From a virus: a DNA stretch of 41,162 nt. The position numbers and the translations under genes are program-made. How positions within the stretch are numbered: the first letter of the stretch is position 1; each line of letters opens with the position of its first letter. The stretch is from positions 1 through 41,162 of the IMG/VR virus record IMGVR_UViG_3300009709_000009. One strand, written 5' to 3'. The notes beneath the pieces were generated by a model that was not told where the DNA came from, did no database searches, and worked only from the letters and a program-made list of their open reading frames with translations. Below, one piece after another: positions 1 to 41,162 of this stretch.

Positions 1-123
1 CCTTGAATACCTCACCGGCTGGACCGCCGAAATAAAGTTCCCCTTGGAACACACACATAGCTCGGGCATCCCAATTGGTGTAACGACACCATGCGCCCGT
101 TTCAGTATTTGAAATAAGCAACG
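1..123. repeat. Terminal overlap copy 1, identical to 41040-41162. It marks circular closure of a ~41,039-bp unit.
   Basis: Read directly. The string ccttgaatacctcaccggctggaccgcc...gtatttgaaataagcaacg is present at both window ends, 123/123 identical. Confidence 0.95.
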
Positions 124-1501
124 TTGGATTATAATTTCCAATGGGGCTAGGTGGTGACATAACAGCCATCTTGCGTTCAGGCCAAATTTCACACTGCCAG
201 TCGTCAAGACCTCGTTCATCAACGGCTTTCTGCCATTCATCCTGAATATTATAAGACACAGCAGCAGGAGATAGAGCTGTAACATCAAGACTGATAGCCT
301 TGGAAAGCGGGATAAGACCAACGCTTGTAGCTACAGCAATATCGCCTCCGCCCCTGAAGTGAGCGCGATTACCCAAAGGGCGACCAATACGATAAGTTCC
401 AACAATACGCCAATCGTTTGTAGCTTCAGGATATGATCCTTGGAATACAGCAGCTTCTCCCTCAGATGAAGTAACAACCATCTGATCAGAAAGCCCACCC
501 GAAGCACCGCTTTCAAATGACCATGGAGCGCCCCATAGAACGCTGCCGCCCATATTGAATATACCGCCCATTGGGTACAAAACAGGCGCGCCCCCTACCG
601 CATCCGGCGCATCCATATACCAAATATTGAGGGAATCTTTTTGCACGAACCAAAGTCGGTTTTTGTAAGCCCAAACATATGACATGTCGGCAGTAGTTAA
701 GGAGTCTGGGAACGTGATTCCAGGGACAAGATTACTTGATACGCTTGCAGCTTGTGCGTCACCGCCCTCGCTACCGTTCAGGAATTCATTGTCTTGGAAT
801 GATCCAGTTACGTCAGTGAGAACTAAACCACCACCGGGAAGAACTTCGTAAACAGTGCCTACTGCTCCACTTGTCCCTCCTGTAATGACTTCTCCAACAA
901 CGAAATCTTGCGTGATATTGTCGTATGATAAAGCCCACGCGCCTCCAGCTGAATATGGATAGAACCCATTCCCATCAAAGATAAACCCAGTAGACGTTCC
1001 ATTAACACCTACAAGGTATATCCCTCCGGTTGTTGCGAATTGAACCGTAATCCAATTGCCGCCTAGGGCTCCTTCAAAAACCTCATGATCTTCAGTAGAT
1101 GATTGACCAAAATAATCACCATTTTCAGTGACGATATAATCGCCATTCTCTGTAACCAATCGGTAGTTATCCGGTACAAGTATGTTGGTTATGTCGTAAA
1201 TGGTATTTGCAGTGGAGGAAAACATGCGACGATTAAGGCCATTCACGTATGTGAATAGAGAAGTTACATCATCCTCTCCATTGCCTAGCGTAGCATATAG
1301 TTCTTTACCTCGGCGCATGACTGCAGTGGTAGCAGTAGGAAAGAAGTTATCTAGCACAGCCGCACCTTGCGGCCCTTGCTGTTGCGTAGGGCTGGCAAGA
1401 TTACGGTTACTAATCCACCCGGCTGTAGGAGCGTCAAATTTCTTTACATCAGATTTACGTTGCGCCGGTCTTTTTGGTGCAAGGATAGGGCGATTGTACA
1501 T
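1..1501 (-). CDS. Large tail protein, tail tubular protein B-like by position; N-terminal part. The ORF leaves the left edge and continues at 41039..40624, 638 aa in total.
   Basis: ATG at 1501 (MYNRPILAPKRPAQRKSDVKKFDAPTAGW...). I read every codon of this frame down to base 2 and found no stop. The frame matches ORF 40624..41160 once 1-123 is laid on 41040-41162. Total length is 1917 nt, or 639 codons. It follows the tubular-A-like gene, as in T7-type synteny. Confidence 0.7.
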   Translation of the reverse strand, partial: MYNRPILAPKRPAQRKSDVKKFDAPTAGWISNRNLASPTQQQGPQGAAVLDNFFPTATTAVMRRGKELYATLGNGEDDVTSLFTYVNGLNRRMFSSTANTIYDITNILVPDNYRLVTENGDYIVTENGDYFGQSSTEDHEVFEGALGGNWITVQFATTGGIYLVGVNGTSTGFIFDGNGFYPYSAGGAWALSYDNITQDFVVGEVITGGTSGAVGTVYEVLPGGGLVLTDVTGSFQDNEFLNGSEGGDAQAASVSSNLVPGITFPDSLTTADMSYVWAYKNRLWFVQKDSLNIWYMDAPDAVGGAPVLYPMGGIFNMGGSVLWGAPWSFESGASGGLSDQMVVTSSEGEAAVFQGSYPEATNDWRIVGTYRIGRPLGNRAHFRGGGDIAVATSVGLIPLSKAISLDVTALSPAAVSYNIQDEWQKAVDERGLDDWQCEIWPERKMAVMSPPSPIGNYNPTLLISNTETGAWCRYTNWDARAMCVFQGELYFGGPAGEVFK

Positions 1502-1505
1502 TCTG

Positions 1506-2207
1506 TCATCCTAGCTCAAAAGGCCATGCTAAATGTGTATTTAAGAACCTGCGCCTAGATCTGGCACGATATACGTTTGTACCTTTATCCTTAGCAGCCA
1601 ACTGGTCCAAGGCCATTACAAATTGCTCTTGTTGGCCAGTGTAATCCAGCTTTTTATTCTCGAGCCAACGCCATATAAGCCCCAAAGTTAAAAGACGCTC
1701 GCCGCCTTTGATAGCAAATTCGTCTGTATCTTGTGTAAACTCTGGCTTGTCTGAGTTGTTTGAATCAATAGCATAATTCAGAGATATGTATGGAAATGTT
1801 GCGCTGTTCTGCACATTTGGAGGTGGAAAAAAATGAATCTGATTTTGATAAATCGTCCATGCGCCGGGGAGTAATTCAAAATTGCGTGCTTTTCGATAAA
1901 GGAAATCATTCAGATTATCGATGTGCTCATATCCCCATACCCAATTATTCAAATCCTGAATATTGGTAACAACCAATTGCCGATCATAGTCATCAGGCAT
2001 GTCAAAAACTTCCGTCACGCCATCGGTTGGTACGTTGTAGACTTTAGTCAGCGCCTGCCAATCTGTATATTTGCATATATCTTTTGCCACCTCATTTAAA
2101 AGGTCAACAATCTCCAATTCAAATTCTTCTGAAGATGTAAAAAAGACGGCGGGCTTTTGGCCCACCAATCTAATTGCAGCAGATTGCATTGCTGACAGAA
2201 TTGTCAT
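1506..2207 (-). CDS. Virion protein, tail tubular protein A / adaptor-like by position (233 aa).
   Basis: ORF track. It is tightly packed with its neighbours: its start abuts the stop of 2208..2882, and its stop lies 4 nt before the next ATG. The function comes from synteny only. Confidence 0.45.
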   Translation of the reverse strand: MTILSAMQSAAIRLVGQKPAVFFTSSEEFELEIVDLLNEVAKDICKYTDWQALTKVYNVPTDGVTEVFDMPDDYDRQLVVTNIQDLNNWVWGYEHIDNLNDFLYRKARNFELLPGAWTIYQNQIHFFPPPNVQNSATFPYISLNYAIDSNNSDKPEFTQDTDEFAIKGGERLLTLGLIWRWLENKKLDYTGQQEQFVMALDQLAAKDKGTNVYRARSRRRFLNTHLAWPFELG

Positions 2208-2882
2208 TTACATTCCTTTTGCAAGGTTTACCAATGACGCATGATTCAAACGACCATCGGGACGTGTGCTTGTTTTCTGTTCAATCATATCACGTAATTC
2301 ATCCTCTGTCATCGCTTCATACAGTTCTTCCTCGACGGGAGGGATAACAGTAGAAGGGCTTTCAAGTTCTGAAATACGCTTTTTAAGCGCTTCAATTTCG
2401 CTTGCAGCTGCGGCAGACGGAGAATGATCCTGCGTGTATTTACGAGCAAATTCTTTAAGGGTATTACCAAGCATTCCAAGCGACTTAAGCTTGTCTCCTT
2501 CAAGGCTGTTTAGAGCCTCAATGCTGTAAATACGATGAACGCGGCAAATAGAAAGCTGCTCTTCTGTCACGCCATAAGGGCGCAACATTTCAAGAGGTGT
2601 TCCCATTGCCTGCTGAGGATTGCCTTCTTTGAACATGCGATACTGGTCAGCCCAACGTTCAGCATAAGTGATGGACTTATTGCCTTCACGCCGCCAAGAC
2701 TGATGCGCCGGGAACACAGGGGCGTAGTGGTTAGACCCCGCGAACCGGACCTCTACAACTTCACGCATTTCAAGAACAGCATGTCCAGCCGTTTCCGACT
2801 TTGGGATGTTTTCAATCTCAACGATTTTAAAAAATGGCGTAACCGTAAGATCACGCGTATCAATCTCTACAACTTTAGTCAT
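2208..2882 (-). CDS. Hypothetical virion-module protein (224 aa).
   Basis: ORF track. It is the first gene after the capsid-proximal terminator. The C-terminus looks acidic and coiled-coil. Confidence 0.6.
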   Translation of the reverse strand: MTKVVEIDTRDLTVTPFFKIVEIENIPKSETAGHAVLEMREVVEVRFAGSNHYAPVFPAHQSWRREGNKSITYAERWADQYRMFKEGNPQQAMGTPLEMLRPYGVTEEQLSICRVHRIYSIEALNSLEGDKLKSLGMLGNTLKEFARKYTQDHSPSAAAASEIEALKKRISELESPSTVIPPVEEELYEAMTEDELRDMIEQKTSTRPDGRLNHASLVNLAKGM

Positions 2883-2904
2883 TTGTTTTCCTTGTCTGAG
2901 AAGG

Positions 2905-2931
2905 GGAGAAAAGGGGCCGAAGCCCCTTTAT
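2905..2931 (-). terminator. Intrinsic terminator or attenuator downstream of the capsid operon.
   Basis: On the minus-strand RNA: aaaggggc-UUCG-gccccuuu followed by UCUCCCCUU. It has an 8-bp GC-rich stem and a UUCG tetraloop, and sits 2 nt after the stop of 2933..3283. Confidence 0.7.
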
Positions 2932-2932
2932 A

Positions 2933-3283
2933 TTAAAGCGCAAAAACTCGAGCGTGGAAATAAGCGCCCGCTGGAACAGCTGCTGCTGGCCCTTGCAAAA
3001 CACCGCTGGCATTTGCAGTAGTTACGAACGATGCATCCATATTAACACGTGCACTGGCTGCAAGAGCCGTTGCACCGTTCTGGACCCAAATGTAATCGTA
3101 ACCGTCATCGCCTGTTTCACGATTACCCAGCTTATAAGATGGGGTCGTAATACCAGACAATGGAGCCGTAAGCGGGGTCACTCCCTGAATGCCAGTAAGA
3201 TCCCAATAAGGCAGACCGACGAAAACATCGTCGAGCTGTGGACCTAGCTGAGGGGTAGTTCGGAAAGGTACGGAGTTAGCCAT
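2933..3283 (-). CDS. Small capsid-associated protein, possibly decoration (116 aa).
   Basis: ORF immediately downstream of the major capsid gene and upstream of a terminator. The function comes from position only. Confidence 0.5.
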   Translation of the reverse strand: MANSVPFRTTPQLGPQLDDVFVGLPYWDLTGIQGVTPLTAPLSGITTPSYKLGNRETGDDGYDYIWVQNGATALAASARVNMDASFVTTANASGVLQGPAAAVPAGAYFHARVFAL

Positions 3284-3296
3284 ATCTCAAGCCTCC

Positions 3297-4307
3297 TTAT
3301 GCCGTGATGATGCGGTAAGAGAACAGTGGGTTCTCAAGAACGAGCTGACCAGACCAAACGATGCCCTGTGCTACTGCGTCCTGGTTGATCGGTCGCATAC
3401 CATCACCTGGATGGAAAGGCACAAACGACTGATCTGGGAACTCATAGAGAGCCAGACCCTTTGTATCGATACCAAAGATGGTGTTGGCTGGCATAACAGT
3501 GCCGATACCACCAGCTGCCACGATATCGACAGGACCTGCTGGGGTCATATAAGTAAGACCGGCGAAGCCAAGTCGGCCAAGACGTTCTGAAACGATACGC
3601 TGGTGAGCAACGAACGATGCAGAGATAGCCTGATAAGACAGGGAATCTGCGATCAGCAGGTCTGCATAACGACCATTACGCGAACGGTTCAAAGAGATAC
3701 GTTCGATGATTGGACGTGCAGTCGTGCTATCCCACGTGGTGAAACCAGAAACATCACCATTTGGAATATTGAAAGTCGAAGTTCGCCAGTTGGGGACAGT
3801 TGCGCGATCAATGCCGCCATATACGCCAGTGTTTGGAATAACTGGAATAGCGCCACCAAGGCCGATAAGTTCACGACCGCCCGCGCCGGTACCATCACCG
3901 ATCATTGCTACTTCAAACTCTTCCTTAACCGACTTTTCAGCCGCGTCAAGGTAGGTTTCCATAAGGTCAATGACTTCTTCTTCGCCGCGGGTGTACATCA
4001 ATTCAGTGCCGGTTAGCGAGAACATGCTAACAACGCGCGACCAGTTGAACACAGCAGAATTGAGAAGTTCTTTCGGTGTGATTTCGATCTTGTCATAGCC
4101 AGTGAACCACTGCGCCTGCAACTTATCGAACTGCACCGGAATGCGAAGTTCTGGACCGCCAGCGCGCTTTACACGAATACGACCTTCATCGCGAAGGATT
4201 CTGGTTAGTGGCGTGGCATTATAAACGATATCCTGCACCTCACGCGACCGTCGAGCAACGGCAGCAGTGAGAAGCTGGCGATAATTTCTATCCTGTACGA
4301 TAGCCAT
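3297..4307 (-). CDS. Major capsid protein (336 aa).
   Basis: The size and the position directly after an acidic, Q-rich scaffold-like gene fit a major capsid protein. The N-terminus MAIVQDRNYRQLLTAAVARRSRE... and the Gly-rich central loop are typical of T7/HK97-fold podovirus coat proteins. Confidence 0.75.
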   Translation of the reverse strand: MAIVQDRNYRQLLTAAVARRSREVQDIVYNATPLTRILRDEGRIRVKRAGGPELRIPVQFDKLQAQWFTGYDKIEITPKELLNSAVFNWSRVVSMFSLTGTELMYTRGEEEVIDLMETYLDAAEKSVKEEFEVAMIGDGTGAGGRELIGLGGAIPVIPNTGVYGGIDRATVPNWRTSTFNIPNGDVSGFTTWDSTTARPIIERISLNRSRNGRYADLLIADSLSYQAISASFVAHQRIVSERLGRLGFAGLTYMTPAGPVDIVAAGGIGTVMPANTIFGIDTKGLALYEFPDQSFVPFHPGDGMRPINQDAVAQGIVWSGQLVLENPLFSYRIITA

Positions 4308-4310
4308 TAA

Positions 4311-5477
4311 TTAAGCTCCTGAAGCTCGCTTGAGTTTACGCATTTCGTCCTCAAGCATTTCACGTGTTGACATTTTCTTTTCCGGTTCTTTGACCTCTAG
4401 AACATTTCCCGGAGAAGACTTGATTGATTTGTTGCCGTTGAAGTCTTCGTCAACACGGCGTTCAGTGCTAGCCTGCCTTGTCTGTAGCTGCTCGACATTT
4501 GAAGAAGGGTTAATCCTTTCAGCCATGTCGTATGCCGCCGCCAGCTTATCAGCAGGGCTTAAATTTGCTGGTATCTTACCAGATTGCAGGAAAAAAGCAA
4601 TATCCTGCTCTAGCTCATGATAGCGTGGATGTTCGCGAATAAAAGGCTCGATATATGTTTGATGAGCCATTTGAGCCTGCATAGCGTTTAGCTGCTGCTT
4701 AAGGCCGTCAACTTCTGGATTCTGTTGAGGCTGCTGCATTTGTTGGCGTTGCGGCTGCTGCGATACGTATTCATGTGGAGACTGCGCCATATGCTGTGCC
4801 AACTGCTGCGGCGGGATGCCGTATGCCCTCAAGATGTGGGACAGCGCCTGCTGTGGATGCATATTCAGATTGGAAAATAGCTGTTTAAACCCTTCGGCAG
4901 GATCTTCACTAAACTTACGTTCAATCCCCACATAGTTTTGCAAAGCCTGCTTGACAGTAACATTGTGCTGCTTGCCTAGCTCTTCATACTCTCGCAGTTC
5001 CTCACGGAATTGATGGGATTCCCGGTACTGGGAAACCTCCTGTTCGTGCTCCTTGACGATGCGAGAAACTTCTGACTGCACTTCATTAGGCGTATTTCGC
5101 CATAGTTCTTTTGCCCTTGGAAGAAAGCGAGCAGGAGGCTCAGGGCGGTCTCGGTTCTCAGACTTCCGTTCGGCTGGCTGTTCCTTAACCTGCTCGCTTG
5201 CGTCGATTTCCTTTTCAGGAACGGCGCTCTTTCCAGCCTTATCGTCAGTAACGATAGGCTTAACCTCTTTGACAACAGGTTCTTTTGGAGCTTTTTCTTT
5301 ATCAAGCTCTGCCTTCAATGAATCTCGTACAGATTCAGGCTTTGCGGGTGCCTCGGTCTTTACTTCTTCAACAGGGGTGTCTACCTTGCCGCCGCCTGAA
5401 CGTGCGTGTGTAGCATTATCTTCAAGCGTTGTTGATACTGGTTCCACTGCCGTTTGCTGAATTACTTCATCGGTCAT
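4311..5477 (-). CDS. Scaffolding protein (388 aa).
   Basis: Highly charged K/E/P-rich N-terminus, a Q-rich helical centre (QQPQRQQMQQPQQNPE) and a position directly upstream of the capsid gene. Confidence 0.65.
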   Translation of the reverse strand: MTDEVIQQTAVEPVSTTLEDNATHARSGGGKVDTPVEEVKTEAPAKPESVRDSLKAELDKEKAPKEPVVKEVKPIVTDDKAGKSAVPEKEIDASEQVKEQPAERKSENRDRPEPPARFLPRAKELWRNTPNEVQSEVSRIVKEHEQEVSQYRESHQFREELREYEELGKQHNVTVKQALQNYVGIERKFSEDPAEGFKQLFSNLNMHPQQALSHILRAYGIPPQQLAQHMAQSPHEYVSQQPQRQQMQQPQQNPEVDGLKQQLNAMQAQMAHQTYIEPFIREHPRYHELEQDIAFFLQSGKIPANLSPADKLAAAYDMAERINPSSNVEQLQTRQASTERRVDEDFNGNKSIKSSPGNVLEVKEPEKKMSTREMLEDEMRKLKRASGA

Positions 5478-5506
5478 TTTATACCTCGTCTGAGAAGGTC
5501 ATAGGG

Positions 5507-5791
5507 TTAAACTTCGCTAATAGCGCGCTTGATATCATCTCGACGCTTCTTACGGTCAAATTCAGGTGATTTAAAGTCAGGCAAGCTTTCGTTGCCCATC
5601 TCAATATAACGCTCGCCTTTTGGGTTTCCATCGGGGAGAAGCGTCTTACGATAACCAGAAAGCGTGTCGTGCATCTTGCCATCCATACCCATGCACGGGG
5701 CGATGCTGTCCTGACGAAAATAGGGCTTAGACAGGGTACTGGACCCCATCTTTGCCCTGTGTTCTGCAACCATTTCTGAAATAGATTTCAT
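5507..5791 (-). CDS. Hypothetical protein (94 aa).
   Basis: ORF track. Its start overlaps the stop of 5791..6225. I preferred it over the overlapping alternative frame 5479..5769. Confidence 0.5.
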   Translation of the reverse strand: MKSISEMVAEHRAKMGSSTLSKPYFRQDSIAPCMGMDGKMHDTLSGYRKTLLPDGNPKGERYIEMGNESLPDFKSPEFDRKKRRDDIKRAISEV

Positions 5792-6225
5792 TATGGTGTA
5801 ATAACTCCTGCTGTACGAAGCTTTGCTAGCAGTGCGTTAAAATCCGTTACAAGCCCGGCAACGTCTGTTGCTGTGCTATTCGCCTGAGCCGCCTGAATTA
5901 GCACCGTACCGCGCACCGCACCGGATGATACACCAGGAATGGCGTGAACATGGTCATTACGAGCGAATGCCGTTCCTGTGCCAACTGCTGCTGCAGCGGA
6001 TAGAGCTGCTGGGGCCGTTGTCGCTGCAGCCGGGATTGCTGTATTGCCTGCAAGAGCGGTAGTTGCCGTAGTCCCCACTACAGGAGGAAACGTGGTAGGT
6101 TTGCCTGTTACATCAGCCCACGCAACTGCGCCGCCTGCGCCTGATTCAATCTGGTTACGAACTTCTTTAGCAAGTTCGGGGACCATCGAAAGTTCTACTA
6201 GTCGATCTACTGGTGTCTGTGCCAT
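5791..6225 (-). CDS. Short fibre-like protein (144 aa).
   Basis: Contains WADVTGKPTTFPP and ARNDHVHA, both typical of phage fibre repeats. Ala/Thr-rich. The C-terminus reads DFNALLAKLRTAGVI. Confidence 0.5.
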   Translation of the reverse strand: MAQTPVDRLVELSMVPELAKEVRNQIESGAGGAVAWADVTGKPTTFPPVVGTTATTALAGNTAIPAAATTAPAALSAAAAVGTGTAFARNDHVHAIPGVSSGAVRGTVLIQAAQANSTATDVAGLVTDFNALLAKLRTAGVITP

Positions 6226-6242
6226 GGTATTTCCCTTTGGAG

Positions 6243-7379
6243 TTAGTAATCTTCACCGAGTATTTCAGATGCCATTATACCCCATTCAGGTCTATACCAC
6301 ATAATGGGTTTTAATTCAGTACCTTCTATAGCAGGTGCGCGAAAGAAAGTCCAAGCAAGTCCTGTTCCATCACTCACCACCGAAATGTCTCTCACAGTGC
6401 AGTTTCCTGTAGCTGTAATGGTTATTTCTTCCAACAAGTTACTAGTTGTTCCGAATACCGCACCGCACGATATAAGGCCTTTTGCGGGTGCTCTATACGT
6501 AACTGTCACGCTTGCGGTTCTTAAAGAAACACTGCCACTTTCAACGTCAACTATGCACCTAGCCCCAGCCCTACGCGTGGCTGGAGGATGCTGGATGGTT
6601 AATGTTCCTTCTGTGAGGCCAGTATGGACGAATGATTCACCATCAATTGACCACCCTTCGCCACCTATAACCCATGGACCTGAAGGGGTAAAATCCTGGT
6701 CAACGTTAGTTCCACAGAACATATAACCATCAAACATAATCTCAGTATTTTCGACATACTGACGATGGTATTGATCGTTTTCCGTGTTAAAAAAGATACC
6801 CTTAATAACACCGCCATCAGTAGGCCCAACAGTCAAACTGGCGGCTGGAGAACCTTGCCCGTGCTGTTCATCGCTCCAACCAACCAACTCAGGCTGAATA
6901 CCAACCATTTCATTGACGCGTATTGCCCCTTGGTTGCAGTGTCCACCTGTCACATTGATGGTGAAGTCCGCGGCTTCCTGTGTCATTCCTGTGCCAACAG
7001 CAATGAGACCCAATAATGGACCTGATCTAGACTGATTAACAATAGTCAATGGTTCGCCACCATGTGCGATTTCAATGACTGGGTCTCCGGAATACTGGCA
7101 AGCAAGCTCTACAACAATGCAGTCAGACGCTAGGTCAAATTCTCTCGAGAAGTTATCCAACCCATTGTCATTAAGAGCAACGTAATCCATTGCTCCCCAC
7201 TGAACTGGCGATGGAGGTTCTCCACCTTGTATTACCAGAGGAACCCCGCCGCTTTCTACAAGCGTAATTGGTGAACCTAAGCCATTCTCAGCAACAGTAG
7301 CTAATGGCGCTCCACTGACAACTGATACAACAGGAGCGCCGTTTGGTGAGATGACTACGGGGAATCCATTATTCGGCAT
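6243..7379 (-). CDS. Hypothetical beta-rich virion-module protein (378 aa).
   Basis: ORF track. The N-terminus carries reiterated G-x-P-V/L-x-x-V units (GFPVVISPNGAPVVSVVSGAPLATV...GSPITLVESGGVPLVI). I recognised no family. Confidence 0.55.
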   Translation of the reverse strand: MPNNGFPVVISPNGAPVVSVVSGAPLATVAENGLGSPITLVESGGVPLVIQGGEPPSPVQWGAMDYVALNDNGLDNFSREFDLASDCIVVELACQYSGDPVIEIAHGGEPLTIVNQSRSGPLLGLIAVGTGMTQEAADFTINVTGGHCNQGAIRVNEMVGIQPELVGWSDEQHGQGSPAASLTVGPTDGGVIKGIFFNTENDQYHRQYVENTEIMFDGYMFCGTNVDQDFTPSGPWVIGGEGWSIDGESFVHTGLTEGTLTIQHPPATRRAGARCIVDVESGSVSLRTASVTVTYRAPAKGLISCGAVFGTTSNLLEEITITATGNCTVRDISVVSDGTGLAWTFFRAPAIEGTELKPIMWYRPEWGIMASEILGEDY

Positions 7380-7598
7380 TTACGCACCCCACGCAGCAAA
7401 GAAAGCAAAAGCCATGGCAACGTAGGCGAATCCGCGTGAAATAATCCAAGAATGCTTGCCGTCATCCTGAGCTATAAACTGTGAAATGCCACCGAAAAGC
7501 AAAGACGAGGCAACCAAACTAGGACCATTAAACGAAACGCAGATGCCAAACGCCGCGAATAGAATTGCACCACAAATTGCGTAGGTTGATTTAGGCAT
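7380..7598 (-). CDS. Small membrane protein with 3 predicted TM helices (72 aa from ATG 7598).
   Basis: MPKSTYAICGAILFAAFGICVSF...LVASSLLFGGISQFI...GFAYVAMAFAFFAAW. A GGAGAGAG RBS lies 3-5 nt upstream of ATG 7598. The track ORF extends to 7688. Confidence 0.55.
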   Translation of the reverse strand: MPKSTYAICGAILFAAFGICVSFNGPSLVASSLLFGGISQFIAQDDGKHSWIISRGFAYVAMAFAFFAAWGA

Positions 7599-7744
7599 TA
7601 TCTCTCTCCAAAGATGAAACATTCCTAAATGCAAATCCTTTAGGAAGACCGCAATATTTTTTCGTAAGAATATAAACTCCCTCACCAAATTCTTTGCATG
7701 GTACTTTTTTTGGGTTTAGATACAAATCAGTATTATGTCTCATT

Positions 7745-10102
7745 TCATGCTCGTTCATTATCTCTCTCCATCTGGCTTACCGCCTGCACACTCTCGTTAA
7801 ATTCCTGCGAACGATTAGCGCGCACTTCCGATTCCGCTCTAAACGCCGTATCCACCTGCTGTTGCTCAGTCTCACGGGCTTCCTTGTACTCCTCAAGATC
7901 CTGCTTGCGAACGTCTAGGCCGATCTCTGCAAGAATTTTGGCAGTCTGAGCCTGCATAAGATTTTGCTTAGCATCCATGTCAGCCATCTTAGCAGTAAAC
8001 TCTTGCTCTTGCTTAGATAGCTGCAACTGCAACTTTCCAGAATCAATCTCAAACTGAGCCTTATCCTTTTCGGCTCGCAATTGCATATCCTGCATTTTAC
8101 CCATAAGCTCTGCCTGCTTCAACTGAGCATCGGACTGAACCTTGGCCATCTGGGCTTGCGCTTTAGCCATTTCAGCTTCAGCAAGCTTGTTCTGAGCCTC
8201 GATAAGCGCCTGTTGCTCCCCGCCTTCTTGTGGTGGCTGGTACTGGCTGGCTTCATCAATGAAATTATCAATCAGCCCATCAAGTTCACGGCCAATACGA
8301 TAAGGTCCTAGAACAAAGTTCAGCATACCGCCTGCTAGAGCAGAGCCAGCCGGTCCCATTTGAGCCAAACCTTGCAACGCCTGAGACGCTGTTGAGAATG
8401 TGGTTAGAAACTCATTACGGCTAGACTTTTCCTGGATTTCATCCGTCAAAATAGTGCTATCTGATGCAATCTCGAATGCAAAGCAACGGCTTTTGTCGTT
8501 ACGCAATAGATCGAAAATAGCCTCGATTGGTATCTCAGAATTAGCCTCTTGCAGCATAGGTGCATATTTCTGCAAAATACCCTGCTGGGTTTCTTTGAAT
8601 TTGCCTTCTATTTCCTGTTGATCTTCAGGGGGTATTTCACCACCCGATTGCTGACGTATACCATTGACGTACTCTTCCGTCTTGGTTTTCAGCCCTTCGA
8701 TTTCTTTCTCAGCCGCCTGCTCAATGCCTTTAATCTGCTTATCAATCTGCGCTTGCGTTGATATAGGCATCTGAGACATTTCAATCAGTGTGTCTTTTGT
8801 GAAATTCTCACTGATGATTTCGGCTGAAATGCGTACTGCATCTGCTGCAATACGTTGCAACTCATCAATCTTTTGACGAACTCTAACAGAGCCATACTGC
8901 GTCTTAAGCTGCTGTGCGCCTAATGTCTCATCCGCTTCTGTAGCACCACGCATAATGTCAGAAATGCCAGATAACTGATAAAAGTCTTCAATCAGCTTAG
9001 ATCTTGCGTCAATCAACCCTGTGATAGCCGTGGCAACTTCAACCAATGGCATCCACGTGACCATGTTGGAAGCATCACCATTAATCGTAGGAACGAAGAT
9101 AACTGTTTCGTCATCTTCACTACGTATAAGCTCACTAACAGCATCCCGAATATCACCGCTACCCGCGACAATACCTTTAAGCTTAACTTTCTCCAAAAGA
9201 AGATAAATACGCGCTGTTAGGGTGTTTATTTTGTTGAAGTGAACAGCGTACCTGGTGTAATCAGGCACAGGAATAAGGGTGCGCCGAGCAATTGTTCCAT
9301 AAGCAGGACGAGGGCAAGGGAAAAAGTCTTTCAGCTTTAGATGTGGCTCATCCTCATCCAGAAGCAAATCAACGTTTTCAGATACCCAATAAACCTTATT
9401 GTCTGGACGGTGCCAAACCTCCCAAACGCTACCTTTTAACGACTTGTCGTCGCTGCCCCGATCTTCATCATCACGCCTCTTGGATAGCTTCACATCTTTG
9501 TAAACGTCTCCAGATGCCTTCGAGAAGCGCTTACGCAGCTCTTTACGTGTCATCCAAGCGCGACGAGCAACCCAGCCAACCTCAGACCATTTGCGGGCTG
9601 GTTCATGAAGGAAGTCAGTACGGTCCAAATGCTCAATGCAAACGCGCTGCTTGCCTTTTTCGGATTCATACGTAAGCCACATAACGCCGCGATTTGTGAA
9701 GATAAGGTCATCTCTCACCTCACACATAACGTCATCGATATTGGAGCGATCAAAGTTTGAGATAGATACGCGCTCTAACAGTTCAGCCGTTTTTGACTTA
9801 ACCGGATCACGATCTTTAAATTGTGTGGAAACTACAGGCTTTGGCGGGCGCGCATAAACAGCAGGCTTTAGGATTTCATATGAAGCCCAAAACAGGTCAA
9901 GCTCTCCATCGGTCCAGCTTTCGCCATATGGGCGATTGTATCCGTTGTATTTGCTGTAGACGTTATCAATGCGTTCGCATTCATCCTGCCATTCGCGGAA
10001 TTTATCTTTTGCGTTCTGCAACACGCCTAAGACAACGCTGGACGATTTTGGCTCGTCTTTTAATTCAAGCGTATCGGCTGGCTGAATTTCTTCTTCGTCC
10101 AC
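7745..10102 (-). CDS. Portal protein (785 aa) with a long C-terminal coiled-coil barrel.
   Basis: The size and the position upstream of scaffold and capsid fit a portal. The last ~170 aa are continuous A/Q/K/E heptad-like helix, as in P22-type portals. GTG start at 10102 with GAGG 7 nt upstream. Confidence 0.7.
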   Translation of the reverse strand: MDEEEIQPADTLELKDEPKSSSVVLGVLQNAKDKFREWQDECERIDNVYSKYNGYNRPYGESWTDGELDLFWASYEILKPAVYARPPKPVVSTQFKDRDPVKSKTAELLERVSISNFDRSNIDDVMCEVRDDLIFTNRGVMWLTYESEKGKQRVCIEHLDRTDFLHEPARKWSEVGWVARRAWMTRKELRKRFSKASGDVYKDVKLSKRRDDEDRGSDDKSLKGSVWEVWHRPDNKVYWVSENVDLLLDEDEPHLKLKDFFPCPRPAYGTIARRTLIPVPDYTRYAVHFNKINTLTARIYLLLEKVKLKGIVAGSGDIRDAVSELIRSEDDETVIFVPTINGDASNMVTWMPLVEVATAITGLIDARSKLIEDFYQLSGISDIMRGATEADETLGAQQLKTQYGSVRVRQKIDELQRIAADAVRISAEIISENFTKDTLIEMSQMPISTQAQIDKQIKGIEQAAEKEIEGLKTKTEEYVNGIRQQSGGEIPPEDQQEIEGKFKETQQGILQKYAPMLQEANSEIPIEAIFDLLRNDKSRCFAFEIASDSTILTDEIQEKSSRNEFLTTFSTASQALQGLAQMGPAGSALAGGMLNFVLGPYRIGRELDGLIDNFIDEASQYQPPQEGGEQQALIEAQNKLAEAEMAKAQAQMAKVQSDAQLKQAELMGKMQDMQLRAEKDKAQFEIDSGKLQLQLSKQEQEFTAKMADMDAKQNLMQAQTAKILAEIGLDVRKQDLEEYKEARETEQQQVDTAFRAESEVRANRSQEFNESVQAVSQMERDNERA

Positions 10103-10149
10103 GTTATGGCCTCATGTTGCTATAGCAAACGCAAGGTAGCACGTTGGGC

Positions 10150-10180
10150 AAGAAAAGAAAAGGCCCACCGAAGTGAGCCT
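10150..10180 (-). terminator. Intrinsic terminator between the terminase operon and the portal gene.
   Basis: Minus-strand RNA: aggcucac-UUCG-gugggccu followed by UUUCUUUUCUU. The one non-Watson-Crick position is a U-G wobble on the minus strand but a C-A mismatch on the plus strand, which supports minus-strand function. Confidence 0.65.
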
Positions 10181-10274
10181 ATGAAGTCACAGGTTGGAGG
10201 TGCCCGAGGACATTTAAACCCGCCTCCACTGCCAGTGTTACAAAGCCACCGCTGGCTGGGCAATCACAGCGAGA

Positions 10275-10643
10275 TTACTCGCAACCCGGCCTAATTACAA
10301 GGCTGTCTTTCCAGTCTACGTTGCCGCGTTTGTAGGAGGAGAAAATGATAGCTTCGATAGGACGGATGCATTTGAATGTACCCCATATATACTGTAGCGG
10401 GCTTGGCATGTGCGTAAACAAAAAAGCCCTGCCGTCACTTCCTCTGACCAGATACTTAAACTCCGGCGCAACGTGACCCCAATCAATGCTGTCTGGTGTT
10501 TTGGCGATGCGGTATTCACAACGCGCCCAATCCCACAAAGGATTAGGCATATATCCATCCTCTGTATGAATCTCCTCCCCATCCACATAAGCCTGCATCA
10601 CTTCAATCATGCGCTTGGTGCGTTCGATGTGGTCTTTATTCAT
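10275..10643 (-). CDS. Hypothetical protein (122 aa from ATG 10643).
   Basis: ORF track. A GGAGAA RBS lies 7 nt before ATG 10643. Confidence 0.6.
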   Translation of the reverse strand: MNKDHIERTKRMIEVMQAYVDGEEIHTEDGYMPNPLWDWARCEYRIAKTPDSIDWGHVAPEFKYLVRGSDGRAFLFTHMPSPLQYIWGTFKCIRPIEAIIFSSYKRGNVDWKDSLVIRPGCE

Positions 10644-10712
10644 TGCTTGTTTCTCCAAAAAAATAAATATACCCTTTATAATCAAATTTAGTCGCCATAT
10701 ATGCTGGGTGAA

Positions 10713-11039
10713 TCAAACCTCGCCGCGAGCTTTGGCTAACGCTGCCAATGCGAACGCAACCATTGGGCTTTCCTTAAACTCCAGAGGAAAAAGTCCAAGC
10801 ACGTCTTGCAAGGATTCATAAAGCTCTGGCGCTGCGGCGATTAGGTGGGCATTGGCATAACCTTCTTCGTATTCTGGACCTTGGCACCAGCTCGAATTGG
10901 AAACAGGCGTGATCCGGCAATCTGTGACAGGGTAGCCCATTCCGTAATTCGATAGGTCATCAGGATTGCAAGCGCCCCAAACGACCGTTGTTCCGCCTTC
11001 TACGCGCCAAGGCCCCTTTGTAAACTTTGCCTCACTCAT
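10713..11039 (-). CDS. Hypothetical protein, paralog of 11036..11329 (108 aa).
   Basis: The N-terminus MSEAKFTKGPW resembles MSEVKHTPTPW of the upstream gene. It also has ANAHLIAAAPELYESL. Its start overlaps the upstream stop by 4 nt. Confidence 0.6.
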   Translation of the reverse strand: MSEAKFTKGPWRVEGGTTVVWGACNPDDLSNYGMGYPVTDCRITPVSNSSWCQGPEYEEGYANAHLIAAAPELYESLQDVLGLFPLEFKESPMVAFALAALAKARGEV

Positions 11040-11329
11040 AGCGCCCCTGCTTTCTTGAGGGCTTCACGAACAACATCAAGAAGACGACGACCATCAGGAA
11101 GGAATCGTTCGGCGCTCACTTCTGTCACCGCCAACTTCAAAGCCCCCACCAACTCATCATGCAGGTTCACGCATTTGACGATGTGGTCGGCGCTGGCCTT
11201 ATCGAATGTTCCCTGTTCATCGGCTACACTGATGCCGTCGCTACCAACAACGTCAAATCTTTCTTGTCCATAACCGTCCGCAAGATCATGGTACGTCCAA
11301 GGCGTCGGCGTGTGCTTAACTTCACTCAT
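11036..11329 (-). CDS. Hypothetical protein, paralog of 10713..11039 (97 aa from ATG 11329).
   Basis: A GGAGAG RBS lies 6 nt before ATG 11329. The N-terminus is MSEVKHTPTPW. Confidence 0.6.
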   Translation of the reverse strand: MSEVKHTPTPWTYHDLADGYGQERFDVVGSDGISVADEQGTFDKASADHIVKCVNLHDELVGALKLAVTEVSAERFLPDGRRLLDVVREALKKAGAL

Positions 11330-11373
11330 TTTCTTCTCTCCACTAAGACTATTCACTCTATATGTTGACGCTA

Positions 11374-12927
11374 TCACCTTCTACGCTGCATTGTCAACGG
11401 CTTTGCGTAAACAGCGTTATAATCTTGCACAGGATCTGGTTTCTTCATTTTGCCGGTCGTCATTCTATCCATTAGCTGACCTGCAAGGCCCAACGCGTCA
11501 ACCTGGTCATCATGAACTCCTACAGGGAAACTCATCATTTCGCTTATCAACGCTTCCAAACCCGGCAAGTCCTCACTGATATACAGACCAGACAAAGCCA
11601 TGCGACCACGAATAGACTGCGCGCGCACGGACTTGTCGCCACGGGTTGGGAACTGCTCACGCGCCACATACGAACCAGTCTCCAGCATACGTTTCACAAG
11701 GAACGGTCCAACACCTGATTTAATCTGTCCTGTTTCCTCAGCCCAACCAATCGGCTTCCACTTGCGTACCAAATCACAGAATGAATCAACCCACCTATCA
11801 GAGGATGATTGCTGCCGCCATAGATCTAGTAGCCAAACACGATCCATAGAATCAACGCCAACGACAACGTGAACAGTGTAATCTCCACCGTTGTTTGTAA
11901 CTGCATAGTCGGACGCTCCGTAGATTGAAATGGTTTCCCGCAGCGGGATCTGAGATGCGGGGACAATCTTGAGCCATTCCTTTTTGAAATAATCACCGCT
12001 GTCTGGGGCTGGCCGCTGCTGGAATAGTGCTGACCATGTGCGCGGGTTCTTTCTAAAGTTAGACCAATGCCTTTCATCAAACCACTCAGGCCAGATCATT
12101 TCCCCAATCTTACGACCTAAAGGATCATCTTCACGTTCGCACTCGGCTTGGAGGCTGATAACCTCCCATTCAAATCCATCCTTCCCCATGATAATACCGG
12201 ACTCACCGTTGTAGTTATCAGGTAGAATGCGTCCCGTAGGGTCATCCTCATGCCATCGAGTAAGAATGAAGGCCACACTTCCTCCAGGCTTTAAGCGCGT
12301 CTTTACTGAATCCTCATACTCGTCCCATGTCCGCTGTCTGATAGTTTCTGAATCTGCGTCCTGACGCCCTTTGATTGGATCGTCGATAGCAATGAAGTCA
12401 GCACGGTTACCTGTGATGCCGGAGATAATACCGCCTGACATATATTCAGACCCATTAGCCAGCGCCCATTCGTCAGCGGCCGCCTGATCTCCAGAAATTC
12501 CCGTATCGAACAATGCGGTGTATTTTTTTTGCTTAATGATTGATCGTGTTCTGCGGCCAAACTTCTTAGCCATGTCAGACCCGTAAGACACTCCAATCAT
12601 TCTGAAGCCGGGGGTAGTTCCCATAGCCCATGAAGGCGCCACCACGCTGGCATATGTTGACTTAGCGCTACCTGGCGGCATGAACAACATAAGGCGACCG
12701 TAAGGCTTCTCGATACAACGCTGTAAAGCCTCAAGCATCAATATGTGATGATGAGCAAGAACCGTCTCCGCTAGATGCAAGGCCGTATCACTTGTGTCGT
12801 CCTGATCCTCAACAGGCGCGCCTGGAACATCAATATATCGGGCATAGTCTACAAGCGATCGCCTAGCCTTCCGTCTTGCTAGAAGCTCCTGCGCGGCCTG
12901 CTGTGGCGATATGGGCAAGTTCTTCAT
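11374..12927 (-). CDS. terL: Terminase large subunit (517 aa).
   Basis: Walker A-like MPPGSAKST, an N-terminal ARRKARRSLVDYARYI motif, a C-terminal nuclease-type region (YGASDYA...DD) and a position after terS. Confidence 0.9.
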   Translation of the reverse strand: MKNLPISPQQAAQELLARRKARRSLVDYARYIDVPGAPVEDQDDTSDTALHLAETVLAHHHILMLEALQRCIEKPYGRLMLFMPPGSAKSTYASVVAPSWAMGTTPGFRMIGVSYGSDMAKKFGRRTRSIIKQKKYTALFDTGISGDQAAADEWALANGSEYMSGGIISGITGNRADFIAIDDPIKGRQDADSETIRQRTWDEYEDSVKTRLKPGGSVAFILTRWHEDDPTGRILPDNYNGESGIIMGKDGFEWEVISLQAECEREDDPLGRKIGEMIWPEWFDERHWSNFRKNPRTWSALFQQRPAPDSGDYFKKEWLKIVPASQIPLRETISIYGASDYAVTNNGGDYTVHVVVGVDSMDRVWLLDLWRQQSSSDRWVDSFCDLVRKWKPIGWAEETGQIKSGVGPFLVKRMLETGSYVAREQFPTRGDKSVRAQSIRGRMALSGLYISEDLPGLEALISEMMSFPVGVHDDQVDALGLAGQLMDRMTTGKMKKPDPVQDYNAVYAKPLTMQRRR

Positions 12928-13291
12928 CAGTCAATTCACCTAAGCTGTGCTTGTGTTCCATACTTCCAGTCTGGTGGACTTCTTTTCGCTCTGTATAGTC
13001 TTCACGAAAGCGCGCTTCCATAGACTTCTTCCACACAGCGGCGTTAAAACCACCGCCGCCCAGAAACATGCCTTCACGACCTGCTTTTTCCCACCAAGAC
13101 TGGCAATGAGCTTGTGCTCTAGTGAGCGCTTCTAAAAACTCAGGATTTTCAGCGGCCCAATTATCAATTGTCTGTCTGGAAACATCGAAATGAGCAGCCA
13201 TTTGAACTAAGGAATCTCCTTGTTTCCCTAGCTCAATGACCGTCTCACAATATTCTGGTTTGTATAGGGTTGGCCTTCCACCAGCCATCAC
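12863..13291 (-). CDS. terS: Terminase small subunit with an HTH (about 141 aa).
   Basis: GGRPTLYKPEYCETVIELGKQG...QTIDNWAAENPEFLEAL is the classic terS N-terminal HTH pattern. The start is GTG 13291 or ATG 13288. The 3' end overlaps terL by 65 nt. Confidence 0.85.
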   Translation of the reverse strand: MMAGGRPTLYKPEYCETVIELGKQGDSLVQMAAHFDVSRQTIDNWAAENPEFLEALTRAQAHCQSWWEKAGREGMFLGGGGFNAAVWKKSMEARFREDYTERKEVHQTGSMEHKHSLGELTDEELAHIATAGRAGASSKTEG

Positions 13292-13539
13292 TAATTACCT
13301 TTGCATGAGTTGATAGTAGCTGAAACATAATATGCAATCATTTTATTGATTTGGTCTTCACCTCTATCAAGAAGTGCTTCACCCCCTGAAAATGTAACAT
13401 TAGTTAAATTTTTTCCGTCTTTATTGAATTCAGCCTTAAATCCATTATCAATGTATTCATGGAATGACATTTCAATTCCATTTTCATCAATAAATGGCGT
13501 AATAAGCTTTTTAAATGTGTTCTTAATTTTCTCCATCAC
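13291..13539 (-). CDS. Hypothetical protein (82 aa), AT-rich.
   Basis: ORF track. It has a 4-nt start/stop overlap with the upstream gene. Confidence 0.55.
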   Translation of the reverse strand: MMEKIKNTFKKLITPFIDENGIEMSFHEYIDNGFKAEFNKDGKNLTNVTFSGGEALLDRGEDQINKMIAYYVSATINSCKGN

Positions 13540-13718
13540 TCATATTCCTTCAAACATTTAACCTGAGCTTCCAGGAATTCAATCACACTTGCCACCGGCA
13601 TGCTTGTCACCATCAAATTTACTGCGCATTCACAAAATTCCATTGATTGTCTTGCAAGGAAGAAATTGACTTCATCATCCACTATATCCTGAAGAGCCTT
13701 CTTGCCTTTCTTTGACAT
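13536..13718 (-). CDS. Hypothetical protein (60 aa from ATG 13718).
   Basis: GGGAGG lies ~9 nt upstream of ATG 13718, which sits just after the GcrA-like stop codon. The track ORF extends to 13769. Confidence 0.5.
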   Translation of the reverse strand: MSKKGKKALQDIVDDEVNFFLARQSMEFCECAVNLMVTSMPVASVIEFLEAQVKCLKEYE

Positions 13719-13719
13719 G

Positions 13720-14388
13720 TCATGCATCCTCCCTGACAATATTTTTATCATAGCTCTTTCGATAGCCAAAGTCTATGCCTGAGTATCCCGTTGTTTTCGT
13801 GACATGATGCTGGCAGTATCGGCTTTTCAGGTGGCGTGTATGAGAGCAAAACCTATGATTTTCTGGTCCCGATGTTAAAGGATAGAAACATCCAGTGTTT
13901 TCGACCAATGATAGACCTGGCAACCTTCCAATCTCGTATTCATCAAGACCCGGATCAAAGTATGTAGCTGTTTTCGTCCCATGGAATTGTGGATGAACGC
14001 GTCCTGCATTCGAGATAGTCTTTGCCTTCTTAGGCTTATCTGGTGATGATGCACGACGACTAGGCATGATAGACCTGTTGCGTTGAGCAAGAAGTTGAAC
14101 AGCGTTTGTTGTCACACCCATTTCTGAGGCTATTTCCTCGTATGTCTTACCCTCTTTCCATAGCTTTCCGGCTTTTACAATATCCAGGTTCTGAATAAAA
14201 GACCCTCTTTTTTTAATCCCTTCCTTTGTTGGAAACAGGTCCTTATTCCGGCTTGCCATTCCTGAAACCATGTTTCGGGTTATTCCATATTCCTTTGCTA
14301 TATCGAGATATGATTTGTCATTTGCCCACATAAGAGCGCATGCCTGAATGATCTCCGGCGTCCAGCGCCAGCTTGCACGAGGGGTCAT
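13720..14388 (-). CDS. GcrA-like cell-cycle regulator with a duplicated N-terminal HTH (222 aa from ATG 14388).
   Basis: There are two copies of the GcrA N-domain pattern: W-TPEIIQACALMWANDKSYLDIAKEYGITRNMVSGMASRN and IVKAGKLWKEGKTYEEIASEMGVTTNAVQLLAQRN. The GcrA-type C-terminus is GCFYPL..GPENHRFCSH...SRYCQHH. An AAGGAGA RBS lies 7 nt before ATG 14388. Confidence 0.75.
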   Translation of the reverse strand: MTPRASWRWTPEIIQACALMWANDKSYLDIAKEYGITRNMVSGMASRNKDLFPTKEGIKKRGSFIQNLDIVKAGKLWKEGKTYEEIASEMGVTTNAVQLLAQRNRSIMPSRRASSPDKPKKAKTISNAGRVHPQFHGTKTATYFDPGLDEYEIGRLPGLSLVENTGCFYPLTSGPENHRFCSHTRHLKSRYCQHHVTKTTGYSGIDFGYRKSYDKNIVREDA

Positions 14389-14546
14389 TTGGAATTCTCC
14401 TTCTGATAACGCCGCACAGCTAACACCAATTGAGACATACATTCCGCACTGTGCTTTCCCGCCTTATGCGCTTCAACTTCTTTGATTAGGACTTCCACCA
14501 GGTGGTTGCGTGAGCCGCCTTTGCGGGAGTTGTTAGGGTCGTACAT
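14385..14546 (-). CDS. Hypothetical 53-aa protein, translationally coupled to the GcrA-like gene.
   Basis: Not in the track because it is under 60 aa. I translated it by hand as MYDPNNSRKGGSRNHLVEVLIKEVEAHKAGKHSAECMSQLVLAVRRYQKENSK. A GAGGAG RBS precedes it. Its stop forms an ATGA overlap with ATG 14388. Confidence 0.5.
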   Translation of the reverse strand: MYDPNNSRKGGSRNHLVEVLIKEVEAHKAGKHSAECMSQLVLAVRRYQKENSK

Positions 14547-14547
14547 G

Positions 14548-14772
14548 TCAGTTCTCCTCTGATGCTAGTTTGTAAGCGACGATATCCAAAGGGTGATTAT
14601 ATTTATGATTAAAGTTTCCTTTATCGTAAGAATACCACTCCTTAACTCTCATAAAGTTTTCAAGTTCTTCTCCAGTCCTAAGCTTGACCATTGCTGGAAT
14701 AGTCTCCAACGTCTCCGGATAAGGCTTCTCCGGCGTCCATTTCCATTCGGTCCAGTATTTATCTGTTGTCAT
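14548..14772 (-). CDS. Hypothetical protein (74 aa from ATG 14772).
   Basis: ORF track. GGGAG lies 8 nt before ATG 14772. Confidence 0.55.
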   Translation of the reverse strand: MTTDKYWTEWKWTPEKPYPETLETIPAMVKLRTGEELENFMRVKEWYSYDKGNFNHKYNHPLDIVAYKLASEEN

Positions 14773-14932
14773 AACCAAGCTCCCGTAAAACACATTTTAC
14801 TAGCGGAATAAGACTCTCCGCATAGCATATCTCAACCTCATATTCTCCATCTTCTGACCGCGCATTTTCTTTCACCCCTTCATTGCGAAGAGCGTATTCA
14901 ACCGCATTAAAAATCTCCAATTCTGTTTTCAC
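14759..14932 (-). CDS. Hypothetical protein (57 aa from GTG 14932).
   Basis: GTG 14932 forms a GTGA overlap with the upstream stop, and GGGAGG lies 9 nt upstream. The track ORF begins at TTG 14971. Confidence 0.45.
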   Translation of the reverse strand: MKTELEIFNAVEYALRNEGVKENARSEDGEYEVEICYAESLIPLVKCVLRELGYDNR

Positions 14933-15252
14933 TTCCCATACCTCCCATAAATACGCCCCACATTCGCACAAAAACCGGGCAAGGAGCCGTTTCTTGCGTA
15001 TTCCTCACCCATACTGGCCGCCGCGTTACGGATCGACTGTACGAAGCTCTCTGGGGAAACTTTAACATGCGGAGCAACAACGTTAACCAGTTCATTGATT
15101 GCGCCCTGATCTGGTGCCAACTCACAGAACTGTCTGGCGGTCTCCATACGGATCAACCCCATCAAAGCATCTACAGGCTCCAGGCTGGCTGCAGATGCTG
15201 GCGCTGAGAAGATCGCGGCTGAAACTAGGATAGATTTAAGCATCGGCATCAT
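14929..15252 (-). CDS. Secreted/periplasmic small protein with a signal peptide (about 107 aa).
   Basis: MMPMLKSILVSAAIFSAPASA-ASLEP is a canonical Sec signal with an AxA cleavage site. A GAGGAG RBS precedes the start. Confidence 0.6.
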   Translation of the reverse strand: MMPMLKSILVSAAIFSAPASAASLEPVDALMGLIRMETARQFCELAPDQGAINELVNVVAPHVKVSPESFVQSIRNAAASMGEEYARNGSLPGFCANVGRIYGRYGK

Positions 15253-15421
15253 AAAACTCCTCGTGCTTTGGCAGCATCTCCAACTTGCCTGTTTTACCAT
15301 AAAGCAAAATATCTAAAACCTGACCGTCTTCAGTCTCGATACACATTCTCCGAGAATCCGCATTTGAAAGGAATCTTTTTTTCAACGTAATCGACTTAAC
15401 TCTGTGTAGAACGATTTCCAT
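15236..15421 (-). CDS. Hypothetical protein (61 aa from ATG 15421).
   Basis: A GGAGAG RBS lies 7 nt before ATG 15421. The track ORF extends to 15502 in the same frame. Confidence 0.5.
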   Translation of the reverse strand: MEIVLHRVKSITLKKRFLSNADSRRMCIETEDGQVLDILLYGKTGKLEMLPKHEEFYDADA

Positions 15422-15513
15422 TAAAATCTCTCCAAATACGATGCGATACACGCACCAACCAAAATTGCGAAACACGCAAATACGGGAATTGCCAAGAACC
15501 AATAGTGTGACAT
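15421..15513 (-). CDS. 30-aa hydrophobic membrane micropeptide.
   Basis: Hand translation gives MSHYWFLAIPVFACFAILVGACIASYLERF. Its ATG directly follows the stop of 15514..15747, and its stop overlaps the next ATG (TAATG). Confidence 0.4.
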   Translation of the reverse strand: MSHYWFLAIPVFACFAILVGACIASYLERF

Positions 15514-15747
15514 TTATTTCCTTGCCTCCAGCATGGCGTCAGCGTAACGATAGTAATACTCGGCCCGAAGCACTAAGAAATTTTGATCAATGTCACTTTC
15601 AAAAAATCCGAATGAACTATTCGCACTGTCACCCGCCAACGCCTGCCCCGCAAAATAATCACGCAGGGTCATGCCGGGATCAGGGTAAAGCCCTCCAGTT
15701 CCTTCACATGGAAATGCGCCGCCACCATTTTCATTATCTGTCATCAT
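15514..15747 (-). CDS. Conserved phage hypothetical protein (77 aa), first gene of the leftward operon.
   Basis: GMTLRDYFAGQALAG...YRYADAMLEAR is a recurrent pattern in small phage proteins. A GGAGAA RBS precedes it. Confidence 0.6.
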   Translation of the reverse strand: MMTDNENGGGAFPCEGTGGLYPDPGMTLRDYFAGQALAGDSANSSFGFFESDIDQNFLVLRAEYYYRYADAMLEARK

Positions 15748-15776
15748 TTCATTTCTCCACTCGTTTCAATAGCCCC

Positions 15777-15804
15777 ACACTACACCATAGCAAACGCATG
15801 TCAA
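15777..15804 (-). promoter_or_regulatory. Candidate leftward sigma70-type promoter.
   Basis: Minus strand: TTGACA (15804-15799), a 16-nt spacer, then TAGTGT (15782-15777), about 30 nt upstream of the first leftward ATG. Confidence 0.45.
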
Positions 15805-16200
15805 CATAAAATGTGAGAAAAAGTTAAGTCATTGATTTTGTTAATTATCTCGTTTTTTCTCTAAAAATCTCAACAGAAAAGAGAGGTATGTTTTCTTTTA
15901 AAATCAATGACTTAAATTACGTTTACACATTATTTCGGGATTTCGGTATATAAGGGGTAATATTGGCAATCATAATATCAGGAGTCCTATAAGGGGTAAG
16001 CACTTGATTTTATTAAATAATAAAGATTCTAACCTATACAGTATCTAGAGATACTATATTCTTCTTTACCCCTCTATTACAGGAAAAGCCGAGATAATGT
16101 GTAAATGCATGCTAAAACATTGAAAAGTAAAAACAATCCTTATCTCAAAAATCAATGTATTTTAGCGGGATTATGTGTAAAACAAAAAACACCGACAAGG
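15805..16200. promoter_or_regulatory. AT-rich divergent control region or candidate origin with three repeat families.
   Basis: Family A: AAAATCAATGAC(TTAA) at 15900-15915, its perfect 16-nt inverted copy at 15824-15839, and a partial copy at 16147-16158. Family B: ATAATGTGTAAA at about 16094-16105, TTATGTGTAAAA at about 16171-16182, and an inverted copy at about 15921-15933. Family C: TATAAGGGGTAA at 15949-15960 and 15988-15999, plus an inverted AGGGGTAA at about 16067-16074. A further palindrome, agtatct-ag-agatact, lies at about 16050-16065. Confidence 0.6.
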
Positions 16201-16201
16201 G

Positions 16202-16230
16202 TTGACAAGCTCCAAATGATGGATTATTCA
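16202..16230 (+). promoter_or_regulatory. Candidate rightward sigma70-type promoter.
   Basis: TTGACA (16202-16207), a 17-nt spacer, then TATTCA (16225-16230). It is followed by an AAGGAGAAAA RBS and ATG 16263. Confidence 0.5.
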
Positions 16231-16262
16231 TAAATAATTACTTTTATAAAGGAGAAAACAAA

Positions 16263-16481
16263 ATGAAAATAGAGAGCGGAATAAAATTCATGAAAGATGA
16301 AGGTCGCGGTCGTCCTAATAAATATCCATTTGGAGAAATGGAAGTCGGGGATAGTTTTCCAGTTCCTGAAGGTGATGGTTTTAGGTCGAGATGTGCAGCC
16401 AGCGCATACGGAAAACGTTATTCAATGAAGTTTTCAGTTCGTAAATATGAAGGTGGATATCGTTGCTGGAGAGTCGCGTAA
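16263..16481 (+). CDS. Conserved small phage protein (72 aa), first gene of the rightward operon.
   Basis: Strong AAGGAG RBS. GRGRPNKYPFGEMEVGDSF...RCWR is a recurrent pattern in phage early proteins. Confidence 0.65.
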   Translation: MKIESGIKFMKDEGRGRPNKYPFGEMEVGDSFPVPEGDGFRSRCAASAYGKRYSMKFSVRKYEGGYRCWRVA

Positions 16482-16495
16482 GGGAATGATTGAAA

Positions 16496-18844
16496 ATGGC
16501 AATTTCATATCTTCAGCAGTTTGCTGAATCGGGTAATCGCGTCTTCTCTTTGGAAAGCATTGACGGCATTTATTGCGGTTGCGGCAATACAAAATGCACA
16601 GCCACAGGCAAGCATCCTGTTTCCGCCAATTGGCAAAATACACCAGAATGGGACGAGGATCAGATTGACGGCTTGAATGCCATGATAGAGCATTTGGGGC
16701 GAGGATTCGGCGTTCTCTGCAACAATCTTCTTGTTGTTGATGTTGACGCCAAGAATGGCGGCATTGAATCATATGCTCGTCTATTGGAGAGATTCCCTGA
16801 TGTTGCCAGCGCTGGATTGATCGTAGAAACTGGCTCTGGTGGAGGCTCTAAGCATCTTTATTTCTCTTTGCCCGCTGATATTCACACGATCCAGTCAAGC
16901 CCTGAATTTCCGGGGATCGATTTCAAGCATACTGGTTTTGTTGTTGGGCCTGGGTCGCCGCACAAGAGCGGCAAAAAATATAACGTCCTTTCTGGCAATG
17001 TTGATGAGATTGATAAGGCTCCTGAGGGACTGGTTGCTTTTCTGAAGCGACCAGAGAGAAGGCATGTCGAATTTGAAGGCTCCAGCACAGACATTAGCGA
17101 TAATTCTCTGCGTTCAATGTTGGGTTGCTTGACATGCTACGATGAATATTCCGATTGGGTTAAGATCGGCATGGCAATCCATGACGCAACGCAGGGGAAT
17201 GGCGTTGCAATATGGGATGAATGGTCTAAGCGTAGCAGTAAATATAATCCTGAATCCATAGACATACGCTGGCATTCATTCGGCAAGTCTTCCAATCCTG
17301 TAACTGTTGGCACGTTGATCAAGCTGGCAAAAGACAGTGGATGGATTGAACGAGTTGAAATGGACGATGTTCCACTGCAAGGTTGGTTTGCTAAGGCTTT
17401 AACCGGATCTTCTGTCACTGAAGGGATGACTAAGGAAGACATTAAGGATGTAAAAAGCCCGCTCAAGGGGTGCCCTGTCGATGTGTCTACGATTGATCTT
17501 ACTATGCCTCCAGGCTTTTGTGGGGAAGTGACGCGATGGATAAATACGCAGTGCCGTTATCCACGTCTAAACCTTGCTGCAATGGCTTCTCTATATGCTA
17601 TTGGCAATATATCAGGTCTAAACTACGCAGTAGATGACAATTCACAAACTCGTGCCAATATGGCTTTGTTTTGTGTTGCTGGCTCTGGAACGGGCAAGGA
17701 TGCAGTTCTCGAGGCTGTCAGTAAAATAATAATCACAGCTGGAATGTCCGAATGCAACCACGGTAAGATTAAGTCTGACCGTGAAATGTATCAAAACCTG
17801 ATACACCATCAAGCAGCATTCTATACTATTGACGAAGTCGGAGCACATCTGGCTAAGATTAGCAACGCTGGACGTTCTGGAGCTTCTCACCTTGAAGGTG
17901 TTATTGAAACGTTCATGGCCGTATACAGTAAGGCTGAATCTTTTCACATCCTTGGAGGAGATGACAAAAGAGAACTAAGTAAAATTTTGCGTGACCGTCT
18001 TTCTTTCTATGCGCGAAAGGTGGAGGAAAACGAAGACGTTCAAGAAAGCAAAATGCATATTGAAGCTATCAAAAAACGCCTATTGAATGCAGACAGATTG
18101 GTGGAACCGTTCCTTTCATTAGCTGGATTTACCACTCCGACGCAGTTTTCAAGAATGATGACAATTGAGAATGCAGAAACTGGTTTTCTTGGTAGAACAA
18201 TTATGTGCGTCGAGCCTGACATTAATCCTTATCCCAACCAAGGCTTTACGAAAGAGAACATGCCACTGGGAATGAGTATGAAAATATCGCAGCTGGCTAG
18301 TGCAGGGTCAACCAAGACCGAAGGAGAGAGGATTGAACGTAGAGGCGATTTGCATCTCGTAAAAATGACAGACGAGGCAAAAAAACTTATTGATCGTTGC
18401 ATGATATGGGTAGTTGATTACAACCAGAGTAAGATTGAATTAGGCCTAGAGCCTTTCTCAGGACTTTACCGTCGAGTTTGTGAGAAGGCGATTAAGATGT
18501 CTCTTATTCTTGGTATTGCAGATGGAGAGATCGACGTTGAACACGTTAAGTGGGCTATGGCTGCATCAATGCGCGATGTTGAGGAAAAGGTCAGCGCCAT
18601 TACGATTGAAGATAAGTCGTTCTCGAAGTCTGATAAGCTTGTAGCTTCAATTCTAAAATGCGTTAAAAACAAACCTGGCCAAACTTTTTCTTATATCTTT
18701 GGAAGATCGAACATCCGCGGGAAATATCAACGGGAAGACGTTCAAAAGGTAATAACAGCTATGGTTCAAAAGAATGAATTGCGCGTTCAAGTAGACACAG
18801 ACAAACGCAACGGGGAAAAGTTAGAACGATATTTCATACGTTAA
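16496..18844 (+). CDS. PrimPol (AEP primase-polymerase) / PriCT / DUF3987-type P-loop helicase fusion (about 782 aa).
   Basis: AEP motifs LLVVDVDAKNGG, TGSGGGSKHLYF and GFVVGPGSPHKSGKKY. PriCT-like YSDWVKIGMAIH...WDEWSK...W.SF. Walker A CVAGSGTGKDAV. The likely start is ATG 16496; the track starts at TTG 16490. Confidence 0.85.
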   Translation: MAISYLQQFAESGNRVFSLESIDGIYCGCGNTKCTATGKHPVSANWQNTPEWDEDQIDGLNAMIEHLGRGFGVLCNNLLVVDVDAKNGGIESYARLLERFPDVASAGLIVETGSGGGSKHLYFSLPADIHTIQSSPEFPGIDFKHTGFVVGPGSPHKSGKKYNVLSGNVDEIDKAPEGLVAFLKRPERRHVEFEGSSTDISDNSLRSMLGCLTCYDEYSDWVKIGMAIHDATQGNGVAIWDEWSKRSSKYNPESIDIRWHSFGKSSNPVTVGTLIKLAKDSGWIERVEMDDVPLQGWFAKALTGSSVTEGMTKEDIKDVKSPLKGCPVDVSTIDLTMPPGFCGEVTRWINTQCRYPRLNLAAMASLYAIGNISGLNYAVDDNSQTRANMALFCVAGSGTGKDAVLEAVSKIIITAGMSECNHGKIKSDREMYQNLIHHQAAFYTIDEVGAHLAKISNAGRSGASHLEGVIETFMAVYSKAESFHILGGDDKRELSKILRDRLSFYARKVEENEDVQESKMHIEAIKKRLLNADRLVEPFLSLAGFTTPTQFSRMMTIENAETGFLGRTIMCVEPDINPYPNQGFTKENMPLGMSMKISQLASAGSTKTEGERIERRGDLHLVKMTDEAKKLIDRCMIWVVDYNQSKIELGLEPFSGLYRRVCEKAIKMSLILGIADGEIDVEHVKWAMAASMRDVEEKVSAITIEDKSFSKSDKLVASILKCVKNKPGQTFSYIFGRSNIRGKYQREDVQKVITAMVQKNELRVQVDTDKRNGEKLERYFIR

Positions 18845-18849
18845 ATAAA

Positions 18850-18891
18850 AAACGCGCTCAACAGGCGGTGGAGAACACCCGGAGCGCGTTA
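18850..18891 (-). terminator. Hairpin plus U-tract, candidate second minus-strand terminator.
   Basis: aacgcgctc...gagcgcgtt forms a 9-bp stem with a 22-nt loop. On the minus strand it is followed by TTTTTTATTT. The large loop lowers confidence. Confidence 0.4.
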
Positions 18892-18997
18892 AAGGCAGCG
18901 AGGAAACGCTGCAAGAGTGAATATGCGATATAATGCAGAGCGTGTCAACTATGAAAGGAGGTGATGCCCTTTGGAGGAAACTAAATTCCCAATAATG

Positions 18998-19025
18998 CAA
19001 AAAGCCCCGGCGTAAAAACCGGGGC
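18998..19025 (-). terminator. Intrinsic terminator after the leftward two-gene island, possibly bidirectional.
   Basis: gccccgg-cgtaaaaa-ccggggc. The minus-strand RNA is followed by UUUUUGCAUU. It lies 7 nt downstream of the stop of 19032..19247. Confidence 0.7.
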
Positions 19026-19031
19026 GTTGGG

Positions 19032-19247
19032 TTATTCAGAGGTTGGTGGAGCATCTAATTCTGCCCAATGAGAATAAATGGAAATTCCAAATTGAGAAAT
19101 TTTTCTTTTAAAGACTGTCCCTTTAACCATTTTATAAACAATTGCTGTATCAGTATGCCATGTTTTCTCATTGCCATAATATACCCACCTACCCACTTTC
19201 ACCATTCTATCAACTGGCGCACTATCAATCGTTTTCCATTCAGTCAT
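19032..19247 (-). CDS. Small DUF551-like protein (71 aa).
   Basis: MTEWKTIDSAPVDRMVKVGRW... matches the W-x-x-I-x-x-AP N-terminal pattern of DUF551-type phage proteins. Its start overlaps the upstream stop by 4 nt. Confidence 0.5.
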   Translation of the reverse strand: MTEWKTIDSAPVDRMVKVGRWVYYGNEKTWHTDTAIVYKMVKGTVFKRKISQFGISIYSHWAELDAPPTSE

Positions 19248-19435
19248 TTCTCAGCCGCCTCAAAATACTCACTAAACTTAACCAGTGTTGACCATGTAGG
19301 GTTGATATTAGGATTAAGCTTCATTTGACTAACAGCCTGTTTTGAAATGCCCAAAGCCTCTGCGACCTTTGTTAGACCCGCATACGGCATTTCGCTAAGT
19401 CGTTTTTGAATTTCTTCCGGCGATAAAACTTTCAT
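19244..19435 (-). CDS. Cro/CI-type HTH DNA-binding protein (63 aa).
   Basis: LTKVAEALGISKQAVSQMK is a canonical HTH. The gene is divergent from the Sak4-like gene. Confidence 0.7.
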   Translation of the reverse strand: MKVLSPEEIQKRLSEMPYAGLTKVAEALGISKQAVSQMKLNPNINPTWSTLVKFSEYFEAAEK

Positions 19436-19455
19436 TCCAGTCCCTTATTTTTAAA

Positions 19456-19496
19456 TTCGATACTTGACATTATCATTTTATAATGCGAAAAGCAAC
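19456..19496. promoter_or_regulatory. Face-to-face divergent promoters with a palindromic operator candidate.
   Basis: Plus strand: TTCGAT-17-TATAAT (19479-19484). Minus strand: TTGCTT (19495-19490)-17-TAATGT (19472-19467). The inverted repeat cattat-N6-ataatg at 19468-19485 overlaps both -10 elements. Confidence 0.45.
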
Positions 19497-19523
19497 ATGT
19501 AGAAAGCAAAAGTGGAGAATTAA

Positions 19524-20267
19524 ATGTCTATCCTATCCAAAGCCACCACGAACCGCACTTGTGGTCACGTAATCACGCTAGTAGGTACGCCAGGAACTGG
19601 TAAAACATCTACAGCGTGTACTTTCCCAGAGCCATATCTTATCCGAACCCAGGGAGAAGACGTACCGCGTGACGTTAATCCTGTTCCTGCAAGCCTCGGT
19701 ATTACAGACACGACTGATTTTCTGTGGCAGCAGTTGACGGCGCTCTTGCAGGATGAGCATGATTACCAAACTCTGATCATCGACAGCGTCACTGGTTTGG
19801 AATCAATGTTCATTCAGGACATCCTGCGCCAAGACACCAAAGCGAAGGGAATAAACCAAGCTCTAGGTGGTTATGGTGCTGGACCAGCGGCGGTTGCAGC
19901 CAATCATATGCGCGTTCGAAAGGCGGTTGAACTGTTGCGTACAAAGCGTAATATGAACACTGTGTTCGTGGCTCATGCTGACATTGGCCGCATTGACCCT
20001 CCAGACAGTGAAGGGTTCAATCAGTACACATTGCGACTGGCTAACAAGTCCATGGCTCCATACACAGATAGCGTTGACGTTGTTGGTTTTCTGCGTCAGG
20101 CAACTATTCTTCGTGGCGATGAAGGTGAAACCAAGAAAGCTATTGGCACTGGTGAGATTATCCTAACGTCTTATCTTAACCCAGCGTTTGTTTCTAAGAA
20201 TCGTCTCGGATTAAAAGAAGACATTACGGTCGTGCAGGGTGAGAATCCCCTTGCTGCATATCTATAA
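19524..20267 (+). CDS. Sak4-like / AAA_24 RecA-fold ATPase (247 aa).
   Basis: Walker A LVGTPGTGKTS, Walker B LIIDSV, and a position directly upstream of a DUF669-type gene. Confidence 0.75.
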   Translation: MSILSKATTNRTCGHVITLVGTPGTGKTSTACTFPEPYLIRTQGEDVPRDVNPVPASLGITDTTDFLWQQLTALLQDEHDYQTLIIDSVTGLESMFIQDILRQDTKAKGINQALGGYGAGPAAVAANHMRVRKAVELLRTKRNMNTVFVAHADIGRIDPPDSEGFNQYTLRLANKSMAPYTDSVDVVGFLRQATILRGDEGETKKAIGTGEIILTSYLNPAFVSKNRLGLKEDITVVQGENPLAAYL

Positions 20268-20285
20268 TTGAAGGAGAACTAACAC

Positions 20286-20882
20286 ATGTCATTCTGGAAC
20301 ACTTCGAGCGGCGAAAGCGCCGTAACAAATTCTACATCGTTTGAGATTGAAGGGGGGGGCGATCTTAGCCCTATCCCGAACGGAACTAAGGTTCTGGCTA
20401 TCGTTGAATCTGCCGGTAAGCGCACTGTAAGAGACAGTGTCGAAGAATACGCAGAGATCAAGTGGTCTGTACTAAAGCCTGAAATCTACAAAAACCGCAA
20501 GATTTTTCAGAAGGTTTGGTGCTACGATCTAGACCCTTCTGCGAAAGATCAAACAAAAGCGCAAGCCAAGAAAGATAAGGCTTTGCGTATGTTGGCAACC
20601 ATTGATTCCAACGCTGGCGGTAAGCTAGCTTCTGCTGGTGTAGAACCAACGTCTGAAGCGCTGGCGTTTGCACTCAACAACAAGACAATGGTTATTGGCT
20701 TGAACGTTTGGGAAATCAAAGACGCCAACGGAACGGCAACAGGCAACTGGGTCTATTCAGTAGCGCCAAAGGGCAGCGAAGTAACTTCCGATGCTGAAGC
20801 TGCAAAGAATAAACCAGCGCTAGTGCAGCGCGCACAGAGTTCGGGTATGCGGGATATTGTAGGAGAAGATATCCCTTTTTAG
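20286..20882 (+). CDS. DUF669-type phage ssDNA-binding-like protein (198 aa).
   Basis: IPNGTKVLAIVESAGKRT...AEIKWSVL...NRKIFQKVW matches the DUF669 pattern. It shows the usual pairing with an AAA_24 ATPase. Confidence 0.6.
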   Translation: MSFWNTSSGESAVTNSTSFEIEGGGDLSPIPNGTKVLAIVESAGKRTVRDSVEEYAEIKWSVLKPEIYKNRKIFQKVWCYDLDPSAKDQTKAQAKKDKALRMLATIDSNAGGKLASAGVEPTSEALAFALNNKTMVIGLNVWEIKDANGTATGNWVYSVAPKGSEVTSDAEAAKNKPALVQRAQSSGMRDIVGEDIPF

Positions 20883-20903
20883 ACTAATACCTTTCTAAGT
20901 TAA

Positions 20904-20935
20904 TCCTTATGGCGTATAATGAAGCGCCATAAGGA
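20904..20935 (+). promoter_or_regulatory. Perfect 11-bp hairpin sequestering the RBS of the HNH gene, with TATAAT in the loop.
   Basis: tccttatggcg (20904-20914), loop tataatgaag, then cgccataagga (20925-20935). The right arm contains the AAGGAG RBS of ATG 20943. Confidence 0.6.
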
Positions 20936-20942
20936 GAAATAA

Positions 20943-21425
20943 ATGAAAATTTGCTTTAAATGTGAGGTCGAAAAACCATTTTCTTGCTTTTATAAGCATA
21001 GCAAGATGGTGGATGGATATCTGAATAAATGTAAAGAATGCGCTAAATCTGACGCTAGAAAAAACAGATCAGAAAATATTGAATATTATAAAGAATATGA
21101 CGCTTGGAGATTTCAAAACGATCCACGGGTTAAGGAGCGTCATAAAAGGTATGGTAAGACTATTGCATACAAAGAATCCATGGCTAAATCTACAAAAAAG
21201 TGGGTTAGAAATAACCCTGAAAAGAGGGCTGCACACATAATACTCGGAAATGCCGTAAAATATGGGAAAGTTATAAAGCCTTCAAATTGTGAGAAGTGTG
21301 GAAGTCAGGTAAAGTCAAAAAACCTTCATGCTCATCACCATGATTATACAAAGCCGATAGATGTAAATTGGCTATGTGTCCAATGTCATGTAAACGAACA
21401 CAAAGATGGAGAAAACAATGCTTAA
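20943..21425 (+). CDS. HNH endonuclease, homing-endonuclease-like (160 aa), AT-rich.
   Basis: N-terminal CxxC...CxxC, and a C-terminal CEKCG...HAHHHDY...WLCVQCHVNEH HNH motif. Confidence 0.8.
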   Translation: MKICFKCEVEKPFSCFYKHSKMVDGYLNKCKECAKSDARKNRSENIEYYKEYDAWRFQNDPRVKERHKRYGKTIAYKESMAKSTKKWVRNNPEKRAAHIILGNAVKYGKVIKPSNCEKCGSQVKSKNLHAHHHDYTKPIDVNWLCVQCHVNEHKDGENNA

Positions 21426-21780
21426 ACTAGAAACTGGTAAATATTACAAGACGAGTGACGGACGTAAGGTTGGGCCTATGCAAGAGCACGGCTTGGGTTT
21501 CCGAGAAAAAACATGGGATGGACGAATTTGGAATGTGGATGGAGAGCCTTACGGCAAAAACAACACCAAAGAAGATACGCTCTTTGAAATCCCTTCATCT
21601 GAATCCCCCATCCGCGAAGTAACACGGCGTGAGTTGGTGGCGGGAAAATACGGTGTTGTATATATTAGTAGCGCTAATGAGATTGGGATAGCGTCAAGAA
21701 AGCATACACCAGAACAACTCCGCGAAGCAGCCCACACTCTAAACCAGATTGCAGAATATTTGGAAAGTGAGGGTAAGTAA
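21418..21780 (+). CDS. Hypothetical protein (120 aa from ATG 21418).
   Basis: ORF track. GGAGAA lies 5 nt before ATG 21418. Confidence 0.55.
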   Translation: MLKLETGKYYKTSDGRKVGPMQEHGLGFREKTWDGRIWNVDGEPYGKNNTKEDTLFEIPSSESPIREVTRRELVAGKYGVVYISSANEIGIASRKHTPEQLREAAHTLNQIAEYLESEGK

Positions 21781-21781
21781 G

Positions 21782-21967
21782 ATGATTGAATTCATGGGGA
21801 GGTTTTTCATATACATAATTTCATGTGGCGTCAGTTACTACGTGGTTAAATCCATATATGATCATAATGGATATGAATTTAATTTTGGAGGAAGTCAGTT
21901 TTGGCTAGGGGTAATATTCATTCTTATAATTAAAATGTCTTATAAGATTTCTCATATAGGAGGATAA
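21782..21967 (+). CDS. Small membrane protein with 2 TM helices (61 aa), AT-rich.
   Basis: MIEFMGRFFIYIISCGVSYYVV...FWLGVIFILIIKM. GAGGG lies 8 nt before ATG 21782. Confidence 0.5.
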   Translation: MIEFMGRFFIYIISCGVSYYVVKSIYDHNGYEFNFGGSQFWLGVIFILIIKMSYKISHIGG

Positions 21968-21969
21968 AT

Positions 21970-22605
21970 ATGACCTACACATACTTCGACGTAGAAACCA
22001 TTCCTGACCAATCAGAAGGCGCATTGGAGAGGGCAAAAGAATCAATTAAGGTTCCAGCCAATTATAAGAACCCAGATACCATAGCGGCGTATATTGAAGA
22101 AAACGCACAAGAAGCATGGGAGAAAACCGCTCTTGATGGGTGGAAGGGGCATGTTGCTTCAATATCGGTACATGACAGAAAATTCATAATTCGTCATGTT
22201 AATGAAGAGCGTGAATTTCTGAAAAAGTTCTTCCATCACTTGGAATGCAAGGGGTCTATTACTCTCGTCGGCCACAACATCATTGGATTTGACGTTCCTT
22301 TCCTAACCAAGCGTGCATTGGTTTTGGGAGTTAAACTGCCACTGGATTACATTTGGCCGCGTAATCTTAAGCCGTGGGACACTCGCGTTTTCGATACCAT
22401 GCTGCAAATGGGGAATGGCAAGGATTTTATTTCTCTGGACAACCTTGCAAAGAACCTTGGCATTAAAGGCAAGGGAAATACTACGGGCGCACAGGTCCAT
22501 TATATGTGGCAGAATGGCCTGCATGATGAGATTGCGGAATATTGCGCGGATGACGTTCGTATTGTTCGTGAAGTCCATGAGCGTTTTCTTGCGTGCGGTT
22601 GGTGA
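21970..22605 (+). CDS. DnaQ/PolB-type 3'-5' exonuclease, PF10108-like (211 aa).
   Basis: ExoI YFDVET, ExoII GHNIIGFDVPFL and ExoIII YCADDVRIV. Confidence 0.8.
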   Translation: MTYTYFDVETIPDQSEGALERAKESIKVPANYKNPDTIAAYIEENAQEAWEKTALDGWKGHVASISVHDRKFIIRHVNEEREFLKKFFHHLECKGSITLVGHNIIGFDVPFLTKRALVLGVKLPLDYIWPRNLKPWDTRVFDTMLQMGNGKDFISLDNLAKNLGIKGKGNTTGAQVHYMWQNGLHDEIAEYCADDVRIVREVHERFLACGW

Positions 22606-22622
22606 CATAACAAAGTGGAGAG

Positions 22623-23006
22623 ATGGTTGTGAAAATATACTGCTGTGGGTGCGAAGCTCATGTTAACGCCCGCCTAACTGATGGAAAAGAAATATACCCC
22701 CATCGTAAAGACCTTTACAAATTACCATTCTGGAAATGTGATGAATGCAATAATTTTGTAGGTTGTCATCACAAAACTAATGATAGAACGGCTCCTTTAG
22801 GATGTATACCTACCAAGGAAATAAGAAGTGTCAGGAGCTTAGTTCACTCTGAGTTAGACCCTTTATGGAAAGGTGGAAAATATACGAGAAAACAGCTCTA
22901 TGCCATATTAAATCAAAAGACGGGTATGGAAGGTGGATATCATACCGCAAAGATAAGATCTGTTGATGATGGAATGAAAATTTATCAACTTTTGAAGAGT
23001 TTATAA
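22623..23006 (+). CDS. Zinc-finger protein, DUF3268-like (127 aa).
   Basis: CCGC...WKCDEC...CHH followed by LDPLWK...R..LY......GY.HTA.I. Confidence 0.6.
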   Translation: MVVKIYCCGCEAHVNARLTDGKEIYPHRKDLYKLPFWKCDECNNFVGCHHKTNDRTAPLGCIPTKEIRSVRSLVHSELDPLWKGGKYTRKQLYAILNQKTGMEGGYHTAKIRSVDDGMKIYQLLKSL

Positions 23007-23008
23007 TC

Positions 23009-24835
23009 ATGACCTTCACCCTCAGACCATACCAGCAGGAATGCCACGACAAACTAACTGAATACCTACGCCAATACACAGAGCCGTGTCTTATAGATGC
23101 GGCTCCGGCTGCGGGTAAGTCTTACCTGATAGCGGCAATTGCTGATTTTCTATACAAAGCTAGCAATGGAAAGCGCGTTTTATGTCTTGCCCCATCTAAG
23201 GAGTTAATTGAGCAGAATGTCGAGAAATATCGTTTAATAGGTGAACCATGCTCTATATTTTCAGCAAGCAGCGGCGCGAAATCCACGAGACACAAAGTCG
23301 TTTTTGGCTCACCTTTGACTGTGAAGAACGCTATATCAAGATTCTCCAGTGGCTACGCCGGGGTCGTTATAGACGAGTGTCACGGCATTACGCCAACGAT
23401 TAAGGATATTATTGATGCAATGCGCGAGGGCAACCCTAATCTGCGCGTTATAGGATTCTCTGGTACTCCTTACCGCCTTGGTGATGGTTATATTTATCAA
23501 GTAGATGATAACAATATCACGCTACCGCCTGAGCTAACGCGTAATCCATATTTCCACAAACTGGTGCATAGAGTTTCCGCAAAGGAGATGCTGGACGCTG
23601 GCTTTATATGCCCGATGAAGATTGGCGCTGTAAACGCCAGTAGATACGACACCAGTGGTTTGCATTTGAACCGTATGGGGCAATTCAACGCTGATGAAGT
23701 AGATCGCGCTTTTGTAGGACACGGACGCAAGACAGCTGCTATCGTTGCGGATGTTGTTGAACAGTCTCGACCATATAGCGGCGGGGTAATGCTTTTTGCG
23801 GCTACTGTTAGCCATGCGCAAGAGATTATGGCGTCACTGCCTCCTAGTATCAGTGCTATGGTTATAGGTGAGACGCCAAAGGGTGAACGCAAAGATATTA
23901 TTGATCGGTACAAGAACAGGATTATCCGATACCTCGTATCGGTTGGGACACTCACAACCGGATTTGACGTTCCTCATACGCAAGTCATTGCTTTGTTGCG
24001 GCAGACGGAATCCAGTAGCCTTTTGACGCAAATCATGGGTCGTGCATGGAGATTGCATCCAGGTAAGGAATATTCTGTACTTCTGGACTACGCTTCCAAT
24101 ATCGACAACCATTTCCCAGATGGAGACATTTATAACCCTGTCATTCGCGCAAAGGCTGAAAAAGGAGAGGCTATTCCTCTTAGCGCCAAATGCCCCGAAT
24201 GTTCTTACTCCAACCAATTCTCCTGTATCCCCGAATACGCAGAGCATGAGAAGGACGAAAACGGTTATTGTATGGACGTTTTTGGCAACAGAGTGGAAAC
24301 AGAATATGGACCATTGTCGGGGCATTATGGTCGGCGATGCATGGGGTATATCCCGGCGGGGATGGGAAAAGTAGACAGGTGTGGATATTACTGGACATCG
24401 AAAGAATGCGATGCGTGCGGTGAAAAGAATGACGTGACAGCTAGGCGATGCATTGGCTGCGGTTGCGAGCTTATAGATCCTGCAAAAAAACTTATCGGAG
24501 AGTTTAGGGCTTTAAAAAAAGACCCATACCAACCTCAATGTGACAAGATAATCTCTATGGAGACAAAGCCCAGCGTTTCAAGATCTGGTAACTCTGTCAT
24601 AAGGGTAGATTTTGTTACAGAACATAGACATTTCAGCATTTATCTAATGCCAGAAGGCCGAATACCCGCGAAGCAAATGGAATACGATTTATATGTCCGC
24701 GCAACGCAAGATGGAACGATAATACCTAAAACAGTTTCATACAGAAAGTCTGATGATAAATTTTATAGAATCATGGCCTTCAATAAACCAGAAGATAAAG
24801 AGCCAGATGTTGAAACTTGGAGAAAAACAGGATAG
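23009..24835 (+). CDS. SF2 DEAD/DEAH-box helicase with a C-terminal zinc-ribbon region (608 aa).
   Basis: Motif I AAPAAGKS, motif II VIDECH, motif III SGTP, motif V TTGFDVP and motif VI QIMGRAWR. C-terminal CPEC and CDACG...CIGCGC. Confidence 0.85.
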   Translation: MTFTLRPYQQECHDKLTEYLRQYTEPCLIDAAPAAGKSYLIAAIADFLYKASNGKRVLCLAPSKELIEQNVEKYRLIGEPCSIFSASSGAKSTRHKVVFGSPLTVKNAISRFSSGYAGVVIDECHGITPTIKDIIDAMREGNPNLRVIGFSGTPYRLGDGYIYQVDDNNITLPPELTRNPYFHKLVHRVSAKEMLDAGFICPMKIGAVNASRYDTSGLHLNRMGQFNADEVDRAFVGHGRKTAAIVADVVEQSRPYSGGVMLFAATVSHAQEIMASLPPSISAMVIGETPKGERKDIIDRYKNRIIRYLVSVGTLTTGFDVPHTQVIALLRQTESSSLLTQIMGRAWRLHPGKEYSVLLDYASNIDNHFPDGDIYNPVIRAKAEKGEAIPLSAKCPECSYSNQFSCIPEYAEHEKDENGYCMDVFGNRVETEYGPLSGHYGRRCMGYIPAGMGKVDRCGYYWTSKECDACGEKNDVTARRCIGCGCELIDPAKKLIGEFRALKKDPYQPQCDKIISMETKPSVSRSGNSVIRVDFVTEHRHFSIYLMPEGRIPAKQMEYDLYVRATQDGTIIPKTVSYRKSDDKFYRIMAFNKPEDKEPDVETWRKTG

Positions 24836-24924
24836 AATGAATTGAGCGGATAGGACGGCCATCCGAAAAGCAATTACGCTGATTGCCTGCCGCTATTTCA
24901 AAAGCGAACCTTAGCGAGGTTTAT

Positions 24925-25440
24925 ATGACGGAAATATCCCCAGAATATCTTAGATCTATTTTGACTTATTATCCGGATAATGGTCTTCTTTTCTGGAAAT
25001 ACAGGGAAGATTATTACAAGAGATGGAACGTTAGATATGCCAACAATCAGGCGTTCAATGTTACCTCTGATAGTGGATATTATAGAGGTTCCATAAATAA
25101 AAGATGGTTCCAAGCGCACAGAGTGGCGTGGGCTATTCATTATGGTGAGTGGCCTAGTGATATATTAGATCACATAAATATGGTAAAAACAGACAATAGA
25201 ATATGCAATTTAAGAATTGCTAGCAAATCAAAAAATGCAATGAACATAAGAAAACATTCAGATAATAGATCTGGATATAAAGGTGTAGACTTTAGCAAGG
25301 TAAGTAACAAATGGAGAGCTAGGATAATGAAGTTAGGAGTAAATTATAATCTTGGATTTTTTGATAGTAAAGAAGAAGCATATGAAGCTTATTGTATAGC
25401 GGCATCTAATTTACACAAAGAGTTTAAGAGGACAAAATGA
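24925..25440 (+). CDS. HNH_3 plus AP2-domain homing endonuclease-like protein (171 aa), AT-rich.
   Basis: HRVAWAIHYGEWP..ILDHINMVKTDNRICNLR (HNH_3) followed by SGYKGVDF..SNKWRARI...NLGFFDSKEEAYEAY (AP2). GAGG lies 6 nt before ATG 24925. Confidence 0.8.
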   Translation: MTEISPEYLRSILTYYPDNGLLFWKYREDYYKRWNVRYANNQAFNVTSDSGYYRGSINKRWFQAHRVAWAIHYGEWPSDILDHINMVKTDNRICNLRIASKSKNAMNIRKHSDNRSGYKGVDFSKVSNKWRARIMKLGVNYNLGFFDSKEEAYEAYCIAASNLHKEFKRTK

Positions 25441-25850
25441 CAAAATACCCCCCATTCCTACGCATCTACGGCGACCTATCCTATCGCGGTCCATGCCCGC
25501 AAGAACTGGTTGAACAAATTTCAATTGTGAACCAGATCAGGCGTGTGTATCCAGATACGTATGGTCGTATTGCCGTGCATATCCGAAATGAAGGTGCAAG
25601 AACGCACGGGCAGGTGGTAAGGCATAAAGCTGAAGGCATGGTTAAGGGAGCGCCTGATTTGGTGATTCCTGGTAAACCAACGTTCCTGTGCGAGATTAAA
25701 CGCCAAAACTCGCAATTAAGCCGCGTATCGAAAGAGCAGTTAGAATATCTGGAAGCCGCACATAATGAAGGTGCATTCGTTTGTGTAGCATTTGGCGCTA
25801 AAGCGGCGTGGGAAGGATTTGAGGAATGGTTGAAATTAACGAAATCCTAA
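25437..25850 (+). CDS. VRR-NUC domain nuclease (137 aa).
   Basis: The PD-(D/E)xK core is GAPDLVI...LCEIKR...SKEQLEYLEAAHNEGAFV. Confidence 0.8.
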   Translation: MTKYPPFLRIYGDLSYRGPCPQELVEQISIVNQIRRVYPDTYGRIAVHIRNEGARTHGQVVRHKAEGMVKGAPDLVIPGKPTFLCEIKRQNSQLSRVSKEQLEYLEAAHNEGAFVCVAFGAKAAWEGFEEWLKLTKS

Positions 25851-26083
25851 AAGAGCGTGGCGAAAGATACGGAGACTTTGCTGATGTATCCTCTCTGAGT
25901 CAGAGGCTAAAAGCAGAAATAAGATTATGCAAATCAAACAAAATGCCTTCTTACAATGAAGAATCACTGGATATGATCTGCAACAAAATAGCTCGCATTG
26001 TTTGCGGAGATCCTGACTATCGGGATAGTTGGGACGACATTGCAGGATATGCAAAGTTGAGCGCGGATAGATGTACGAAGTAG
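25826..26083 (+). CDS. DUF6378-like small helical protein (85 aa).
   Basis: ERGERYGDF near the N-terminus and DSWDDIAGYAKL near the C-terminus. The family name is from memory. Confidence 0.5.
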   Translation: MVEINEILKERGERYGDFADVSSLSQRLKAEIRLCKSNKMPSYNEESLDMICNKIARIVCGDPDYRDSWDDIAGYAKLSADRCTK

Positions 26084-26116
26084 TAGATGCTATTTGCCAG
26101 CTAGAGGTCGAGGGAT

Positions 26117-26338
26117 ATGCCCAGCAAGATGTACTCTACCAGAGACTACGAAGACGTTCTCGAAGGTCGTTTATTTCTGGTAGACGTGTCTCAGGCGACT
26201 AGAGATCACGTGGTGCAGACGATACGCAAGAAAGCTAGTGAAATAGCGAGCCAGCGTAGATGGAACGCTAATGATTTTCCTTGGTATTTGCGAAAAGAAT
26301 TGCAGCAAGCGATTGACAACATACTAGACAATATGTAA
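26117..26338 (+). CDS. Hypothetical protein (73 aa).
   Basis: ORF track. GAGGG RBS. Confidence 0.55.
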   Translation: MPSKMYSTRDYEDVLEGRLFLVDVSQATRDHVVQTIRKKASEIASQRRWNANDFPWYLRKELQQAIDNILDNM

Positions 26339-26347
26339 AGGTGAATT

Positions 26348-26542
26348 ATGACCACAGTGGCTATCATAGCGAAGTCTCTATGTTCATTAATGGTAGACGT
26401 GGAGATGTCTGGATATCAACCGATCAATGCTTATTTCGCGGCAAGTGGAAACGAATTGCCGTATAATATGTGGATCAGCCTGACAAACAGCATATACGAT
26501 ATGCAGCAGGCACAAGATGAAGTGGAGAGATGCAATGGTTAA
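26348..26542 (+). CDS. Hypothetical protein (64 aa).
   Basis: ORF track. AAAGGTGA RBS. Confidence 0.5.
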   Translation: MTTVAIIAKSLCSLMVDVEMSGYQPINAYFAASGNELPYNMWISLTNSIYDMQQAQDEVERCNG

Positions 26543-26611
26543 TTCAGTGTGGATATATGGCTTGGTAGCGTTTGCTATCATTGCTGTTGGATATGTGGAA
26601 GGATTGCCGGT

Positions 26612-28012
26612 ATGACCATCCCAGATGAAGCAGTGCAGGCAGCACAGAACGAGTTCAACAAATTCGGCTATACCGCCCCCAATGAAAAGGAGTTGATTGC
26701 CGCCATCACAGCCGCCCTGCCTTTCCTGCAAGGGGTGAAGGTGAAGGCGCTGGAGTGGCCTAAAAAGCTGGAGTTTAATCATGTGCTTGAGGCTGGGGTA
26801 GCGCGTTACCGGCTGATAAACTCATACGATGATGTTTATAGATGTTCGGTAGTGCCATACGATGACGACGCAGCCGACTTATGCGGAAATACGACCTTAG
26901 AAGGCGCCAAAGCCGCAGCGCAGTCCGACTATGAGGCTCGTATAAGGTCCGCAATCGAGTTGTTAGGAAATTCCGAACAACTCAACGATGTGCATACTAC
27001 GCACACCCTTTCTGAGCAGACGACCGATATGGGAAATCCCATAACGCTCGATATCGGAAAACCGATAACGGACAAAACTACGCAGATGGTTATTGCTGAG
27101 GCCATTGAGAATGTATGGTGGCAGACGAGGGATTGTGATGTTGAAGAAATAGATAGCATTATCGATCACTTGCGCAACAATGGCTTGCTGGTTGTTGGAA
27201 GTCAGCGCTTTCAACAGATGGCAGATGCCATCCAACAAGCGTCAGCTTATCTCGCCTTAACGCAACCCAACAGCGCAGAAAAATTACTCGCTGATCTTGA
27301 TGCAGCATTGAAACCCGTTGCGGGAATTCCCGTTTCGTCCCCATCCCTACGCGCGCAGGCGTTGGAGGAAGGTAAGCAGCTATATGGTCCATTCGGCCAT
27401 TTGACCGGGGATAGAAACCTTTCAGAGGATACGTGGGAGGTTTATGACGAACCTGCCGCCACTGTCGGAGATATTTTTTCGATCCCTCTTTATGCCCTCT
27501 CCGACCCATTCAAGGAAATCGGCTTAGATGTGGATGTCAAAGCAGATGTTCTGTCACCTGATCCCGCTCAGTATCTTGAGATGGCAGTACAGGTTGCCGA
27601 TAAGGCAAATAAAGGCTGGCTGAAAAAGCGCGATGTGACCGCCAACAAAAAAGAAGCTAGCGATTATGAGACAATGGCTATTGCCGCCTCTCATATATCC
27701 ACAGCAATCCGCGCCCTCTCGTCTCAGTCTGTAGCGGACGAGGGCAAGGGCGAGTGGCGCGAAATTGAATACAATCACGCCTTGAAAGGTCGCCGCGTTA
27801 ACCCTGCATATTTTCCATCCACTGGCGAGGTTTGCGAAATCAGCGGACCTAATTGCGATGACGATAAGGGTTATACGTGGGGCGAAACCACAGTCCTATG
27901 GCAAAATGAAATGTTCGTTCTCTATGGGAAAGATGGGTATTGGCCTGTCCTTCATAAGCATGAACACGTCCTGTTTCGCCCCCTCCCAGACTCACCAGGA
28001 GCGTCGGAATGA
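26612..28012 (+). CDS. Large ORFan (466 aa from ATG 26612).
   Basis: ORF track. The track starts at GTG 26549; ATG 26612 has GGAAGGA 9 nt upstream. I recognised no catalytic motif. Confidence 0.6.
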   Translation: MTIPDEAVQAAQNEFNKFGYTAPNEKELIAAITAALPFLQGVKVKALEWPKKLEFNHVLEAGVARYRLINSYDDVYRCSVVPYDDDAADLCGNTTLEGAKAAAQSDYEARIRSAIELLGNSEQLNDVHTTHTLSEQTTDMGNPITLDIGKPITDKTTQMVIAEAIENVWWQTRDCDVEEIDSIIDHLRNNGLLVVGSQRFQQMADAIQQASAYLALTQPNSAEKLLADLDAALKPVAGIPVSSPSLRAQALEEGKQLYGPFGHLTGDRNLSEDTWEVYDEPAATVGDIFSIPLYALSDPFKEIGLDVDVKADVLSPDPAQYLEMAVQVADKANKGWLKKRDVTANKKEASDYETMAIAASHISTAIRALSSQSVADEGKGEWREIEYNHALKGRRVNPAYFPSTGEVCEISGPNCDDDKGYTWGETTVLWQNEMFVLYGKDGYWPVLHKHEHVLFRPLPDSPGASE

Positions 28013-28314
28013 GTAATCAAGAACCGATGTTCCCGATCCTCAACGATCCTATGATCAAGAGCATCCCTTGGGCGGTGATGTTGCCTCACGAGAAGCAGGC
28101 ACAGCGCAACCATAGTCAAACCTTACGAGGGCTTGCAGGACGCGGAGGGTTAAGCATCCATGAAGCCTACCACATTATCAGAGATGAAGAGTGGCCTTAC
28201 CGCACATTCAAGCGAAGCAAGCTCAATGATGCCAAGTACAGGATGCAACTCATGATCGTACTGCATGAGTTCGAAGCCACCCGCCCGACAGGAGGCAGCA
28301 ACCATGGCGAATGA
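28009..28314 (+). CDS. Hypothetical protein (101 aa).
   Basis: ATGA overlap with the upstream stop. SIPWAVMLPHEKQAQRNHSQTLRGLAGRGGLS is a pattern I have seen in prophage hypotheticals. Confidence 0.6.
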   Translation: MSNQEPMFPILNDPMIKSIPWAVMLPHEKQAQRNHSQTLRGLAGRGGLSIHEAYHIIRDEEWPYRTFKRSKLNDAKYRMQLMIVLHEFEATRPTGGSNHGE

Positions 28315-28984
28315 AAAAGGTCCGCTATTAACGGCTCTAGAGGAAGTTAGAAAAACTCCCACCATAACATCTCAAGCCCTAGCCGCACGCTCTGCTAAGA
28401 ACACCCTCCCCGCCGTGCCGGTCGAGGGGTTGGATCGGTATGGGCTGAACTGGCACGACGAAATGGAGCCGAATAGTGAAGGCGATTACGTCCTTTTCTC
28501 GCAGTCCGAGGCCAACATTGCGGCGGAACTCACTATGCAAGTAGAGATAGCTCAATTAAGGCATCTTTATACTCACTTAGTTAATGGGACATTTAAAGAT
28601 GTTAAAGAATTAGCCAATGGTCTTTTATCTACAGTGATTGCTAGTCTTGAAAGACAACTCGAAGCGAAGGATGCGCGGGTTAAGGAGTTGGAGGCTGAGA
28701 ATGCCGCTCTCGAAAAACAGGCCTTGCGGGACCGTAGTCTAGCGAACGAAACGCATAGCGATGCAACTCTTTGGCAATTCTCCGTCGATATGGGCGACCA
28801 TCCTTCATTGCTCGTAAAGGTCTGGATGCAGCGCAAAGCCCTCGAAACCCAACTCGCGGCGGCTCGGAAGGCGTTGGAAGATATGGTGTCCGAATACGAT
28901 GCGGTCGATCTATCCCACGACGAACCGGCGTCAATGGTTTCAGCAGTTGAAGTTGCCCGCGCCGCCTTGGAGTCCAAGCCATGA
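28304..28984 (+). CDS. Coiled-coil protein (226 aa from ATG 28304).
   Basis: AGGAGG lies 9 nt before ATG 28304. The central region LERQLEAKDARVKELEAENAALEKQAL looks like coiled coil. Confidence 0.55.
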   Translation: MANEKGPLLTALEEVRKTPTITSQALAARSAKNTLPAVPVEGLDRYGLNWHDEMEPNSEGDYVLFSQSEANIAAELTMQVEIAQLRHLYTHLVNGTFKDVKELANGLLSTVIASLERQLEAKDARVKELEAENAALEKQALRDRSLANETHSDATLWQFSVDMGDHPSLLVKVWMQRKALETQLAAARKALEDMVSEYDAVDLSHDEPASMVSAVEVARAALESKP

Positions 28985-29187
28985 AGGATTATTGCGCAGA
29001 ATGCGGTTGTAAGCTCCCACTTCACATGCTCGATGCTAAACCCACAATGACATTTTGGCTCCGCCTTGTTTCGCTGTTTCGCGGGCAGTCCTTCATGCTC
29101 ATGTATGCTGCGCACCGTGGATACGACTTTGACCGCCTCGAATGTCATGTCTGCTACGGCGATGGATACGTGGAGGTCAAGCCATGA
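28981..29187 (+). CDS. Small zinc-ribbon protein (68 aa).
   Basis: CAECGC...CHVCYGDG. ATGA overlap with the upstream stop. Confidence 0.5.
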   Translation: MKDYCAECGCKLPLHMLDAKPTMTFWLRLVSLFRGQSFMLMYAAHRGYDFDRLECHVCYGDGYVEVKP

Positions 29188-29408
29188 GCCTCGAATACAT
29201 CAAAGATTATTATTGTGTTCCAGCTCGCATTGGCGGTCGCATCAAATACACCGGCGACAAGCAACCTCAGTATGGAACGATTGAAGGCGCGCGCAATCAG
29301 TATCTTCTAATTCGCCTTGATGGTGAGAAACATGAACCGGGTTCGTACCATCCAACTTGGGAACTGACCTATCTGGAAAGCAGCGCACTAGGGGAGCAGA
29401 GCGAATGA
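29184..29408 (+). CDS. Hypothetical protein (74 aa).
   Basis: ATG 29184 overlaps the upstream stop (ATGA). Confidence 0.5.
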   Translation: MSLEYIKDYYCVPARIGGRIKYTGDKQPQYGTIEGARNQYLLIRLDGEKHEPGSYHPTWELTYLESSALGEQSE

Positions 29409-29638
29409 AGTTGACCAAAGCACGATTTGCTACCGTTTACAGCACCGTGGCGTTACTGACTTTCGGTTACGCTTCGACTGATCCACGGTTTTCATGCGGG
29501 AGCGGCGCTCTTGCTCCAGAGGGCGACATGTCTTGTGCTGTTATGTTGGGCGCGACCTTAGCAGCGCCTGCATGGCCGATATTCTGGACGTGGGAAGGCT
29601 TCTCTATCGGTCGCCAAGACCTGAAAGGAGGGGAGTGA
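29405..29638 (+). CDS. Small membrane protein (77 aa).
   Basis: Hydrophobic segments VYSTVALLTFGYA and AVMLGATLAAPAWPIFW. ATGA overlap with the upstream stop. Confidence 0.5.
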   Translation: MKLTKARFATVYSTVALLTFGYASTDPRFSCGSGALAPEGDMSCAVMLGATLAAPAWPIFWTWEGFSIGRQDLKGGE

Positions 29639-29952
29639 TGACTCCAAGAGGTAAAATTCTAGAGGATATTTCAGACATAGCAGAATCTCATAATCTAATC
29701 CTTAAGGATTTATTAAATCCAGGTAGGTTTAAACATATCGTAAAAGCAAGAAACGAGGCTATGTGGTACGTTCATGAAAAATATGATAGATCTCTTACGC
29801 AGATAGGAAATATATTTAATATGCACCATTCCACAGTTTTAAATGGAATTGGAAGTCACATGGCAAAATCTGGAATAAAAGATGAGTGGGCCGATATTTA
29901 CCATCAAAGAAAAGAACGGAAAAGGATCAATCGTGAGATGCAGCGGGCCTAG
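29638..29952 (+). CDS. DnaA domain IV-only (DnaA-box-binding HTH) protein (104 aa), AT-rich.
   Basis: LKDLLNPGRFKHIVKARNEAMWYVHEKYDRSLTQIGNIFNMHHSTVLNGI aligns by eye to the DnaA C-terminal DNA-binding domain (..R...v.aR..AMyL....t..Sl..IG..F...HsTVl). A strong AAAGGAGGGGAG RBS precedes it. Confidence 0.7.
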   Translation: MTPRGKILEDISDIAESHNLILKDLLNPGRFKHIVKARNEAMWYVHEKYDRSLTQIGNIFNMHHSTVLNGIGSHMAKSGIKDEWADIYHQRKERKRINREMQRA

Positions 29953-30340
29953 ATCTGCGTTGTTTTGGTTCGTCAATGTCGCCGGTCAATATTCCAACCC
30001 GAGATGACAAGACTTCAACTTGCGTAGTGAGGCGGTTAATATCCCGCCTCATTAGATCCATGCTGGATATCAATGTGTTTTGAAGAGCGTCTGTTCTTTC
30101 ATTGGCTCTTTGCAGGCCAAACTCCAACTGATCAACGCGATATGCTATTTTACTAATGTCAGCAGTAGTTGCCTTAAGCTCAGAATTTTCTTGTGATAGA
30201 GATGAAACGCTTTTTTGCAGGTCATTCAAATTGGTACCAACATAGTATCCTAGCCCCAATATCATAACGACAGTAGGCAGATTTACCCGAAACCAATTTA
30301 GAGTTACCGTAGAATCGCTTTTCATTTCATCCGCTGACAT
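29927..30340 (-). CDS. Type-II membrane coiled-coil protein, i-spanin-like (137 aa).
   Basis: N-terminal TM LPTVVMILGLGYYVG followed by ~100 aa of heptad-like helix. It is the last gene of the lysis cassette. Confidence 0.5.
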   Translation of the reverse strand: MSADEMKSDSTVTLNWFRVNLPTVVMILGLGYYVGTNLNDLQKSVSSLSQENSELKATTADISKIAYRVDQLEFGLQRANERTDALQNTLISSMDLMRRDINRLTTQVEVLSSRVGILTGDIDEPKQRRSRPAASHD

Positions 30341-30567
30341 TTATAAGCCCCATAACGCCCACGATGCTGTGCTACTTGCTGGGCGAAGGGTCTATCATTC
30401 TCAACGATATATCTTGCCGTTTGTTCCGATGGTGACATTAACACAAGTACATCACATGGGCTAGTTATCGCAGTCGATGAGCAAGACGCCATTGACAATA
30501 CGATTAAAGAGAGTAATGTTACTTTCAATGAACAAAGAAAGGCATTACCAGTGGTAAAATATGGCAT
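30322..30567 (-). CDS. Small lipoprotein, o-spanin-like (81 aa).
   Basis: Signal plus lipobox LLSLIVLSMAS-C. An AGGAG RBS lies 6 nt before ATG 30567. Confidence 0.55.
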   Translation of the reverse strand: MPYFTTGNAFLCSLKVTLLSLIVLSMASCSSTAITSPCDVLVLMSPSEQTARYIVENDRPFAQQVAQHRGRYGAYKCQRMK

Positions 30568-31138
30568 GTTAACTCCTATTGTTCGAGTTAAAGGAGATAG
30601 ATGGAGATTTAAGTGCGATTGCGGAAATGAAAAAGAAATATGTATGTGCCATGTTAAATCTGGAAAAATAATTAGTTGTTCGTGCTTTGGTAAGAAAAAT
30701 AGCCATAAAATTACTCATAAGAAAACAAGGACCCCATCTTATGTTTCTTGGGTAGGAATGAAGGGTAGGTGCCTCAATAAAAAAGATAGAGTTTTCCACA
30801 TGTATGGAGGAAGAGGTATTAAAATCTGTGAAAAGTGGATGACTTTTGAAGGTTTTTTTGAAGATATGGGTGAAAGAGAAAAAGGTTACACCCTTGAAAG
30901 AATAGATGTAAATGGAAATTATTGCGCAGATAATTGCCGATGGGCAACTCAATCCGAGCAGTCTAGAAATAGAAGGGTGTCTATAGATGTTGAAATTAAC
31001 GGTTTGGTTAAAAAACTTCCTGAGTGGTGTCATGATTTTAAAATTCCACCAAATGTAGCATTAAAAAGGATAAAAAGGGGATGGAGTGAAGTCGATGCCA
31101 TAACGATACCTATTCGCAATCAATCAATAGGCAGATAA
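30551..31138 (+). CDS. HNH_3-like (His-to-Arg variant) endonuclease / DNA-binding protein, AT-rich, antisense to the lysis cassette (190-195 aa).
   Basis: N-terminal Cys cluster CDCG...CMCH...CSC. YGGRGIKICEKW..FE.FF.DMG...GYTLERIDVNGNYCADNCRWATQSEQSRN is a widespread phage HNH-like pattern. The start is GTG 30551 or ATG 30566. Confidence 0.65.
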   Translation: MVKYGMLTPIVRVKGDRWRFKCDCGNEKEICMCHVKSGKIISCSCFGKKNSHKITHKKTRTPSYVSWVGMKGRCLNKKDRVFHMYGGRGIKICEKWMTFEGFFEDMGEREKGYTLERIDVNGNYCADNCRWATQSEQSRNRRVSIDVEINGLVKKLPEWCHDFKIPPNVALKRIKRGWSEVDAITIPIRNQSIGR

Positions 31139-31313
31139 GACCATCATCATCAGCAGCATAAACGGCAGCGTCAACTTTCTTACCATCTTTCAAAACCTCA
31201 ACTTTGTCACTTGCAAGCTTCTGCAGAACAGATTGGCGACCTGCTCCATATGCAAGCCAAATAACCCACGCTACAAAAAGATAACCTATAAACTTAACTA
31301 TCGGAAAGTTCAT
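31110..31313 (-). CDS. Single-TM small membrane protein, holin or lysis accessory candidate (67 aa).
   Basis: TM IVKFIGYLFVAWVIWLAYGAG. It overlaps the endolysin 3' end by 20 nt. Confidence 0.5.
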   Translation of the reverse strand: MNFPIVKFIGYLFVAWVIWLAYGAGRQSVLQKLASDKVEVLKDGKKVDAAVYAADDDGLICLLIDCE

Positions 31314-32088
31314 GACGAATATCCTTGATTGCTTTTACAATCCACCCACGCAGCGCTAGACCACCAATAAGCACAAAAACAGCTACTGCAGCCAGAGCAA
31401 GAAGCTCACGCCATCCAAAGCCAGCAAGACCTAGAGCGCCAATTCCGCCGCCTGAGAAAATAGTACCAAGCCAACCTGCAAGAGAGAATTTCTTTTTCAC
31501 CTCTTTATCTACAGAGGTGGGCATTACTGGCTTATCTACTTCCTTAGTGATAACCGAGGGCCTCTCAGGAGTTGGTTGTGAAGCCAAACCAAGTGCAAAG
31601 TCACGCACATTAGAAACGCGCTTTCCCCATCCCTTTCCAAATGTTGGCCAAGTCTTGAGACGCTTAAGAAAAGCAAGCCTGGTGTCGCACAAGGAGTTAA
31701 TTACATTCCTTGCACCCATTTCTTTAATGGCTGCAAGGGTTTTAGGTCCAACCTTGCCATCCTGAGAGACTCCGACAACCTTCTGAAGGTCCTTAACTGC
31801 TCTTACAGGACCACTATTGACTGCGTAGTCAAATACCGCGAAGTCAACGCCATCAGGCAATTCTGCTCCATGTACCTTATCCCAATACTGGCGACGATAA
31901 ACCGTCTCGATCTGTGCATCAGTTATCTTGCGTAGATCGTCCTTTGTCCCTTTTGGGTTTACGAATGAACGGAACGTAGCAAGCGTTACGCCTTTCATAG
32001 TTGCCCCGCCAGGGTCTTTAGGGTGGTCAGACCAGCCACCCTCATGTTTCAAAACCTCTTTGAGGCTTACTTTAAAGTTTCTGTCCAT
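31294..32088 (-). CDS. Endolysin: GH108 muramidase, PG_binding_3 domain and two C-terminal TM helices (264 aa).
   Basis: LKHEGGWSDHPKDPGGATMKGVT (GH108), QDGKVGPKTLAAIK (PG_binding_3), and the C-terminal hydrophobic segments LAGWLGTIFSGGGIGALGLAGFGW and LLALAAVAVFVLIGGLAL. Confidence 0.85.
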   Translation of the reverse strand: MDRNFKVSLKEVLKHEGGWSDHPKDPGGATMKGVTLATFRSFVNPKGTKDDLRKITDAQIETVYRRQYWDKVHGAELPDGVDFAVFDYAVNSGPVRAVKDLQKVVGVSQDGKVGPKTLAAIKEMGARNVINSLCDTRLAFLKRLKTWPTFGKGWGKRVSNVRDFALGLASQPTPERPSVITKEVDKPVMPTSVDKEVKKKFSLAGWLGTIFSGGGIGALGLAGFGWRELLALAAVAVFVLIGGLALRGWIVKAIKDIRHELSDS

Positions 32089-32179
32089 TTTTTAAATACC
32101 TCGTCTTTAAGATGTTCTTGCCACTGTTTTTCGGTCATTTGGCCAGAAAGATAGCACTCTAACAAATATGAATATTTCA

Positions 32180-34114
32180 TCATGAATTGTACGCTCTTAT
32201 AATTGCAAAACCAATTTCAACAGGCTCTGAAAGACTAGCTGCAGAAATGTTCCTAAGAGATAAAACAGCCAATCCTGTTTGCACATCTGATACTGTCAAA
32301 GTGTAAGAACCATACGATGCCCCACCTGTTATATTAACAATTAAAACATCAGAAGTCCTCAGGAACGAATTGTTAAAAATAAAATTAGCCAACCCACCAG
32401 CTGCAAGCAATGCATTATTCATAATGATTCGACCATTAACCCTATTAAGGGCTACAGAGGTAGCCTTAGAAGTTGCTTGAGTTACAGATCCTCCTGTCCC
32501 CACATTGTAACCCATAGGACCAAAGTTCAAGCCTATGTCTGTTGTTCCTATCAATGATGGGTGATTTGGAATAACCTCATTGTCTGCTGTCCCGTGGTTT
32601 AGGAAGTAATTTGGTCTAATTTTGTGAGTCCCATCTTCATAAACAACTGTATTCTTGATGGAGCAGCTAATAAAATCCATACCAGAAGGGAAATCATGAT
32701 TAGCAAGTGCATCAAAAATTGCGCCTGTTGCTGTTGGCTCGTAGTCTACGAAATGACAACGATAAAAAGATATACTGTCGACAAACTTAAACCATGCGCA
32801 TACTGCGGATGTCGCACCGGCGACAGCCTCAAACCTGCATAGTTCAAACTTACTTAACCATGTGTCATTATTAGCTGAATAAACTCCATCCATGTAAAGG
32901 CCGATGCTATTTGGTAGAAATAGAGCACAAGATATTCTTTTGAAATCGTTTGATATGTTATAGTTTCCTGTAGGAAGTCCACCGCCAATAATTGCAAAGC
33001 CTCTATCCTTAGGGTTAACAATTTTAACCTCGTCAAAGCTAAAACCACTACCAGATGTTATTAGTATTCCAGCTACCAAACCTCTACATTCAAGAAATAT
33101 ACCTTTTAAATCGCAATTGCTTATTTTACCTCTGTAGTTGATAAATGGAGAATTTGTTTCCGCACCATACCAACTAAATATTGTGGACACTAAAGTACCT
33201 GAAACTGCGGCTCCAGCTCCGCCACCTATTATTTTAATAGCATTTTTTGTAGACTGGTTAGCCAGACCATCGCCATCGCCAATATTAATTGTACTTCTTA
33301 TAATATACCTTCCAGAAGGAACAAATAGCGTTCCACCCCGCGCTGGTAATGCGTTAATGGCACCTTGAATAGCTGCAGTATCATCGAATGAACCATTTCC
33401 TAAAGCGCCAAAACATTTAACGCTAATTCCAAATGAAGGGATTACAATTTCCCACCATGCTCCGTCAGCAGACTGGAATTTACCAATATGAGAAGGTTCT
33501 GTTAGTACCTTTTTATACGTCGCGCCGCCACCGTCCCCAGCCGTGGAATACCCTGAAGTCTGAATAAATTCATCAGACGGAGAAAAATTCATTAAAATAG
33601 CTGAAGATCTTGTGTCTTGAAGCCTAACTTCGTTGGCTACAACAGTTACATTACCTCCAGTGGGAGTCATGCCATTTACTGACTTTACTACTACAGAATC
33701 ATTTGCCTTTAAATTCAAAGCAGATTGTGTAGCAATAGAAATTGGCTTATTGGCGTCTGAAGTGTTGTCTACGTTGCCAAGCCCTACATCCGATTTAACC
33801 AAGTTTACAGAATTACCGCTCTTCCCATTGACTGATTGAACTGCGCTATCAGCCTTAGATCCTTGTGCGCTTGATGCAATAGAAGCTCCAATCTCAGACG
33901 AAATTGATTGCTTTGTACGAAGAGGTGTCATACGTTTGACGTTGTCAGAACCTGCAACGGCTTCAGCCTCTGTTGCAACTGGAGCAACTGAATCTGTCAT
34001 CGATACGGGGTCAGTTTGCCTTACACCATCTGCGCCTTGATCTACAATAATAGCATCCCCGCTACGAAGAGGAAGTATAGCATCTGGAAGTGCATTAGGG
34101 CGAATGTCAACCAT
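32180..34114 (-). CDS. Tailspike / depolymerase with a pectate-lyase-3-type beta-helix (644 aa), AT-rich.
   Basis: CFGALGNGSFDDTAAIQGAINALPARGGTLFVPSGRYII (Pectate_lyase_3 N-cap). The N-terminal fibre repeat is SVNGKSGNSVNLVKSDVGLGNVDNTSDANKPIS. Confidence 0.8.
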   Translation of the reverse strand: MVDIRPNALPDAILPLRSGDAIIVDQGADGVRQTDPVSMTDSVAPVATEAEAVAGSDNVKRMTPLRTKQSISSEIGASIASSAQGSKADSAVQSVNGKSGNSVNLVKSDVGLGNVDNTSDANKPISIATQSALNLKANDSVVVKSVNGMTPTGGNVTVVANEVRLQDTRSSAILMNFSPSDEFIQTSGYSTAGDGGGATYKKVLTEPSHIGKFQSADGAWWEIVIPSFGISVKCFGALGNGSFDDTAAIQGAINALPARGGTLFVPSGRYIIRSTINIGDGDGLANQSTKNAIKIIGGGAGAAVSGTLVSTIFSWYGAETNSPFINYRGKISNCDLKGIFLECRGLVAGILITSGSGFSFDEVKIVNPKDRGFAIIGGGLPTGNYNISNDFKRISCALFLPNSIGLYMDGVYSANNDTWLSKFELCRFEAVAGATSAVCAWFKFVDSISFYRCHFVDYEPTATGAIFDALANHDFPSGMDFISCSIKNTVVYEDGTHKIRPNYFLNHGTADNEVIPNHPSLIGTTDIGLNFGPMGYNVGTGGSVTQATSKATSVALNRVNGRIIMNNALLAAGGLANFIFNNSFLRTSDVLIVNITGGASYGSYTLTVSDVQTGLAVLSLRNISAASLSEPVEIGFAIIRAYNS

Positions 34115-34965
34115 TAGTAAGATACCTTTATTATTTTGTTCATGATAAGAGTTGGCTGCACATTAGGATGTGCCTCATTATTGCCTGATGCATTCGTTGT
34201 AAAATTATGTGCATGTATGCCAGCAAAATCAGTTGTTCCTGAGTTGTCTATGAACTGAGATCCTTGGACTCCAAAAGTTCCATAATTTGGCCCTCTCCCT
34301 ATAGGGTGAGCATGGTTTCCTGAATTTTCTGTGGTCCCAGTATGCGTGTGTGATGGCATCTGACCATTAGTGAGAACAATATTCTGAGAGCCTCCAGACG
34401 CACCTATAGTATCAGAAGTAATTACACTGGTAAGTCTCTGAGCGGATACCCCCCCCATATTATCTTTACCAGCGCCTACGCGTCCTCTAAGATCAGGAAG
34501 AGTAATAAATTGGCCTGTTACAGAACGATTAGCTGCAGGGTCTGTCTGAGAAGTGGTGCGATAGCCAAAACCAGCAGTTGCGTTAAGTGCATTTCCAACA
34601 TAACAAGCGGCAACAAATTCAGGATATGCAGAAACTTCAATGGCCTGACCAAAGCAAAGAAGCCATGTATCAGGAGCCGTTACGCCTGCAAAATCAATTA
34701 CAGAGCCAATCGGCGTACCATTCTGAAACTGAGATAGTGTTACCGCGTTGCCGGGCTGTGTGGCTGCTCCAAGATTAGCAATCTGAAACCCAGACATTGC
34801 AAGATTAGCGCGCATTCCGCCTTGACCATCACGCGACAATGACTGAGTCATCATCGCATATAGATCTACCAAAGCAGGGTTGTGCTGAGATGGAAGAATA
34901 GTATCGCCTTGATTGACGATAGTACCGGGTAGTGGATTCGTGTTTCCGTTGCTATCGCGTGGCAT
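34114..34965 (-). CDS. Tail fibre protein with a phage tail collar domain (283 aa).
   Basis: GSVIDFAG..APDTWLLCFGQAI....YPEF...TLPDLRGRV..G......LTNGQMPSHTH matches the tail collar domain PF07484. Confidence 0.85.
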   Translation of the reverse strand: MPRDSNGNTNPLPGTIVNQGDTILPSQHNPALVDLYAMMTQSLSRDGQGGMRANLAMSGFQIANLGAATQPGNAVTLSQFQNGTPIGSVIDFAGVTAPDTWLLCFGQAIEVSAYPEFVAACYVGNALNATAGFGYRTTSQTDPAANRSVTGQFITLPDLRGRVGAGKDNMGGVSAQRLTSVITSDTIGASGGSQNIVLTNGQMPSHTHTGTTENSGNHAHPIGRGPNYGTFGVQGSQFIDNSGTTDFAGIHAHNFTTNASGNNEAHPNVQPTLIMNKIIKVSY

Positions 34966-36707
34966 TAGTTTCTTCCTTGACCATTGCTTATCAAAGCTTG
35001 TATCACACTTAGGGTGCGCGGGTCTATTGCAGACATATTTGGAGCAACCTGATTAGCCAAATAAGACTGTACTGGGCGGCTCATTAATGCGGCACCAGCT
35101 GCTCTAGGCGCTAGAAGTCCGGCGATCATACCCGGAACGCCTCCAGCCAATGCGCCGCCACCTGCAAGAATACCAGAACCAAGATTTTGCGCTCGAATAC
35201 GACCAGCGGTGCCAGAGTTTGGTAATGGCGTCATTACAGCCTGACCAGATCGAGCCAACTGATCGAAATCGCCGGTTCCTCTTGCGTATTGCCCCTGACG
35301 CCCTGATGTGGCTGCCTGACGTAGTTTTGCAGGTGAAATACTTCCTAATGCTGCATTCTCTCCTGCTCCAGTTGCGGCTTTCTCCAGCACTTTCATATTG
35401 CCGTATTCTTGACGAAGACGTGACCACGTGGCCGCATCTTCTGGAGATACGGAACGGGCCATCGCATTATCCAAAGAATTACGAACACCGCGATACGCCT
35501 CAGCCAAATCGGGCGCATTATTACGTGCGTTAAACGCCTTTTTAGTAAGGTTGGATCGAATGGACTGATACTGCTGACCAGTCATAGTTCCGTTGCCACC
35601 TTGCAACTGAAGGCCAATATCTTCTACGATATTGCCAAAGACCTTACTTTGTTCAGAAGGAAGCGTTCTGTTGTAATCTCTCATTGTTTGCGTTAGGTCA
35701 CGAAGCCAAGGCCCGTCAACTTTCAGAGTGTTTCTTGCAGATACGTCACGAAATCCTTGAGAAAGTCTATCCGCATTCGCTGACATGTTCTCAGGCGTTG
35801 CAAGCCCTTGACCGCCTGCACGTTGCATTGCTGCATTTGTGAATGCGTTGGCTTGGTCATCCATCAAAGCAGCGGCACCGCGGCCACCCAATTCTGATTC
35901 CATATAACGAAGGCTCTGCGAGCCTGTGCGTTGTCCGGCTGTTAACGGAATGCCTTCTGCTTCCAATGCGCTAATTGCAGATTGACGCTCTGGTGTAATA
36001 GAGCCCCCAAAAGGTGAAATAGCCCTAGACGCCAAGGCTGGCAAAGCAGGCGCTGCCAATGCGGCGGCAATACGTGCATAAGGCTCTAAAGCAGTGCCTT
36101 CGGTTGCTTGACCTGCGGCCTCGCTTGCCACCCCCGGAAGAACACCAAAACGGGCAAGATTGCCTGCGCCCAATCCGCCAATTGCCGCCCCCGGAAGCAT
36201 TTCTCCAACCGTTCCAGCGTACTGCCCAGTTGTCGTCTTGCCCCTGTAATCTGTTGCGCCTCCGGTTATGTTTGAAAGACCTGATTGCAACATACCTGAT
36301 GAAAGAACATTTCCAGTATCCTGAATACCAAGATTCTGCATAGCTTCAGTGCGCGTAGGCAAACCAGCCTGACGCATAGCCCATTCGGCTGCGCCGCCGC
36401 CTAAATCAGCAATGGCACCCGGTAAACCTGCAAGGCCAGCAACGCCGCGGGCAACACCTGCTCCACCAGCCTTTAATGCATCTGCTGCTGTTTGGCCCCA
36501 TGTCATTTCAGGGTTAGACAACGCAGACATTTCTGCCAACATTGCAGGATCTTCAGCTGTAGCAAATTGCTCCTGCATTGGCTGTGGTTGAGATTGTCCA
36601 AAAGAGGCTGCAATTTCATTAACGGTAGCTTCTTGCTGCTCTGGAGAGAGTTGCAAAAAACTATCGTCCACCGTTACTCGACGACCGTTGACATTAAGTG
36701 TCGCCAT
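34965..36707 (-). CDS. Internal virion / ejection protein, Gly/Ala-rich (580 aa).
   Basis: Position between the lysozyme-bearing ejection protein and the tail fibres. Low-complexity G/A-rich sequence. 1-nt start/stop overlaps on both sides. Confidence 0.5.
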   Translation of the reverse strand: MATLNVNGRRVTVDDSFLQLSPEQQEATVNEIAASFGQSQPQPMQEQFATAEDPAMLAEMSALSNPEMTWGQTAADALKAGGAGVARGVAGLAGLPGAIADLGGGAAEWAMRQAGLPTRTEAMQNLGIQDTGNVLSSGMLQSGLSNITGGATDYRGKTTTGQYAGTVGEMLPGAAIGGLGAGNLARFGVLPGVASEAAGQATEGTALEPYARIAAALAAPALPALASRAISPFGGSITPERQSAISALEAEGIPLTAGQRTGSQSLRYMESELGGRGAAALMDDQANAFTNAAMQRAGGQGLATPENMSANADRLSQGFRDVSARNTLKVDGPWLRDLTQTMRDYNRTLPSEQSKVFGNIVEDIGLQLQGGNGTMTGQQYQSIRSNLTKKAFNARNNAPDLAEAYRGVRNSLDNAMARSVSPEDAATWSRLRQEYGNMKVLEKAATGAGENAALGSISPAKLRQAATSGRQGQYARGTGDFDQLARSGQAVMTPLPNSGTAGRIRAQNLGSGILAGGGALAGGVPGMIAGLLAPRAAGAALMSRPVQSYLANQVAPNMSAIDPRTLSVIQALISNGQGRN

Positions 36708-38965
36708 TATTCAACACTCCATGTTACGCCGGTTGATGTTCTGTTTCCTGATGCGGTGCCCCCTGTGGCTCTTTGAGCCTTATCCATACCTTGCTGCACA
36801 ATCTTACGGTAATCCCTAACTGCAGCAAGGAAAGCTTCCTTACTAGTCGCTGTATCCATGCGGTTGACCGCTGCTGTAGCGGCTGCGCCTTCAGCGTTGG
36901 AAAGAGAACCCATACCGCGCATTTGCTGGATTGCAGAGAGGAACGCACCAGAAGATGCTTGTTTTACAACGTTTTGGAAGTCGTACCCAGGGGTTCCGGG
37001 AATTATATTGCCAAACGATGACCAGCCTGTGCCTATATCAATACCTGGATGATTTTCAACTTGGTCCAATATGTCCAAAGCGTTACGACCAGCCTGCATA
37101 TCTGCTGGAGCAGCGAGGCGTTTTTCAGCTTCGGCTTTGCCCTCAACTTGTCCTCCTGCAGTTTCAGCAGCAGCGGCTCTACCTGTCTCAATATTCGCTT
37201 CATTTCTCGCTGTCTGCGCAGCACCTGCAGAAAGACCGGCCCCGCGAGTTGCCATGAACTGATTGTACTCAGGTGAACCGGGCTGGAACCCAGCAGCTTT
37301 AGCCTGCTCATCCAACGCGCGGAATGTTGCAGGAAGACCACCACCATTAAGCATAAACTGCTGGTACTCAGTAGAACCAGGCTGAAGTCCTGCAGCCCGA
37401 GCTTGCGCATCCAGATTGCCAAATGCGCTATTGGCGCTAGGAACTCCGCGCTGTAGCTGTGCAGTCTGCGCTTGCAACTGTGCCAGCTGTGCTTGTTTGT
37501 ATGGATCGTTCGCATCAAGCTGTCTGCCAAGCAACAAAGAAGCTACCTGACGCTGTTGTGGAGTTGCATAAGGATCAGACAGAGCCTGAATAACGGCGGG
37601 GTTAATGCCGCCTTGTGCTTGTGACTGCTGTGGCGACGACTGCATAGAAGGAGCATCTGGGAAGTAACCAGACAATGCTTGTGCAACTGGACTTGCGCCG
37701 GTTGGAGATAATGCCCCACCAAGCATCATGTCGTTTTGGGCAAGAAGACTGGATTGTGCTGGTGATGCAGCAGGCTGCGCAGGATTAACAGGAGCGTCTG
37801 CGCCTGCTCCACCTGCATTAGATCTTTGCATCGCCGCCGCCTCAGCTTCTTGGGCGCTCAAGAACCTAGGGAACGATTGACCGCGCCCAAATTCATATTG
37901 CTGCATTGCTCCAAGGATGCCTTGCTCGTCTTCTGGATTAAATCTCACAGGTCCATTATAACCCATCCACAATGAAGGAACGTTTGTAAACTGACCATCT
38001 GGTAACTGCCAAGTTGTTGAGAGCTCAGTTGAATAGCTTCCATCTTGATTGTTTATTTGCTCTCCAGGCTGAAATGGTCGAAGATTGCTCCCATCTGGCA
38101 GAAACCCAGCATTCCACCTATCAGCAAAAGACGATGAGTTCGGTGCATTCTCAATCTGTGGCGCAACCTGCGCAATAGCCTCCTGTGGCGTTGTAGCAAC
38201 ACGCGCATACTTTGCAGCGCGAGACTGCCTATGTTCAGGTGCAGGTCGCAAGAAATTATTAACAATAGCTTGTGCAGCAGTGGCCGTGTCAGGGGAAGAT
38301 AGGATTGACTTAGCCGCTCCAGCTTCAGAGCCCTGAAGTTCATTCATAAGGAAATCAAGCTGTGCGTCCGAACTATCTACTGGCACTCCACGCTGCGCTG
38401 CGAATGCTTCATATTCACGACGACGAGGACCGGTAAGCTGGTAAAGACCAAAGCCACCACGGCTCCCAGGTACGGTAGGGTTTTGCTCATTAATGCCAGG
38501 ATTAAGGCCGCTCTCATCTTGGAAGTTCAAAATGAATGCATCAGCGATATGTGGCTGCAAACCGCGGTCAATCAACCCTTGGCGAATTTCAGGGGCGGAA
38601 GGTACAGAAACAGGAGTTCCAGTTGCAGCAGCGCTAGTTGGCGATGCGCCACCTGCTACTGCGCTCGGATAGGCCCCGCCACCTGTAAGGCCACCCAACA
38701 TTGCAGCGATTGACGACTGGCTTGCATCTGCATTGCCTTTAATTGCATTGTCGGCTTCACGACGACCGGACCCTGATTGGTATCCAAGTAATCCTTTATT
38801 AAGAACAGAAGCCCAGCCACCAGCGTCAGGGCTAGTATCTGTAGCCCTACCAATCAAAGATTGCGCAATTTCCTGACGCTGTGCAATTTGCTCAGGTGTA
38901 AGGCGCTCGCCGTTTGGCCCTGTAAAAATAGCGGGGATTAATTGTTGAAGATTGCCAATAGCCAT
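36707..38965 (-). CDS. Internal virion protein with a phage tail lysozyme domain, PF18013-like (752 aa).
   Basis: ILNFQDESGLNPGINEQ...GGFGLYQLTGPRRREYEAFAAQRG...DAQLDFLMNELQG. The remainder is Q/A/G-rich, with an internal duplication AAGLQPGSTEYQQFML / AAGFQPGSPEYNQFMA. Confidence 0.75.
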   Translation of the reverse strand: MAIGNLQQLIPAIFTGPNGERLTPEQIAQRQEIAQSLIGRATDTSPDAGGWASVLNKGLLGYQSGSGRREADNAIKGNADASQSSIAAMLGGLTGGGAYPSAVAGGASPTSAAATGTPVSVPSAPEIRQGLIDRGLQPHIADAFILNFQDESGLNPGINEQNPTVPGSRGGFGLYQLTGPRRREYEAFAAQRGVPVDSSDAQLDFLMNELQGSEAGAAKSILSSPDTATAAQAIVNNFLRPAPEHRQSRAAKYARVATTPQEAIAQVAPQIENAPNSSSFADRWNAGFLPDGSNLRPFQPGEQINNQDGSYSTELSTTWQLPDGQFTNVPSLWMGYNGPVRFNPEDEQGILGAMQQYEFGRGQSFPRFLSAQEAEAAAMQRSNAGGAGADAPVNPAQPAASPAQSSLLAQNDMMLGGALSPTGASPVAQALSGYFPDAPSMQSSPQQSQAQGGINPAVIQALSDPYATPQQRQVASLLLGRQLDANDPYKQAQLAQLQAQTAQLQRGVPSANSAFGNLDAQARAAGLQPGSTEYQQFMLNGGGLPATFRALDEQAKAAGFQPGSPEYNQFMATRGAGLSAGAAQTARNEANIETGRAAAAETAGGQVEGKAEAEKRLAAPADMQAGRNALDILDQVENHPGIDIGTGWSSFGNIIPGTPGYDFQNVVKQASSGAFLSAIQQMRGMGSLSNAEGAAATAAVNRMDTATSKEAFLAAVRDYRKIVQQGMDKAQRATGGTASGNRTSTGVTWSVE

Positions 38966-39195
38966 TAGCGCTCACCCCAACGTGAAGGGAATGAAATTCC
39001 TCCCGGCTGATTTAACATGTCTTGCATCTGTTGAGGGGCTTGACTCATCTGACCACCGCTCATCATCATAAGAGGTTGCTGCATTTGTGGTTGCATTGGC
39101 TGCTGCATAGCGAATGGCGATCCTTGTGCGCCCATAACTGGCGCTGATTGCTGTGGCTGTTGCATATTGCCGAACATATTATTAAAAAACATCAT
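38965..39195 (-). CDS. Met/Gln/Pro-rich low-complexity small protein (76 aa).
   Basis: MMFFNNMFGNMQQPQQSAPVMGAQGSPFAMQQPMQPQMQQPLMMMSGGQMSQAPQQMQDM... It has ATGA-type overlaps with both neighbours. Confidence 0.55.
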   Translation of the reverse strand: MMFFNNMFGNMQQPQQSAPVMGAQGSPFAMQQPMQPQMQQPLMMMSGGQMSQAPQQMQDMLNQPGGISFPSRWGER

Positions 39196-40175
39196 TTCAC
39201 CATATCGTAACGGACGCGATAGTACCCATCGGCATCCGTGGTTACGGCTTCCGGCTGCAATTCCAGAAGATCCTGTGCCATATAGCCAATGTGTGTTACA
39301 GGAGATCCAATGTACTTAAACTTATAAACTGGAACGCCGGAATCAGTCTTACCAATTCGCTCGATATCTTCTTTAAGGCGACGATCTGAAGGTATTGGAA
39401 GAGCGGATGCCAAACCTCCAAACAACCCACCAAGAGCGCCCATCTGGCTGTTATAACGGCTCATGTCTGCCTGATATTTCTGATTAACAAGACCAGAATA
39501 ATCCACACCAGCTACCTGAGACTGCGGGGTCTGCGCAAACGTACCATTAGGAGACTGCACCTGAGTACCAGACATAAGGCCAATGATTTCGTTCAATGGC
39601 TGGTTACGTTGCGCAAGCTGTTCTTGGAATGCCTGAGAACGTCCTGTCAAAGCAAGCTGATTGTTTTGGTCAGTATTAGCGTTAGTAAGACGCGCCATTT
39701 CAGTATTGTATGCAGCTGTACCCGGCCTAATACCGGAATTAATCAAACGGTTTTCTAGATCTTTACGGTTCTGCTCCTGCTGCGGCGCAATACGACCTTG
39801 AGCCAAATCATAAGCCCAATTTTCAGCAGACTGATTATTAAACTCGAATGGGCTTTTAAGATAATCTCCAAGCCATGCAGACTGATCATTGGCAATGTTT
39901 GCAAGGTTTCCTTGCGCAGACTGAGATGCGTCGAAAATCTTCTGCTGTTCTGGCGACAATGTTGTATTTGCAGTGTACTGAGGAACCTCAATGCGCTTAC
40001 CGTTAGGGTCCGTAACCCATGTTGATCCGGTCTGCTGATAATCCAGAGATCCCCATGGCGAGTTTTGACCAATCATGTTCATCTGCTGCTGCTGCTGAGC
40101 CGTGAAAGAGTTCCACGCGCCTTGCGCCGCTGCCGTCTGTGCTGGATCTGGAGCTTTAGGTGCGGATTTACCCAT
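39192..40175 (-). CDS. Q/N-rich virion protein with a C-terminal S74 intramolecular chaperone domain (327 aa from ATG 40175).
   Basis: The C-terminus PIPSDRRLKEDIERIGKTDSGVPVYKFKYIGSPVTHIGYMAQDLLELQPEAVTTDADGYYRVRYDMV matches the Peptidase_S74 auto-cleaving chaperone. A GAGGTGG RBS precedes it. ATG 40175 overlaps the GNAT stop (TAATG). Confidence 0.75.
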   Translation of the reverse strand: MGKSAPKAPDPAQTAAAQGAWNSFTAQQQQQMNMIGQNSPWGSLDYQQTGSTWVTDPNGKRIEVPQYTANTTLSPEQQKIFDASQSAQGNLANIANDQSAWLGDYLKSPFEFNNQSAENWAYDLAQGRIAPQQEQNRKDLENRLINSGIRPGTAAYNTEMARLTNANTDQNNQLALTGRSQAFQEQLAQRNQPLNEIIGLMSGTQVQSPNGTFAQTPQSQVAGVDYSGLVNQKYQADMSRYNSQMGALGGLFGGLASALPIPSDRRLKEDIERIGKTDSGVPVYKFKYIGSPVTHIGYMAQDLLELQPEAVTTDADGYYRVRYDMVK

Positions 40176-40615
40176 TACACCACCTCTACTGTGTTGTATC
40201 TGGACGCTCTCCACTCGTCGTCATTCATCGTGAAAATATATTCAGACTCATCACGCCCACGCAAACGTGGTACGTAAACTTCTGAAAATCCAAATTTTCT
40301 TGCAATACCAATCATCGTTTTATTTCTTTCGGAAACTCTCAATACAACTAATTGACAGCCTAGACGAGTGAATGGCAAAAAGAACATAGCATTAATCACG
40401 CTCTTTGTCAGCCATCTTTTACTAACCGAAGCCGAAGACAATTCTATAACGCCGCTTTCAGGATGGTAATTGTGATACAATGTGCCAGCGATTAAATCGC
40501 CGTCCTCAAAAACACCCATACTACAGAAGTCTTTTATTGTTATATTGGCTTCTCTGCATACAAAAAACCCAACAGCTTCATTAGCCGCCGGGTTCATTTT
40601 TTCGCTGTAATACAT
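40175..40615 (-). CDS. GNAT-fold N-acetyltransferase-like protein (about 146 aa).
   Basis: VVLRVSERNKTMIGIARKFGFSEV resembles the RimJ/Acetyltransf_3 C-terminal motif. ATG 40615 lies 9 nt after the upstream stop; the track starts at TTG 40627. Confidence 0.55.
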   Translation of the reverse strand: MYYSEKMNPAANEAVGFFVCREANITIKDFCSMGVFEDGDLIAGTLYHNYHPESGVIELSSASVSKRWLTKSVINAMFFLPFTRLGCQLVVLRVSERNKTMIGIARKFGFSEVYVPRLRGRDESEYIFTMNDDEWRASRYNTVEVV

Positions 40616-40623
40616 GGTGTGTA

Positions 40624-41162
40624 TCAAGTGATGATCTCGCCCATTGTGAAACTCATTTCGAGATTAATAATCTCTACGTCCAAAGGAACGTTGCCGCCAG
40701 AAGTTACCTGATAGCAAAGAGAAACATAATACCCTAAACCTCCTAGTGATTTCCACTGCTCGCTAATGACGGTTGGGTTCGTCCCCCCCCATACAGATTG
40801 CCCCCAGATTCCAGACCCCCATGCATTAGAGCCGTCTGCACTGCTTGCTGTTGGCTGATACCCTGGATTGATATCAAAGTCAGACTTGAATTTCAGCGAA
40901 TAAGACAAGTTTGTCTTAGCTCTGGTTTTCCCTCTACCAAGCTTTGGGACCTTACGATTTGAAGGAAAACCGAGATCATCAAACAATGGGATATAAACGC
41001 CAGTAAACGTCTGCCCGTTGTCATTCCCTGTTACGTTAGCCTTGAATACCTCACCGGCTGGACCGCCGAAATAAAGTTCCCCTTGGAACACACACATAGC
41101 TCGGGCATCCCAATTGGTGTAACGACACCATGCGCCCGTTTCAGTATTTGAAATAAGCAACG
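40624..41162 (-). CDS. C-terminal part of the large tail protein that starts at 1501 (wraps across the junction).
   Basis: Same frame as 1..1501 after superimposing the overlap. The sequence ...NPTLLISNTETGAWCRYTNWDARAM... is continuous across the junction. Confidence 0.7.
   Translation of the reverse strand, partial: LLISNTETGAWCRYTNWDARAMCVFQGELYFGGPAGEVFKANVTGNDNGQTFTGVYIPLFDDLGFPSNRKVPKLGRGKTRAKTNLSYSLKFKSDFDINPGYQPTASSADGSNAWGSGIWGQSVWGGTNPTVISEQWKSLGGLGYYVSLCYQVTSGGNVPLDVEIINLEMSFTMGEIIT
41040..41162. repeat. Terminal overlap copy 2, identical to 1-123.
   Basis: Same 123-nt string as the window start. Confidence 0.95.

Follow-up and report, generated by a model that had tools for sequence, protein, structure and literature searches.

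A GcrA-like protein with two HTH domains in a Brucella phage Tb-like podovirus

GcrA of the Alphaproteobacteria is the textbook non-canonical activator: a monomer which sits on sigma70 and reads one methylated site with one small domain held on a long leash. Tandem helical DNA-binding domains typically read a longer, two-part site as a monomer. In Caulobacter crescentus GcrA the Cys/His set is C-X14-C-X9-C-X2-H, I37 forms the floor of the methyl pocket, and K119, W120, D124, G129, F130, F132, Y142 and Y151 are the sigma70-contact residues found to be critical in two-hybrid assays (PMC5887438). Among phage proteins, phiCbK gp222 has been proposed to take over the host through GcrA mimicry (PMC3556154; PMC9437464). 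Together with other phage 'GcrA homologs' it belongs to the Pfam GcrA family, and these proteins are proposed manipulators of transcription or of the cell cycle (PMC3556154); gp222 comes from another type of phage and another genomic context, and is set beside our protein by description only. Closest are the orthologues in the brucellaphages (Tb, Pr, R/C, Bk, Wb, Fz, S708 and others), annotated as 'putative GcrA-like protein / cell cycle regulator', which share two HTH domains followed by a sigma70-interacting domain (HTH-HTH-SID) and a clade-specific GYxGIxxxY..YDRNI tail. A literature search revealed no experimental study of a phage GcrA-like protein, and no paper describing or characterising the two-HTH layout.

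The homologue described here lies in a window of 41,162 nucleotides (the whole stretch of viral DNA analysed), to which all positions refer. The genome is complete and is that of a Brucella phage Tb-like podovirus. A nucleotide search of the GenBank phages with this phage gave no match, its kinship to Tb being detectable at the protein level only. A close-clade locus search of the GTDB species genomes found no relative, which is consistent with a lytic phage. Pfam scans of the unmatched ORFs and comparison with Tb revealed no RNA polymerase, sigma factor or methylase, in agreement with the initial annotation, which had described a phage lacking its own polymerase and methyltransferase. The methylase motif [DNS]PP[YFW] was absent from every plausible gene, and Tb gp43 (PF01555) found no match in this genome when used as a tblastn query.

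Gene order around the GcrA-like gene

The leftward operon and its putative signals comprise the following features:

13720..14388, minus strand: GcrA-like gene, 222 amino acids (MTPRASWRW...REDA), stop codon included
14385..14546, minus strand: 53-amino-acid ORF whose stop overlaps the GcrA-like start (ATGA); phrog_27719, E=1.5e-28
13536..13718, minus strand: 60-amino-acid ORF directly 3' of the GcrA-like gene, Tb gp05 region; gene call on L004; phrog_26977
12863..13291, minus strand: terS, small terminase subunit; phrog_309, E=1.2e-28; Pfam Sf6_terminase match; 85% identity to Tb gp06
11374..12927, minus strand: terL, large terminase subunit; 77.6% identity to Tb TerL; Pfam Terminase_6N on the twin contig
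15799..15804, minus strand: TTGACA hexamer, -35-like, a promoter-like element 5' of the leftward operon holding the GcrA-like gene
10161..10180, minus strand: terminator-like hairpin, 8-bp stem followed by a T-run, before the portal gene

The longest frame of the GcrA-like ORF in the ORF listing is 240 amino acids (13720-14442, minus strand). The predicted start at the ATG at 14388, giving 222 amino acids, is biologically supported, since GGAG lies 8 nt 5' of this codon and every homologue starts at the same point. An independent gene call on a near-identical Logan contig also gave 222 amino acids, and its product (P0001) is identical to the GcrA-like protein, which matches phrog_16311 with an E-value of 6.7e-33.

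The 53-amino-acid ORF, regarded at first as unannotated, is a conserved gene (phrog_27719) which is always directly 5' of the GcrA-like gene in Tb-like loci, with 72-81% identity across all of them (75% to Tb gp03). Translational coupling of the two genes had also been suggested. The ATGA overlap is indeed present, 'tcat' at 14385-14388 on the plus strand being ATGA on the minus strand, but it is not conserved: it is kept in the related loci L009 and L010 only, and gaps of 64 nt, 54 nt (by gene call) and approximately 220 nt separate the genes in Tb, L011 and L012/L013, respectively. It looks like ordinary phage gene packing. On the other side, the 60-amino-acid ORF shows 54-65% identity across Tb-like loci. 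The GcrA-like gene had been placed 'just upstream' of the terminase genes; it does lie in a leftward operon ahead of both, but two small ORFs of 60 and 82 amino acids stand between it and terS, so that the genes are not immediately adjacent.

The TTGACA hexamer is surrounded by a block, GTGTTGACA...GAAGTGGAGAAATG, conserved in this phage, Tb, L009 and L011 just 5' of the first leftward gene, a putative promoter. At the other end, the hairpin is the counterpart of the annotated terminator_1 of Tb, is conserved in L009 and L011, and probably ends the leftward operon, made up of small ORFs, the GcrA-like gene, terS, terL and three small ORFs. The GcrA-like gene is located in the first leftward operon, behind the conserved TTGACA element and with terS and terL downstream, and in Tb-like phages it is always in the first operon, beside the divergent control region. 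In three prophage-like contigs a repressor/Cro-like pair precedes the two-HTH homologue in the early-right operon, with a DnaB helicase one to three genes downstream. Both placements fit an early regulator. Since the gene shares a transcript with terS and terL and no internal promoter is obvious, we call it early by inference.

This genome is syntenic with that of Tb over its whole length, with the same slot order of 53-amino-acid ORF, GcrA-like gene, small ORF, terS and terL. The HTH-HTH-SID layout recurs in Tb gp04 (annotated 'putative GcrA-like protein'), encoded in the same slot upstream of terS, and 41 GenBank brucellaphage records contain gp04 or its kin, with two HTH domains at the same locus. 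Our protein belongs to the Tb-like group by its HTH-HTH-SID order, its tail and the place of its gene between the 53- and 60-amino-acid ORFs upstream of terS. The two phages differ in three respects: the GcrA-like proteins are 40% identical whereas the neighbouring proteins are 62-85% identical; Tb encodes the N6-adenine methylase gp43, missing from this genome; and the upstream ORF and GcrA-like gene of Tb do not overlap. gp43 matches CcrM with E=8.7e-13 only, alongside further beta-class enzymes.

Domain architecture and kinship to cellular GcrA

In the protein a short linker separates HTH1 from HTH2, and a disordered basic linker of about 33 amino acids then leads to a CCCH zinc-finger SID-like domain, followed by a short tail:

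[quoted passage not shown]
14053..14193, minus strand: HTH2 (residues 66-112), second, more divergent copy, at the site of the canonical GcrA linker
13954..14052, minus strand: disordered basic linker (residues 113-145), SRRASSPDKPKKAKTISNAGRVH..., pLDDT <50 for residues 115-145
13789..13953, minus strand: SID-like CCCH zinc-finger region (residues 146-200), with C167, C181, C192 and H195
13723..13788, minus strand: C-terminal tail (residues 201-222), GYSGIDFGYRKSYDKNIVREDA, Tb-like clade only, pLDDT about 40

Membership of the GcrA family, a duplicated HTH and a GcrA-type Cys/His region at the C-terminus had all been proposed from the sequence, and all three held. The Pfam GcrA profile (PF07750) matched in two stretches with 47.3 bits against a cut-off of 26.9, the best stretch aligning residues 75-196 with positions 13-141 of 155. 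Residues 12-55 and 67-109 are 39% identical to each other (BLASTP, E=1e-10), and AlphaFold2 modelled residues 5-55 and 66-112 as two three-helix bundles with pLDDT 82-92: helices 11-22, 27-34 and 38-47 in HTH1 (pLDDT about 90) and 70-78, 83-90 and 94-103 in HTH2 (pLDDT 82-88). The SID-like region was modelled as mainly loop-like, with one short helix (pLDDT 68-80). A Foldseek search of the PDB with the full-length model gave no significant match (best E=0.13); sequence profiles were used instead because the flexible multi-domain model is unsuitable for such a search. The match to the 'CAP repeat' 8VD6, a de novo designed repeat protein (PMC12339374), was dismissed as irrelevant.

A profile of 34 two-HTH relatives matched the solved C. 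crescentus GcrA with E=3.5e-18, HTH1 aligning with its DNA-binding domain and the C-terminal region with its SID. In HTH1, profile positions 7-46 pair with GcrA residues 2-42 of 7ye1_G, and positions 6-46 align with the DNA-binding domain 5yiu (E=1.8e-8). At the other end, positions 144-211 pair with GcrA residues 91-158 (i-Evalue 4.6e-8), and the profile matches the GcrA-SID 5yix_B with E=3.7e-8. By homology, therefore, the SID-like region is a predicted zinc finger and a relative of the sigma70-interacting domain of Caulobacter GcrA. Its Cys/His set, C-X13-C-X10-C-X2-H, differs from that of GcrA in the first two spacings (X13/X10 rather than X14/X9), the overall C-to-H span being equal. Among the 34 relatives the three cysteines are invariant, H195 and Y191 nearly so, and F180 is the consensus residue.

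The phage protein and C. crescentus GcrA (5YIV, 5YIX, 7YE1) share an N-terminal three-helix HTH with a T-R-N-x-V-x-G-x-x-x-R recognition helix, a long disordered linker and a C-terminal CCCH zinc-finger domain, and the AlphaFold2 model of the phage protein shows a modular layout of the same kind as that of GcrA (PMC9976885). GcrA sensu stricto possesses one DNA-binding domain, a linker of about 60 amino acids and one SID, whereas the phage protein has two DNA-binding-like domains, HTH2 filling part of the linker. The C-terminal basic patch of GcrA has no counterpart: basic character is missing from the tail (residues 201-222, GYSGIDFGYRKSYDKNIVREDA), and the linker holds the basic stretch instead (residues 113-135). 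Unlike GcrA, the protein carries an 'RN[RK]xxFP' signature after each HTH and is encoded by a phage. The NCBIfam GcrA equivalog model NF050816, with a cut-off of 280 bits, gave 29.7 bits for our protein, below threshold, 36.4 for Tb gp04 and 63.3 for P0049, the highest-scoring two-HTH relative among those tried.

At the residue level, HTH1 keeps R33, N34, G38 and R42 of GcrA (residue roles from PMC5887438) as R38, N39, G43 and R47, while HTH2 keeps the equivalents of N34 and R42 only. Three other positions of the GcrA recognition helix, I37, K39 and H41, are altered, with Ser (HTH1) or Gln (HTH2) standing in place of I37. Changes also affect about half of the mapped contacts to sigma70: F132 and Y142 are kept as F180 and Y191 and W120 is conservatively replaced by Y169, but K119 has become Phe, D124 Ser and F130 His, and Y151 has no clear equivalent.

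The HTH-HTH-SID order was found in 55 of the 160 proteins compared, a set consisting of 11 close relatives and the best matches of an exhaustive profile search in which the two-HTH profile favours two-HTH matches. Lytic phages, Rhizobium genomes and prophage-like contigs all contain such proteins, and many relatives have HTH arrays without a SID. The initial annotation had presented the two-HTH architecture as apparently undescribed. This is borne out in part: no published description was found, but the layout is not peculiar to this phage, being common to the Tb gp04 kin and to about a third of the compared proteins; it is widespread yet undescribed. A recent, lineage-specific duplication was ruled out, since a unit's nearest neighbour is the partner within the same protein in just 4 of 112 cases. 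As an extra copy, HTH2 is old and more divergent; it is inserted where canonical GcrA has its linker and has been lost in some close relatives: P0007-P0010 lack it, and these natural variants show 48-65% identity to the GcrA-like protein.

This loss might suggest an accessory gene which is dispensable or decaying and plays no important part in this phage, as might two further facts: among the conserved genes of its block it is the most divergent, and Brucella phages EF4 and Y17, both still lytic, carry it split in two ORFs. In some brucellaphages the split falls between the HTH pair and the zinc finger. We regard decay as very improbable, given the intact reading frame, the conserved key Cys/His and HTH core residues, and the same position of the gene in every Tb-like genome examined.

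GANTC and other candidate target sites

The genome contains 76 GANTC sites against about 154 expected, a two-fold depletion, and a single YGAKTCG. Three pairs of GANTC lie at most 20 bp apart; we estimate about 2.7 from a Poisson distribution, so close pairs are not in excess. Gaps without ORF cover, 6.9% of the genome, hold seven of the 76 sites, and true intergenic DNA as curated manually, about 4% of the genome, holds four. There is thus no clear enrichment near the promoters or in the intergenic DNA of this genome, and the positions of the GANTC sites of the early control region are not conserved among relatives. For these reasons a model in which the protein reads GANTC methylation was not adopted. 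The cognate GANTC N6-adenine methyltransferase of the GcrA/CcrM module is not encoded in the genome; methylation of the phage DNA could be supplied by host CcrM. The suggestion that the protein works on host-methylated DNA found no support, with GANTC depleted, one YGAKTCG and the methyl-pocket Ile replaced.

The scarcity of such sites in the phage would leave GcrA-type sites mostly on the host side, and in combination with a GcrA-type SID and a GcrA-like HTH1 this could point to host take-over by mimicry, as hypothesised in print for the phiCbK-like phages (PMC3556154; PMC9437464). The protein would then replace cellular GcrA on sigma70 or occupy host GcrA boxes, with its main effect on the host GcrA/CcrM regulon (replication, division) and not on phage promoters. 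We consider this unlikely. The changes at I37, K39 and H41 make the same site and methyl specificity doubtful (PMC5887438), the extra HTH2 points to a different, longer site, and the NF050816 score is far under the equivalog threshold. Moreover, the protein has evolved more rapidly than those encoded next to it (identity to Tb of 40% against 62-85%), which is odd for the mimic of a highly conserved host interface.

No DNA target site of the GcrA-like protein was found among GANTC, a shared 12-mer and the repeats of the early region. The 12-mer, TGCGTTTGCTAT, is present both at the early promoter and 5' of the portal gene, and was rejected because it is absent from the equivalent places in Tb, L009 and L011. 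The early control region of this phage contains the operator-like repeats AAAATCAATG, ATGTGTAAA and TATAAGGGGTAA, and that of Tb, L011 and L013 seven to nine copies of GGGATC. These arrays were not assigned to the protein, since they differ among relatives without covarying with the HTH1 recognition helix.

The same lack of covariation weighs against a sequence-specific DNA-binding protein which does not work via sigma70, such as an early-region repressor or anti-repressor, a replication-origin or helicase-loading factor, or a packaging accessory. The location of two-HTH homologues near the DnaB helicase in three prophage-like contigs, the usual place of an origin-binding protein, would suit such a role, as would the location two small ORFs upstream of terS in Tb-like phages; neither neighbourhood is conserved family-wide, so neither suggests a family-wide role. 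The tandem HTH resembles the bipartite domains of the CRISPR-repeat binding protein Cbp1 (2LVS), the Tc3 and SETMAR transposases and the Pax paired domain, each of which places two small helical DNA-binding domains on either side of a short linker. The resemblance is no more than an analogy, with weak fold matches (E>=0.1) and a marginal profile match to 2lvs (E=2.3e-4), and none of these proteins has a sigma-binding zinc finger. The relatives with HTH arrays but no SID, and the changes in about half of the sigma70-contact residues, also speak for a role away from sigma70. Nevertheless, no part of the family is better conserved than the CCCH domain (34 relatives), and the domain to which it is homologous is known for sigma70 binding alone (PMC5887438), which makes this explanation an improbable one.

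A possible sigma70 cofactor

Sequence homology makes the gene product a phage paralogue of GcrA, the sigma70 cofactor of the Alphaproteobacteria. We see about an even prospect that the protein is an early cofactor acting on host sigma70, with a bipartite DNA-reading head, which reprograms host RNA polymerase; the redirection of the polymerase, already suggested by the initial annotation, appears a reasonable inference on the strength of the SID homology. This reading draws on the PF07750 score, the profile homology to both the DNA-binding domain and the SID of GcrA, the conserved CCCH set with Y191 and F180, the recognition-helix residues of HTH1 and the AlphaFold2 layout, as well as on the lack of a polymerase, sigma factor or methylase, the early-operon placement and the natural variants without HTH2. 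The protein would be synthesised early by host RNA polymerase, and, in the manner of GcrA, its zinc-finger domain would dock on region 2 of the primary sigma factor of the host. The two tethered HTH heads would then hold the holoenzyme at promoters with a bipartite site, most likely phage middle or late promoters, and in this manner host RNA polymerase would be reprogrammed in a phage with no polymerase or sigma factor of its own. HTH2 may serve as an accessory module for specificity or affinity, since closely related phages have lost it. In contrast to GcrA, DNA recognition is probably not tied to GANTC methylation, because the methyl-pocket Ile is replaced, no methylase is encoded in the genome and GANTC is depleted.

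In assessing the sigma70-cofactor reading we counted against it the change in about half of the sigma70 contacts, the low NF050816 score and the lack of both a basic patch and a target site. Also counted were co-transcription with terS and terL with no obvious internal promoter, and a literature without experiments on phage GcrA-like proteins.

It is possible, although we lean against it, that the HTH-HTH-SID proteins as a whole constitute a large phage-borne class of sigma70 cofactors, separate from cellular GcrA, with a bipartite, methylation-independent head tethered to the primary sigma factor of the host, acting in a switch from early to late or from host to phage transcription, with HTH2 as a swappable specificity module. 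If so, this switch would serve many lytic and temperate phages of the Alphaproteobacteria in which no RNA polymerase is encoded. With two reading heads on one leash, a widespread phage subfamily would illustrate how the GcrA mechanism can be re-targeted, and natural comparisons exist in the relatives without HTH2 and the brucellaphages with a split gene. The protein would also be a candidate means of steering host RNA polymerase in the brucellaphages and in many rhizobial prophages, none of which brings its own polymerase or sigma factor. In the biology of the brucellaphages, including those used for typing and therapy, the GcrA-like gene is among the very few candidate regulators in the genome.

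Domain architecture of the GcrA-like protein

Features of the leftward unit
13720-14388, minus strand: GcrA-like gene, 222 aa
14385-14546, minus strand: 53-aa ORF, its TGA overlapping the GcrA-like ATG as ATGA
10161-10180: strong terminator-like hairpin, probable end of the leftward unit, just ahead of the portal gene

The longest ORF of the GcrA-like gene reaches 14442, but the supported start is the ATG at 14388, which is preceded 8 nt upstream by GGAG and matches all homologues and an independent gene call. Every element in the initial annotation's description of the protein is real and statistically supported. Membership in the GcrA family was confirmed by Pfam (PF07750; 47.3 bits versus a cut-off of 26.9, two matched stretches). 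The duplication of the N-terminal helix-turn-helix (HTH) is evident from residues 12-55 and 67-109, which are 39% identical (E=1e-10, single comparison), and from an AlphaFold2 model built from a 16-sequence alignment, with two three-helix bundles at residues 5-55 and 66-112 (pLDDT 82-92). In this model the basic linker (115-145) is disordered (pLDDT <50), the C-terminal domain (146-200) is loop-rich with a short helix (pLDDT 68-80) and, since the pTM is 0.31, the domains are not packed on one another. The GcrA-type C-terminal Cys/His region is also present, as C167-X13-C181-X10-C192-X2-H195; the sigma70-interacting domain (SID) of GcrA is a CCCH zinc finger, C-X14-C-X9-C-X2-H (PMC5887438). 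With a profile of 34 two-HTH relatives, the solved structure of C. crescentus GcrA (7ye1_G) was matched at E=3.5e-18 through two separate stretches, positions 7-46 (HTH1) aligning to GcrA 2-42, the DNA-binding domain (DBD), and positions 144-211 to GcrA 91-158, the SID.

Distribution and origin of the two-HTH layout

The protein adds a divergent new member to the GcrA-like group of brucellaphages. Gp04 of Brucella phage Tb (225 aa, "putative GcrA-like protein") is 40% identical to it over residues 9-218 and lies in a matching slot (gp03, the homologue of the 53-aa ORF, gp04, gp05, terS, terL). A gene of the Tb gp04 type occurs in 41 brucellaphage records, and the top matches in a viral structure library were GcrA regulators of brucellaphages and "uncultured Caudovirales". 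A profile was searched exhaustively against 1.84 billion cluster representatives; 2,749 proteins matched at E<=1e-3, of which 229 reached E<=1e-10. The 11 close relatives and the best search matches, 160 proteins together, were classified with custom HTH and SID HMMs.

Domain layouts among the 160 proteins; the counts are not unbiased proportions because the query profile favours two-HTH matches
HTH-HTH-SID: 55
HTH x3 + SID: 4
HTH-SID: 26
HTH-HTH, some probably with a divergent SID: 29
HTH x3 to x9, no SID: 41
Other (SID alone or single HTH): 5

The CCCH set is common to the family, and each HTH is followed by the signature RN[RK]xxFP, in which F52 is invariant and P53 nearly so. Many of the proteins P0023-P0160 from the representatives search are tandem arrays of GcrA-DBD-like HTH units without the CCCH domain; such array proteins carry 3 to 9 copies by the custom HMM, with up to 11 matched stretches, in ~180-3,647 aa. 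The annotations of Brucella phages EF4 (MT002975) and Y17 divide the GcrA-like gene into two ORFs, a natural protein split; those of EF4 encode 111 and 119 aa, at least one of which covers the HTH region.

In the Pfam and NCBIfam alignments GcrA is matched by HTH2 and the SID, as these two are contiguous; with the family profile, or with the GcrA DBD taken alone, the match is to HTH1 instead. HTH1 keeps four of the five GcrA residues (R33, N34, I37, G38 and R42) with base- or methyl-contact roles (PMC5887438), namely R38, N39, G43 and R47 for R33, N34, G38 and R42, with Ser at the position of I37. In HTH2 (recognition helix T-T-N-A-V-Q-L-L-A-Q-R) only the equivalents of N34 and R42 are kept. 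Across a set of 56 HTH-HTH-SID proteins, these residues are kept more frequently in HTH1 than in HTH2 ([R/K]33, 44 versus 21; N34, 29 versus 14; G38, 37 versus 20), and single-HTH relatives resemble HTH1 in 22 cases versus HTH2 in four. The GcrA DBD is likewise nearer to HTH1 than to HTH2. The duplication is old: the nearest neighbour of an HTH unit is its own partner for only 4 of 112 units. Four close relatives (P0007-P0010), 48-65% identical, are without HTH2. From the resemblance of HTH1 to the GcrA DBD, the old duplication and these relatives, we therefore conclude that HTH2 is an ancient, losable insert in the linker.

Genome organization, control region and methylation

The window is a complete, circularly permuted ~41 kb genome of a podovirus related to phage Tb (Perisivirus), in the opposite orientation to the Tb record. 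A nucleotide search gave no matches among GenBank phages; at the protein level nearly all ORFs have Tb counterparts, including the major capsid protein (97% identity), portal (87%), TerS (85%), TerL (76-78%) and primase-polymerase (74%). A near-identical contig of 41,069 bp in Logan assembly SRR5829574 encodes an identical GcrA-like protein. TerL (11374-12927, minus strand, 517 aa) aligns to Tb TerL in two pieces and is without the intein/HNH-endonuclease insertion annotated in the Tb gene (2347-4893). The plus strand also encodes an HNH endonuclease fused to an AP2 domain (24883-25440) and, at 29494-29952, a small protein carrying the C-terminal HTH domain of DnaA (PF08299, E=2e-12).

In the gap-free leftward unit, small ORFs lead to the 53-aa ORF and the GcrA-like gene; after two further small ORFs come terS and terL, and another three small ORFs precede the hairpin at 10161-10180, which corresponds to the annotated terminator_1 of Tb. 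The GcrA-like gene is upstream of terS, as the initial annotation held, but not immediately so, two small conserved ORFs (60 and 82 aa) intervening. Upstream of the first leftward gene a block, GTGTTGACA...GAAGTGGAGAAATG, is conserved in the window, Tb and the Tb-like relatives L009 and L011. Given this block and the gap-free unit, expression from the first host-recognised promoter is most likely; the same is most likely in prophage-like contexts. The ATGA overlap with the 53-aa ORF exists but is not a conserved coupling device: the two genes are adjacent in all Tb-like loci, yet the overlap is shared with L009 and L010 only, with gaps of 64 nt in Tb, 54 nt (as called) in L011 and ~220 nt in L012 and L013. 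It appears to reflect tight gene packing. Across Tb-like loci the GcrA-like protein shows 39-63% identity, the 53-aa ORF 72-81% and the 60-aa ORF 54-65% (to Tb, 40%, 75% and 62%, with TerS at 85%); of the conserved genes in its block, that of the GcrA-like protein evolves fastest.

The early divergent control region (15748-16262) is AT-rich (30% G+C) and contains several repeat families, all or nearly all of whose genome-wide copies fall here.

Repeats of the early control region
15825-15839, 15899-15914, 15997-16012, 16148-16157: (T)AAAATCAATG(ACTTA), 3-4 copies, both orientations
15949, 15988: TATAAGGGGTAA, 2 copies
Three copies in the region: ATGTGTAAA
16094, 16170, and inverted at 15922: ATAATGTGTAAA-like repeats

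In their place, the control regions of Tb (40550-41148 and 1-273), L011 (3337-3898) and L013 have 7-9 copies of GGGATC/GATCCC; 9 of the 15 genome-wide GGGATC copies in Tb are in its control region. L011 combines a window-like HTH1 with a Tb-like GGGATC array. The operator arrays have therefore been exchanged among phages that otherwise share synteny, without following the GcrA-like HTH1. These operators probably belong to a regulator other than the GcrA-like protein. The exact 12-mer TGCGTTTGCTAT has only two copies in the genome, 15787-15798 and 10122-10133 (minus strand). The first directly follows the TTGACA of the early leftward promoter-like element, and the second directly follows the terminator-like hairpin that lies ahead of the portal gene; the 12-mer is absent from the corresponding places in Tb, L009 and L011.

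The genome has no methyltransferase gene, as initially noted. Tb gp43, a beta-class N6-adenine enzyme (PF01555), has no match in the window, and Pfam scans of the remaining unmatched ORFs revealed no methylase, polymerase or sigma factor. The Tb gp42-gp44 block is replaced at 26549-29400 (plus strand; G+C 0.49 versus ~0.42 in the flanks) by unrelated ORFs of 487, 101, 239, 68 and 88 aa belonging to no Pfam family. GANTC occurs 76 times versus ~154 expected under a first-order model or 127 under a third-order model (in Tb, 62 versus 151), and none of the other 15 XYNY'X' palindromic pentamers is as strongly depleted. This mirrors the depletion known in CcrM-bearing Alphaproteobacteria (PMC3973325) and does not count as evidence that the phage has a GcrA-type circuit. 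Nor is GANTC clearly enriched in non-coding DNA of the window (7 of 76 sites in uncovered gaps, 6.9% of the genome; 4 of 76 in manually curated intergenic DNA, ~4%). YGAKTCG has a single site, and the positions of the two GANTC sites in the early control region are not conserved in relatives. With the methyl-pocket Ile also replaced in both HTHs, the suggested action on host-methylated DNA finds no backing, and dependence of the protein on host methylation is possible but unsupported.

Proposed mode of action

Canonical GcrA is a monomer whose SID binds a groove on sigma70 domain 2, while a ~60-residue linker lets its single DBD contact a methylated site located in the promoter spacer or shortly after the start site (PMC5887438; PMC9976885). 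Since the phage protein keeps the GcrA scaffold at both ends, the best-supported model, which we infer, is that of an early-made factor that would be tethered to sigma70 and read DNA through a two-part head. Two of the residues critical for sigma70 binding, F132 and Y142, are present unchanged and W120 is replaced conservatively by Tyr; K119, D124, F130 and Y151 are not retained. The protein fails the GcrA equivalog model by a wide margin and, unlike GcrA, has no C-terminal basic patch. The initial interpretation is upheld in part: methylation dependence has no support, and the coupling is not conserved. Mimicry of host GcrA with the host regulon as its target, the hypothesis put forward for phiCbK (PMC3556154), seems unlikely.

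All examined contexts look phage-like; the synteny is kept in Tb-like lytic genomes, and GTDB species genomes contain no member of the close clade. Three contigs with a two-HTH homologue resemble temperate-phage early regions, the gene lying in a rightward operon after a repressor/Cro-like pair and 1-3 genes before a DnaB helicase. One such protein, named "GcrA family cell cycle regulator" at NCBI, is also on a 3.99-Mb Rhizobium contig. On a root-metagenome contig (L020, 1348-2813) the gene immediately downstream of a two-HTH gene encodes a C5 cytosine methylase (PF00145), and a DnaA_C-domain protein comes next; the SID of this two-HTH protein (CKWPIGDP...FHFCG...PYCNYH) looks canonical. Rhizobium genomes contain relatives of this subclade. 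The DnaB and terS neighbourhoods might suggest that the protein binds DNA independently of sigma and serves replication, packaging or repression, but neither is conserved across the family and we consider such a role improbable. That the gene is simply dispensable, as its splitting in EF4 and Y17 could imply, is very improbable indeed.

Searches of the literature retrieved no description of the two-HTH layout and no experimental test of any phage GcrA homologue. Being old, widespread and already present in phages sequenced long ago, the layout is not singular to this phage; as far as could be found, it is a real but undescribed variant of the GcrA design. Natural variants, both split and lacking HTH2, make the question experimentally accessible.

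Follow-up and report, generated by a model that had tools for sequence, protein, structure and literature searches.

A primase-helicase fusion in a Tb-like phage without a detectable DNA polymerase: a probable primosome for host Pol III

Which enzyme elongates the DNA of a phage that encodes a primase-helicase and no recognizable DNA polymerase? The question is raised by the window analyzed here, a stretch of 41,162 nucleotides that represents the circular contig of a 41-kb phage related to Brucella phage Tb. The two phages match in genome size and layout, and the annotation of Tb likewise contains no polymerase. However, their nucleotide identity is ~74% and extends over short stretches only, and the present phage represents a separate species-level lineage. 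Both share the gene order of a Sak4-like protein, an SSB, a PolB-type exonuclease, an SF2 helicase and a VRR-NUC-like protein, but the window possesses in addition an Endonuclease VII-like gene, a DUF3268 gene and a mosaic open reading frame (ORF) of 466 aa. Conversely, the methyltransferase gene of Tb has no match in the window, from which the terminase intein is absent as well. The first-pass annotation had suggested that a PrimPol fusion might pair with a stand-alone exonuclease in an unusual split replisome, and had given dependence on host Pol III as the alternative; the latter is better supported by our analysis.

The primase-helicase ORF spans positions 16490-18844 of the plus strand if started at TTG. 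Starting from the ATG at 16496 gives a protein of 782 aa, and the alignment with the Tb orthologue begins at residue 1. This protein matches the family phrog_3022 “DNA primase” of PHROGs over its full length (E 1.4e-163), and shares 74% amino-acid identity, also over the full length, with ORF58 of Tb. The latter has an identical set of three domains, and in Tb/Pr (Perisivirus) has carried the label “putative bifunctional DNA primase/polymerase” since 2012. Pfam, PHROGs and Foldseek agree with the earlier description of a three-part fusion of AEP Prim-Pol, PriCT_2 and DUF3987 modules, and the motifs quoted at that time (DVD, SGGGSKHLYF, GFVVGPGSPH and GSGTGKD) are all present. However, the classical AEP motif III is D142 in “GIDFK”, not the “GPGSPH” string.

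The N-terminal AEP primase-polymerase catalytic domain (residues 1-200, positions 16496..17095) was assigned by its Pfam match, conserved motifs and fold. It matches PF09250 (Prim-Pol) with an E-value of 5e-23 and a score of 82.7 bits, where the cutoff is 22.8. The AEP motifs I, II and III correspond to D82-V-D84, S118-K-H120 and I141-D142, respectively, and are invariant in 35-38 orthologues, as are the residues D82, D84, H120, D142, G400, K401, D446, E447 and R567 of the entire protein. The model of the AEP fold has a pLDDT of 85. Structural similarity search using Foldseek revealed that the top PDB matches of this part are three entries of pRN1 ORF904, namely 9aam (E 1.6e-5), 1rni (E 9.6e-5, TM 0.57) and 3m1m, with E-values of 1.6e-5 to 1e-4. 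Directly behind the AEP domain sits the PriCT_2 helical domain (residues 202-282, positions 17099..17341), which forms a helical bundle in the model and matches PF08707 at residues 215-280 (E 1.2e-19, 70.9 bits against a 22-bit cutoff). PriCT_2 is a PriL-like module required for initiating primers (PMC5862659). A disordered linker (residues 287-322, positions 17354..17461; pLDDT <50) bridges the two halves of the protein.

The C-terminal half contains a DUF3987 domain (residues 330-705, positions 17483..18610), which is an MCM-like AAA+ helicase domain of superfamily 6 (SF6). Its score against PF13148 is 25.1 bits, slightly below the 27-bit cutoff of Pfam; the assignment is made because PF13148 is present in the precomputed Pfam domain list for the protein, together with the phrog_3022 match and the fold matches to MCM/CMG subunits (Mcm7, Mcm5 and archaeal MCM; E 1e-4 to 1e-3 in Foldseek). 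The orthologue of Vibrio phage 1.030.O, with 22% identity in the alignment, reaches 52 bits for DUF3987. The Walker A motif G400-K401, the Walker B motif D446-E447 and the arginine finger R567 are invariant in the orthologues. The DUF3987 family has been placed in SF6 (PMC4889955), and within this group hexameric helicase activity has been demonstrated for AgaPH alone (PMC11724360). The protein ends with a winged-helix domain (residues 710-782, positions 18623..18844 including the stop codon), which in the model consists of three helices followed by a β-hairpin. A winged helix-turn-helix is the typical C-terminal end of DUF3987 proteins (PMC4889955), and the modeled domain is a candidate DNA- or origin-binding module. 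A sequence search of the PDB with the 782-aa protein gave chance matches only, and a structure search was required to find its relatives. As read from the domains, the primase, DNA polymerase and helicase activities of this protein are putative.

Directly 5′ of the primase-helicase gene lies a small early ORF of 72 aa on the plus strand (16263..16481), which has 43% identity to the Tb region and a weak DUF7303 match under the cutoff. It is preceded by a repeat-rich intergenic region (15810..16262) that separates the late/regulatory block from the divergently oriented early block of genes. There, WTWATGTGTAAA occurs in three copies against 0 expected and is confined within the window to this region, AAAATCAATG in three copies against 0.24 expected, and TATAAGGGGTAA in two copies, in addition to several inverted repeats. 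The minimum of the cumulative GC skew falls here as well, though confounded by the switch of gene orientation at the same place. We infer that the region may harbor a replication origin, operators or promoters of the early genes. Past the end of the primase-helicase gene, a GC-rich terminator-like hairpin (19004..19025) corresponds in position to an annotated terminator of Tb.

Behind the hairpin, the early module continues with a series of plus-strand genes. A Sak4-type (core-only RecA-like) single-strand annealing protein of 247 aa (19524..20267) matches PF13479 (AAA_24; E 4e-25) and phrog_124 “Sak4-like” (E 3.5e-33), and its gene is found in 74 of 79 orthologous loci. It is followed by a phage SSB (20286..20882; phrog_9002, E 3.5e-62) that ends in the tip EDIPF; the equivalents in relatives are DUF669-type SSBs. 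Sak4-SSB pairs are recognized as a core-only RecA-like AAA_24 protein of <290 aa and an adjacent cognate SSB with an acidic tail (PMC2896510, PMC5928155), and Sak4 acts together with its cognate SSB (PMC5928155). The length and PF13479 match of the window protein and the EDIPF-tipped SSB encoded next to it agree with this description, and single-strand annealing is predicted. A bacterial SSB tip (e.g. DDDIPF or DDEIPF) terminates 47 of the 62 SSBs of such modules. In bacteria, this tip docks the χ subunit of Pol III as well as other host factors.

An Endonuclease VII-like/HNH zinc nuclease (20943..21425; phrog_2340 “endonuclease”, E 2e-39) follows, for which tblastn found no match in Tb. Beyond the exonuclease described below, a DUF3268 zinc-finger protein (22623..23006; PF11672, E 2e-14) precedes the SF2 DNA helicase (23009..24835), and a DUF3268 gene likewise precedes the helicase in the T1-like Salmonella phage gmqsjt-1. 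The helicase, with ResIII/DEAD and Helicase_C domains in Pfam and a match to phrog_16 (E 1e-75), is seen in 41 of those 79 loci; many loci of the set end before its position would be reached. Thus the SSB-like protein and the SF2 helicase that had been noted in this module are both genuine. The module proceeds with an HNH-AP2 homing-type endonuclease (24883..25440; PF13392 plus AP2, phrog_99) and ends with a VRR-NUC-like nuclease (25437..25850), a candidate junction resolvase with a weak PF08774 match and matches to phrog_824 and phrog_5702 “Holliday junction resolvase”. The latter is 61% identical to ORF49 of Tb, and is kept at the module end. Farther along the same strand, a small protein whose helix-turn-helix resembles domain IV of DnaA (29494..29952; PF08299, E 2e-12; phrog_27829) has as its cited counterpart Tb ORF33, which is annotated as “replication initiation factor”.

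The absence of a detectable family A or B polymerase, as claimed earlier, holds in Pfam and PHROGs scans. In Pfam, applied to every ORF of at least 100 aa, and in the PHROGs scan of the early-region and large ORFs, the polymerase-family matches were limited to those of the exonuclease domain. The suspected cryptic polymerase at 26612..28012 (plus strand) turned out to be a 466-aa mosaic without a Pfam match, and is ruled out as a polymerase. Its homologues span just 10-56% of the protein in separate blocks with varied fusion partners, and its modules are common piecemeal to prophage proteins of Ochrobactrum/Brucella. In the AlphaFold model, small domains are connected by disordered linkers, with no PDB fold matching at E ≤ 0.001, and Tb has a counterpart for residues 52-161 only. 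Altogether, no profile or sequence match to a catalytic domain of family A, B or C polymerases was found, nor any such fold match for the 466-aa ORF. A highly divergent polymerase might still be concealed in an unannotated ORF, because Pfam alone can miss phage polymerases: that of phage Salva is missed by Pfam and by PDB sequence searches, yet recognized by PHROGs (phrog_1252). We therefore compared the window directly with the Salva polymerase, and neither tblastn nor phmmer gave a match in any of its six frames. A possible hiding place is a 378-aa ORF (6243-7379) to which Pfam, PHROGs and the PDB sequences gave no match; however, it sits within the head gene block, is largely missing from Tb, and has a high content of Gly, Val and predicted β structure. 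As PHROGs was run on the early-region ORFs in addition to Pfam, and the coding density leaves no large stretch unassigned, we regard a concealed polymerase as extremely improbable.

The separate exonuclease noted previously is indeed present on the plus strand (21970..22605). It is a stand-alone DEDDy 3′-5′ exonuclease of the PolB-exo type with 211 aa, which matches PF10108 (E 3e-17, 63.4 bits against a 24-bit cutoff) and has intact DEDDy motifs (D7/E9, H102-N103...F107-D108 and Y191...D195). It is also the best-conserved early protein, with 81.5% identity to Tb ORF52, compared to 74% for the primase-helicase and 53-65% for the remainder. These intact motifs and this conservation, the kinship to the editing domains of PolB enzymes and the lack of an editing function in AEPs themselves (PMC5862659) are what could be expected if the PrimPol-helicase elongated and the exonuclease proofread in trans. 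In a Tb-like lineage of this kind, the PrimPol-MCM-like fusion would be the replicase and the DEDDy enzyme, having displaced a YqaJ enzyme, would edit 3′-5′ in trans, which if true would amount to a replicase built on an AEP whose proofreader is a separate protein. However, the gene neighborhoods make such a division of labor very unlikely. Among 79 orthologous PrimPol-helicase loci, the slot of the exonuclease is occupied by a YqaJ (λ-Exo-type) nuclease in 49 and by a DEDDy enzyme in three, never by both together, and it is never vacant where both flanking genes are visible. The YqaJ family degrades DNA 5′-3′ and is unable to edit 3′ ends. In the T1-like module, a DEDDy enzyme is lacking altogether.

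The other occurrences of the exonuclease point in the same direction. It is stand-alone in all 73 homologues, which have ~200-260 aa except for two of 343 aa and one 126-aa fragment. In a context search that used an alignment of 10 closer sequences as the query, Erf, Sak4 or SSB genes adjoin the distant DEDDy homologues in 18-20 of 35 loci, and none of those loci contains a PrimPol. Their large neighbors are DnaB-type helicases, integrases and one β clamp, and these PrimPol-less phages have DnaB-, DnaC- or DnaD-type functions. A proofreading subunit would be fused to, or consistently encoded with, its cognate polymerase, and the exonuclease shows neither arrangement. The proposed split replisome is therefore not borne out. 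As judged from these neighborhoods, the exonuclease is a member of a Sak4/SSB recombination cassette rather than a partner of PrimPol, and the label of a polymerase subunit should be avoided.

The module of primase-helicase, Sak4, SSB, exonuclease, SF2 helicase and VRR-NUC recurs in T1-like, Vibrio, Serratia and marine phages. It was seen in order in Salmonella phage gmqsjt-1, Vibrio phage 1.030.O, Serratia phage Rovert and Idiomarinaceae phage Phi1M2-2, as well as in the 79 IMG/VR loci; 31 large ORFs of these loci lay outside the Pfam scan, and their sizes and positions fit terminase or portal genes. The priming domain appears interchangeable, because a Toprim domain replaces the AEP in the same module in a few examples: one contig encodes a Toprim_3+DUF3987 protein followed by AAA_24, a 225-aa ORF and PolB_exo2, and BFVD includes TOPRIM-DUF3987 relatives. 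To our knowledge, a primase of the Toprim type is unable to act as a replicase. Moreover, phage Salva (60.8 kb) encodes a homologous primase-DUF3987 protein alongside its phrog_1252 DNA polymerase, and in that lineage the primase-helicase is therefore a primosome.

We propose that the 782-aa protein acts as a three-in-one phage primosome. The MCM-like DUF3987 ring, together with the C-terminal winged helix, would load onto the phage DNA and unwind it, and the pRN1-type AEP domain, assisted by PriCT_2, would synthesize primers and perhaps elongate them over a short distance. Bulk synthesis would then be taken over by the host Pol III holoenzyme. The downstream genes, which encode Sak4, the tipped SSB, the DEDDy exonuclease, the SF2 helicase and the VRR-NUC and Endonuclease VII-like nucleases, would constitute a cassette for recombination and not subunits of the replisome, and might serve recombination-dependent replication, repair and concatemer resolution. 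We consider this combination of a primosome that hands its primers to Pol III and a recombination cassette to be probable, albeit by no means certain. It is favored by the lack of any polymerase-family match, the widespread ordered module, the Toprim replacement, the case of Salva, the exchange of YqaJ and DEDDy enzymes in one slot, the PrimPol-less contexts of DEDDy homologues and the EDIPF tip of the SSB. T1-like phages are probably host-dependent, although we found no usable published evidence for a Pol III requirement. In general, DNA polymerases are encoded by just 49% of dsDNA viruses, and the host supplies the absent parts (PMC4889955); characterized AEPs have no proofreading and are thought to be mainly primases in vivo (PMC5862659).

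Some observations weigh against the hand-off to Pol III and for a PrimPol-helicase that is itself the replicative polymerase, which would prime, unwind and elongate the whole 41-kb genome, with the exonuclease outside synthesis. A search of the primase-helicase for a β-clamp-binding motif found none that was convincing, and the recruitment of Pol III is our inference; the acidic SSB tail could equally contact Sak4 or the phage helicase, and the Toprim argument has few examples behind it. The nearest solved structure belongs to a primase-polymerase, pRN1 ORF904, which is considered a plasmid replicase. No second polymerase is detectable by Pfam or PHROGs, and the AEP catalytic triad is invariant in 38 orthologues, although conserved catalytic residues are expected of a primase just as much. 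The PrimPol-helicases of phages NrS-1 and S-2L are described as replicative or sole polymerases (PMC7102993, PMC8065100), and such precedents have similar gene neighborhoods (PMC7102993, PMC8718748, PMC8065100). In addition, it has been shown with AgaPP/AgaPH that an AEP can carry out strand-displacement synthesis when driven by a PriCT-DUF3987 helicase (PMC11724360). However, the service of a Toprim primase in the same module and the pairing of a homologous primase-helicase with a real polymerase in Salva both argue against a replicase, and NrS-1 gp28 shows no sequence similarity and falls into other Pfam families. Furthermore, the notable uniformity of brucellaphage genomes (PMC10783043) contrasts with the error-prone synthesis of characterized AEPs, which have no proofreading (PMC5862659, PMC11724360). 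Elongation by the PrimPol-helicase itself thus appears unlikely, yet deserves to be kept in view: the experiments on NrS-1 and S-2L favor PrimPol, and the comparative evidence presented here favors host Pol III. Such gene sets are widespread and have been annotated before, and the finding, though real, is an ordinary one, adding one further Tb-like phage to a large annotated family that has a primase-helicase and no polymerase.

Among the characterized systems, ORF904 of the Sulfolobus plasmid pRN1, the founding member of PF09250, is the best structural match for the AEP and helical-bundle part. They share the layout of an AEP domain, a PriCT-type bundle and a C-terminal helicase but differ in detail, with 14-19% identity. 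ORF904 comes from an archaeal plasmid and has PriCT-1 and an SF3 helicase, compared to PriCT_2 and the MCM-like DUF3987 of the phage protein. It is an active DNA polymerase and is considered the replicase of the plasmid (PMC11724360). The pAgo-associated PrimPol AgaPP and its partner AgaPH comprise the same three modules as two proteins of an integrated element, which are fused into one protein in the present virulent phage; moreover, AgaPP is a BT4734-like AEP with a lysine in motif II, outside PF09250. AgaPH is the sole biochemically characterized PriCT-DUF3987 protein, a 5′-3′ helicase that enhances strand-displacement synthesis by the AEP to which it binds (PMC11724360). In brucellaphage R/C, the primase-helicase gene is divided between two ORFs, one of 236 and one of 555 aa (PMC5350156), and would by analogy resemble this two-protein layout.

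The precedent of phage NrS-1, cited by the first-pass annotation, is genuine (PMC7102993). Like the window protein, NrS-1 gp28 is a single chain that starts with an AEP and carries a helical bundle and, at the C-terminus, a ring ATPase. It occurs in a phage without another polymerase, and its structure (6k9a) shows fold-level similarity in the AEP (E 2e-3). However, direct homology is ruled out: BLASTP finds nothing, and the NrS1 head, HBD and tail domains and DUF5906 of gp28 have no match in the window protein at E ≤ 0.01. Cyanophage S-2L encodes a fusion of PrimPol, helical bundle and helicase, described as its sole possible polymerase (PMC8065100), in a similar kind of module with an exonuclease, an SF2 helicase and a VRR nuclease as neighbors. 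Set beside the window by its description, it differs in a VirE/SF3-like helicase and in an exonuclease of the exonuclease VIII (RecE) type. A further parallel in gene order is provided by gmqsjt-1 (Drexlerviridae), an enterobacterial siphovirus with a full-length orthologue of ~32% identity over 93% of the protein. Its primase-helicase gene is followed by AAA_24 (Sak4), the DUF669 SSB, DUF3268, the SF2 helicase and VRR-NUC, with Gp157 instead of the DEDDy exonuclease, and no polymerase is annotated within the 28 kb examined of the 46-kb genome. The orthologous modules of such T1-like coliphages and Salmonella phages offer tractable genetics for the question of which polymerase elongates the DNA.

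The 782-aa product of ORF 16496-18844 (+) has Prim-Pol (PF09250, E 5e-23), PriCT_2 (PF08707, E 1.2e-19) and DUF3987 (PF13148, 25.1 bits, slightly below the 27-bit cutoff) domains in Pfam, and matches phrog_3022 "DNA primase" of PHROGs end to end (E 1.4e-163). Its AlphaFold model, built on 35 orthologues (pLDDT 85), consists of an AEP domain (residues 1-200), a PriCT bundle (202-282), a disordered linker (287-322), an AAA+ domain (330-705) and a winged helix (710-782). Foldseek search revealed that the N-terminal part is closest to pRN1 ORF904 (E 1.6e-5 to 1e-4) and the C-terminal part to MCM subunits, whereas NrS-1 reached no higher than rank 23. Residues D82, D84, H120, D142, G400, K401, D446, E447 and R567 are invariant in the orthologue alignments, indicating selection on both active sites. 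The fusion itself is not obligatory, since frameshifts split the primase-helicase gene into 496+284 aa in brucellaphage Iz and 236+555 aa in R/C, both propagated reference phages (PMC5350156); these splits do not discriminate between elongation models.

The intergenic region upstream of this gene (15810-16262) contains three repeat families, WTWATGTGTAAA (three copies), AAAATCAATG (three copies) and TATAAGGGGTAA (two copies), which occur nowhere else in the window, in addition to several inverted repeats. The minimum of the cumulative GC skew also falls here, a signal confounded by the switch in gene orientation at the same place. The region could hold candidate operators, early promoters or an origin. 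Just 3' of the gene lies a GC-rich palindromic hairpin (19004-19025), at the position of an annotated terminator in Brucella phage Tb. ORF 16263-16481 may therefore be transcribed together with the primase-helicase gene as an early unit of its own.

Downstream, Pfam and PHROGs identified a Sak4-type AAA_24 protein (19524-20267) and an SSB (20286-20882), followed in the neighbourhood by a PolB-exo-type DEDDy exonuclease whose motifs are intact (21970-22605; Pfam) and an SF2 helicase (23009-24835; Pfam), all on the plus strand. An Endo VII-like nuclease (PHROGs), a DUF3268 zinc finger (Pfam) and a VRR-NUC-like nuclease (both databases) are further neighbours. These matches agree with the first-pass annotation, which had named the exonuclease, the SSB-like protein and the SF2 helicase and had read the large ORF as a three-domain fusion; the latter call is borne out by domains, PHROGs and structure, and every motif quoted for it is present in the protein.

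A Pfam scan of all window ORFs of at least 100 aa and a PHROGs scan of early-region and large ORFs detected no polymerase, in line with the absence noted at first pass; matches to polymerase families were confined to the exonuclease domain. ORF 26612-28012 (466 aa), earlier singled out for a check, is a mosaic of small blocks (at least four), each common to a different Ochrobactrum/Brucella prophage protein, in which the fusion partners are MazG-like, HNH, Lar-type and dNTP pyrophosphohydrolase domains. Its AlphaFold model shows small domains with disordered linkers between them, no PDB fold matched at E <= 0.001, and a Tb counterpart exists for residues 52-161 only. Homologues, model and fold search together rule it out as a cryptic polymerase. 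This ORF is a case of domain shuffling, and a host clue.

Pfam-only screens are insufficient, as the annotated 740-aa polymerase of Stenotrophomonas phage Salva (L096:78-2297) matches phrog_1252 "DNA polymerase" (E 6e-166) but has no Pfam match at E <= 0.01 and no PDB sequence match at E <= 0.001. A polymerase overlooked in this way might reside in the 378-aa ORF 6243-7379 (-), the sole large ORF left unmatched by Pfam, PHROGs and PDB sequence searches. However, this ORF sits in the head gene block, is Gly- and Val-rich, and has a Tb counterpart for its first ~58 residues only; the adjacent gene 5791-6225 has a head-fibre-like C-terminus, and ORF 6243-7379 probably encodes a variable decoration or fibre of the head. 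Moreover, a search of the window in all six frames yielded no match to the Salva polymerase. With ORF 26612-28012 excluded as well, a hidden polymerase is highly improbable.

Comparison of 79 IMG/VR loci with full-length PrimPol-helicase orthologues (37-76% identity) revealed Sak4 in 74. The slot flanked by SSB and SF2 helicase is occupied by a YqaJ (lambda-Exo-type) nuclease in 49 loci and by the DEDDy enzyme in three, all of the Tb clade; the two never occur together, and the slot is never vacant where both flanking genes are visible. YqaJ is in this position even in a contig of 42.9 kb whose layout is Tb-like and includes a GcrA-like gene. Lambda-Exo-type enzymes degrade 5'-3' and cannot edit a primer terminus, which argues that the slot serves the annealing protein. 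Conversely, of 35 loci encoding a distant, stand-alone homologue of the DEDDy enzyme, none has a PrimPol and 18-20 have an Erf, Sak4 or SSB gene adjacent to it or within a few kb. Their large neighbours include DnaB-type helicases, integrases, SF2 helicases and one beta clamp, with no polymerase family among the 25 listed of 41 neighbour families. Among annotated examples, Vibrio phage F89 g1 combines exonuclease, Erf and SSB, the lambdoid Pseudomonas phage KLEP17-4 (with a DnaC-type protein) has AAA_24 followed by the exonuclease, and another homologue lies on a NinG-carrying contig. Judged by gene content, the DEDDy exonuclease is not a PrimPol partner, and it is quite unlikely that PrimPol elongates while this enzyme proofreads in trans. 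The "unusual split replisome" of the first-pass annotation is thus not upheld, whereas its domain calls and the polymerase absence stand. In one IMG/VR locus (L015:428-2591), the gene directly after a stand-alone DEDDy homologue encodes a phage version of the DNA polymerase III beta clamp, a hint that some such exonucleases may cooperate with components of host Pol III.

Although the window SSB does not match the canonical SSB family and its counterparts in related phages are of the DUF669 type, it ends in EDIPF, and 47 of 62 SSBs in the orthologous modules (L097-L175) carry a bacterial C-terminal tip, e.g. DDDIPF or DDEIPF. In bacteria, the chi subunit of Pol III is one of several proteins that dock on this tip, which suggests that these phage SSBs plug into the host's SSB-binding partners. 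The tip might also serve Sak4 (PMC5928155).

One contig encodes Toprim_3+DUF3987 followed by AAA_24, a 225-aa ORF and PolB_exo2, and TOPRIM-DUF3987 relatives were seen in BFVD; the priming domain therefore appears interchangeable. Phage Salva (60.8 kb) encodes a polymerase of its own in addition to a homologous primase-DUF3987 protein, accompanied by a RecB-like exonuclease and an SF2 helicase. Just 49% of dsDNA viruses have a polymerase gene, the host supplying functions that are missing (PMC4889955). These points, together with the SSB tip, favour a host polymerase. We propose that the module is probably best explained as a primosome that would hand over to host Pol III, with a recombination cassette alongside. 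PrimPol itself as the replicase is a less likely alternative, though a tenable one: its AEP domain belongs to the pRN1 type, for which polymerase activity is known, and S-2L has the same type of neighbourhood, but the priming domain is replaceable by Toprim and the Salva homologue coexists with a polymerase. One of the 79 loci (L142:2973-15227) has, besides a Salva-type DNA polymerase (E 2.5e-70), a second PrimPol-helicase-like ORF on the opposite strand, and may be a chimeric assembly or a polymerase-encoding relative.

Bases 1-123 and 41040-41162 are identical, indicating a circularly assembled contig with a genome of 41,039 bp. A minus-strand structural gene spans the junction (roughly 40627 through the junction to 1510), and the overlap artificially duplicates about 41 of its residues. 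The phage is related to Tb (Perisivirus), which it matches in gene order and size, with nucleotide similarity only in short stretches (about 74%), and most of its proteins have Tb counterparts at 40-97% identity. Prophage homologues of the early ORF 26612-28012 come almost exclusively from Ochrobactrum/Brucella, which points to these as the likely host. A GcrA-like protein (13720-14442, -) and a small protein bearing a helix-turn-helix like that of DnaA domain IV (29494-29952, +), both conserved in Tb, resemble alphaproteobacterial regulators of cell cycle and replication; GcrA-like genes are also present in more distant relatives (L010, L178). Homing elements are not the same in the two phages: the 517-aa large terminase (11374-12927, -) lacks the intein with HNH gene of its Tb counterpart, and the HNH-AP2 endonuclease (24883-25440, +; Pfam), between the SF2 helicase and VRR-NUC genes, lies on the opposite side of the helicase gene in Tb.

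The module is widespread and has been annotated before. Brucella phage Tb and relatives have the same genes, ORF58 being annotated "putative bifunctional DNA primase/polymerase", and full-length orthologues of the primase-helicase number in the hundreds. The same ordered module occurs in the T1-like Salmonella phage gmqsjt-1 (where a DUF3268 gene again precedes that of the helicase), Vibrio phage 1.030.O, Serratia phage Rovert, Idiomarinaceae phage Phi1M2-2 and ~40-kb metagenomic contigs. The literature describes AEP-DUF3987 fusions as replicative primase-helicases of phages (PMC4889955, PMC5862659), and a PriCT-DUF3987 protein was shown to be a 5'-3' helicase assisting an AEP (PMC11724360). 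The concept of a polymerase-less phage replicating by means of its PrimPol has been published for NrS-1 (PMC7102993, PMC8718748) and S-2L (PMC8065100), and was proposed by inference for CRP-901 roseophages (PMC10149686).

What the first reader, a model, noticed from the sequence alone, without database searches (positions are those of the whole stretch)
29638..29952. Stand-alone DnaA domain IV protein as the last gene of the replication operon
The 104-aa product aligns by eye only to the C-terminal DnaA-box-binding HTH of DnaA (K.R.EAM......T..SL..IG..F...HSTVL). It has no AAA+ domain. The gene is conspicuously AT-rich compared with its upstream neighbours (by eye), so it looks recently acquired. 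It has one of the strongest RBSs in the window. A DNA-binding-only DnaA fragment could occupy host DnaA boxes and block or reprogram initiation at the host oriC. It could instead mark the phage origin. Together with the GcrA-like gene, the phage carries mimics of two of the master cell-cycle regulators of alphaproteobacteria.
Basis: partly seen in the sequence, partly recalled or inferred. Interest (0 to 1): 0.65.

Follow-up and report, generated by a model that had tools for sequence, protein, structure and literature searches.

The report
Phage stand-alone DnaA DNA-binding domain
The gene really does encode only the DNA-binding end of the bacterial replication initiator DnaA, but the same gene at the same place is already annotated in all Brucella phages, it is not a recent acquisition, and what DNA it binds is still unknown.

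Summary
Confirmed: window 29638-29952 (+) encodes a 104-aa basic protein that is only a DnaA domain IV helix-turn-helix. It matches Pfam Bac_DnaA_C at 48 bits (cut-off 31.5). The AlphaFold model's 12 best PDB matches are all DnaA domain IV.

It is not new as a kind. It matches PHROG 27829 ('DnaA-like replication initiation protein'). It is the positional orthologue (49% identity) of Brucella phage Tb gp33, which is present in all 41 Brucella phage records searched. BFVD and metagenomes hold many short phage proteins of this type.

'Recently acquired' is not supported. The low G+C (36-40% against 51-55% upstream) recurs in every orthologue, at the same position, under purifying selection (dN/dS 0.10-0.18).

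It cannot be an initiator because it has no AAA+ domain and no domain I. Only 2 of the 6 base-reading residues of E. coli DnaA are identical (R399, H434) and one is a conservative change (T435S). Canonical DnaA boxes are not enriched in the phage.

Best reading: a site-specific DNA-binding regulator made at the end of the rightward arm. Its leading candidate target is the repeat cluster in the divergent control region at 15.75-16.26 kb. Occupation of host DnaA boxes and a GafY-like late-gene activator role remain live rivals.

The GcrA-like gene is real (13723-14442, minus strand).

The parts
29625..29631 (+). Shine-Dalgarno sequence AAGGAGG, 6 nt upstream of the ATG, inside the 3' end of the upstream ORF
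   Evidence: Sequence. Only 3 AAGGAGG in the whole window.
29638..29952 (+). CDS for a 104-aa stand-alone DnaA domain IV-type helix-turn-helix protein (pI 9.7). Orthologue of Brucella phage Tb gp33.
   Evidence: Pfam, PHROG, PDB and Foldseek matches. Synteny. dN/dS 0.10-0.18 and pI.
29725..29727 (+). Codon for Arg30, the equivalent of E. coli DnaA R399 (minor-groove 'basic loop' arginine); conserved
   Evidence: HMMER alignment to 1j1v. Residue roles from PMC2533591 and PMC7561715.
29794..29871 (+). Helix-turn-helix: helix residues 53-60 and recognition helix 64-78. The motif N-M-H-H-S-T-V-L-N replaces DnaA's G-R-D-H-T-T-V-L-H (D433H, H434 kept, T435S, H439N; also P423T at Thr54).
   Evidence: Model secondary structure. 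Alignments.
29884..29946 (+). C-terminal basic helix (residues 83-103), matching the last helix of DnaA domain IV. It is absent from the 72-aa Tb gp33. The TAG stop aligns with a Leu codon (TTG) of the closest relative, whose protein goes on to end ...LIDAA.
29405..29638 (+). Upstream 77-aa ORF (PHROG 25159, unknown function). Its stop overlaps the ATG of the DnaA-like gene (TGATG), so translational coupling is likely.
29927..30340 (-). Convergent gene (PHROG 23521, weak Rz-like spanin match), the last gene of the leftward lysis/structural arm. It overlaps the DnaA-like CDS by 26 nt.
15750..16262 (.). AT-rich (31% G+C) divergent control region between the two arms. It holds TTGATTTT x4 (15832+, 15900-, 16004+, 16148-), TTTACACATWAT x3 (15922+, 16094-, 16170-) and TATAAGGGGTAA x2. 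It is a candidate target of the protein by inference only.
   Evidence: Parallel cluster in Tb.
16490..18844 (+). Prim-Pol / PriCT-2 / DUF3987 primase-helicase-type protein (784 aa), the more likely true replication initiator of the phage
13723..14442 (-). GcrA-like gene (240 aa), orthologue of Tb gp04
   Evidence: Pfam GcrA 46.8 bits against cut-off 26.9. Tb annotation. phmmer E 1.5e-45 to the Tb locus.

Best explanation
The gene encodes a small basic protein that is a complete DnaA domain IV and nothing else. It is the orthologue of brucellaphage gp33 (PHROG 27829).

It has no AAA+ module and no domain I, so it cannot oligomerise on ATP, unwind DNA or load a helicase. It is a DNA binder, not an initiator.

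It is made as the last, translationally coupled gene of the rightward early/middle arm. It most likely binds, as a monomeric helix-turn-helix plus a minor-groove arginine, to short sites that are related to DnaA boxes but are not canonical ones.

The leading candidate sites are the repeats clustered in the phage's own AT-rich divergent control/origin region (TTGATTTT in this phage, TTGATCCC/GATCCCA in Tb). Binding there would either switch transcription between the two arms or help the Prim-Pol helicase start replication.

Shown: the identity, the fold, the lack of other domains, conservation, synteny, purifying selection and the divergence of the base-reading residues. Inferred: that it binds DNA, which sites it binds, and the consequence of binding.
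For: Identity and fold.

Not a full DnaA: 104 aa, and 45 bits against a cut-off of 410 on the DnaA equivalog models.

Orthology and fixed position: the gene is at the end of the early arm in Tb, in all 41 Brucella phage records and in three metagenomic relatives. A DnaA_C gene holds the same end-of-operon position in the unrelated pelagiphage HTVC010P.

Purifying selection: dN/dS 0.10-0.18.

Base-reading residues: R399 and H434 are kept and T435 becomes S. P423, D433 and H439 are replaced (residue list from PMC2533591 and PMC7561715). PMC7561715 notes that Thermotoga maritima DnaA keeps only a single arginine of these residues.

No canonical boxes: they are not enriched in the window (12 found against 9.7 expected, none perfect).

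Repeats: the most strongly clustered words in each genome lie in the divergent control region. TTGATTTT has 4 of its 5 genomic copies there (P about 1e-7) in the window. In Tb, GATCCCA has 7 of 8 copies within 320 bp and GATCCCAA 5 of 5. TTGATCCCA shares 7 of 9 bases with the alphaproteobacterial G-box form of the DnaA box (G-box description in PMC4468827).

The repeat word and the recognition helix differ together between the two lineages: HHSTVLN with TTGATTTT, HHSGIAY with TTGATCCC.

Precedent: DnaA-like helix-turn-helix proteins act as transcription activators of phage-derived gene clusters in the same bacterial order (GafA N-terminus and the small DnaA-like gene upstream of gafA homologues; PMC9638019, PMC11150451).
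Against: No binding data of any kind exist.

The repeats lie 13 kb from the gene. They could belong to any other early protein, to the C-terminus of the primase-helicase or to the host polymerase. The TTTACACATWAT copies look like -35 regions of promoters, though the promoter scan is not above chance.

The co-variation of helix and repeat rests on two lineages only.

HTVC010P shows no comparable cluster.

Most family members keep the canonical D-H-T/S motif (87 of 141), and the 45 related loci show no DnaA-box clusters within about 6 kb of the gene. For the family as a whole this fits a host target better.

No GafZ/DUF6456 partner was found among the ORFs scanned.
Confidence: 0.4

Rival explanations
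1. Host-directed decoy. The protein occupies DnaA boxes at the host oriC and at DnaA-regulated promoters. Because it has no AAA+ domain it blocks DnaA oligomer assembly. This stops new rounds of host replication and re-tunes the DnaA regulon during infection. It would act alongside the GcrA-like protein as part of a takeover of the host cell cycle.
For: It is a true homologue of DnaA domain IV, with the minor-groove Arg and His434 conserved.

Across the family, 87 of 141 members keep the D and 115 of 141 keep T or S in the D-H-T motif.

Phage DNA within about 6 kb of these genes shows no canonical DnaA-box clusters, so a host target is plausible for the family.

Other phage contigs combine a DnaA_C gene with GcrA (L052), a CtrA-type Trans_reg_C domain (L051, L053/54) or GapR (L049/50). 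Tb and this window carry GcrA-like genes.

22% of family members end in Ala-Ala. From general knowledge, this is the type of C-terminus that ClpXP recognises, and it would suit a short-lived regulator.
Against: In this protein three of the six base-specific residues differ from the canonical set (P423T, D433H, H439N). Efficient competition for canonical boxes is therefore doubtful.

This protein ends in RA, not AA.

There are no data on any host phenotype.

The gene is expressed last in the early arm, which is late for a takeover function.
Confidence: 0.3
2. GafY-like late-gene activator. The DnaA-type helix-turn-helix is used as a transcription factor that recruits or modifies host RNA polymerase at the leftward (structural/lysis) promoters. 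This would be the phage counterpart of GafA-N/GafY, which activates gene transfer agent clusters in Rhodobacterales, Caulobacter and Hyphomicrobiales.
For: GafA carries an N-terminal DnaA-like DNA-binding domain that is needed to activate the GTA promoters. In Hyphomicrobiales, including Brucellaceae, a small separate DnaA-like gene precedes the gafA homologue (PMC9638019). GafY and GafZ are direct activators and anti-terminators of the Caulobacter GTA cluster (PMC11150451).

By general analogy (not tested), the last place in an early operon is a typical location for a late-gene switch. A DnaA_C gene holds this place in the window, Tb and HTVC010P.
Against: No direct comparison with GafY or GafA was possible because no sequence was on hand.

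No DUF6456/GafZ-like partner was detected among the 31 ORFs scanned with Pfam.

The window protein is much closer to real DnaA (Pfam E 1e-12) than GafA is reported to be (HHpred E 8.5e-07 or greater, PMC9638019).
Confidence: 0.2
3. Non-functional remnant of a captured dnaA gene, or a mis-called ORF.
For: The Brucella phage version is shorter (72 aa) and lacks the last helix. One paper states that brucellaphage Y17 lacks the 'replication initiation factor' yet is strongly lytic (PMC11836647).
Against: dN/dS is 0.10-0.18. The gene has a strong ribosome-binding site. It is conserved at 46-71% identity across diverged phages with fixed synteny. A confident fold is predicted. The gene is present in all 41 Brucella phage records searched. 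The Y17 statement could not be checked and may reflect annotation only.
Confidence: 0.03

Closest known systems
Brucella phage Tb gp33 (YP_007002041.1) and its copies in all lytic brucellaphages (Perisivirus); PHROG 27829 'DnaA-like replication initiation protein'
   Same: It is the same family (PHROG E 1.5e-20; 49% identity over residues 9-75). It holds the same position as last gene of the early arm, convergent with the spanin/endolysin genes. It shows the same low G+C against high-G+C upstream genes. It has the same N-M-H-H-S start of the recognition helix.
   Different: The window protein is 104 aa and keeps the N-terminal MTPR segment and the last, basic helix of domain IV. Tb gp33 is 72 aa and ends right after the recognition helix. 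The recognition helices differ after HHS (TVLNGIG against GIAYAIT). No function has been tested for either.
Domain IV of the chromosomal initiator DnaA (E. coli 1J1V, M. tuberculosis 3PVP/3PVV, A. aeolicus 1L8Q/2HCB)
   Same: The fold is the same (TM 0.57-0.71). The minor-groove Arg (R399) and His434 are conserved, and Thr435 is replaced by Ser. The protein spans almost the whole domain, about residues 380-460 in E. coli numbering.
   Different: There are no domains I-III, so no ATP binding, no oligomerisation and no helicase loading. P423, D433 and H439 are replaced by T, H and N. Identity is only about 25%.
GafA N-terminal DNA-binding domain / GafY, activators of gene transfer agents in Alphaproteobacteria
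   Same: They are small DnaA-like helix-turn-helix modules that control a phage-type gene cluster in the same bacterial class, including stand-alone small genes in Hyphomicrobiales (PMC9638019, PMC11150451).
   Different: Homology to the window protein was not tested. GafY works with GafZ (DUF6456), and no such partner was seen here. GafA's similarity to DnaA is described as tentative, whereas this protein passes the Pfam threshold easily.
Short 'Chromosomal replication initiator, DnaA C-terminal' proteins of uncultured Caudovirales (BFVD/UniProt) and of pelagiphage HTVC010P-type podoviruses
   Same: They are stand-alone or N-terminally extended DnaA_C proteins of 75-200 aa in phage genomes. 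Many carry the H-H variant of the recognition motif. In HTVC010P the gene is again the last gene of an operon that converges on the late genes.
   Different: They share only 20-40% identity, come from different phage types and hosts, and often have extra N-terminal segments. None has been characterised.

Membership tests
DnaA (chromosomal replication initiator, TIGR00362/NF001154) | AAA+ ATPase domain III (Walker A/B, arginine finger) and domain I | tested here: not met
   The protein is 104 aa and its only domain is Bac_DnaA_C. It scores 45 and 39 bits against the full-length models, whose cut-offs are 410 and 344. The match is confined to model positions 353-433.
DnaA (chromosomal replication initiator, TIGR00362/NF001154) | The six base-specific DnaA-box residues R399, P423, D433, H434, T435, H439 | tested here: not met
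   R30 and H64 are identical and S65 is conservative. T54, H63 and N69 replace P423, D433 and H439 (alignment; residue list from PMC2533591 and PMC7561715).
Pfam Bac_DnaA_C (PF08299) domain | Score above the gathering threshold over most of the model | tested here: met
   48 bits against 31.5, covering model positions 7-66 of 69.
Pfam Bac_DnaA_C (PF08299) domain | DnaA domain IV fold (helical bundle with helix-turn-helix and basic loop) | tested here: met
   AlphaFold2 pLDDT 87.7. The 12 best PDB matches are all DnaA domain IV, with TM 0.57-0.71.
Pfam Bac_DnaA_C (PF08299) domain | Binding to DnaA-box DNA | not testable with these tools
   Needs EMSA, DAP-seq or ChIP-seq. Canonical boxes are not enriched in the phage.
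PHROG 27829 / brucellaphage gp33 'DnaA-like replication initiation protein' | Profile match over the whole family model | tested here: met
   E 1.5e-20, covering profile positions 3-69 of 72. tblastn gives 49% identity to all 41 Brucella phage records.
PHROG 27829 / brucellaphage gp33 'DnaA-like replication initiation protein' | Conserved genomic position (last gene of the early arm, convergent with the spanin-like gene and endolysin) | tested here: met
PHROG 27829 / brucellaphage gp33 'DnaA-like replication initiation protein' | A role in replication initiation, as the name says | not testable with these tools
   The name rests on homology only, and no experiment was found in the papers searched. 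One report says a lytic brucellaphage lacks the gene (PMC11836647); this is unverified.
GafY / GafA-N type activators of gene transfer agents | Sequence homology to GafY or to GafA residues 1-59 | not tested
GafY / GafA-N type activators of gene transfer agents | A partner with a GafZ/DUF6456 domain encoded next to it or fused to it | tested here: not met
   No DUF6456 hit among the 31 window ORFs scanned with Pfam. Not all ORFs of the window were scanned.

The most novel reading that the evidence does not exclude
Phages of Alphaproteobacteria repeatedly carry DNA-binding-only or stand-alone copies of the host's cell-cycle DNA-binding proteins. These are DnaA domain IV, GcrA, CtrA-type winged helix and GapR.

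They would serve as a toolkit that occupies the host regulators' sites and reprograms the cell cycle during infection. Many members would be cleared in a timed way by ClpXP through a C-terminal Ala-Ala tail.

The window's gene would be the DnaA arm of that toolkit, and the GcrA-like gene at 13.7-14.4 kb a second arm.
Probability: 0.15. Interest if true: 0.7.

Novelty: new member of a known kind. Interest (0 to 1): 0.3.

Why it matters
As a database fact it adds little. The gene family, its name and its pairing with a GcrA-like gene are already in the Brucella phage annotations and in PHROGs.

What is still open, and made more concrete here, is the function. The protein cannot initiate replication. 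Its base-reading residues differ from those of DnaA. The two phage lineages compared carry different, strongly clustered repeats in their control regions that resemble degenerate DnaA boxes.

A single binding experiment (DAP-seq or EMSA) on phage DNA and host oriC would decide between a phage switch/origin factor and a host DnaA decoy. If it is a decoy, brucellaphages would provide a natural inhibitor of replication initiation in Brucella. If it is a switch factor, it would tie phage late-gene control to the GafY-type regulators of gene transfer agents.

Tried and rejected
1. Canonical DnaA boxes as the phage target. TTATCCACA with up to 1 mismatch gives 12 hits against 9.7 expected, none perfect and with no cluster. 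The pair at 26469 and 26548 lies inside small coding genes. There is also no enrichment in 45 related loci.

2. Repeats or an origin inside or next to the gene itself. Nothing was found in 29300-30400 apart from short chance repeats and an 11-bp hairpin inside the convergent gene.

3. TTTACACATWAT as DnaA-like boxes. There are three exact copies in the control region. Each is followed at promoter-like distance by a -10-like hexamer, so they look more like -35 elements. The promoter scan is not above chance. This is left open.

4. Recent horizontal acquisition. Rejected, because the low G+C and the position are shared by all orthologues.

5. Relatives in bacterial genomes or plasmids. Two scans of the GTDB species genomes with narrow patterns found none, and tblastn against plasmids found none.

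6. Direct comparison with GafY/GafA. No sequence was obtainable. NCBIfam gave only fragments of the DnaA models.

7. A general repeat signature in another DnaA_C phage (HTVC010P). None was seen.

8. A TTATAAGA cluster at 21.9-22.1 kb. It lies in a small coding gene and was dropped.

9. The report that brucellaphage Y17 lacks the gene (PMC11836647). Y17 is not in the phage collection, so this could not be verified.

10. The original structure paper on DnaA domain IV could not be opened. The residue list was taken from two papers that cite it.

Full report
THE OBSERVATION

The ORF is there as described. It runs from ATG 29638 to TAG 29950-29952 and encodes 104 aa. The start is secure for three reasons. 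The Shine-Dalgarno sequence AAGGAGG ends 6 nt upstream, and it is one of only three copies of that heptamer in the window. The ATG overlaps the stop of the upstream ORF (TGATG). All close homologues begin MTPR. An in-frame ATG at 29494 is therefore not the start.

The product is a DnaA domain IV and nothing else:
- Pfam Bac_DnaA_C scores E 1.3e-12 and 48 bits against a gathering score of 31.5, covering positions 7-66 of the 69-position model.
- phmmer against PDB sequences finds only DnaA: M. tuberculosis DNA-binding domain (E 1e-4) and E. coli domain IV (E 3e-3).
- A profile of 41 family members hits DnaA structures at E 1.8e-17.
- An AlphaFold2 model has mean pLDDT 87.7 and six helices. Its 12 best matches in the PDB are all DnaA domain IV, with TM 0.57-0.71.
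- Full-length DnaA models of NCBIfam match only at their positions 353-433. The scores are 45 and 39 bits against cut-offs of 410 and 344.

There is no AAA+ domain and no domain I.

THE SETTING

The window is a whole phage genome of the brucellaphage type. Its only DNA matches in the phage collection are 41 Brucella phages, at about 77% identity in patches.

Two arms diverge from an AT-rich region at 15.75-16.26 kb.
- The rightward arm encodes a Prim-Pol/PriCT-2/DUF3987 protein (16490-18844), an AAA_24 protein, a 3'-5' exonuclease, a DEAD/ResIII helicase, an HNH-AP2 endonuclease and a VRR-NUC nuclease.
- Next come about nine small or unknown genes at 26.1-29.6 kb, all in PHROGs of unknown function.
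- The DnaA-like gene follows as the last gene of this arm. It meets the end of the leftward arm head-on and overlaps a spanin-like gene (29927-30340) by 26 nt. The GH108 endolysin lies at 31294-32088.

'Last gene of the replication operon' is right as to order and strand. The nearest recognisable replication genes, however, end 3.8 kb upstream.

ALREADY KNOWN AS A KIND

The protein matches PHROG 27829, 'DnaA-like replication initiation protein', at E 1.5e-20. It is 49% identical over residues 9-75 to a 72-aa protein of all 41 Brucella phage records. That protein is annotated as 'putative DnaA-like protein', 'putative replication initiation factor' or 'chromosomal replication factor'.

In Brucella phage Tb this protein is gp33. 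It sits at exactly the same place: the last gene of the early arm, convergent with a hypothetical gene and the endolysin. Three metagenomic relatives (63-69% identical, 108-110 aa) show the same order of genes.

Tb also carries an annotated GcrA-like gene, gp04. The window's counterpart at 13723-14442 (minus strand) passes the Pfam GcrA threshold at 46.8 bits against 26.9.

More widely, a search of 1.84 billion representative proteins with the family profile gave 2444 hits at E up to 0.001. BFVD holds dozens of 79-290-aa phage proteins named 'Chromosomal replication initiator, DnaA C-terminal'. I found no paper that tests the function of any of them.

NOT A RECENT ACQUISITION

The gene has 35.9% G+C, against 50-55% in the six genes upstream and 46% overall.
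- The same step is seen in every orthologue. Tb has 37.9% against 53.5% upstream. The Logan relatives have 38.5% against 51-54%. The IMG/VR relatives have 38-40% against 53-55%.
- The position is fixed in all of them.
- dN/dS is 0.10-0.18.
- The window also contains several other low-G+C genes, and many late genes have equally low third-position G+C.

The compositional step is an old, shared feature of this phage group.

WHAT THE PROTEIN CAN AND CANNOT DO

Without domains I and III it cannot bind ATP, form the DnaA filament, open DNA or load a helicase. The name 'replication initiation protein' rests on homology only. The Prim-Pol/helicase-type protein at 16490-18844 is the more likely initiator.

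The protein is basic (pI 9.7). It keeps the helix-turn-helix and the preceding loop.

Two papers (PMC2533591, PMC7561715) list the six residues of E. coli DnaA that make base-specific contacts, citing the crystal structure. Using the HMMER alignment to chain 1j1v, they map as follows:

| E. coli DnaA | Window protein | Status |
|---|---|---|
| R399 | R30 | kept |
| P423 | T54 | replaced |
| D433 | H63 | replaced |
| H434 | H64 | kept |
| T435 | S65 | conservative |
| H439 | N69 | replaced |

PMC7561715 notes that Thermotoga maritima DnaA keeps only one arginine of this set. From my own knowledge, it reads a different box.

In the wider family, the D433 position is D in 87 of 141 sequences and H in 32. 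The H-H variant seen here is therefore a sizeable sub-group. It is common in lytic podoviruses, including HTVC010P-type pelagiphages.

WHERE MIGHT IT BIND?

Canonical DnaA boxes are not enriched in the window (12 hits with up to one mismatch against 9.7 expected, none perfect). They are not enriched in 45 related loci either. The only close pair lies inside coding genes. There are no repeats in or next to the gene.

The divergent control region (15750-16262, 31% G+C) does hold the most strongly clustered words of the genome:
- TTGATTTT, 4 of 5 genomic copies, two on each strand (P about 1e-7).
- ATGTGTAA / TTTACACATWAT, 3 of 3 copies.
- AGGGGTAA, 3 of 5 copies.

The homologous region of Tb holds GATCCCA (7 of 8 genomic copies within 320 bp), GATCCCAA (5 of 5) and TTGATCCC (4 of 7). 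They are partly phased at 9-10 bp. TTGATCCCA shares 7 of 9 bases with the G-box form of the alphaproteobacterial DnaA box, TGATCCACA (G-box description in PMC4468827).

The two lineages thus have related words, TTGAT+TTT against TTGAT+CCC. They also have recognition helices that differ after H-H-S (TVLNGIG against GIAYAIT). This is suggestive, but it rests on two lineages, and the repeats could belong to another protein. HTVC010P shows no such cluster. The TTTACACATWAT copies may simply be -35 regions (one search is inconclusive).

MECHANISM

The explanations are ranked as follows.

1. Phage-directed DNA binder (0.4). It acts on the control/origin repeats, as a switch between the arms or as a helper of the primase-helicase.

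2. Host-directed decoy (0.3). It sits on DnaA boxes and blocks DnaA. This fits the family at large better than it fits this member, because most relatives keep the D-H-T/S motif and have no nearby boxes of their own. It also fits a recurring theme: other phage contigs combine a DnaA_C gene with GcrA (L052), with a CtrA-type Trans_reg_C protein (L051, L053/54) or with GapR (L049/50).

3. GafY-like late-gene activator (0.2). GafA of Rhodobacter needs its N-terminal DnaA-like domain to activate the gene transfer agent promoters. Hyphomicrobiales, including Brucellaceae, have a separate small DnaA-like gene in front of the gafA homologue. GafY and GafZ activate and anti-terminate the Caulobacter cluster (PMC9638019, PMC11150451). 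A DnaA_C gene is also the last gene of its operon in HTVC010P, a typical place for a late switch. No GafZ-like partner was found here, and I could not compare sequences.

4. Dead remnant. This is very unlikely given the selection and conservation.

NOVELTY AND SCORE

This is a new, longer member (104 aa, full domain IV) of a known and already annotated phage gene family, in a new relative of the brucellaphages. The 'recent acquisition' reading is wrong, the 'two mimics' point is already in the annotation, and the proposed functions remain untested.

Interest is modest (0.3). The value lies in a sharp, cheap experiment that would settle what a widespread class of phage proteins does.

The most novel reading not excluded is a toolkit of DNA-binding decoys of the alphaproteobacterial cell-cycle regulators, some with a ClpXP-type tail. 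I give it about 0.15.

Noticed in passing
Family-wide (P0002-P0153); window 29938-29952: 33 of 153 family members end in Ala-Ala. That is 22%, against about 1% expected from composition and 3.3% of control ORFs from the same loci. This is the kind of C-terminus recognised by ClpXP. The window's protein ends QRA because its TAG aligns with the Leu codon (TTG) of the closest relative, which goes on to ...LIDAA. The GcrA-like protein of L052 also ends in AA.
   Followed up: partly
window 15750-16262: The AT-rich (31% G+C) divergent control region holds TTGATTTT x4 (two per strand), TTTACACATWAT x3, TATAAGGGGTAA x2 and a palindrome near 16040-16060. The homologous region of Brucella phage Tb has a different but related cluster, GATCCCA/TTGATCCC, with 7 of its 8 genomic copies in 320 bp. 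It is probably the origin and/or promoter-operator region.
   Followed up: partly
window 30551-31138 (+): An HNH endonuclease gene (PHROG 374, E 2e-52; G+C 35%) lies on the opposite strand inside the leftward lysis cassette, between the spanin-like genes and the endolysin. Tb has no gene at that place. It looks like a mobile homing-endonuclease insertion.
   Followed up: partly
window 24883-25440 (+): A second low-G+C (34%) HNH_3 + AP2 endonuclease gene lies between the helicase and the VRR-NUC nuclease.
   Followed up: no
L051 1914-2518; L053 5493-7354; L052 7001-13429; L049 651-6261: Unrelated phage-like contigs pair a stand-alone DnaA_C gene with other alphaproteobacterial cell-cycle or nucleoid protein homologues. 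L051 has a 98-aa Trans_reg_C (CtrA/OmpR-type) protein right next to it. L053/54 have a 204-aa Trans_reg_C protein. L052 has GcrA. L049/50 have GapR.
   Followed up: partly
L056 (Pelagibacter phage HTVC010P) 26998-27531 (-): The DnaA_C-containing 177-aa protein, annotated as hypothetical, is again the last gene of an operon that converges on the end of the late genes. This is the same topology as in the window and in Tb.
   Followed up: no
window 26117-29638 (+): A block of about nine genes with clearly higher G+C (50-55%) than the rest of the genome (46%), all of unknown function. This block, rather than the DnaA-like gene, is the compositional outlier on the high side. Tb shows the same pattern.
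   Followed up: no
window 13723-14442 (-): The GcrA-like protein (240 aa) has the GcrA match at residues 93-214. It also has two similar N-terminal helix-turn-helix-like segments (sigma-70 region 4-type hits at residues 93-121). It lies just upstream of the small terminase gene, as in Tb.
   Followed up: partly
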